Below are positions 1 through 64,000 of a stretch of DNA of 64,000 bases, piece after piece (position 1 is the stretch's first letter; the number at the start of each line of letters is the position of its first letter). The translations under genes were made by a program, and so were the position numbers. The notes under the pieces were generated by a model. It was not told where the DNA came from and did no database searches. It saw nothing but the letters and a program-made list of their open reading frames with translations. This stretch comes from Hormiphora californensis (Eukaryota > Animalia > Ctenophora): assembly GCA_020137815.1 (NCBI GenBank), contig CM035362.1, positions 4,836,001 to 4,900,000 on the forward strand, written 5' to 3'.

Positions 1-3000
1 GAGGAAGAGTTTGGTAAAACATTCTGTTACCCGTGCAGGATCAAGTTTGATTCGGCCGAGGTAGGTTACTATCAATGGTAATGTATTAATTGCACTGAAC
101 TGCTGTAGACATCACCCACTCACTTCATACACACACAACACCCACACACATGACCAAGCCTGTACGACAGGTTATTGATCACCGGCTGTATTACAGCACG
201 AGAGAGCCGTCACTAGTATCGTGCAGTGATCCGTAGGTTACTATGTTATTATTATTGTTATTAACCTTGTTATTGTTACCCTTTTTATCCTTGATCTACT
301 CCTAGTACCCCGATTTATTGCAGGGGTTTGCAATTATATCGGGGCACTGGGGATCTAATATCTATCGAACCCCCTCACAGAGCGGTGTGGGCCTCACAAA
401 ATTGCACGCATATCAGTCATCACCTGAAATAGTTTTTTGTTAGAGTGTGCCATTTTCTGTTCTATTTGGGTGCCTTCAATAACACCCAGTACCCGCATCT
501 TGGTAATGAAACTACCCTTCCGCGCTAGAATATGCAATATAATAACAGGGGTGACTTCGTAACCAAACCCGCATCCCTGATGATCTGAACAAATCCAAAA
601 ACCCTTCTAATTAGTGTTTTAACCTGCAGAACCTGATCAAACATCAAGCGGGAGAGAAACACGCCCTAAAGGTGAAGGAGCTGTATCAGGACGAACACCC
701 TCCCCCGGCCCAGATCTGTCATGTGTGCAATATCTGGTTTACCAATGGACATGAGCTGGCTAACCACGAGCTACTTCTGATACACAAACAGGTAATTACA
801 TGTCATATTGCAATATATTGTCATGTAAAACATGTGCTATAATATATACCAGCTGTAACTGAAGCTTTGCTGTTTAGCTCTGGATTGATTTGAAAATCAT
901 TGAATTTTTTGCAACCTTCAGTCATTATTAATGTACACCGAGGGTCTCACACTACATTCACCATTTATGTTCATCTGGGCACGTCAACTCTACTCAACAT
1001 GAGCTGAAGCATGTAACCGACTTCTCCTTCGTTTTATCAGAAAAGGGCGGTCCTAACAAGAGTAGGCCTGATTATTGATATTGAGACTGGAGCAATTCAT
1101 TGGGCAGTACCTTCTTGTGCTGGGTCAGCCATGGCTCCTAAAGAGGATGTGGTCAGTGATCTAATCGTTGCGAGGATTTTTCACAAATTTGTATTTAGAT
1201 ATTTAAATATGCTCCTATTATTACTGGTACTCATAATACCACTAGGCCGGTGTACAATTGTTTACTCTAAATTTCTGTGAAAACTAGAACTTGTTTGCTT
1301 GCTCTAAAGCAAAGTTATAGCCGTTTAAACACGTGTGGAGCAAAATTCTGCGGAGCCCCCTCTACAGGAGATGTTTTTCATCCTTTCTCCTTGAAATTAT
1401 AGTAAATATACAATCAAATTATTTCTAGCTATACTGTTTAAAAATTAAAAGTCAGGAACTCAAATTGTGCGGAGCACATCGATTTTTTGTAGCAAATCTT
1501 ACTCTTTGGGGTTACTTAAAGTTACTTTACATTTTATTCATAAACTATTAGATTCTAGAGACATTTTAGGAGCTCTTCAAGTCATTAACTTGATCAAAAC
1601 ATTTACTCAAATTTGTGTGGAGCTGATTTTTCCTAGCCGATAATTTATTCCAAATTTAATCGACGGAAGATCTGCAGCTATACTTCCAAATAGAGTAATA
1701 AATCGAAAAGTAATAGGAGTAGCTTCTTGAAATAGGTCAATTAAGTTAGCAAAATGATAGTGGAGCAATATAAATGTATATTTCGAAGATACTGACTCAA
1801 AATATGTGGAGCAAATGAGCTTTTTTTGACAAAAACTGCTCCACATTGTTTGAGTTGTGTTTTAACGGGTTATTGATGTTGGAAATTAGTTGTCTAGATA
1901 ATTTGGCACCAAACAGGTATTACTTTAACCACAAAAATTAGCTCAAATTGTGCGGAGAAGCCCCTGAAGGAGCATTATTTTTTCTAGATAGTCATGAAGG
2001 TCGCCCAGAACATGGTACTGATCCTACTTTGGGCGTGTTCCTCCTTCCTAGTGGCTTGTTCAGCTTCTGATTCATTGCTCCACTGATTTTGAGTAAGGCA
2101 ATTAGTAATAATTGGTTAAACTACAACTAATATAATATTGGTTAAACAAACCAAAATATTCATCAAGGTCCAAGATACAAATGGTATTTCATGATTTTAT
2201 GTGTAACTGCTCCACACAATTTGAGTCACATGTTTAGGTATCAGTATTATTGTAATATTATGGTCCGATACATGATGTTTTGATGGAAATTAAACTTACT
2301 CTAGTCATATTCAATAATACATTATATACTTCGAAAATGAAGGGGAAAATAGTGTTTTGCTCCACAAATTTTGAGTCATAAGATTGAATTAGTGATCAAA
2401 TTAGTACTGTAGGTTGTTGTTACAACTTAACATATTGTTTTTAGTTTGTTTTTTAGTTAATTAAACCTGAAAAGTAGTAAATTACTAGAAAAATAATTTT
2501 AATCCATAAATAGAACGCCCGCTCCACACAATATGAGCATATCAAGGTAATTTTTTTTGCATGGAAATTAAACTTTAAATATTTGGGAAATGAGTTATAT
2601 GAATTTTAGAACATTATATTATGTTTATCTTACCTCAAATGGACAATAGAAAAAGTTACTCCTTCAAATAGCTATGGCTCCGCAAATTATGAGCAAACCT
2701 TTACTCTTCGGTAATTACGGTTCAGTTTCATCAATTATCTTGACATTTGCATATATCCGACTGTCATACTGATAAAACTCGAAAATCCAGGGAGCATTTA
2801 GCATCTTTGCCTTTGGGCTCCACATTATTTGAGTTGAAGGTTTAAAACACATGTAGTATACTAATTTAAACATATTTACATAAGTATACTAAATTTTATG
2901 TTGATTCAAGTACTCTAAGATGTCCTAATAAAGGTTTTAAAAATTTTGGTGGAAAATCCAACACCAACTTTTCCCAAAATCCTCGCAACGATTAGAACAC

Positions 3001-6000
3001 TGACCATGTTGGCAGACTCAACACCCGAGAAACACCTGACTACCCAACAACCTCCATTAGACAATGGGACAACGAAACCTCCGATCAAGTGCAGGATCGG
3101 GAGAATTCTTCTTACGGCTGTATGTCGAGTTCGACACGCCAAGAAAGAACTCTTCCGGAGTTATCCATGCTCATTCCCGGTGGCTCCAAAAGCCCGGAAA
3201 GTGACCATGATTTCTCCATTCATTCGACCGACTGTGTCGATGAGATCAACATCCACCCGGATGACGAGGAAGCTGTTCTGCTGGATGATCTGAAATCAAA
3301 GAAGGGGAACTCGCGACCGGTTGTATCTCAAAAGCGAGAAAGGCCGAGTTCTGCCTTCGGTGGTGAAGATATTGAACAGGGGAGGTCTGTCCGGCAACGT
3401 TCAATCTCCGTGAAAGTTAACCGTGAATCCCTTGAAGCAGAATGGCGGTGTTGTCGGTGTTCGACGAACAACTACAGGTCCAGGACTCTGTGTCGGAGCT
3501 GCTCTTATAGCCAATATAGGAGTGTTTCTGATGGACCGAGTGAGTCACGAGAGGAGCGTCGTCAGGTATCTTCCAGACAGACTTCTCAAGAAGACCGAGA
3601 GAGCGAACTCCAAAAGAAAACGGCGCGTGATCGAGAGATGACAGGACCGGATAAGAAGAGTATTTCCGAGAGTGGGTTGAGGACCCATCGAAGAAGGGGA
3701 GAAGAAGAACAAGAGAGAAGGGAGGAAAATGACGTCAGAAAGAAAGGGAAGGAAAGAAAGAAGAAAGATCGTGAGGAACAGCGGGAGGATGAGCCCCAGC
3801 CGAGCAGTAGTAAAAAGGAGGGGATCCCACCAAGAGGGTATTGGAATGCCCCTGAAATTGAAGAAGAAACTACGGAGGCGATGAGGGAAATCAAAGAGAA
3901 ATACCAGAAAAAAATGGAGGAGATAAATAACAGAAAACAGCACACAGCGAGGCTCCTGAAGTTCATACAAATGGTGAAGAAACAGAATGAAGCGTATCTC
4001 ATCCATCCGCGGGTATTTGTTGAACCCGGGGATTGTTTTGAAAAACTCCCCGATCACAGGCTATCTTTCTATGAGTGGAGCAAGTGGGACATAAGGGGAT
4101 ACTTCCCTATCAGACCCGTGGAGACGCTAGAAGAAAGAAGAAGAAGATTCGAAGAACTCCAAAAAATTACACGAGAAGGCACCTCATTAGAGGACAAATA
4201 CACCCGTCTGGCCGCTGTCGTCGAAGAAAGTATTGTGGACCTAATAGAGTGGGCGACTGAACGTTTAACTGAGTTGGTAATGGCTGGAAATCCAAAACTG
4301 TTACTTCCCCGTATTCCACTTGAGGATACGAAGAGGCTGAAGAAGAAGATCAATGACCAAATATTCCGCCTGGGTAATCTCTTGTTGACAGAGAGGATGA
4401 GAATCCTGACAAGGCCAAGGGCAACCACTCAAGAGCTGGCAGACCTCCTCGAGCTGGCGAGAAGGATTCTTCTCTTGGAGGAGTTCATGGAGGAAATCAA
4501 GCACCCCGCCTACAAAAGGGAATAAAGACCCCAAAGATATTTTCATGTTTTATAACGTTTTATAAATAGTGGTTGTATGTTGATGTTAGCAATGGAAAAA
4601 GTGAGGAAGTGTCATTTAAGGTAAATACGGGTCTCTCCAAGTATGTTTTTTTGGCTAGCTTATTTTTCTCTCTGTTGAAGTGCCCTCTCCATAGCAACAT
4701 TTTAGCTTCTAAACCGAGTGATTGACAGTTCTTAGTAAAGTTTTCTACAAAAGTGTACCGATTTATTTTCTAACTTTATTCCCACGAGATAACGACTATT
4801 TATTTGCCAGAGAGATGGCGAGGGATTTAAAGACGCTGATCCATCCCTCTTCGTGTCGGTGTCGACAAAATCCGATGGCTCGACATACTCATGGCCATTG
4901 TCCCAGTCACCTTAAATTTAGTTCTCTTTCTCACTGTCATTCATCAGCCATAGTTGTACTATATCGACCTCACACAGCATTCACCAAATTTTTACCTGAT
5001 CATATTGTGTCAAATCAAGTCAACAGATCTAGCCCCCAGCTCCTCAACCCAAAACATGTTGTAACCGATTTCCCTTTCGTTTTATCAGAAGCAGGCGGTT
5101 CTTGCGAGAGTGGGCCTGATGATCGACGAGGATACTGGAGCAATGCGTTGGGCAGAATCATCCTCATCTGGTGATAAGTTAATTTCCAATCCTACAGCAA
5201 TAGCTCCTCACTCCACTATCACGGCAACAACTCCTAGGTCCACAACGGTCACAGGAGATACCCGCTCAGAAGAAGAAGAAGAAGAAGGGGATACCGTCAG
5301 AGTAAAGACGGGAATGACGCCCCCTATTATAGCTGATGTTATTACCGAGATGGAAGGAGTGCTCGGCTCACAAATGTCTCATGACACTGCTGTAAATGAC
5401 TTGTGGGAGTCACTGTTACATGAGATTAGAGGTATACCAGAGAATGAAGCAGTAGGTGAAGCGATAGAAGAAGATGATGAAGGATTCCAAAGAAAAGAGG
5501 AAGAAAAGAGAGAGATGAACAGAGAAGAAGAGAAAAATAGAAACGAAGCAGCGAAAGAAGACGATATGAATGAGGAAACTGATGAGAAAGAAGCGGAAAA
5601 GATCCCGGAAGATCCCAGCAAAGAGAACCCGAAGAAGAATCGGGAAAGTGAGACCAAAGAGTTCCTTGAAAAGAAACGAGAAGCGGAGAACACTGAGCGA
5701 TATGATAAAAATCGGGAAACTGAGATCCGCACTAGCCAGCGTTCTAGTAGAAGAAGTCATAGCCCAGAGAAGGGATTGAAAGCTTACAGCAGCGACCGAT
5801 ATGAAAAGAAACGGAGATCTGAGAGCAGACAGCGATATGAGAAGAAACGGGAAAGTGAGAGCACAGAGCGATATGAGAGGAAATGGAGAGCAGAGAGCAG
5901 AGAGCGTTATGAGAGGAAACGGAGAGCTGAGAGCAGAGAGCGTTATGAGAGGAAACGGAAAAGTGAGAGCAGAGAGCGATATGAGAAGAAACGGGAAAGT

Positions 6001-9000
6001 GAGAGCACAGAGCGATATGAGAAGAAGCGTAGAGCTGAGAGCAGAGAGCGATATGAGAGGAAACGGAAAAGTGAGAGCAGAGAGCGATATGAGAGAAAAC
6101 GGAAAAGTGAGAGCAGAGAGCGTTATGAGAGGAAACGGGAAGATACCAGTAGAGAGCGCTATGAGAAGAAGCGGAAATGTAGGAGCGTGAGCGAAGAGTG
6201 CTCTGAGGAGAAACGGAAAGATGACAATAAAGAGTCGCCAAAAAGGAATCAGGTAACTGAGACCAAAGTGTGTCCTGCAACGAAACATGAAGCTGAGACC
6301 AAAGATTACCCTGATAAGAAAGAAGAAACTGAGCGCAAAGAGTGTCCTGCAACGAATCAGGAAACTGAGAATAAGGAGTCGCCAAATATGAATCAGGAAG
6401 TTGGGACCAAAGTGTGTCCTGAAACGACAAATGAAGCAGAGACCAAAGTGTGTCCTGAAACGAATCAGGAAGTTGGCAGCGAAGGGTGCCCAAAGACCAG
6501 ACCACCTGCAGGGAAGAAGATCACCTTCAATATCAAATGGAAACCATTAGGCCCTTGTTCCGCTGCTACAACCCCACCACCCTCTGCTCCTTCAGGCCCT
6601 TGCCCCGCTACTACAGCCCCACTCTCTGTGCCTTTAGGCCCTTGCTCCATTATACCCCCACTTGCTGTGCCTTTAGGCCCTTGCCCCGCTGCTACACTCC
6701 CACCGCTGGACGAAGATGATAATTTGAGAGCGATCAGAATGGCTAAGGCAGTACTTGAGGAGCAGGAGAGAAAGATCATGGAGAGTAGAAAGAGGGCCAC
6801 TACCATACCAAATCCTGCAGAAATAAAAACTCACTCCACTACCGTCGCAGAAGATACCTGCAGAGTAAATACCGGAATTACACCTGACCACCCAACGATA
6901 GAAAAGAAGAAGGGAGTTGAGAACAGTGAATGCCAAGAGAAGAAGCCAGAAACTGAGAGTCAAGAGAAGAAGACAGAAACTGAGACCAAAGAGAGCCCTA
7001 GGAAGGAACAGGGAGTTGAAAGCAATGAATGCCCTGAAAAGAAACGGGAAATCAGAGTAATTACCTATACCCCTGACATCCCAGCCTTGAGTGTTGAGAA
7101 GAAGCTGGAAACTGAGAACAGTGAGAGTCAAGAGAAGAAACAGGAAACTGAGAACAGTGAATGCCAAGAGAAGAAGTCAAAAACTGAGAGCAGTGAATGC
7201 CAAAAGAAGAAACTGGAAACTGAGAGCAGTGAGAGTCAAGAGAAGAGCCTGGAAACTGAGAGCAAAGATAGTCAAGAGAAGGGCCTGGAAACTGAGAACA
7301 GTGAATCTCCTAAAATGAACCAGGATGTTGGGAGTGAAGAGTGCTCTGCAACGAATCATGATTATGGGATTCTCAAGGGGCTAGAGTTTGTTACCGATCA
7401 GGAGATAAAGTCATACTACGATCTATACATACGTGAGGAGCTGGCGAGACGCCCTCCAGCGTGCCAAAATCTCATCCAAGGAACTCAACATCAAAAGAGT
7501 GGTAGATCATCCATTGCTAGAATTCGTCGTCGAGAGCGGGCCAGGGCACGACGTCAGACTCACCTACCAACCATCCCTCCACCCCAGCAGAACCTAAGAG
7601 AGGGTGGGACACCCTCTTCTACAACTCCTCACCAACTCATCCGCCGTCGACATCCATTAATGCGGGTCAGGACACCACCCCCTCAGCATCCCGTGATCCC
7701 ACCACCCCTACAGAACCTAAGCCTGGCTAGCCTGGCTAGCATGGCCCTGGGTATGAAACCAACTCCTCTACCTCCGTGCCAACCCATCATCCCACCACCA
7801 GAGCAGTATCTAACGGAAACCCCTGCCACTATCCATCGAACCATCGACACACCCCCTGCCGCTAACCGACCCACCATGGCCATCCCACCCCTTCAGCAAG
7901 ACCTAAGAGAGAGGACTGTGGCCATGGTACCACCTATCCGCCGACGCATTAGCCCGCCACGCCAGGAGGACCCAAGAGAGAGAACCCGGGCTAGGACACC
8001 CCCTGCCGCTACCCACCAGCACATCAGCCCGCCACCTCAGTATGACCGAAGAAAGAGGACTGTGGCCATGGTACCACCTATCCGCCGACGATTTAGCCCG
8101 CCGCGCCAGGAGGATCCAAGAGAGAGGACCCGGGGTTGGACACCCCCTTCTGCTACCCGCCCGGACCTAAGAGAGAGGAGCCGAGATTGGACACCCCCTT
8201 CCGCTGTCCACAGTGCCGTCAACCCATCCATCCAACATGATCGTACAGGAAGGACCGTGACTATGGCACCCCCAACCTCTACCCGCCGCCCCGCCATCCC
8301 GTCACCTCAGCAAGACCGAAGAGAATGGAGCCGGGGTAGGACGCCCCCTCCCTCTACCCGCCGCCCCGTCAGCCCGCCACCCCGGGAGGATCTAAGAGAG
8401 ATGATCCGGGGTAGGACGCCCCCTCCCTCTACCCGCCGCCCCGTCAGCCCGCCACCCCGGGAGGATCTAAGAGAATGGAGCCGCGGTAGGACACCCCCTC
8501 CCTCTACCCGCCGCCCCGTCAGCCCGCCACCCCGGGAGGATCTAAGAGAGATGATCCGGGGTAGGACGCCCCCTCCCTCTACCCGCCGCCCCGTCAGCCC
8601 GCCACCCCGGGAGGATCTAAGAGAATGGAGCCGCGGTAGGACACCCCCTCCCTCTACCCGCCGCCCCGTCAGCCCGCCACCCCGGGAGGATCTAAGGGAG
8701 ATGATCCGATGTAGGACGCCCCCTCCATCTACCCGCCGCCCCGTCAGCCCGCCACCCCGGGAGGATCTAAGAGAGATGATCCGGGGTAGGACACCCCCTC
8801 CATCTACCCGCCGCCCCGTCAGCCCACCACCCCGGGAGGATCTAAGAGTAAAGATATCGACCGGACCGAGGGAACACCGACCTGATCTGTTATTCAATTT
8901 GTCCTCGTGTACCAGTGAGAAGGAGATAAAGTTCCTGTGGGACAAGAGGACAGATTCATTCGATCGAGAGAATATCATCCCACCCCTTATCCTCAGACCC

Positions 9001-12000
9001 TACCGCTTTATCATGGCAGGCGTCCTGCGTCGGGTCGAACAGACCGTCGATCAACCTCTGGGGGAGAGGGCAGCCTCCCTGGCATGGTGTTGTAATGAGA
9101 TATTGGAAGTGTGGAAAGAGATACGGTCATACCGGGGGAACATTGGAGGAAAACGCTCTAATTCTAAGAGGATTAAGGGATTGTTCTTCCCCCTTTTCCT
9201 CTTCATCAGTGTACTCCAAGACACACTGAAGGCATCGCCTACAACAGTGCTGGTTGCTGCTTCAATTGACATCGCCAGGGAGGCGGCCAACCTAACAAAT
9301 CTAATGAGAGCTAAAGGCAGGTGGTGATAATCCACCCTCCCCTAGCCACCCTCCCGATTTTAAGAGACATTAAATAGCTGGACTGGAACTATTTTTAGAT
9401 CACAATATGTTACATTTAGAAGTTTACTCAAGAACGGAGAACCGCTGTGGTTTTCATGCTCCCAGCTCTGCAGTGTTGGAAGTTTGTTTGTCCTGTGGGG
9501 TCTGAGCGTGTGTCGTGTGAATATGATTCTATTTTTATGTATGATTATACTTTTTATCATTATTTTTATACATTTTTAATCAATTTTATATTCTTTTTAA
9601 TCGAACATTGTGTTTTACTCCCCAAATTTTCAATTATCACTACTTTTAACTCTGTCTCTCCCATAGCATGGCCTCAGCTGGTCTCTGTGTGTGTTTCTGT
9701 CCATAGTATGTAGGTGTGTTCTGTATACCTCCCGTACTGCCACCCACCTGCTATCGCTGGGGAGCAGCGATCATAGGTGTGTGTAGGTTGGAGTTTGATA
9801 CAATATGATTTCAGTCACCCAGTTTTTGGGTTGTTGAGTAATTGGGATGGTTGAAATGATCATTGGTGCAGCTCCCACTACCATAACAGAACCCTCAGAG
9901 CTCAGCTGCTTCAATTTTTAATCATTGCTGCATATAATAACCCTACATTTCTAATTCTTATCCTAAAATATAAAACTCTCGAATGTTTACTAACCCCTGC
10001 CTTTTCTCCCCTTTCAGAAACTTCGGATATTTACAAAGTATGGTATTTCTATCCCGGGTGTGGACTATGCACTCAACCCAAGAAGGAACATAACTGTGAC
10101 AATAGCTGATGACCCCGTCGTCAGCCCAAAGAAACAAGACAACAAGGAGGAGGTGAAATCTACTGGAAGCAGATTCTCAGAGGAGAAGAAGCCAACTAGC
10201 AGCAGGTTCTCAGACGCGGCCACCGAGAAGAAGTCGGCTGATCATGGTAAGCGCATTAGAGGAGGGGTTCTGAGGGGGAGGGAGGAGAGGGATTCTGAGG
10301 GGAGGGAGGGAGGAGAGGGATTTTGAGGGGGAGGGAGGGAGGAGAGGGATTTTGAGGGGTGTACTAATTTTGGGTTATGAGCAGATGTGGATGATTTTTG
10401 TGCAGTATTATGGTTCGACTTTTTGGGTGTTGGTCACAAACTTTATTACAGCAACCCCATCTCCCTATTTGAACAAAACATATACTGATAACAGAGAAAT
10501 TTCCAAATCTTTAACCCACCATCCTAACTTATGTCCCATTTCTCACCCTAGCACTCTTTTTCATCAGATTTCGCTGTCCCTGCGCCTCCCCTACCACCCA
10601 AAGCGCTGGCGGATATCTGCAAGTATCACGCAGAAGCCTCATCCTCGTCCTCAGAAGAGGACAAGCTCCCCGAAGAAAAGGGGAAGGAGAAAGGTAGACT
10701 GAAACGAAGGAGAAGAGGAAGAGGCCGTTTATTTGATTTTTGTTCTTTTGTGTTTATCTTTTGTGTCCCAAAAACTGCTCAAAAATCCCCAAATTTCACA
10801 CGAACTTCAAAATATCTTTGGGATTTTTGAGTAGAACAAACCAAATCAATTCATAACACAATTCCCTTAGGATCAAAAACCAGTAAATCTCGATACTCTT
10901 CTCGGCGACGATCACGATCTAGAAGCCGGAGTCCTAGAAGTCGACGATCCGAACGAAAACGACGAAGAAGTCGATCTCGATCACCGAAATCGTCTCGGAG
11001 GGTTAAAGCAGAGAAAAGCTACAAAAAGTTCGTGAAGTCGGACAAGTTTTCGATAAACCCGACGAGTAGCAAGACGAACGAGGAGGATAACGATGACTTC
11101 CAGGTTGTCGATCAGGAGGATGAAACCATTGAAATTAGTGATGATGAGCCCGAGGGGGAGCCAGCACCACCGGGAATCGGGGGCACTCCATCCACTTCTA
11201 CCAGTAGGGATGTCACAGGTCACGAGGACAAGGACGAGGAGGAGGAGGAGACTGTGAATGTGGTGTGTTTAGAAAGTGATGATGAGGAGGGAGAGGGGAA
11301 GAAGAAAGATGATCCTGTCAAACCAGATGGCGACAAAGATAATTCTAAATCAATGTGCCAGGAAGTTACTGTGGCCGATGATAATTGCTTGTCTACTGCC
11401 GAAGAGAAAGAAAGAGCGGAAAAGGGTGCGGCTGAAATAAAGGCAAAAGAAGAAAGAGAACGAGTTTTAGCCGAAGCAAGAGCTAAAGCAGAAAAAGAAA
11501 GGGCCGAAGCTCAAGCTGAAAAGGAGAGGATCTTGAAGGCAAAGAAAAGGGTGGAGAAGGAGAGGGCTGACGCTAAAGCTAAGATGGAAAGAGAAAAGGC
11601 GGAAAGAGAAAAGGTGGAAAGAGAAAAGGTGGAAAGAGAAAAAGCGGAAAAGAAAAGGATAGAAAAGGCTAGGGAGATAGCGGAAAGAGAACGGTTAGTA
11701 AAAGAACGTGCAGCAGCTGAAGCAAAAGCCAAGATGGAGCATGAGAGGCAACTACAGGAGAAGGCTATAGCTTTGGCGAAGGCTAAAGAAGAGAAAGAAA
11801 TTGAGGAACAGGAAAAGGCAATGAAGAAAGCAAAAGTAGAAGAAGATCGTAAGAGAAAGTTGGAAGCAGAAGCAAAGGCGAAAGTTGAAAAGAATATGAT
11901 TTTGGCACAGGCCAGGATAAAAGAGAAGGCTTTAGCTGAGAGGAAGGCTAAAGAAGAAAAAGAAATTGAGGAGCAGGAGAAGGCCATCGCGGAGGCTATG

Positions 12001-14449
12001 GAGAAGGCGAAAGCAGAGAGGGAACTTCGGGAAAAGGCAGAGTTGGAAGAAAAGGCTAAAGCAGAAAACGATAGGATAACAGCAGATGCCAGGATGAAGG
12101 TTATGGAAGGAGAGTTCGCTCCCAGTTTGGTGAGTTCCCCGAAAAAAGAAGATCCAAAAGCTGCCAAAAGTTTGAATGAATCATCCATAATGGTACTGGA
12201 CGATACTGCTGACCAGTCCATGGACATTGAGGTTATTTCAGAAAAGAAATCTGGAGTTGAGGTAATTGTGAACGTTCCGGAAGTTCTTCAAACTGTTGAG
12301 GATGCTCCAGAAACTTCAGAACCCGTAGTAACGGCCACCCCCAAGGCCAAGCGGGGCCGGCCACCGAAAAGAGGCAAGGCTACGTCCACCACGCCAACAG
12401 AACCAAAACGAAAGTCTCGCAGGCTCCAGCCGACGACCCCTGTTTCGGAACCGCGAGTCACCCGAAGGAGATCTGGAAGACAATCAGGTGCGGCTTCGGT
12501 CGAGCCTGTAGATATAGTCCCGTCTGAACCTGTAACAGTTGAAGAACCTGTAACAGTTGAAGAACCTGTAACAGTTGAAGAACCTGTAACAGTTGAAGAA
12601 CCTGTAACAGTTGAAGAACCTGTAACAGTTAAAGAACCTGTAACAGTTGAAGAATCTGTGAAAGCAGAAGAACCTGTAAGAGCAGAAGAACCTGTGCCTT
12701 CTGAAAAGCCTGTAGCAGCTGAAACTCCAATGACTTCTGAGCCTGTGGTATCTGGAGAACCTTCTGTTGAGAATAAAACTAGAGATGATGATCCAACAGA
12801 ACAGCAAATCGAACAATCGCCTATAGAAAAAGCTTCGATAGAGAAATTGGAAGCAGTGGGAAGTGTTGAAGAACCGATGGACGAGGTAGTCACCGAGAAA
12901 TCCGCTGAAGAAAAAACTGCAGTTCCTGAAGAAAGTGTGGAAGAGCCTGAACAGGACGCGGAAATTTCCTTCTCTTCTAACCCTGAGGAAACCCCAACTG
13001 TGGAGCCCGAGGCAGGTGCAAGTGGTCTGACATCCAATGAAGTATCTGGAACAGAACAAGCCAACGAGATCGGTGCTGCTTCCACAGAAGGAGAAGAACT
13101 TGAATTTTACGATCTTTTGTCGGATGAGGAGTTTGATTTCGAGGATGGTAGTGAAGAGGAGAAGGAGGGAGCGTCGTTTAACCCACAGAAAGAGGAAGGA
13201 ACCGAGGAAGGTGGTGGTCCTGTTAAAAAGAAAAAGGTGACAAAGATTCTCAAGTCAACGTTTGTGCCGAAGGATCAGTTTTATCGAGGGAGGGGCCGTG
13301 GGAGAGGTAGAGGTCGAGGAAGGGCAGGGTTTGAAAGGAGTCTTAGGAGGCAAGACCAAAGGGCTTATAATGAAAGGGACGAGAAGAGTAGGGATAACGA
13401 AAAAGAAGATTCTAGGAAGGAAAGCCAAGTGTCAAAAGATAAAGCCAAGACCCCTGCTAAGGAGGCCGATAAAACAACGTCATCTGCTGAAAGTAGCGGT
13501 AAAACCAAGGTTGTCGAGACAGAAAAACAAGCTCCAGAACCAGAGTTCATTCCACTTTCTGGTGAGGAAAAAGCCAGCCCATCAGCTCCAACAAGTTCCA
13601 CTGCAGCAAGTGAAAAAGAGCCGAAGAAACGAAGCAGGATTATCTCCGTGAAACGAAAAACCAAGTCCCCGGACGAAACACCTAGTACGTCCTCGAAAAG
13701 TTCGCCAGAAATTCCGGCTGCCACCACCACCACCAGCAGCAGTGCACCCTCAGAATCATCCAAGGCGAAACCCAAGTTCAAACGGATAGAAGCACCGTCA
13801 TACGATGCAGCTGAAACGCATCTCCGTGAAAAATTCGGAGTGTCCGTCTTCTACCGGGGAAGCAAATATAAGAACCGCGGTACTTATCGGGGTAGAGGAA
13901 TCAGGGGAATCAGGGGTAGGGGAGGTTTTAGACCTGAATATTATGACCAGTATGTTGAGCGGCCTGTTAGGAGAGTGGTGCCTGAAGAAGGGATATCACG
14001 ACAAGTTGTTAATGATAGGCCCGATATCAGGAGCGATCTTGTGATGTCGGTCCAGCGGCCTCCCCTCCTACCATCTGCCCCTATCATTCAGAGCTCAATT
14101 CCAGGTAACCACAATCCCCACTCCCACTCAGTGGGTAGTCTTACCGCGTGTTAGGAAAACGACAGTTAGAAATTTTCCTTCCCTGGCCCCTTGGGCCTGG
14201 GATTCACGTGATTTTTTGCAGTTATGATTCACAAAGTGGCGCCTATTTAATTCTCTAGTTAGCACACACATTTTCACATTTCTCACCTACCCCCATCATC
14301 CAGGATTAATTATCCAAGAAGACAACAGGCACTACTGTGCTCTCTGCCGGGCCTACTTCACGAGCGAGGAACAGGCGAGGAACCATGTGAACTCAAGGCC
14401 GCACATCAGGAATATTACCCGAATCGATCAACACGAGGGATATAACTGA
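1..14449 (+). CDS. Multi-exon matrin/U1-type C2H2 zinc-finger protein with RS, coiled-coil, AT-hook and RG-rich regions (5' end outside window). Exons <1-60, 630-791, 10018-10246, 10568-10693, 10871-14104, 14304-14449
   Basis: Manual GT-AG joining gives phase-compatible exons. Encodes FCYPCRIKFDSAENLIKHQAGEKH, ICHVCNIWFTNGHELANHELLLIH, an RS tract, KRGRPPKR, RGRGRG and a terminal YCALCRAYFTSEEQARNHVNSRPH...GYN*. A TACTAAC branch site lies before 10018. Includes the 1040-aa ORF. Confidence 0.8.
1041..4525 (+). CDS. Putative alternative terminal exon A of the zinc-finger gene (RanBP2-type zinc finger, charged region), interrupted by a TIR element at 1151-3005
   Basis: Acceptor cttctccttcgttttatcag|1041 is phase 0, matching the donor at 791. 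KRAVLTRVGLIIDIETGAIHWA...EDV continues in frame into the 3089-4525 ORF once the insertion is removed. WRCCRCSTNNYRSRTLCRSC fits W-x-C-x2-C-x3-N-x6-C-x2-C. Confidence 0.65.
1151..3005. mobile_element. Non-autonomous TIR DNA transposon, 1855 bp, 4-bp TSD ATGT
   Basis: TIR ggtcagtgatctaatcgttgcgaggatttt / aaaatcctcgcaacgattagaacactgacc (1 mismatch); ATGT at 1147-1150 and 3006-3009; AT-rich non-coding interior. Confidence 0.9.
5089..9327 (+). CDS. Putative alternative terminal exon B (~1412 codons, low-complexity charged and proline-rich repeats)
   Basis: Acceptor tttccctttcgttttatcag|5089 is phase 0 and in frame with the 5110-9327 ORF. The start KQAVLARVGLMIDEDTGAMRWA is paralogous to exon A. 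Confidence 0.7.
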   Translation, partial: KQAVLARVGLMIDEDTGAMRWAESSSSGDKLISNPTAIAPHSTITATTPRSTTVTGDTRSEEEEEEGDTVRVKTGMTPPIIADVITEMEGVLGSQMSHDTAVNDLWESLLHEIRGIPENEAVGEAIEEDDEGFQRKEEEKREMNREEEKNRNEAAKEDDMNEETDEKEAEKIPEDPSKENPKKNRESETKEFLEKKREAENTERYDKNRETEIRTSQRSSRRSHSPEKGLKAYSSDRYEKKRRSESRQRYEKKRESESTERYERKWRAESRERYERKRRAESRERYERKRKSESRERYEKKRESESTERYEKKRRAESRERYERKRKSESRERYERKRKSESRERYERKREDTSRERYEKKRKCRSVSEECSEEKRKDDNKESPKRNQVTETKVCPATKHEAETKDYPDKKEETERKECPATNQETENKESPNMNQEVGTKVCPETTNEAETKVCPETNQEVGSEGCPKTRPPAGKKITFNIKWKPLGPCSAATTPPPSAPSGPCPATTAPLSVPLGPCSIIPPLAVPLGPCPAATLPPLDEDDNLRAIRMAKAVLEEQERKIMESRKRATTIPNPAEIKTHSTTVAEDTCRVNTGITPDHPTIEKKKGVENSECQEKKPETESQEKKTETETKESPRKEQGVESNECPEKKREIRVITYTPDIPALSVEKKLETENSESQEKKQETENSECQEKKSKTESSECQKKKLETESSESQEKSLETESKDSQEKGLETENSESPKMNQDVGSEECSATNHDYGILKGLEFVTDQEIKSYYDLYIREELARRPPACQNLIQGTQHQKSGRSSIARIRRRERARARRQTHLPTIPPPQQNLREGGTPSSTTPHQLIRRRHPLMRVRTPPPQHPVIPPPLQNLSLASLASMALGMKPTPLPPCQPIIPPPEQYLTETPATIHRTIDTPPAANRPTMAIPPLQQDLRERTVAMVPPIRRRISPPRQEDPRERTRARTPPAATHQHISPPPQYDRRKRTVAMVPPIRRRFSPPRQEDPRERTRGWTPPSATRPDLRERSRDWTPPSAVHSAVNPSIQHDRTGRTVTMAPPTSTRRPAIPSPQQDRREWSRGRTPPPSTRRPVSPPPREDLREMIRGRTPPPSTRRPVSPPPREDLREWSRGRTPPPSTRRPVSPPPREDLREMIRGRTPPPSTRRPVSPPPREDLREWSRGRTPPPSTRRPVSPPPREDLREMIRCRTPPPSTRRPVSPPPREDLREMIRGRTPPPSTRRPVSPPPREDLRVKISTGPREHRPDLLFNLSSCTSEKEIKFLWDKRTDSFDRENIIPPLILRPYRFIMAGVLRRVEQTVDQPLGERAASLAWCCNEILEVWKEIRSYRGNIGGKRSNSKRIKGLFFPLFLFISVLQDTLKASPTTVLVAASIDIAREAANLTNLMRAKGRW
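5795..6180 (+). repeat. Coding tandem repeat, 36-nt unit (ERYERKRKSESR-like), about 10-11 copies
   Basis: Visible in both the DNA and the ORF translation. Confidence 0.9.
8320..8848 (+). repeat. Coding tandem repeat, 75-nt unit (RTPPPSTRRPVSPPPREDLRE[WS/MI]RG), about 7 copies
   Basis: Near-identical 75-nt units in the DNA and the translation. Confidence 0.95.
12526..12700 (+). repeat. Coding tandem repeat, 18-nt unit gaagaacctgtaacagtt (EEPVTV)
   Basis: About 7 near-perfect copies followed by degenerate ones. Confidence 0.95.
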
Positions 14450-14752
14450 GTGTTAGTGACGGATGTGTTGTGGAGATAGAGATAGACATTGGTGATTGTG
14501 ATAGACTTTTTAATGGGATTGAATTGATAACAGAAACACTTGAGGAGAAATTGACTCTCAGTTCAACACTTTTCATTGGTTTTTGCTGATTTTACGCTTG
14601 GCTAGAGAAAACGATCGATAATCAATAATATAATAATAGCAAAAAGCATTATTTTTGACTATTTATTGATTTTTATTTAAAATCTCATTTGTGTGCTTTC
14701 TTGTCTCTGACACAATCCCCCAATTATAGTCCACAACTGGGTTGGATGATCT

Positions 14753-14861
14753 CAGGAACCGACCGACACAAGTAAACAACTAATCAGAACTCGTTATTTA
14801 GGTCACGTGACTGGTTATCAGCCAATCAGGGACCAGTATTTCCTGATTCGGTCGGTTCCTG
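14753..14861. mobile_element. 109-bp hAT-type MITE, representative copy. Other full or partial copies start near 15120, 22120, 23579, 25150, 29497, 35503, 35765, 36803, 42048, 46952, 47728, 53631, 54180, 57426, 59017, 59554, 60079, 61713
   Basis: TIR caggaaccgaccga...tcggtcggttcctg. 8-bp TSDs are perfect in several copies (taacgtac, gtaatttc, ttacttac, ctattgta, gtttgtac) and 7/8 here. CAG...CTG ends with an 8-bp TSD are typical of hAT. Confidence 0.9.
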
Positions 14862-15488
14862 GGTGATCTCCTCCTCTCTCCACTCTTGTTACCAAACAGA
14901 ACTGTCCCTGACAATGTCTACCAACCCGACCTTCCCTGTTTACAACCAATAATATAACTGTTCTCTCAGGATGTTCAACTGATAATGGCAGAGTTTTCGA
15001 CACGGTCGGTTACATAACGGAACATTTCTGGTCTCTGCTAGTTGGGATTATGATACATATATCTGAGTTGTATTTGTTGTAAATTTTTATTTGTGTTTAC
15101 ATGCATTTCATGCACAAGACAACAACCAACCAGAACTCGATATTTAGGTCACGTGACTGGTTATCAGCCAATCAGGGACCAGTATTTCCTGATTCGGTCG
15201 GTTCTTGGTTTACATGCATTTCATGCACAAGACAACACACACCATGAAGACAACATAACAAAGAAAAGGACATTCAATGAAGGTACAAACAGTCATGCCC
15301 TATAATCTATAATAAACAGGTCATGCAAAGACACTGGGAACAGGGTCGAGCAAGGGAGGGAACACTCACGAGCACTCACACGAGTGTCGACCAAATCGCA
15401 ATGACGAAAGTCTTCTTTAGGGTCTCATACCCGACACTCATAGAAGAAGAAAAAGAAGGTAGGGGACACCCTGTATAATTAGTAACTA

Positions 15489-16246
15489 TTAATTACTTTG
15501 GTAGGGAGGTGAGGAAGCAGGTTGCTCCCTGTATGACAGTATAGCAGTATCAGCCTTTAGCACTTTAAACTGTGTAAAGACATCCCCTGACCAATAAGTT
15601 TCACAATTCTCCGGCGTTTCCGCTTCTGAGAACTTGTAATCTGCCAACTCCATACCGTTGCATGAGATTGAAAGGGAGGTGTTGCTCTTTTCAAAGGTCC
15701 AAACATCAAGGCCATCCGCTGAAGAGTTGGTATACCCTAGAGTGGATGACTCCTTGCAGTATCCGATCCAAGATGTAACCGGAGAGTGGAGACCGATAAC
15801 TAACGAGATTGTGGCAGAGTCATATCGCATGAATTGGAGATATATCATCGCATTGCTACCCTCGTGTTGATCTGTTTGGAATTGTAAGGGCCTACTTTCC
15901 AAATCCCAGTCTATCCAGACCTTCTTAGTAATAGGAATCCATTCTGAAAATGTGTTAGAAAATTGTTAATCTGTAACCACCCTTTACATTTGTGCAGGGT
16001 TCGGTGAAACAGGACCGAGCAAGGCAATTAAAAAGATGATGGGCATTAGTTGACTAGCAGAAATTATGGAACAAAGACACAGGAATGAAACAGTAATTAA
16101 ATTTTGTCATTTAAAAACTAACAATACAATAAGGTGCATGATACATATAAAGGGAAGCAAGCTTACTTACCCTCACTGAGTGTAGTAGAATCAAGTGTTA
16201 TGTGAAGTAGGAGAATGACACGAAGAAATCTTTGAAATAAAACCAT
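15489..16246 (-). CDS. Small secreted protein with a lineage-specific ~130-aa domain. Exons 16246-16171 and 15943-15489 (3' end uncertain)
   Basis: Signal-like exon MVLFQRFLRVILLLHITLDSTTLSE ends g|gtaagt. Acceptor ttttcag| joins in frame to EWIPITKKVWIDWDLESRPLQFQTD...VWTFEK...C...C...W. Confidence 0.7.
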
Positions 16247-16660
16247 ACTGCTACTAGATTGCATGAGATACGGGTAATACGTTATTTTATACCAACATTA
16301 TACAGTACGATGTTTGTAAAACATTGTTTCACTTGTCACAATAATACAAGGAGATGTCTAATTTTGCAAGTAAAAACTTCAAAAGTACAATGAGATATCA
16401 AAATTATTTGTAGTAAGGAAGGAAAACTATGCTGTCTTTCATTTATATCTCGATAGACAAAAGACACCAATGAAGATATATTACTAGAATAAGAAAGGGA
16501 GGGAAACAACAATGATCGACCCCCGGGGGATTGGAGATGTCTGAAGATGCTAACAAAAGATTGTAGTAGGATGAACGCCGAATAAAGCGTCGAAGTATAA
16601 AGGAATGGCAAACCAAGCCACGCCCACGAACAATAGATAACCACAAGCAGAAGTTGGGGT

Positions 16661-16692
<32 letters not shown>

Positions 16693-17190
16693 ATCTCAGC
16701 CGTCATAGACTTCGCTCCAAATATTGGGGTCAGAAAGAATCAAAATATTCATCGATCTGATAGGTACCTTGTGCCATTAGCGTTTAATGAGATGGGAGTG
16801 TTATTGTTATGAAGTAACCCACGTTTACCAAACTACTCAAACTGCAAATTATCAACTGAGTTACTCTACTGTAGAGCACAGACAAAGCTTCTACCAATAA
16901 CCAACAAGGAACAGACTACTTGAATTACCACACTACTACCGATTCTGATTACCAATGACTAATTTGAGTGGGGAAGTTCCCCCGCTACCGTTATTGTATC
17001 CTCTTATCAGCACTAATTATTGGCATTATCAACTGCTAATCTCTTTCAAACATAACTAACTCAGATATAAGTCAGGCAAAAGTTTTAATTGAGAACGACA
17101 GATACTTCAACAACATTCAATCCTGGACATCTTTTCTTGAAGGTAAATATTGTGATAACAATTAATATGACGTGTGTGGGTGTTGTTTGT

Positions 17191-19005
17191 CACCCCGTGC
17201 CTGAACAAAGTTTAACCTCGGATGAAAAATGTACACTAAGCGGACTTCACTAGGGTCTTCAGATAGGTATTTGGAGTGGAAAAATGTAAAAAAACACCCC
17301 AATTTTATGAAAAGTTTTTTCTCTACATGGATTTTAAAATGGGTCGTTTTGACTGTCAAAACGGCTTGAAAACCATGCTGTCTGCAGATTTATAGTCCTT
17401 TTCCGGTAAAAAGGTTGTACCTGACCGTTTTTTGCACGTAGAATCGATTGTCGGTGAAGAAAAATCTCTAAAACGACTGGAAAATGGTCAAAATTTGATT
17501 TTTTGACGTTTTTTGAGGGTTTTTAGCCCCTAACCCCATCATGACATCAAGATAGAAAATTTTCACTAGTGTCAAACGTTAAAATGGACATTTTTCTACC
17601 GGATCCCAAAGTCTCAGATAAATCCAATAACAGGGTAAAATTTGGCTAGTTATTGAAAGTGGCTAGATGAGAGAAAGTGAACTTGAACTTAATATTTTCA
17701 CAATTTTGGCCTTTTTGACAAACTTCTGATTAAAATGGCCAATCAGGACCATGCTCACGCTAAAGAAGGGACAATTTCCTACTAAAATACAAATTTTCAT
17801 GCCGATACGACAACAGGTCATGGATCTGTAGCAAATTTAAGCGAGCTAACTAGGCTATTTCTACTGTCAAAAAAGGTCAATTTTTCTTATTTTCGGGTCG
17901 ATTGGTAGTAAAAAAGGGTACCCGACCTATTTTTGCCCGTAGAATTGATTTCCGATGGAGTTGGACCTCTAGATCGTCAGGAAAATTGAAGAAAACGAAT
18001 ATTTCAGTTTTTCGGGTAAATAGCCAGAAAATGAGTAAAAAACAAAAAAAATGAAATTAACCTATTTTCTCGTAGATTAAGAGCTCCAATTCCATTTTAG
18101 ACTGATTTTACGTGAAAAATTGGGTTGGGAACCCTTTTGATTGCCGACTGACACTAAATTACCATTTTCTGGCTATTTACCCGAAAAACTGAAATATTCG
18201 TTTTCTTCAATTTTCCTGACGATCTAGAGGTCCAACTCCATCGGAAATCAATTCTACGGGCAAAAATAGGTCGGGTACCCTTTTTTACTACCAATCGACC
18301 CGAAAATAAGAAAAACTGACCTTTTTTGACAGTAGAAATAGCCTAGTTAGCTCGCTTAAATTTGCTACAGATCCATGACCTGTTGTCGTATCGGCATGAA
18401 AATTTGTATTTTAGTAGGAAATTGTCCCTTCTTTAGCGTGAGCATGGTCCTGATTGGCCATTTTAATCAGAAGTTTGTCAAAAAGGCCAAAATTGTGAAA
18501 ATATTAAGTTCAAGTTCACTTTCTCTCATCTAGCCACTTTCAATAACTAGCCAAATTTTACCCTGTTATTGGATTTATCTGAGACTTTGGGATCCGGTAG
18601 AAAAATGTCCATTTTAACGTTTGACACTAGTGAAAATTTTCTATCTTGATGTCATGATGGGGTTAGGGGCTAAAAACCCTCAAAAAACGTCAAAAAATCA
18701 AATTTTGACCATTTTCCAGTCGTTTTAGAGATTTTTCTTCACTGACAATCGATTCTACGTGCAAAAAACGGTCAGGTACAACCTTTTTACCGGAAAAGGA
18801 CTATAAATCTGCAGACAGCATGGTTTTCAAGCCGTTTTGACAGTCAAAACGACCCATTTTAAAATCCATGTAGAGAAAAAACTTTTCATAAAATTGGGGT
18901 GTTTTTTTACATTTTTCCACTCCAAATACCTATCTGAAGACCCTAGTGAAGTCCGCTTAGTGTACATTTTTCATCCGAGGTTAAACTTTGTTCAGGCACG
19001 GGGTG
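17191..19005. mobile_element. Foldback non-autonomous transposon, ~840-bp inverted arms, Chapaev-like (CAC...GTG, 4-bp TSD TTGT)
   Basis: caccccgtgcctgaacaaag... / ...ctttgttcaggcacggggtg; arms nearly identical; ~130-bp spacer; ttgt on both flanks; mirrored ORFs in the track. Confidence 0.9.
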
Positions 19006-19525
19006 TTGTGTATGAAGTGAGTGGGTGATGTCTACAGCAGTTCAGTGCATTATATTTAATACAATATCCTTGGTAAATATTGTAGCGATAGATTTGAAAT
19101 CTAGAAGAAACAAGTACAGTCGAACCCCGAAACTTTCTTAAAAACTTTCCAATGGCTAATTCCGTAATGATGATAGCATGTGTGACAACTACCAAGGTCT
19201 ACTAGAAACAATTTCCCCGCCCAGTCCAATTAACCACTTAAATGAGCACGTGCCTTGCCTATCTAGACTGTGTTTCACGCGCCCCGCCCACGAAACACAC
19301 TTCTTTACAAATGTAAAGGAGGGTTAGAACATAACAACACGTGCCGTTACGATGTGCCTTAGATAAGTAGTTGGTAAGGGTAGACGAACAAAGAGGGAGA
19401 TACCCTTATTCCTTCACGATTCGATGGATGTCACATGTCATGGCTAAATTAAATTTATCCTCCTGGTGAATCGGGGTTCCGGTAAATCGGGGTCCGACTG
19501 TACTGGATTTATCAATTATCAACTA

Positions 19526-19697
19526 CAGTCGGACCCCGATTTAGTGGCATCCTCGGGGGGAAAAAATCCTGCCACTAAATCGGGGTGACACTAAATCGGG
19601 GTCAAATAATGTTAATTTCCTATATCGGGGGAAAAAAAATCCTGCCACTAAATCGGGGTGCCACTAAATCGGGGGCCACTAAATCGGGGTCTGACTG
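19526..19697. mobile_element. Tc1/mariner-type MITE (TA TSD). Relatives at 50780-50951, ~56018-56172, ~48395-48470, ~59983-60061
   Basis: ta|cagtcggaccccgattta...taaatcggggtctgactg|ta with internal aaatcgggg repeats. Confidence 0.85.
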
Positions 19698-19733
19698 TAT
19701 CACTATTTTCATACGAATTATATTCAATCACTC

Positions 19734-20575
19734 GTGTGAGTTGACCGTACTCACTGGACCATCAGCCAGCAGGTCCACGGCAACGGGACTAAGCCCTGAT
19801 ATCCCAACATACAGATGGGATATCAGGGCTCAGCTGGCACGAAGAGCTCATTTCTGAGCTCCCCCCGTTGAGCTCACCTCACACACACTCGTCACACTGC
19901 ACGTCACACACACACACTTATTCACTCTATGCCAAGGTCCAAGACCATGTAGTCGGTCTGCGACGCCCGATGGGAGATGGGCACAGGATCAGTCTGAATG
20001 GCAGAGTGAAGTCCAGAGATAGCGGGACCAGCGCCGTTCCGGATCATCTCGAAGTTAATGTTGACTTCTTGCTGCATCCGTTTCAACTGGTGTATAATTC
20101 CTCCTTGGCGAGATGCCAAATTAACGTTGTGGTCCACTATGGCATGGTTCAGGGTCTGTAGGGATTGAGGGCGTTAGTAGTGATACAGATACTTACTACG
20201 TGTGCTTGATATATTGTGTTCTTATATTGTGAAGTTTGGACGAAACTATAGTCATCGTCCTTACCTTATTCTTATCTAGGAATGGTCCTAAACATTGGGC
20301 CGAGTTCCGCAGTCAGTGGCTCTAATAGAGAGATCATCAATTTCAACTGCCTCCGGGTTTCATTAACCTCATACGCAAGGACCTTCCTCATGTGCTTCCA
20401 ATCATCTTCGTGATGACGAATACAGCTAGTATTCCCAGTAGTAATGTGGCAATAGGGATGATTTGCATCATCAGTGGGGTTGGAGCATCAATTTCCATTT
20501 CGGATAAGGTCACGTGTTGATTGAGAGCGATCTGACAGTCAAACAAAACGAGTGTTACTTCCCGGAGGGTACTGC
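19734..20575 (-). pseudogene. Unknown intron-containing mini-gene/element, copy 1 (ATG 20498, intron 20264-20156, stop 19922, structured 3' region 19884-19734)
   Basis: Homologous to 30886-33382. Hydrophobic N-terminus, GT-AG intron with TACTAAC, conserved C-terminal peptide; small indels disrupt the frame. Confidence 0.65.
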
Positions 20576-21248
20576 ACGTGCAAATTTGGAGAGACTATAT
20601 CCCCGGCTGGTTACCATAGTTACACGTGCAGATGTGGTGATTCACATCACACTCACACACAATAATTAGTTCTCACACTGCCTTTTGGAACTCACACAAT
20701 TAACCTCTTTTCAGGGAAAATCAGGACTGGCCCGGGACTAGTCTCTAACAATCATTCTACACGACTCAAGAGTGGGTTTCTTGGTGGATCTGTTCTGTGC
20801 TGCTCTGTTCTGCTGATCAGGTCTTGGTGATACAACTGTGGTGGAAACATTTGAACTTTGTAGAAGTTTTGTGTGAACTGTGACTCGTTTGAGACAGATC
20901 AGAGAGAGACAGACGATGTGTAACATTTGTATAACTTGAATGTTGAAATTTTAATTTCATCTATTTATTGCAAAAATGAAATGTCTGTGTTTTGAAAGTA
21001 TTTCATATCTAAATACAGAGAAGTGTCCCAGATTCTTCTCTTCATTGTTCATCCTACCAGCTGGAGCACACTACCTAAACTAGTAACTTAGTAACTTAGT
21101 ATCTATAGTAATTGTCCCCTAGGGGCCCCTCGTGTCGAGACTCGAGTCCTCATCTAATTACTCACGAACTAATCCCATGTGGTAGAAAGTGGAAACCAAC
21201 TGCACAGAGTTTAAAATCTCCGGTTGGCTGTCGGAGCGACATACGACA

Positions 21249-21688
21249 CAGTGGTCCTCCGACATATTCCGACCTAGATCTCGACCTGGAATGAGCCGCG
21301 CATCAGAGAGATGTGCCGCAGTAAGAAAATGATGTCGCGCTTCAACTCTTTTCTCTCGCTAGTCTTTGTGTCTCTCTCACTACGAATGCGCGCCTCATTC
21401 CAGGTCGAGATTCTCGTCGAATTTCACGTCGAGGTATGGCAATTATGTTGGAGGACCACTGTTAAAGTCGGATTTTTTGAAACTGTCACCCCCCTAAAAT
21501 AACAAATTTGTCATATCTCCGGTTCCTGATAAGATAGAGACTTGAAATTTGGAGGTTCGGAAGAACTTAGCAAGATCTTTATAACCTCCAAATTTCAAGT
21601 CTCTATCTCATCAGGAACCGGACTTATGGTCATTTAAAGAAATTTGAAAACTCAGGAGGGGTGACAGTTTCAAAAAATCCGACTTTAC
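21249..21688. mobile_element. Two adjacent short inverted-repeat (MITE-like) elements, 21249-21461 and 21463-21688
   Basis: cagtggtcctccgacata / tatgttggaggaccactg and taaagtcggattttttgaaactgtcacccc / ggggtgacagtttcaaaaaatccgacttta. TSDs not resolved. Confidence 0.65.
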
Positions 21689-22248
21689 ACAATAAATCTC
21701 TCCATCTCCAATTGTCATTGTGGTATGTCTCCCTTCTGTCCCCGTTACACTTTGATGCTCTATCGGTGGTGGAGCGCGCAATCCCTCCAAGATAATGAAA
21801 GCGTTCATTGACAGCATGTGAATGGCGCGGCGGTATTAGATTTTCACTGCCACACCTGAATCGGCTGTCTGGTGGCGCCCACCCGATCTGAGCGACGCAT
21901 TAACAGATCCAAACAGATCCCGACGAATTTCGGACTTCCATTTTGATTAAACTCAAAACTCGCTGGTTATACATTATTTTGAACAAATTCCAAATAGTAC
22001 AACATTGCACAGTGCACAGCACATCTCTCACACCCAAATAAAATGTCCCGTCACGTTTCTTTTCTCAAAAAAAGTGTCTTTGTGAGTCATCCTCCAGTGG
22101 ACATTGAGGATTCCTCCACCAGGAACCGACCGAAACAAGTAAACAACCAATCAGAACTCGTTATTTAGGTCACGTGACTGGTTATCAGCCAATTAGGGAC
22201 CAGTATTTCCTGATTCGGTCGGTTCCTGGCCACAAGTAGACCCACATG

Positions 22249-25200
22249 TTACTCTGTGTACTCAAAGGGCTCGGGAGGGGGTGCCTCTGCATCATCTCCG
22301 TCCTTAGATTCGTCTCCTGAAGCTGAAACAATTGATTAGGTTAAATTTGCTATGTTCTAACCCTCCCTTTACATTTGATTCGGGGGCGGGGCGCCCGAAA
22401 CACAGTCTAGCCAGGCAAGGTTAAATCAGGTTAAATTCTGAGTAGGGTCCTCGACAATGGTTCACGCCCATGGCAACCGCTCAAATCAAATCAAATCAGA
22501 TCAAACTATGTCATTCTTGCTCACAACTCTTATCTCTCAAAATAGCCACTCAATCTCAACCACTAAACACTCACCGGCGGGTTTGACAACCTCAATAATC
22601 TCCTCCGTTTCTCCCTTCTTTCCATCCCTGAGAATAACAAATCCTCCTAGACCGTTCCTGTTCCAGACACTCGAGTATCTGCTGTCAGCAGGAATATCCA
22701 TCACTGCTCGTTGGTCTGTGGGGGGGGGTGGTAATGTAACCTGTCTTTGGAGGTGCATGGATACTATCACGGTGGGGGTTTAGAAATAAAATTGGTGATT
22801 GCTATGATGGGAAAGTGATTAGGAGTTGGGAGACATACCAACAAGAACTCGAGCAGGATTTTCTAGCAGCTCAAACTTGGGCTCATCCTTCTTCTTCTCC
22901 GTTTCTTTCTTCTTCTCTTCTTCAGCTTTCTTCTCTTCCTCGGCCTTCTTCTTCTCTTCTTCCTTCTTTTTCTCCTCAGCTGGAAGATTTTAAAATGTTA
23001 CAAACATGTGTAAAATAGCCAGACTTCTCTTGACTATTTATTAAGTTAGAGCCGGACCAAATCACTATATGTATCACCTTGTTACCCTCTTTACAAGTGG
23101 GGTGCGGTGAGAGAGAGAGAGAGGGGGGAGGGGGGAGGGGTAGTTGAGCAAGACAATTACCACCAACATGGGGGGGGGGTTACCTTGTTTTTCCTCATCT
23201 ACATCCATGGGCGTGGCACGTCCCTTTGCCAACTTCTTCACAGTAGTAGACAGAATGGCAGTGCTAACCTGGGAAAAGAGTTTAAATCTTCTATTTTGAA
23301 ATTCAGATATCGAAAAAAAGGAACATATTATGGCAGTTCAGAACCAGTTCATTTTGATCATAGTTATAATCCATCATATTGATGACCAAGTTTAATCCAT
23401 CATTTTAATACATAATCCCATATATAATAATTGTAATTCATAATTGTGATCCATCTCACCTTCTCCTTCTCTTTTTCCTTGGGTGCCTCTAGAATGGGTG
23501 GGTAGGCGTAGGTAGAGGGACGGGCACAGGACCTAAATTTAGTCTTGGGCATCTGTGGAAGACGAGGTTACTGGTTAGCAGGAACCGACCGAAACAAGTA
23601 AACAACCAATCAGAACTCGTTATTTAGGTCACGTGACTGGTTATCAGCCAATCAGGGACCAGTATTTCCTGATTCGGTCGGTTCCTTGTAGCAGCATTTC
23701 ACGTGTTTACTTTTTAATTACAATGAAGGTGATCTAAAAACTGTTTTGATATATATTGACTCACGTTCAGATCACTGTTTAGTCCAATCAGGTAGGTAGG
23801 CTGGAAGGCAAGACATAGGAAGTGGGATAGAGGGAACCAAAACCAGGTATGGGTAAAGACAAGAAGTCCTGCTACAGGAGGGAATGTTGGTATGTCCATA
23901 TTGGGATCTCATTGAGATAGTACAGTTCCTGCCACCAGCATTGATAATTCCCTAATAAGGAGTGTTTTAGAGTATGACCAAATATGGTTATGAGATTAAT
24001 GGCTAAATAAGGTCATGTATGTACCTGTGAAAGAATAGCACCGAATTTAACCATCACGTCCTCATGTTTATCACTCATCGTCTTCGCAAACAGATCCTTG
24101 AAATGCTTCAACTGCGGATAATACATGGTGAATAATGATATATCACTAAATGTGTGTGTGTGTGTGTGTGTGTTTACTCATTACCTCTCGGTGCTCCAAC
24201 CCCCCTCTACTAAACCCCTCTACTAATAATGATATCACTAAATGTGAATGAGTACTAGAGAGATGCGGGCTCTAGAGGAAACAATTTCATGTTGGAGGGG
24301 GGGGGGTCCAGCCCTTAAAAAAGCTAAGCCATCGGCCAAAATTAGGGTACCTTTAGCTTTTTAAGCTTTTTAGCCGCCCCCCCATGTTTGATAAATAAAC
24401 ACATGATGATATATCCCGTATCAGTAAATGAGTTCCGATGCTAGAGGGGAGCACGAGAGGATGCAATACCATCATACTATTATTAAAGCAAATAGGGAAA
24501 TCCAGTGTAACGTTTTTTACCTTATATGGCATTTAGCACGTGCAGGTTTAGAGCCTAGAGGTGAACTGTGGAGTACTATTGGAGTGGGGCCAGGAGTCGG
24601 AGCCGTTGCCAATGGCATGGTTGCTACTGTTATACTGCACGTGCACGTGCATTTGATCTTGCTTTAGTCTGTTTCACTGTTCCAGCTAATTATATGCTCT
24701 CTTCAACAACTCTTGATATACGACAGCGACAATTGGAGTTATTCACGCAAGATCTCACCGCTATTCTCTACTTTTCCATACACTGAGGGGTTCAAATGCA
24801 GCATCACCAAAAGAAGTGCAGAGAGAACGAACAAGACGTTAGAGGTTAAACAGAACCGATGATCAATCTCAGAGATTAAGGCAGATGAATACTGCAAGCA
24901 GACGAAATAGTAAGTTCTTTTATAACTTTGATCGCCGGATCATCATTTGACGTTCTGAAACCAGAAACTCGCAGCGATCCCGCCTGAGCTCCTACTAAGG
25001 TACCGTTACTTAAGATGGGATTGTGCATGTCATTAGTTAGACTGATGATGTCAGTGTTCCCTATTCCAGCTACCAATACCATTTCCCCGAAATTCGCCCG
25101 TAGGGCGAACGGGTTTACTAGTAGTTTTAATTAATATATTATAACGTACCAGGAACCGACCGAACCAAGTAAACAACCAATCAGAACTCGTTATTTAGGT

Positions 25201-26041
25201 CACGTGACTGGTTATCAGCCAATCAGGGACCAGTATTTCCTGATTCGGTCGGTTCCTGTAACGTACCTTGGGGCACATTTGCTCATTCTGTTGAACGAGG
25301 ATCATGGCTGTAGCAAGAAGAGCTCCCTGTCGAACATAGTTAACTGGATCGTTCAGCATTGGTTCCAATATTGTTAGGGCTTCCTTCATACCCGAGCCTG
25401 GAGAAAGAGGGGTGGGTGATGTCTTCAGGACATTTCATCGAAAATATTGAGTGTCGTCACGATACACTCCTCATACCAATTTGGTATGGAGGGTGTTGGT
25501 ATGGATGGTGTTGGTATGGAGGGTGTTGGTATGGAGGGTGTTGGTATGGAGGGTGTTGGTATGGAGGGTGTTGGTATACAAGAAGAAGTAGGGATTCTGT
25601 GACGATTGAAATCGTAGCCTTCACAATTTACCTGCACAGCTAATTCCAAGAGCCAGTGCGGCGCCATACCGGACATGGCTGTTGTAGCTCTCGGCAAGGA
25701 GAGAAACCACGTTAGGACATTGTTCAGGGGCATTGAACAGAATGAAACCAATGCTTATCACAGCTGCCCTTCGTACATCATCGTTCACATCACTGAGGGG
25801 AGGGAGGGGTTGATAAGAAGTGGGATGAATTTAACAATTTCCCCAGCCTATATCCATAATTTACGTACTTCTTTTTTCTTCAAATTTAGTCCAAAAACCA
25901 ATTAAATAAATTAGTTTGGATGCCCGGGCCCATGTGGTGTCACGGGGGTAACACCTACTGCCATAATTAACGGCATATCTCGTTAATTGTTAATTGTTAT
26001 CCTTCAATCTGTCTATCTTTATCTATCTCTCTCACTCTCTC

Positions 26042-26106
<65 letters not shown>

Positions 26107-29100
26107 CTATCTCCCTCTCTCTCTTTCTCTCTCACTGTTTCTTTCACTATATCTCTCTCCTCTTATTTATCTCTCTTTCTTGATTATATCTCACCCTTTC
26201 TATCCTAATTTCCTTTGCCTTTATCTCTCACGATATCCATCATTTATGACAGTTATTATAGCCTAAAGGTGTTACCCCCGTGACACCACATGGGCCCGGG
26301 CATCCAAACTAATTTATTTAATTGGTTTTTGGACTAAATTTCTGTTCTTTTTGGTGTAAAATAGAAAAAGCTATTTTTACGGAATTTGAATAATTCATAA
26401 ATATGCGAATAACGACTAAACGGTGAGAGATACGGCTTTTTGTCAGGGGGACGACCCCCATAAATCGACTATTCTGCGCCGGAATATGTCCATGAAAACG
26501 TTCTAGGACCATCCGAAGTGGAAATATTAAGAATATGCATTAAATCATGAATCGGTGCATAAATATGCAAATAACGGCTTAACGGTGCGAGATGGAGATT
26601 TTTGTCCCGAGTAAGACCCCCCATAAATCGACTATTTTGCGTCGAAATATGTCCATGAAAACGTTCTAGGACCCGCTGAACTGGAAATATTCAGAATATG
26701 CATTAAATTATGAATCGGTGCATAAATATGCAAATAACGGCTAAACGGTGCGAGATACGACTTTTTGTCCGGGGGACGACCCCCCATAAATCGACTATTT
26801 TGCGTCGAAATATGTCCATGAAAACGTTCTAGGACCAGCCAAAGTGAAAATATTGAAAATATGCATAAAATCGTGAATAGGTGCATAAATATGCAAATGA
26901 CGGCTTAACGGTGCGAGATAGAGATTTTTGTCCCGAGTAAGACCCCCCATAAACCGACCATTCCGCGTCGAATAAGACCGGTTTCAAGTCTTTATGACCT
27001 TCCAGTCGTGTCATATCGCAACCATGGTTAAAATGAATATTTAATGACTAATTAATGAATAACTAATGAACTATGGCGATTTCGAAGTTCTCACACAACT
27101 ATTACCGAGCGCAATGATGTAAGGAACCACTGTTCCAAACGGCAAGTCTCTACTATTTGTGGTTTAGGAGAACACTCAAAGATAAAAAAGCGTCCTCCTC
27201 CCCCTCCCCTCCCCCTCCTTACATTTTTGCATTTTGGGACCCCTCTGGCAAATTTTTACCTTACATCCTATCGTTCTGAAAATTTGCATGCCTCTTCTCC
27301 TATGTGAGGGCCCTTAGAGTACAAAATTTCAGATCTCTACTTCATCTGGAACATGCTTTTTTAAAGCATCAAAAACCTCGAAATCTGCAATGGTATATAG
27401 TAGCACTGGCAGGTTTTCACGCGCTTGTGTGTAGAAGTGTTGCGTGTGCTCTCTCTTTTGTTTTTTGAGTTAGAGGGTATTTCTAAGGTGGGGGCTCTGC
27501 CCCCACACCCCCGTTTATGGGCCCGGGGCACTTGCCAGTGCTATGACAACTTGTCCAAAGAGAGAATCTAAACAATACTAATGTTTTACCACTACGTGTC
27601 ACAATGTGTCAAATTACCTGACAGCAACGTGAAGGAGGCGGCGGATTGCATTGTTGTTTCCAGTACCCGCATAGGACATACCCACACAGTACATACCACA
27701 CATTCGCAGTACAGAGTCCTTGTCCTGTTGATATATATATCATGATGAAGATGATGAATATGATGAAGTGATTAGAGATAAGAAGGATTATGGGAGTAGA
27801 AAGTTAGAGGGCTAGCCAAGAATAGGAAGCCAAGAGGCTAGGATGATACTCCTCTTCTCAGTCCTCACTCTACAACTAAATAATCTACCTTGGAGAGTGA
27901 ATCAATAGTAGGGTCAGCAGCCTCCAGTTGTCCATAGCATACAAAGGCGATTCCTAGCGCCAAACCTCTCAGGATTTTCTCGTGCTGGGTGTCCTGGGCG
28001 TACTGGATCATTTCAGAGAGAGCATCCTCATCTAGCGAACCTGAGGGTGGATGGGAGGTGTTAGAACCTGAGGGTGGATGGAGAGAAGTGTTAGATGAGG
28101 GGTTGTAGCACCGGGAGGTAATGAGTAAACACACACACACGCATTGAGCAAGCTCAATGTTTAGCTATTCTCCGGCTGGGTATAGGGCCCCCGGTTACAG
28201 GCAATGTTAACGGCAATGTTAACGGGGAGCGAAGCTAAGACGGTCCCTGTGACCCCCCAACCTTTTAAAACTTGTATATCCGAATAGACTTGACATGTGG
28301 GCAGTAGCGATCCTACTATATCTTGCCAGTACCTCAGCCCTATACCCAGCCGGAGAATAGCTAAACATTGAGCTTGCTCAATGCGTGTGTGTGTGTTTAC
28401 TCATTAGAAGTGTTAGAACCTGGAGTTTTAAAAAAACCGACCACTGACTAAACCAGCATTAGACGAACATATTTCCCGTCGATTAGATTGGTCAAGTAAA
28501 CTACCGACTAAATACCAATGTTGGGAAGATCCCCCTACTGACCCAGTAGCCCAAATTTCCAAATTTTAAGGAAAAATACGATACTCACCCATCATGACGA
28601 GACCCATAGCAAGGCCAGCTGCTTCTCCTGTTACAGCTTCATCAAGGTAAAGGTTGTTCCTCAGCAGTTCGTAGATCTCAGCATTGTGGGATGTCATGGC
28701 GGCCAGACCGAGACCAAGACACCCACCATGACGTACCGTCTGTAGAGATGTTTGGGAGGAGAGGAGAGGAGAGGAGAGGAGAGGAGAGGAGAGGAGAGGA
28801 GAGGAGAGGAGAGGAGAGGAGAGGAGAGGAGAGGAGAGGAGAGGAGAGGAGAGGAGAGGAGAGGAGAGGAGAGGAGAGGAGAGGAGAGGAGAGGAGTTGT
28901 TATTACCAGAGTTACGTATATTTGGAAGGAGTTGTTACTCGCTCTACTCTATCAGGCTAGCTTCTTATTTTGAACTGTATGTTATGTACTACAAGTTGTA
29001 AACACTTAACAGAGACCAATACTTGAAAATATCTATAGGATCCCATCTTGTAAGAAGAACATAATTAACTCACATCATTAGTAGCAGAACTAAGCTGCTC

Positions 29101-32100
29101 CGAGAGATAAGGAATGATATTAGCACCGTGATTTGCATGGATCATTCCCAGTGCATACAAGGCCCCACCCTCCTGGTAGGGACTACCACTGCCGCTATCC
29201 TTAGGCAGATATGATGACATTAGCTTGATCGCATTCGTCTCATGTCCGTGGTGGATGACTCCGAAACTGGCAGTTGCAGTGAATTTAGCCCAGTTGGTAG
29301 CTTTAGCCAACCACTCGAGATTATCCCTGGGAGTGGAGAGTATGGTATTGTTTTGTTGTTCAAACCCTTTTTATTGGTGTGAGACAGTGTCGAGCTAATG
29401 TTAGTTATTCATTGCATCTAGAAAACACCCCCACCCCCCCCCCCCCCCAAATAGCATGTACAATTATTAGATGGTATTACAAGTAAATCTAACTATCAGG
29501 AACCGGCCGAATCAGGAACTACTGGTCCCTGATTGGCTGATAACCAGTCACGTGACCTAAATGACGAGTTCTGACTGGTTGTTTACTTGTTTTGCTAACT
29601 ATTTTACCTGAGGAAGGCATTGTTGGTGGTTCCAGCGTGCATGAATGAGTTAGCGATAACAGTAGCAGTGTGACACACAGCGTTCCTTGAGGAGTCCTGG
29701 AAATAGAGGGAGGGTATAAAGGAGGAGGCTAAATACAGAACCTGTAAATCGTGGGATATTGATTTTCGAATACAAATGCCGAATGAGCTAGAGTTCACTC
29801 ATTGTTTGTGTGGGGGGGGGTCCAGCCCTAAAAAAAGCTAAGCTAACGGCCAAAATCAGGGTACCTTTAGCTTTTTTTAGCTTTTTTTAGCTTTTTTTAG
29901 CTTTTTTTAGCTTTTTTTAGCTATTTTTAGCTTTTTTTAGCTTTTTTAAGGCTAAAAAAAGCTAAAAAAAGCTAAAAAAAAGCTAAAATTGAGTTTTTAG
30001 TGGATTCATATAGGTTCGAATCCCGCTGACGCCAAATTTTTTAAACTTTTATTATAACGTTTTATAACGTTTTTTGAACTTTTTTAAAACTATTTTTATC
30101 AAATTTGAATAATATTTTTATCGAAAAAATGTCTCCAGAAAATGGCAGTAGGGGTGGATACAGAAATTGCTCTGTATGGACATAAACGGTAGATTATGGT
30201 AAAAAATGTGCAGGAAATGAACAAATGCAGTCAATAGACGTCCGGAAGGATGAAAATTTAATGGAAAAGTGTCAAGATGAATGCTGAAAAAAACATAAAA
30301 AGTAGGGCTAAAAAAAGCTAAAAAAAGCTAAAAAAAGCTAAAATAAAAAACGCTATCGACCAAAATCAGGGTACCTTTAGCTTTTTTTAGGGCTGGACCC
30401 CCCCCCCTTGTGTACAATTCTGTGAATCTTGAGAGCCGGACGCGCGTGATACAAATGCTGAAAAGTTGGGTTTTCATTAAACTGCGCGCGTTTTTGCTAG
30501 TTGTTGGCTCTTTCTGCAGTCATGTCCCAATTCAGTTGGTGTAGCGGCAGTGACACTGTGTAAATGGGTGTGGCAATTTATGTATAGCTGCAGAAAACAG
30601 TATAAGTAGACCCTTGAACCCAGTCTCAGTTGACAGAAAGGGGCCTAACGAAGGAATCGAATTAGCCGGATTAACAAACAGGATCGACACATGCGGACAT
30701 AAAAAGTTTTATGAAGGAGTTAGTGAAACTATTCAAAAAGCTTTTTGTATCAGTATCCGTCTTCAAGTCGATGTTGTGTTTTACTTTTATCGCTCCAACA
30801 ACCTACAACTCAAGGATTGGCTTATGATGCAGAGTCAACAGAAATTACTGCTGAAATAGTTGTGATTTTCTTATGAATATACCGAGCAGTACCCTCCGGG
30901 AAGATACGCTTGTTTTGTTAAATCAATTCAATCTAACAACCAATCATAACTACACCTAACATGGAAATCGACACTGCAACCCTGATCACGGTGCACCAGA
31001 AGGATCGTCAACCCAAAGTTGAGCCCGCAAAACAAACTTTTGCTGGGGGTGACCCAGGAGGCCTTCCTGAACATCCCCACGGTGAGAAAAGTATATGTTA
31101 TCGGGGGAAATTTTTGTTAAAATCGAAAAAACTGGTTTTTGGTCCAAATTTGTGCATAACTTACTTGACTGCCGTTTGATGAAATATCTGATTGACATAA
31201 AATAAGTATACAAGACCTATTTTTGCACGAGGAATCGATTGCCGGTGGAGAGAAATCTCTAAAATGACCGGAAAATTGTCAAATATGGGAATTTTGTCAT
31301 TTTTTTGAGGTTTTTGGCCCTTTAACCATTGAAAACGTTGAGATAGGAAGTTGGAAATAGCGCCAATCGTTAAAATGGTCATTTTTCTACGGGATCCCAA
31401 AATTTCATGTATATCCGATTTATGGTTAGATTTTGGCAAACTATTGAGATGTGCTTACTGAAAAAAGGATAACTTGATTTTCTCGTTTTTTGCGATTTTT
31501 TAACTTTTGACAGAATTCTGATTGAAATGGCCAATCAGGGCCACGCTAAAGTTGTTTATGGGACAATTTTCGACCAAAATCCAAGATTTCATGCAAATCC
31601 AATGACAGATCATTGATTTATAGAAAGTTGAAATAGGCAAAAAAGGCCAATTTTTACCATGAAAATAAAAATTCACATTTTTTCTGGTCAATTTCCGTCA
31701 ACAACTGGTACCCTACCTATTTTTGCACGTAGAATCGATTGCCGGTGGAGTGGATCCTCTTAAACGATTGGAAAGCGGTCGAAATGCCATTTATTGGAGG
31801 CCCAAAAAACCGCCCAAAAATGGCATTTCGACCGCTTTCCAATCATTTAAGAGGATCCACTCCACCGGCAATCGATTCTACGTGCAAAAATAGGTAGGGT
31901 ACCAGTTGTTGACGGAAATTGACCAGAAAAAATGTGAATTTTTATTTTCATGGTAAAAGTTGGCCTTTTTTGCCTATTTCAACTTTCTATAAATCAATGA
32001 TCTGTCATTGGATTTGCATGAAATCTTGGATTTTGGTCGAAAATTGTCCCTTAAACAACTTTAGCGTGGCCCTGATTGGCCATTTCAATCAGAATTCTGT

Positions 32101-35100
32101 CAAAAGTTAAAAAATCGCAAAAAACGAGAAAATCAAGTTATCCTTTTTTCAGTAAGCACATCTCAATAGTTTGCCAAAATCTAACCATAAATCGGATATA
32201 CATGAAATTTTGGGATCCCGTAGAAAAATGACCATTTTAACGATTGGCGCTATTTCCAACTTCCTATCTCAACGTTTTCAATGGTTAAAGGGCCAAAAAC
32301 CTCAAAAAAATGACAAAATTCCCATATTTGACAATTTTCCGGTCATTTTAGAGATTTCTCTCCACCGGCAATCGATTCCTCGTGCAAAAATAGGTCTTGT
32401 ATACTTATTTTATGTCAATCAGATATTTCATCAAACGGCAGTCAAGTAAGTTATGCACAAATTTGGACCAAAAACCAGTTTTTTCGATTTTAACAAAAAT
32501 TTCCCCCGATAACATATACTTTTCTCACCGTGGGGATGTTCAGGAAGGCCTCCTGGGTCACCCCCAACAAAAGTTTGTTTTGCGGGCTCAACTTTGGGTT
32601 GACGATCCTTCTGGTGCACCGTGTGATCGCAATGCAAATCATCCCTATTGCCACATTGCTACTGGGGATACTAGCTGTATTCGTCATCACGAAGATGATT
32701 GGAAGAACTGAGGAAGGCATCGCTAATTATGAAGCTTATGAAACCCAAAGACAACTGAAACTTTTGTTTTTTAATAATTGTGATTTTCTTCTGAATAAAC
32801 AACCGTGACTAGAACCACTGACTGCAGAACTAGGTCCCATGTTTAGGACAATCATTGAAAAGAACAAGGTAAGCACAATAAATATAACTTGTTTCACAAT
32901 TTCCAATCTGAGTACAACTCAGGTACACGTTAGTACGATTGTAACACCTCCTATCCTTGCAGACAATGACACACTCGATCGTGGACAGGTCAATGTGAAT
33001 CTTGCATCCAGACAAGGAGGCATCCTACACCAGCTCCAAAGGATGCATTTTAGGAGGTGAACATTCACTTTGAGATGCTAAAAAATGGTGCAGGCCCGTC
33101 CATCACCGGACTCCATGCCGCCAACCAGACCGATCCGGTGCCCTGATCCCACCGTGCAGCACAAACCGACTATGTTGTGCTGGACATGGAATGAGTGTGT
33201 GAGTGTGTGTGTGACGTGCAGTGTGACGTGTGTGTGAGGTGAGCTCAACGGGGGGAGTTCAGAAATGAGCTCTTCGTGCCAGCTCAGCCCTGATATCCCA
33301 TCTGTGTGTTGGGAGATCAGGGCTTAGTCCCGTTGCCGTGGACCTGCTGGCTGATGGTCCAGTGAGTACGGTCAACTCACACAAAAAATTAGAAATCATA
33401 AAAGTAGTTGAGATAATTTATTTGTGTGCTTTAAAGACTTTGTGTATGACTTGGTGTGTATCTAGCTGGGCTTACATACACAGATTCGCCGGTTAGTAGG
33501 GAATAAGATTTAGATCGTGTATAAAAAGAAATATAATTTTACCTTGCAGTTTTTGAGTACCAGCATATCACTACTACTCTTCCTAATGAGGAACTGAGAC
33601 TTCAGTGTAATGGGGACCTCTCCATTCAGAATAGATGCCACATGTTCCTTTTTCTTATCGATAGCGGAATCCTGAAGAGAGAGGGGAGGGTTAATATAGT
33701 GTGGGAGCTGGAGGTTAATAGCGGAATCCTGAAGAGAGAGGGGAGGGTTAATATAGTGAGGGGAGCTGGAGGTTAATAGAGGAATCCTGAAGAGAGAGGG
33801 GAGGGTTAATATAGTGGGGGAGCTGGAGGTTAATAGCGGAATCCTGAAGAGAGAGGGGAGGGTTAATATAGTGGGGGAGCTGGAGGTTAATAGCGGAATC
33901 CTGAAGAGAGAGGGGAGGGTTAATATAGTGGGGGAGCTGGAGGTTAATAGCGGAATCTTGAAGAGAGAGGGAAGGGTTAATATAGTGGGGGAGCTGGAGG
34001 TTAATATCGGAATCCTGAAGAGAGAGGGGAGGGTTAATATAGTGGGGGAGCTGGAGGTTAATATCGGAATCCTGAAGAGTGAGGGGAGGGTTAATATTGT
34101 GGGGGAGCTGGAGGTTAATAGCGGAATCCTGAAGAGAGAGGGGAGGGTTAATATAGTGGGGGAGCTGGAGGTTAATAGCGGAATCCTGAAGAGAGAGGGG
34201 AGGGTTAATATAGTGGGGGAGCTGGAGGTTAATAGCGGAATCCTAAAGAGAGAGGGGAGGGTTAATATAGCGGGGGAGCTGGAGGTTAATATCGGAATCC
34301 TGAAGAGAGAGGGGAGGGTTAATATTGTGGGGGAGCTGGAGGTTAATAGCGGGATCCTGAAGAGAGAGGGGAGGGTTAATATAGTGGGGGAGCTGGAGGT
34401 TAATAGCGGACTCCTGAAGAGAGAGAGGGGAGTGTTAATGCAGTGGGGGAGCTGGAGGTTAATAGCGGGATCCTGAAGAGAGAGGGGAGGGTTAATATAG
34501 TGGGGGAGCTGGAGATTAATATCGGAATCTTGAAGAGTGATCTGATTAGGTTCTATTCAAGCCAAAGCAAGTGGAGTGAGAGGGACGCGAGAGGCACGCG
34601 AGAGGCACGTGAGAGGCACGTGAGAGATCGAATCATATATTATTGAATTTGATATAATGAGCACTATTGTGACAAGTGAAAACAAGTTTTTTACACAATC
34701 AACAAATGTTTCACGCGAATGCGATCGTCAGGATTAAAAATGTAAACTTGTTTACTCGTTAACAGTCCTCTGCTCCTTCATAAAGTTGGATGTTTCATGA
34801 GTTTAACGGCTAGATACTTCCTCTTGTGCGGACACTTGTTTAACAGTTCGCTCTTCCTGTTTATCAGGTCCTTCCCTCTGAGGATGTGGTACTTTTCCGC
34901 CAGACACAGATTACAGGTTATATTACCAGATATAATGAGCACAAATGACACGATTTACATAATAATGCGGGGTTACTTATATGTGGGAGGATAATTCAAG
35001 AGATAAGCCAGTTGGCGTCAGAGATCACTGCCGTATGATTAAAACCAAATTACGAGAAGAGGTTGGTGGCTGGCGGTGTATCACGTCAGGGGACTTAGTG

Positions 35101-38100
35101 GTACCAATTATCTGAGTACTAATACTGGACTGTACGAGGAGAATCTCTCTCACTTCTTTGGAGCTTGCTTTGTGGACTCACTTCTTTTGGATCTCGCTTC
35201 GTGGATTCACTTCTCCTATTTGGACTTTTAGATCTCTAGTGAGCTGCTTCGGTACTTAATTATTTACCCCACATTATATTTTTTTTGTCGTATTAGTTAA
35301 TTAAAATATACTAAAAGCCACACTTGCATATAATTTCATTATTCGCTCACTGTCACCTCAATATACCCGTGTGAGCAGTACAATCAACAATGTCCGATCT
35401 AGCCAACCCGGTGCTCAGTGCAACGGTGAAAGGGGGATCATTTGATTCTTTGTTTTCCGATTCGATTGATCTTGAAACGAGGGATGCACCACAATATTTA
35501 TCAAGAACCGACCGAATCAGGAAATACTGGTCCCTGATTGGCTGATAACCAGTCACGTGACCTAAATAACGAGTTCTGATTGGTTGTTTACTTGTTTCGG
35601 TCGGTTCCTGATATTTAATATGTTATCGGAAAACTATTAAATTCTAACAACTTTGATAAAAGAAGGGTAGTGTTGGTATTTATATGTAAACTAAATCTCT
35701 AACGCTCTCCGGTTGCTTTCGCACCCCACTGCCAGTCTCAACATTATATAATTCTAGCGGGAGACACAAGTAAACAACCAATCAGAACCCGTTATTTAGG
35801 TCACGTGACTGGTTATCAGCCAATCAGGGACCAGTATTTCCTGATTCGTTCGTACATTATATACATAATTTATGGGCCACCTTGTAATGTAAATTTGTTT
35901 TTGGTCAAGATTTCCTTTCAATGCGTCGCTTCCTTCCACATATTATTTTGCGTCTTGTTAGTTTTACCCTTATATTATGACGGGGCCATGATATTAACCC
36001 CCCCCCCCCCGTTTTAAAATACTTGTGTCATATTTATGTTACTAGTGGACCCAGACCATCCTACGGATGGGTGAAATGTGGGATCTGATACTCACTGGGA
36101 TGATCTGATAGTCTTCTTCTTCTTCTTCTTCTGATAGTCACTGGGGTGATCTGATCATGGGTGGGGTGATCTGATCCTCTATGGGATGATCTGATCTTGG
36201 GTGGGGGATCTGATCCTCAGTGGGGTGATCTGATCATGCATGTGGGGTGATGTGATCTGAACTCACCCCAGCTCTTAGCATGCTACTTGTTACGTGATCT
36301 GATCTTGATGACGACGATTTAGGGACCACCAAACATGCATGGGTGGGATCAAGTTTCGGGTGTTTTTGCATTATATAGTAAGACTAGCGCACCCATTGGG
36401 TGCGCCTCAAGTAAGGGCTTTTCGATAACCCACCCGGCTTCGCCGGGTGGTTCTTTTTGCCCCTTACAACGTCTAAAAAACGGTTGCCATGGCAACTGAA
36501 TTGGTAACTATGGGGACTGACATGTTAAAAGTCATTCGAAAATATTAACAAACTTCCACTGGAAGTTCCAAACTTTGGAATCCAAAGTGTGAATGACAGC
36601 TTATACAGCTTTGGTCATATGAAGTGTTTTATGAAGGAGCAGTGTGTCGCTTAGATACCGCTGAACGAACGACCACGACGTTCATCTCCAAATTATAATA
36701 GAGATAGAGAAACCTACTTAGCTAGCAGTGTTTGAATTTAAAGCGGCACACTACAGAGTACAGACGGCTACGAATAGCAACCTTATTTTCAATACCTTTT
36801 ACCAGGAACACACAAGTAAACAACCAATCAGAACTTGTTATTTAGGTCACGTGACTGGTTATCAGCCAATCAGCGACCCGTATTTCCTGATTCGGTCGGT
36901 TCCTGCATTTTGTAGTATGAGGCGTCTGCTCATGACTGGTTTGTGGTTTGGGCTTTTTGATGCATTGTTTGTACCGGAGAACTGTCGGATTGAGGTGGAT
37001 AGGGGATTCCTGAAGAAGAAATGTGACACAGTTGGATTTGACGGGGTTATTGCGGGCTACAATCTGTACCAATGTCACAACTCCAACAACTACTACTACT
37101 CTATCCCTTCCATTTCCTACCGTTCTGAAACTTGGATCCTGAATGCAACTTGTCCTAAAGACCGGATTTCCTATGACATGTGTGGGTACCTGGACACTGA
37201 TCTCTCGACTGTTGGAGGAGTGGGAGGCGGTCCGATATGCGGCATACTCGGCTGTTCAAATCCGCGACTCGGGTGCAACCCCGACTAGCCAGCGACATGT
37301 GCTCATTTCACAGCTTCTTATGTCAAAACTTCCAGTCTGGAACACTGCAAGATTACTGCCAGAAGAACGGTAATTATATATGTGATGGGGTCTGCAATTC
37401 AGTCAACTGTCACGACGAGGAACATTGTAACGGGTACACCTACGGGATGAAGTGTGGCAGTGCACAAATCACCCCCATGGACGTTTGCTTCATTGAGTGG
37501 CCGTGGATTTGTCAATCATCAATTTTAATTGGCCAGGTGAAGAATACCTCAGCATGCGAACCGGTGTTATGATAGGCAGGATGGGAACGCAGTACTGTAC
37601 AGGTTTGCACCTCTCAACACTGGGACTGGACAGGGAGGTTACCTCTCCTTAACTTTACCCGGTGTAGTACTATCAAGTGGAGTGCTGATATGGGGTTAAT
37701 CATCCCTCCGGAATATGTGCGGGAGCGATACAGTTACTTTCCCGTTTGTACCAACTTCATGGACCAAACGAACTGCAGTGATCCCGACAGGGTTGCCCTT
37801 TACTGTCCCATCAACGGGTACCGATCGAGCGTTGCAAAGTTAATGGTGTGCGGAGAACTCCAGATTGGGTTGTGTGATGATGGTCTTGATACGCTGTGCG
37901 TCCAGCCATCGGAACAGTGCCGAATCCACAAGCACCAGACTGTGCGATCTAAAATCGGACTGTACCCGTTCTGTTGATGAGAGGCAGTGTGAAAGTGTCA
38001 CCGCTAAAGGGCCGGGGTGCCGGAGAAAGTTGAGACCGGAGGAAGGGGCCACGTCAATACCCATATTATGGCTGATGGACGGTGTGGTGGACTGTGTGAA

Positions 38101-41100
38101 TGGAGAAGATGAGGTGGAGGGGAACTGGGAGAAGTGTGGGAGTGGAATTTACACGAGGTTTGTGACTGGGGATAGCGTGTGTGAGGATGTGCTTGTGTGC
38201 CGGTTCGGCCCCTCCGCAATTGTTCCCCAAAACTTGTTATGTGATGGCATAAACACGTGTGGTAGTGAGGATGGGGTTTGCCAGAAACATGTTACGAAGG
38301 TATTTCAAAGGTCCATCAAACAAGCGGGTGACGATTGGGTGAAGTATGTTGCGTTTTGCCAGCTTGGACTTGAGAGAACAATAACTGAGGATTGTGGAAC
38401 AGTTCAATTTACCCCCGTAGAAATGGGATCTATTTTCGGCGTTGCCAAATTTCCTGTCATCCATCTACCGGATTCGGTGAGTAGCTGTAGATATTTCTTT
38501 GGTGAGCAGTATGTGTATCTGGCGTGTAGTGGTCGATGTGGTAATTCTGCAAGGTGCCCCCTCCAAAGCACACCCCTCAAAACAACATCGTGCCCCGATC
38601 AATACAAGAATCGAGTCTACACCCTCTTCAAGGAGACCTCCCTTACATTCGTCCTAAAGAAGGAGGAGCACTTTGTCCAGGAGCTGTTCGAGTGTGATAA
38701 CGGCGGATGTCTAGAGTACCAGAAAGTCTGCAACCTGGTGGACGATTGTGGCGATGGGAGTGACGAGGGACGGTGTATCAACCATTTCAAGTGTCTCACA
38801 TCCGGACAGTACCTCTCTCTGGACAAGAAGTGCGATGGCGTGATTCATTGCTCTGACTACTCTGATGAGTGTAATGAACAATGCTCCAAGGCGATCCTGA
38901 CACCCCTTCTAAAATGTATCGCCATAGTTGTTGGTCTTGTCGCCTCGTTCCTGAACATCTGGACACTGTATCACAATGTGAGGGACATCATAGTCGGGAA
39001 TATGAACGAGATAGCCCTCGCCAACCATGTCCTGGTGTCTATGGTTTCTGTCGGTGATGCCATGACAGGGGTCTACCTTCTTCTCATCACTATCTCAGAC
39101 ATTGTCCAGGGCGACAAGTACTGTCTCAACCAAACTACATGGCTATCTGGATGGCCGTGTGAGGCACTCGGTATTCTAAGCACTTTTGGAAGCTGTATCT
39201 CCGTTTACTCCATGACCTTTCTGAGTATCAGTAGGGCCGTGGGGAGCAGTAGAAGCCTTTGCACTCAAACCCTACCCTGCGGCCCCTTCAAACTGGCTCT
39301 CGCACTAGGTATGTTTGCTGCCGTGATTTCTAGCCTACCCGTGGTCTTGACCAAGGCTAACAGCCGTCTGGAGGATATGTTTATTAATGGTCAAACTTGG
39401 AGTAAGCAACTAAAGTTCTTTGTGGGTGTCCAGGGGAAGGAAGAGCACTTGGAGGTTCTTGAGGGGTACTATGGACGTTTTCTGAAGATCAAAAGGGACA
39501 GTGAGGTAATGAAGTGGGACAAGATAACATCTTTAGTTCGTGGCATGTACACAGCGGATTATGGGAACCTAGAGGGACTGAATAATAAAGTTGGCTTCTA
39601 TGGTAATGAGGGAGTTTGCGTATTCAAATACTTTGTCATCCCCGATGACCCTCAATTTGCTTTTGTCCTGGCCTTTAAAGTGCTCAACATCTCTTGTTTG
39701 GCTATGATTTGTTTCTGCTACGTTATCATTGGTTACTACACAAGACAGAGCGTCCAGAGGTTGATGGCGGCGGCACCTGCCGGAGAAAACCATGTGAACC
39801 CGGCGATGAAGCAACGTCTCAAACTACAACAGAAGACCCAAAGAAAAGTCACCCTCATCATTGCGACAGATTTGATGTGCTGGCTACCCATGATGATCAC
39901 ATCCTGCTTCCACATGGCCGAGGTAATTGATGCGACCCCGTTCTACGACATATTTTCTGTCATAGTCCTGCCCATCAACTCTGTGCTAAATCCCATGATT
40001 TACAGCGACAAAGTATATAGTATGGCGAAAAATATGGGAGATTATGGAAAGTCTGGCTTCGATTTCATCATGGCCAAAATGGACCGGGTGGTGCCCAATC
40101 TTGAAATTGAGATGTATGATCTACCTCCTCCTCCTCTTCCTCTTCCTCCTCCTCCTCCTCCTGAATAAACGTGGACCGAATGAATCCGTACAGCAAGGTC
40201 GAACACTCACACGACTTGGCTAAATTTAGCAACCATGAACCATGATGTGGATACGTTTTGAACAACTTTTCTGTTTTACTCTTGCTGTTTGGCAATTAGC
40301 TCTTTAGAGCAATTTATCTTCGAGCTGTTTTTCTCTTTCTTATCTAAATGTTTCAAACATGGCTTTTTTATTCTAGAAGCTAACCAGAGGGGGTCTCGAA
40401 CGACACCCTGCAGAAAACCTTTGGTAAATATCGTCTGGAAACCTTCTCTGGGGTTGTCAATTATACTATGTAATGGAGTCCCTTCCCCTAAGACACTAAA
40501 AACACGTCGATCTCACTCACTGGCCTTAAAGTGAGAGTGGACCGAATCAGAATTGGACAAGTTTGTTGTAGGTAGTAGAGATTAGCTCTCTGAGCATAAT
40601 GCGTTTTTGCCGCTAAAAATCGACCCACCCATCACTGAGATATTTTTGTTATGTTGGGAGAACTCCTGTTTAATCAGTATGTAAAAAACAGAATAGAAAC
40701 AATCGTCATGTTTTCCTAACACATTCTGAATATAAGCAGTGAGGTTGACATGTTCATGCACAGAAGCAGAACAATGCAAGTTATCATATTGAAAATTTAA
40801 AGAATGTGTTAGTAAAACACAAGGATTGTTTCTATCCTGTTTGATAAATATTGATCCAGCAGAAATTCTCCCAACATAACAAAAATATATCAGTGATGGG
40901 TGGGTCGATTTTGAGCGGCAAAAACGGAAAATGCTCAGAAAGCTAATCTCTACCACCTACAACAAACTTGTCCAATTCTGATTCGGTCCACTCTCACTTT
41001 AAAGTTAGGTCAAACTCTGGGCAATCTTGCTTTACCTCGTCTCTTAGGCATGGGACGGAAGATCACACACACACATGTAAACACACAAGTCACAACTCTA

Positions 41101-42987
41101 AAATACCCAGTGGTTTACCTGTGCAATAGTTTTGACAGGCTCTGAATCAGCAGGTTTATCCACCTCCATCCCCTCCTCTCCTCCCTCCTTCTCTCCTCCC
41201 TCCTCAGCGGGGGCGGGTTTCTTGGGTTTCACACCGAGACCCTCCATAACATGGTCAATAAAGTGCTGGGTGGCACTCTCATACACATCAAAACAGATCT
41301 GGAACACCATCAGCTGCTCCTCCTGAGGGGGGGGGGGAGGTTAGACAATTAGACAAGGAAAGATTTTCCAGGATATACACGGAGGAAAAGGGCTTTGCCC
41401 AGTATATAATCGGGGTCTAACTGTAATTCCAACTACAACTACAGTTTTTTACCTCATTTCCGGAAATAAGTTTGTTGAGAATGTTAACGACAGTTTGGGG
41501 TTCATTCAGGTAGATATGACATTGACACATATTGGTGTAGTCAGGGGTGGATAGATTGGTGTAGAGTCTCACCAACAGCTGTAGCACCTGTAGGAATGTG
41601 TTTTTTGTGTAATAACAGGATGGATCAATATCCAAATCTTCAGTTCATCCAGATGAGGGATAAACTGAAGATTTGGAATTTGTTTTTCACAGCTCTATCA
41701 CTACACAATATTATATTCACTATTCAGTATATTGAACGGCATCTAATATATCAAACCATTGTGTTACCTTGTTCCTAACGGTTCGTGTCTGGAGAAGGGA
41801 CATGGCAATGTTGAGAGAATAGCTCAACATACCAGCCACATCTTCGCTCTTCATTATAGCTGACTCCAACATGTCATACCTCCTAGATTCAAGTGCGATC
41901 CCAACCGCCTGGCAGAGGGAGAGTGAGTTTTAAAAACGTGTCCATATAAGCAGCTTTCACCACCTCCGATTTAATTGATGATACATAGTAGATATGATGG
42001 ATAGAGTATTAAATACAAACATATTCCCCTTTCATATCATGGAAGGGTCAGGAACCAACCGAATCAGGAAATACTGGTCCCTGATTGGCCAGTCACGTGA
42101 CCTAATTAACGAGTTCTGATTGGTTGTTTACTTGTGTCGGTCGGTTTCTGGTAAGGGTTATTATATTAAACCTGTTTGTATCGTGAGTCATCGAAGCACC
42201 GCTGGAACATCTTGTCAACGATCTGCTCGAGTCTCTTGTCAATGGTAACCTCCTCTCCCCCATCCACCATCTTAACTCGCAGTCCGGTGTACTGGTCAAT
42301 AGCACGGGCTGTTGGGTGTTTCTATTTAGAATTTAGATAATTTAAATGAAATTATAATCTCCACAGATAAAGCATAGTGGTAGTCCAGGAATAGTGGAAT
42401 TTAAAAAAATGGCCCTTTTTACCATATTTTCCTGGACTGGGAGGGAAGAAAGAGCAGCTGCGGAACCCCTCCGAACTCACAAACACCGATTGGCATCACA
42501 AATGACAAAATTAAATAAAAATCTGAATTCACTCACCCACTACAGTATCGACATATTCGCTATACTGGTTGAAGATCCAGAAGGGAGGCAGCACCGAGAG
42601 CGTAGTGCAGGGCATCGTCATATGCTCCCAGGTGATAGTACACCTTGGAGGCAACCAGTGCGGAAAGTTCCCGCTCCTCAAAGGTCTCATCCTCAAACAG
42701 TATCTCACTGCGAAATGTACAGATATAAGTTTGATGTATCCATTCTACTATTTGGTGCAGTTACCCTGGTTTTAGAAATTTTAGAAACATAATGTTCAGT
42801 AGACGTTTATGTTACTTACATTTTGTCGACAACATCAGAGATTTCTGCCCAGAACTCAGTGAACAATCAGATTCAACTTGTTAAGGGCGAACTTTTTGAG
42901 CTCGGGCTGGGGTTCACTGAGCAGAGAGATGACACCAGCTGCAGATGTTATCCCTGCGCTGTTGTAGTTCATTGTAGATACGGACAT
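22249..42987 (-). CDS. PSMD1: 26S proteasome non-ATPase regulatory subunit 1 (Rpn2), about 21 exons
   Basis: Exon translations match hallmark segments: [113 protein letters not shown], and C-terminal [10 protein letters not shown] few 1-nt indels are probably assembly errors. Confidence 0.96.
24253..25122. mobile_element. Possible non-autonomous Helitron/Helentron-like element
   Basis: Begins actag...; ends with hairpin ttcgccc-gta-gggcgaa followed by cgggtttactagt; carries a fragment of the 29812 element. Boundaries inferred. Confidence 0.35.
25485..25578. repeat. 15-bp minisatellite (tggtatggagggtgt)x6
   Basis: Direct reading. Confidence 0.9.
25882..27000. repeat. Composite intronic repeat: ~75-bp inverted repeats (25882-25956 / 26267-26341) flanking a (CT)n tract, then ~163-bp tandem units
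   Basis: aaatttagtccaaaaacc...gtaacacct and its reverse complement; aatatgtccatgaaaacgttctaggacc recurs at ~26483, 26647, 26809. Confidence 0.75.
28119..28405. mobile_element. Palindromic MITE with ~70-bp TIRs containing (CA)n
   Basis: taatgagtaaacacacacacacgcattgagcaagctcaatg...gtatagggc and its reverse complement; a half copy lies near 24152-24184. Confidence 0.8.
28757..28895. repeat. (GAGAG)n microsatellite forming the polypyrimidine tract of a PSMD1 acceptor
   Basis: Direct reading. Confidence 0.95.
29812..30407. mobile_element. TIR element with poly-G/poly-C ends and internal (ttttttagct)n repeats
   Basis: ggggggggtccagccctaaaaaaagctaa / ttagctttttttagggctggacccccccc; ttgtgt on both flanks. 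Confidence 0.8.
30886..33382 (+). pseudogene. Unknown intron-containing mini-gene/element, copy 2 (ATG 30961, intron 32869-32962, stop 33194), split by the foldback at 30987-32623 and nested antisense in a PSMD1 intron
   Basis: Removing the foldback gives [34 protein letters not shown]...[20 protein letters not shown]|[26 protein letters not shown]...; homologous to copy 1; contains stops and indels. Confidence 0.65.
30987..32623. mobile_element. Foldback non-autonomous transposon, ~805-bp arms, Chapaev-like (CACGGTG...CACCGTG, 4-bp TSD TGAT)
   Basis: Near-perfect palindrome centred at ~31805; tgat on both flanks; mirrored ORFs in the track. Confidence 0.92.
33661..34537. repeat. 57-bp minisatellite (~15 copies) containing the PSMD1 splice acceptor and the first 11 exon nt
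   Basis: Unit atagcggaatcctgaagagagaggggagggttaatatagtgggggagctggaggtta; reads ...cctctctcttcag|gattccgctat on the - strand. Confidence 0.93.
36085..36310. repeat. Degenerate short tandem repeat (ggggtgatctgatc core)
   Basis: Repeated gatctgat cores at roughly 20-bp spacing. Confidence 0.7.
36917..40168 (+). CDS. Intronless LDLa-repeat class A GPCR (GRL101/RXFP-like 7TM, no LRRs seen), nested antisense in a PSMD1 intron; three frameshifts near 37280, 37570, 37935
   Basis: Signal-like [14 protein letters not shown]; LDLa motifs [27 protein letters not shown] and [28 protein letters not shown]; 7TM with [40 protein letters not shown]. Confidence 0.88.
40530..40998. mobile_element. Kolobok-like MITE (TTAA TSD, AG...CT termini)
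   Basis: ttaa|agtgagagtggaccgaatcagaattggacaagtttgttgtaggt ... acctacaacaaacttgtccaattctgattcggtccactctcact|ttaa. Confidence 0.85.
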
Positions 42988-43496
42988 ACCTCACTACTGG
43001 GGAATTGGATAAATTTCAAACATCAAAATCTTCCTCAACTACTGAACATTCAGAAAACAGATTGGTGTCGCCAATCTTTGGCACATAAAAGTAGCATAAT
43101 TCATTATGAGGCCTATTCCTGTAATTCGCCTGTCCTTTTATTTGTGTCTCCCAGCAGAGTTTTAACTTGTTACGGCCCTAAAGTCAAAAATTGTAGGTGA
43201 AAGCCTTGAAAATCGAGGAAGAAATAAAAAAAGTCTGTTAAAAAGTTTGGGCCCGGGAAGGATTTTTATGGGAAAAAACTTAACTTTTTGTTAGCGCGCG
43301 CTCTGATAAAGAGTATTTGATGGCAGCGCACAAGTAAATTTAGTGCGCATTACAACTAAATTTTTCGAAAGCGCCGCGCATATGATTGAGTCATCGAGGA
43401 ACCCGGAACACATGCGTCACAGCTGCTTGACCAATCAAAACACAGAGAAAAAAGAGAAAATAAAATTCTCAGGAGACGGGTCAACCTTTACCGCTT

Positions 43497-43996
<500 letters not shown>

Positions 43997-44074
43997 CTGT
44001 GAGAGACAGAGGGGCAAAGAGAAAGTTCCTGGTATTGATTGACACAAGCTGAGGCTGTTCATCACGAAAGACAT

Positions 44075-44535
44075 TATAGACGCATCATAGACGTACGAAG
44101 CAAAAGAATTCGGTGAGACGTTTTATAGACGTAGTATAGACGAATTTTCAAAAAGTTTCCTTGGGATGTACCAACATTTCTGAAAGCGTCTTTAAAACGT
44201 CTTAAATTGCCGATAATGCGTCTTGCAAGATTTCGAGCAATGAGGTTTTTGTTGAGACGTAACGTCTATTTAAAGTACGTCTATAGTACGTCTGACCCGT
44301 CTTTACTACGTCTATAGTGCGTCTATCGTGCGTCTATAGTGTGTCTATAGTACGTTTATAGTACGTTTTTCTCGTCGCTAAGGCGTCCATACTACGTCTA
44401 TACTACGTCTGACTACGTCTATAGTACGTCTTCGAGTATGTCTGTCAATAATACGTCTGTCGGTAATACGTCTGTTGGTAATACGTCTATAGTACGTCTA
44501 TAATACGTCGCTACTACGTCTATCCTACGTCTCCC
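44075..44535. repeat. Repeat with many tagacgt/acgtcta motifs in opposing orientation (probable MITE remnant)
   Basis: Dense ACGTCTA motifs; similar motifs occur inside the 55006 element; ends not resolved. Confidence 0.5.
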
Positions 44536-44621
44536 GCAAATCGTTATTTGCCGGTTCAGTTTACTCTTACATTGATGCTCCCTTTTGACGAGACAGAAAA
44601 GCCTATAGTGGCAAAACTATT

Positions 44622-45610
44622 GTTAGAACCCCGGACGGACTAACAGACATATTTGAAATAGTTGCCGGGGTGTTGCAGGGAGATACACTAGCGCCCTACC
44701 TGTTTATCATTGTGCTCGATTACTGTATGCGGACAGCACTGGAGAGGCACCCTGATATTGGATTTACACTGAAACCTGCCCGAAGTAGAAGAGTTTGTGC
44801 AAAGAGAGTAACTGACACAGATTTTGCTGATGACGTTGCTCTTCTTGCTGATTCGGTGGAGGATCTTGGGGTTCTTATGCGGGAGGTGGAGAGCACCTGC
44901 AAGGAGGTAGGGCTAGAAATAAATCGAGCTAAGACGGAATACATGGTCGAGGGAATTCCGGATCCTGGTACTCTCCACAGTATCGACGGAACCTGTATCA
45001 AACTCTCAGACGACTTTAAGTATCTTGGCTCTTGGATAAGAGACTCAAAGAGGGACATCAAGGTTAGGAAGGCTAAGGCCTGGAATGCATGTCATGGGCT
45101 CAGGAACATCTGGACGTCGAAACTCAGAGACGAGATCAAAGCTAGACTTTTTGTAGCAACAGTTGAAACGGTCCTCCTGTATGGATGCGAAACCTGGACG
45201 CTTACAAAGGATATGGAGCGGAGTCTCAATGGTACCTACACCAGAATGCTGAGGATGGCACTAAATAAGAACCAGTACCTCCTCCAGATGAACAACGCGA
45301 CATTGTATGGTATCGGGAAACTCCCTATTCTCAGCACCAAGATCGCTGAAAGGAGACTCAGACTCGCCGGCCATGCTGCACGTCATCCGGAACTAACGCT
45401 CAACAAAGTGTTACTTTGGGAGCCTCTCCACGGACACTCCAGACGAGGGCGACCAAAACAGACCTTTGTGGATGTATTGCGGCGGGACACGGGACTCAGG
45501 GAAACCTCCGAAATAGCTTCTTTGATGGCTGATCGTGTAGAGTGGAGGAATGTTATCCATGGAGTTCGGAAATACCACACGTGGAATCCGCCCTAAGTCA
45601 AAAGTCAATA
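44622..45610 (+). mobile_element. 5'-truncated non-LTR retrotransposon (RTE-like clade), reverse transcriptase C-terminal half
   Basis: GVLQGDTLAPYLFIIVLD, DFADDVAL, FKYLGS, LLYGCETWTL, RRLRLAGH, RRGRP; ends in short aagtc repeats right after the stop. Confidence 0.92.
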
Positions 45611-46720
45611 ACGATGGTGGACACAATGGGACAACAGATGGTTTAGCACCTAGGATCTAGGATTATCTTCCATTCTTTTGTGATTATTGTATAGCAAAGT
45701 TGTTTTGGACTGTCGTGCGAAAACTATCAACTAGTCTCACGTGCTAGGTTATACCTTGCGTGAAAACCAATTAACGAGTTTCAGCCACCATATAAAAGCA
45801 AATCTACCAAAGTTGAACACCAGTTTCATGGATACAGACACTCTGAATCACGTCAATTGTTTAGGAACCCTTACAGTCGGCTAATCTTAGTTATTCTTTT
45901 TTTCACAATGGTTGACAACAACTATTAGTTGTTCCTTCACACATTCTGATGCTGGTGAACGTCCACTAGCGCTGACATATTACATCCATGTTTGGAGAAC
46001 ATGTCCGTCACATCTCGTATCCTGATCCCGAGTGAGTGCCGACATTGGTTATGTCTAAAGTGCATGTTAACTTTTGTAGAGTCAACTGGTTGGAACTGGA
46101 ACAGCAGCCCTAAATGTGGGATCTCTCTTTTCCGTAGTATGAAAATGGTATGTTTATAGTTTATAAGACATAATATTAGACCTTAAAAAATTCCGTTGTT
46201 TTTAATTTGTATAAGACATAATATTATGTAAGTAATCAGTAATAAGTATTATAATACTTGTTACTGTTTAACTAACACCGTTCCATATTTCCAGGATGTG
46301 GCGGTTAACTATCAAATCGCTTCGAGGGTAGAACGACGATTGATTGATTTGGTTTATGGCTCAGGGAGAACACGACATAATGATATTTTGTTGACTGTTT
46401 CAAGATATTCTATCGGGGATAGGAGAGAGAGGGTGGTTCATTGGCAACTATAATTCCAGTTCTAGAGTTAGAAGACAGTCAGGATGAGGTGCGGAGAAGG
46501 GTTAGAGAATGGAGAGAGATGAGAGAAAGTATAGTAGGTGGGAATAGAGAAGGAAGAAGAGGATTGCAGAGAGAATCAAGAGAGATGAATGAGGAGTATG
46601 AAGTTGAATACCGCATAAATATGATTAATTTTATTAGAGAACAAAGAAATAGAACTAATACTCAGTTAGTTCAACAGAATCAGAAATTATTCATATACCC
46701 TCTGCAATTCCAAAGATGAA

Positions 46721-46806
46721 CATTATTAACCATTATTAACCATTATTAACCATTATTAACCATTATTAACCATTATTAACCATTATTAACCATTATTAAC
46801 CATTAT
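46721..46806. repeat. 10-bp tandem repeat (cattattaac)x8
   Basis: Direct reading. Confidence 0.95.
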
Positions 46807-47930
46807 AAGTTGCAGATTGTTGTTCATTTGTTTGCAAATCCAAATGTATAAAATTAGCATGACAAGGGCCAAGGACTGACAGTGACATGTGACTGTCCTG
46901 CTGTCGGATATAATTCTGCACAGTGCACTACACATTGTTCGAGTTTCCAGCAGGAACCGACCGAATCAGGAAATACTGGTCCCTGATTGGCTGATAACCA
47001 GTCACGTGACCTAAATAACGAGTTCTGATTGGTTGTTTACTTGTTTCGGTCGGTTCCTGGTTTCCAGACCACAGCCCAGCCTGAGTCAAACTGAGACATT
47101 ATCGTCACGGCCGTGATCATGAGTTTGCTTCGGAGCTGTTCTGATCCTTCTGAGCTGTGATTGATCAAAACATTAAAACACTTTGGCCAGACGTGAACAT
47201 TTCCGCGGTCCCTTATAGCGACGCGAATGCGATCTGTGAATTACAGTCCAATGGTCTTCTGCTGCAGGTGACATGACAGAGTTCGACACACATGGAACAT
47301 GGCGATGTCAATGCCTGTGCAGTGCAGTGTAGGAGTGAATGCATCACCAAGGGACATTGAGACACACAGGAGTTGGAGGATCACTGGGCTAGTCGCTCAG
47401 TGCAGCCAGTTGGCCAGTTGGCTTCTGCTCAGATTACATTGTCTGAGGAGAAGCCCATGACTGGCCATTGTCTGAGACAAGAGTAGCTACCATCAGTCGT
47501 TGAGTCGTTGATTCGACAAAATCTTTTTAAAAAAATCAATACTAAAGTGTTTAAAACGAGATTGAAAACGGTCTCAGAAACAATTAGAAAATTTGATAAA
47601 ACTCTTGAGCAGACAATAATTTTTTTGACTGAAAGTGAAAGACTCTCCATAAATATCACAAAGACTCAGACTCAGTTTTTAAATCGACCCGCAACAAAAA
47701 CAATATCAAGCGTCTAACTCCCCCCTTACACAAGTAAACAACCAATCAGAAATCGTTATTTGGGTCACGTGATTAGTTATCAGCCAATCAGGGACCAGTA
47801 TTTCCTGATTTGGTCAGTTCCTGAACTCCCCCCTTACACAGTTTCTGGTGTGTTTGAATGTTTTTGATTCTCCTCCCCGCTATAATTGCGACTAATTATA
47901 TCAGCTCTACTCTAGGACATGGAGGATATA

Positions 47931-62221
<14,291 letters not shown>

Positions 62222-62428
62222 ATTGCTGGGTAACACGCCCCACAAACACAAATCTTAGAAAAATGCAAGTGCAGTTTAATAAACTAATCTAGTCATGTAT
62301 TTCAAGTGAATTGACACACAATGTGAAATGGAGTAAGAATATGAAGAAATTAATTAGGAAATTTTAACGAACTACGAAACGGCAGTGGGAGTCGGAAGGA
62401 AAGTCGTTTAGAATTGATCTTGAAACAA

Positions 62429-62518
<90 letters not shown>

Positions 62519-62555
62519 GTCTCTCTCTCTCTCTCTCCTCTCTCTTCTCTCTCTC

Positions 62556-62623
<68 letters not shown>

Positions 62624-64000
62624 ATCTTCATCTTTCTCTCTTCATCTCTGCAGTTCCGTGATCGTCGGAGCGTACTGTTTTGTTGCGAGACAGGTTTGAA
62701 AATTATAGTACACGGAAGAGAAACCGAGAGAAACCGAGAGTGAAAAGATAAAGATGGTGTCGTGAGAGAGATAGAGATGGTGTGAGAGAGATAGAGAGAT
62801 AGAAAGATAGAAAGATAGAGAGATAGAAAAATAAATATTCACAACACAACAACTCTCTCCCACGCGATCTTGATAAACTATTACACAGTGTAATACAGGA
62901 AACTATAATTGAAGAGAGAAAGAGAAAGAGAGAGTGGGAGAGAGAGAGAGAGAGGTGGGCGCATGGTGGGAATTAGTGGTTGATTGGTCTGTGATTGAGA
63001 TGGGGAGAGATGCTTGAGCTAGTTTCACCGGCTGTGAATTGTGGCAACACCCTTCACCATAAGGCATAAATCTAACTATAATAAATAATTACAATTAATT
63101 ACAATATAAATCTAACTATGATTACACCAACATGATTATTGTTTGTGACTTTCCCATGGGAAGAGATGCAGTCATTAGGACTAGCTGAGGGATGGAAACC
63201 TAGCCTGTTAGGATCGAGTGGGTTGTTGAGGCGTGCAGATCAAGGCTCATGTGGAGGGACTGACCCCTGTGGTGATCTCACGTAGTTCAGAGTTTGGTCA
63301 GGCATAGAAGACTCAGGATGTTACAACGTGTTGGTACTACAATGAAGACTTCAATGAAGACTTCGAAAGATTTGGTAAAGCAGAGCTGGGTTAAAAACTA
63401 AAAGGAATGATTTTGTAAAATGTAAAATACTAAAATGCTGAAAGACCAAGGATGTCCATGGCAGTGAGAAAAATGTATAGTTTGGGATTCGTAATCAGGT
63501 GGGAAATTGAAAGTTAGAGCTCCCACGGATGGTAGAATTAGAAAGTTATGTGCAACAAGACTACGAGAATTTTAACTTAACTGTCAAACAAAGCAGTGGT
63601 AGAGAGAGGAGAGAGAGGAGAGAGAGGCGAGAAGATAGACAGAGAGCGCGAGAAGAGAGAGCGCTCGCGAGAAGAAGAAAGTTGTGTGGAGAGTGAGTTA
63701 AGGTTTAGAAGACAAATAAGGCATTGCCTGGCGTTTGGTTTCCAGCAGTAGTCTAGTAAGTGACGAAAACATAGTTTAACTACGACAGGTACTCCCTATT
63801 TGTGAGTCCAGATAGAGCACCGAAAAAAACTCCCAAAACGGGCTCTCAAATGGTGGTGCAGGTGGTAAACCCGAAGACGGCAGAGGTTACAACAGCGGTT
63901 CCGGTCCAGATGATGCTGGTCCAACAAGATCAGGTGGTGGATTCGTCGAACGAGTTGGAGTTGAAAATGTTGTCACCGAAGAAATTATAATTTCTGGAGG

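Follow-up and report, generated by a model that had tools for sequence, protein, structure and literature searches.

A transposon, likely young and likely of Sola1 type, as a probable newborn intron in a ctenophore zinc-finger gene

What becomes of a coding exon when a DNA transposon of 1,855 bp lands inside it? A locus on contig CM035362.1 of Hormiphora californensis raises this question; it lies within a 64-kb stretch of the forward strand, here called the window. Transposon-derived intron gain is rarely seen in animals, and ctenophores are often placed as the earliest-branching animal lineage. The conversion of transposons into introns is itself an established mechanism, known from Aureococcus-type introners and from maize Ds; Wessler reportedly described the splicing of maize Ds and Ds1 from RNA in 1987. 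In a 2022 survey, introner families comprised from 5 to over 2000 similar introns at unrelated loci, introners were present in only two animal groups and Mnemiopsis leidyi was scored negative (PMC9860276).

Results

Structure and affiliation of the element

The first-pass annotation, made from sequence alone, described an 1,855-bp element with 30-bp terminal inverted repeats (TIRs) and an ATGT target-site duplication, inserted 110 nt into an exon. Our analysis recovers exactly this arrangement, with the element at 1151-3005, outermost bases that match as TIRs at 29/30 positions, ATGT on both sides and an insertion point 110 nt into the exon starting at 1041. Its features are as follows.

1151..3005, no strand assigned: non-autonomous TIR DNA transposon, 1,855 bp, 32% GC, likely Sola1-type (sequence, reads)
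1147..1150, + strand: left target-site copy ATGT, single in the empty allele (joint 1146->3006, both=4)
3006..3009, + strand: right target-site copy ATGT, kept in the mRNA (sequence, read contigs)
1151..1180, + strand: left TIR; base 1 is exonic and bases 2-7 (GTCAGT) form the donor
2976..3005, + strand: right TIR; acceptor AG at 2994-2995, final 10 nt (2996-3005) exonic
1459..2833, no strand assigned: 17-bp internal motif, present 10 times; copies 1-3 are on the minus strand and copies 4-10 on the plus strand

The TIR pattern has two matches in the window, compared with none in 100 shuffles, and this pattern search found no second copy of the element in the 64 kb. The element lacks coding capacity (the longest stop-free stretch across six frames is 84 aa), and neither a transposase nor an autonomous partner was seen. 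The 17-bp motif has no copies in the remainder of the window, and its copies are likely candidate transposase-binding sites. The two TIR ends together are predicted to form a duplex of -55.6 kcal/mol; a search of 1000-3200 gave no Rfam match. The ends could equally well be TIRs one base longer (5'-TGGTC) flanked by a 2-bp duplication of TG; we prefer the 4-bp duplication, since the reads list two other element junctions and ATGT adjoins each of them.

The superfamily, which the first-pass annotation could not name, is likely Sola1, judging from the ATGT target. The hAT, piggyBac, Kolobok, Sola3, Ginger and Chapaev superfamilies have 8-bp or TTAA duplications or TGT/CAC termini, which the ATGT duplication and the GGTC termini do not fit. 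According to the available part of PMC3845634, Sola1 targets AWDT, and non-autonomous Sola1 elements show AWWT or AWDT duplications and TIRs starting with GG. The ATGT at both flanks of the element and at both other junctions fits this 4-bp duplication, and the empty allele carries a single copy of it. The 30-bp TIR likewise starts with GG, as in Sola1_NA, although agreement at two bases is weak evidence and a 5'-TGG terminus beside a duplication of 2 bp is also possible. Relative to the Sola1_NA elements of Bombyx, Rhodnius and Heliconius covered in that part of PMC3845634, the element shares an AWDT-type 4-bp duplication, a TIR of about 30 bp starting with GG and the lack of coding sequence, but identity of the TIR sequence ends after the first two bases. 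Exact scans with the TIR gave no matches in metagenome contigs and none in viral contigs.

The host gene and the insertion site

The host is a ctenophore zinc-finger gene, and the element lies in one of its alternative terminal coding exons.

630..791, + strand: coding exon upstream of exon A, weakly matching a C2H2-type zinc finger (under the Pfam cut-off); run X1 shows it spliced to 1041 and also to 10018
1041..1151, + strand: alternative exon A, 5' part (X1 contig)
2996..4525, + strand: 3' coding portion of alternative exon A, with 509 codons before the stop; conserved C-terminal part

Exon A is not constitutive but one of three alternative exons that follow exon 630-791. Its 3' part contains, at ~3443-3502, what we take to be a RanBP2-like zinc-finger pattern; Pfam searches with six pieces of the host gene gave nothing above the cut-off and no RanBP2 hit. 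A homolog search among representatives returned three proteins, of which only P0001 was strong (39% to the exon A 3' part). The insertion falls outside the region aligned with P0001, the sole close homolog. A separate search for longer homologs of exon A returned none, which is weak evidence, and the Atlas gave no usable match. A paralogous exon at 5089 was considered as an empty site and rejected, its alignment being confined to 1012-1123.

A probable spliced transcript in run X1

The splice junction foreseen in the first-pass annotation, which had described the element as a splice-tolerated insertion carrying its own in-frame splice sites, is present in one contig of one run, X1, from one sample, which may be the very source of the window. 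For this copy, the description holds.

1152..2995, + strand: newly formed GT-AG intron of 1844 nt in phase 0 (X1 contig joint 1150->2995, 'skips 1844, GT..AG (cut +1)')

The junction record is 1973 nt long at depth 12.1 and covers 1038-1150 and 2995-4700 with no mismatches. Its first 12 nt are the 3' end of exon 630-791, after which it runs through 1041-1151 and on to 2996, so that GAGGATGTG is joined to AACACTGACC across a GT..AG pair with both sites inside the TIRs. The contig retains 1149-1151, which leads us to reject a donor at 1149, within the duplicated target.

None of the runs listed as matching the locus is on record as RNA. X1 is labelled 'DNA?', and its RNA nature is read from its other spliced joints: it is likely an RNA run, because its loose ends join 60->630 and 791->10018 at GT-AG introns while ~1000-1037 is uncovered. 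The three other runs of the same sample (X2, X3 and X4) do not list the joined form among their contigs, which makes a processed DNA copy an unlikely source of the junction, and we reject it. None of the seven X1 records on 1000-1260 spans the unspliced junction between host and element; contigs drop rare variants, so splicing efficiency, other junctions and retained-intron forms are invisible in them. An empty-allele contig is likewise absent from these seven records, as bubble collapse or allele-biased expression could produce. Run X8, guessed to be RNA, has no records at the locus and is uninformative either way.

The insertion segregates with an empty allele

The empty-site alleles that the first-pass annotation had suggested looking for were found in both samples. 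In the sample that yielded X1, the DNA runs X3 and X4 each contain one inserted-junction contig and one empty-site contig, and in a second sample (X5 and X6) only empty-site contigs are listed. The inserted and empty alleles differ at 1109 and 3010 and by a 6-nt indel at 3154. Among the features that define introners (Gozashti et al. 2022, 2025) are a transposable element placed in an exon whose orthologous site also exists unoccupied, and removal from the transcript at splice sites that the element carries or co-opts; the locus shows the first, and the single X1 contig shows the second. The insertion is thus likely a young, segregating, transposon-born intron.

Other members of the family are visible in the reads. 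Two contigs of diverged members differ from the element at 51/829 and 47/431 letters, and a 444-nt X1 record of a diverged member keeps a perfect TIR, AG included (no mismatches to 1152-1181). A loose end behind 1181 does not represent another family with a common TIR, an idea that was considered and rejected: it belongs to a diverged member of this family and is that member's right end. Read depth over the element ends is several-fold above that of the flanks, which suggests a small family, contig depth not being taken as copy number.

Reading frame and splice signals

Frame and scar agree with what had been expected from the sequence. Exact removal of the element, anticipated to restore about 540 codons, gives 541 open codons (...KEDVGRLNTRE...), and splicing out 1152-2995, anticipated to be phase 0 with a gain of 15 nt and no stop, gives 546 open codons (...KEDVNTDHVGRL...). 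The unspliced transcript meets a stop after 79 codons. The 15-nt scar, five residues long, consists of 1 nt of the left TIR, 10 nt of the right TIR and the 4-nt duplicated target. It is stop-free in one of three phases, with TGA arising in the other two for all 16 target/TIR combinations tested. Since 11 of 70 GT/AG pairs near the element ends keep the frame open, in-frame potential alone is never strong evidence.

The splice signals are imperfect. The donor, G/GTCAGT, has a non-consensus C at +3, and the acceptor has a pyrimidine content of 0.50, compared with 0.61, 0.89 and 0.89 at three host acceptors (the acceptor at 10018 was left out). Upstream of the acceptor lies an AG-free zone of 60 nt, and a putative branch point precedes it.

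2925..2929, + strand: candidate branch point CTAAT, ~67 nt before the acceptor, predicted from sequence

In the reverse orientation, an AG-free zone of 49 nt precedes the AG. Because donor and acceptor lie in a symmetric TIR, either orientation would present both signals. For the same reason, asking whether copies share an orientation is not decisive, and insertion phase is the better test.

Discussion

The explanation that we consider probable is that a young, non-coding Sola1-type transposon sits in an alternative coding exon, with the empty allele persisting, and acts as a newborn intron that the spliceosome likely removes. Its insertion would be the cut-and-paste work of a partner transposase, encoded elsewhere in the genome, that targets AWDT-type sites. 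U1 would read G/GTCAGT, U2 would use the branch point near 2928, and the first AG downstream of that point, after the 60-nt AG-free zone, would serve as acceptor. The allele may have survived because it landed in the only one of three phases without a stop, and within a poorly conserved stretch of what is likely a minor isoform. Read forwards the TIR would be a donor and read backwards an acceptor, such that any copy, in either orientation, could offer both signals. Against this explanation stand the weak acceptor, the C at +3, a TIR duplex that could pair over both splice sites and another family member in X1 that is transcribed with both ends retained (depth 53-70).

That same retained copy also weighs against a broader view, in which the element belongs to a true introner family with many exonic copies genome-wide, in either orientation and in one stop-free phase, spliced at the same TIR sites as an ongoing source of ctenophore introns. 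The placement of both signals in the TIR, the diverged member with its perfect TIR and AG, and the 49-nt AG-free zone in the reverse orientation all favor it, and introners of the 'carry both' type that leave an in-frame scar are known (PMC9860276 Fig. 2F; 44 rows in file 8 of PMC12130899). However, a single spliced copy has been seen, a TGA in two of three scar phases is poor for an element selected as harmless, depth suggests a small family, and 1855 bp is far above the family medians of 30-654 nt in the 2022 survey (PMC9860276). We regard this as quite unlikely. Our reading is that the TIR property is fortunate and yields occasional introns, an intron-making family being not yet proven.

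Removal could also proceed by SOS-type splicing, in which paired TIRs lead to spliceosome-independent excision at many sites and our contig would be the commonest in-frame product escaping decay. The locus resembles what Zhao et al. (2025; PMC12779559, available part) describe as SOS splicing for Tc1/Tc3/Tc4 and HSMAR2, in that an exonic transposon leaves an animal mRNA by cuts inside its TIRs; with pairing repeats, here predicted to form the strong duplex given above, and a short insertion left behind, it shows SOS properties 1, 2 and 4 of that source. The short indels left by SOS splicing are described there as tolerated where conservation is low. SOS splicing depends on AKAP17A, CAAP1 and RTCB. 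Its junctions are many and, in the same part, rarely GU-AG, whereas the sole junction seen here is GT..AG; of 5180 possible excisions cut near the two ends, only 18 allow that reading. The Tc1 repeats are 54 nt long there, compared with 30 here, and ctenophores have no occurrences in PMC12779559. These points make SOS-type removal very unlikely. Highly improbable, in our judgment, is a mostly damaging insertion, with the spliced form a minor by-product and most inserted-allele transcripts retained, truncated or diverted to other terminal exons. The weak acceptor and non-consensus donor would suit it, as would the absence of the insertion from the second sample's listed contigs and the depth of the exon A contig (12.1, against 291.8 for the contig joining exon 630-791 to 10018), contig depth being unable to rank gene parts. 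All exon A sequence in X1 nevertheless matches the inserted haplotype in spliced form, and the seven X1 records hold neither an unspliced junction nor an empty-allele contig.

Compared with known systems, the spliced transposon is close in form to the Aureococcus sp. introners (Gozashti et al. 2022, PMC9860276 Fig. 2F-G), which are also exonic DNA elements with both splice sites internal and an empty orthologous site known. Both leave in-frame scars of element bases plus target duplication, of 12 nt in Aureococcus and 15 nt here (PMC9860276). Unlike those introners, the present case concerns an animal, a ctenophore, with an 1855-bp element, a target of 4 bp, one sample that carries both alleles and a single spliced copy known. 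Maize Ds1 likewise has splice donors and acceptors near its termini, according to the available part of PMC5395267; in contrast to that plant hAT element, described there as orientation-dependent and using several sites, one TIR here supplies both signals. Six ctenophore names had no matches in 12 of the 14 supplementary files of the 2025 introner survey (Gozashti et al. 2025), and a ctenophore introner case was thus not found in the two surveys (2022, and 12 of 14 supplementary files for 2025). A tentative and on balance unlikely extension is that this comb-jelly Sola-type family acts as an introner in either orientation, filtered by phase, and would be the first known from ctenophores and several-fold longer than typical introners, with new introns still segregating; intron-bearing and intron-less alleles could then be compared inside one animal. 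For such a family, surviving coding insertions are predicted to occur in both orientations and in a single phase. The locus is also a natural test of spliceosomal versus SOS-type transposon removal in ctenophores. Because a single sample contains the insertion, the empty allele and the spliced product, what a newborn intron costs becomes measurable by comparing the alleles.

Probable Spliced Removal of a TIR Transposon from an Exon of a Zinc-Finger Gene

The transposon identified in the first-pass annotation lies within coding exon A of a zinc-finger gene, and recomputation confirmed all of the observations on its size, terminal inverted repeats (TIRs) and ATGT flanks.

1151–3005: TIR DNA transposon, 1855 bp, 32% GC (compared with 48% in the host exon)

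The two TIRs are identical at 29 of 30 bases, ATGT is present on either side of the element, and the TIR gives two matches in the window and none in 100 shuffles. A 17-bp motif is found in 10 copies inside the element, three on the minus strand followed by seven on the plus strand, with no copy elsewhere in the 64-kb window. No stop-free stretch in any of the six frames exceeds 84 residues, so the element is non-autonomous. Reading from 1041 through the unspliced element reaches a stop after 79 codons. As had been claimed, precise removal of the element leaves one open frame of 541 codons from 1041, and splicing of 1152–2995 also keeps the frame open (546 codons).

Seven of eight candidate sequencing runs, none of the eight annotated as RNA, were examined, all as assembled contigs. 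Run X1, however, behaves as RNA, since its loose ends connect across GT-AG introns (60 to 630, 791 to 1041, 791 to 10018) and it shows no cover at 1000–1035. The predicted 1151/2996 splice junction is present in one X1 contig of 1973 nt, which covers 1038–1150 and 2995–4700 with no mismatches and skips 1844 nt, GT..AG, with the cut at +1; aligned to a short stretch, this contig matches through 1151 and then continues into 2996. None of the seven X1 records on 1000–1260 spans the unspliced host–element junction. Among the contigs listed for X2, X3 and X4, the other runs of the same sample, the joined form is absent; the support is one contig from one run, the sample may be the source of the window, and contigs hide rare forms. 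An unlikely rival explanation is SOS splicing, a spliceosome-independent excision of transposons from RNA, whose sites, in the accessible part of Zhao 2025 (PMC12779559), are numerous and seldom GU-AG. Among 5180 possible excisions with cuts near both element ends, 18 are readable as GT..AG.

The Insertion Is Polymorphic

The empty-site alleles that the first-pass annotation proposed seeking were found in X3, X4, X5 and X6. Inserted-junction and empty-site contigs occur together in X3 (depths 255.5 and 161.8) and X4 (26.8 and 57.2), so this sample is likely heterozygous; in each run the empty-site contig differs at 3 letters within 1079–1150. In a second sample, X5 contains an empty-site joint from 1146 to 3006 with 4 shared letters and X6 contains three empty-site contigs, and the inserted junction is absent among the rows listed for both runs. 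Because inserted and empty alleles coexist, the insertion is segregating, and it is likely recent. The presence of both alleles in one sample makes the case unusually testable.

Splice Signals in the TIR

The TIR read forwards starts G/GTCAGT and would supply the donor; read backwards, it ends in TAG/ ten bases from the end and would supply the acceptor. Both signals would thus be offered in either element orientation. At the right end 60 nt are free of AG and CTAAT lies ∼67 nt upstream; the left end read backwards has an AG-free zone of 49 nt. The pyrimidine tract at the element acceptor (0.50) is weaker than those of three host acceptors (0.61–0.89). Splicing leaves a scar of 1 + 10 + 4 = 15 nt, always in frame, which contains TGA in two of three phases (all 16 target/TIR combinations tested); the present copy sits in the open phase. 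Rescue would therefore be possible for only about one-third of coding insertions, which makes a fortunate feature of the TIR, with selection acting as the filter, a better reading than a finely tuned introner.

At this locus the element functions like a "carry both" introner, as a single transcript contig together with the empty allele shows, with one spliced copy known. In the portions consulted of Gozashti 2022 (PMC9860276), Aureococcus introners carry both splice sites and add 12 nt, compared with 15 nt here. The same portions give introner family median lengths of 30–654 nt, place introners in just two animal groups, score Mnemiopsis leidyi negative and name three Tara ctenophore genomes solely in the list of surveyed genomes. 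Gozashti 2025 (PMC12130899), as far as accessible, has 44 "carry both" rows and one Sola match, in Triparma; six ctenophore names gave no match in its supplementary files 1–12 of 14. The sections available for Ds1 describe donors and acceptors close to its ends (PMC5395267), and those of a review describe single transposon-derived introns in many eukaryotes (PMC11282704). The literature searched by listings, with most subscription papers outside reach, held no report of an introner in a ctenophore or of a Sola element removed by splicing. The locus represents an introner-like case in a phylum without any in the surveys checked. That the family makes introns genome-wide is unlikely.

Family and Classification

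Other family members appear as contigs with 51 differences in 829 letters and 47 in 431. Over the element ends, depth exceeds that of the flanks several-fold (229–270 vs. 32–51 in X2; 464 vs. 84–96 in X4), which hints at a small family, although depth is not a copy number. One diverged member has a perfect TIR, including the AG, yet its ends are retained in X1 (depth 53–70).

Both further element junctions listed also adjoin ATGT. In the accessible text of PMC3845634, the duplications of non-autonomous Sola1 elements are AWWT or AWDT and their TIRs begin with GG; Sola2 has 4-bp AWWT duplications as well (PMC3627910). ATGT fits the AWDT type, and the element is thus likely a Sola1 member, an assignment that rests on the target duplication. 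A 2-bp TG duplication with a TIR one base longer would fit the empty site equally well, but this reading demands the same ATGT preference. The flanks of the two further junctions (loose ends at 1147 and 3009; X1, X3 and X4) overlap by 23 letters, including a palindrome, and may reflect a single tandem arrangement, in which a right end, ATGT, 28 nt, ATGT and a left end follow one another, or two separate insertions into the same repeat. Transcripts of this copy keep its ends.

Host Gene and Neighboring Elements

The 3′ part of exon A matches P0001, its one close protein homolog, at 39% over 417 columns, which supports real coding; the alignment starts at residue 124, well downstream of the insertion site. 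The upstream exon, 630–791, has weak C2H2-type matches under the Pfam cut-off. As X1 contigs join it to both 10018 and 1041, the exon with the insertion serves as an alternative terminal one and is likely minor (X1 contig depth 12.1, compared with 291.8 for the main path, depth being a weak measure of usage). Three alternative exons follow 630–791, those at 1041 and 10018 and a putative one at 5089, with the main X1 path leading to 10018. The starts of the exons at 1041 and 5089 are paralogous (76% over 112 nt), and either exon extends as a single long terminal ORF. All exon A sequence in X1 (1038–4700) is of the inserted haplotype, though the sample DNA carries both alleles, which may reflect either contig collapse or allele-biased expression.

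Elsewhere in the 64 kb, a 109-bp MITE, presumably hAT-like, has 19 matches (14753–14861 and 18 more, e.g., 25150–25258 and 59017–59129); its 12-bp TIRs are perfect and its duplications mostly 8 bp long. Several of these duplications read GTA... on one strand, resembling splice donors, and the MITE may therefore often lie at intron starts. An 1815-bp element at 17191–19005, which we take to be Chapaev/CMC-like, is palindromic almost throughout, ends in CAC and is flanked by a 4-bp duplication, TTGT; related sequence lies at ∼31214–32396. A 774-codon open frame at 37844–40168 encodes a receptor that combines LDLa repeats with a 7TM region and belongs to a large family in ctenophores; its named relatives, in Mnemiopsis leidyi and Bolinopsis microptera, identify the window as ctenophore DNA. 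A 335-codon frame at 44589–45596 resembles, by eye, the 3′ portion of a non-LTR reverse transcriptase.
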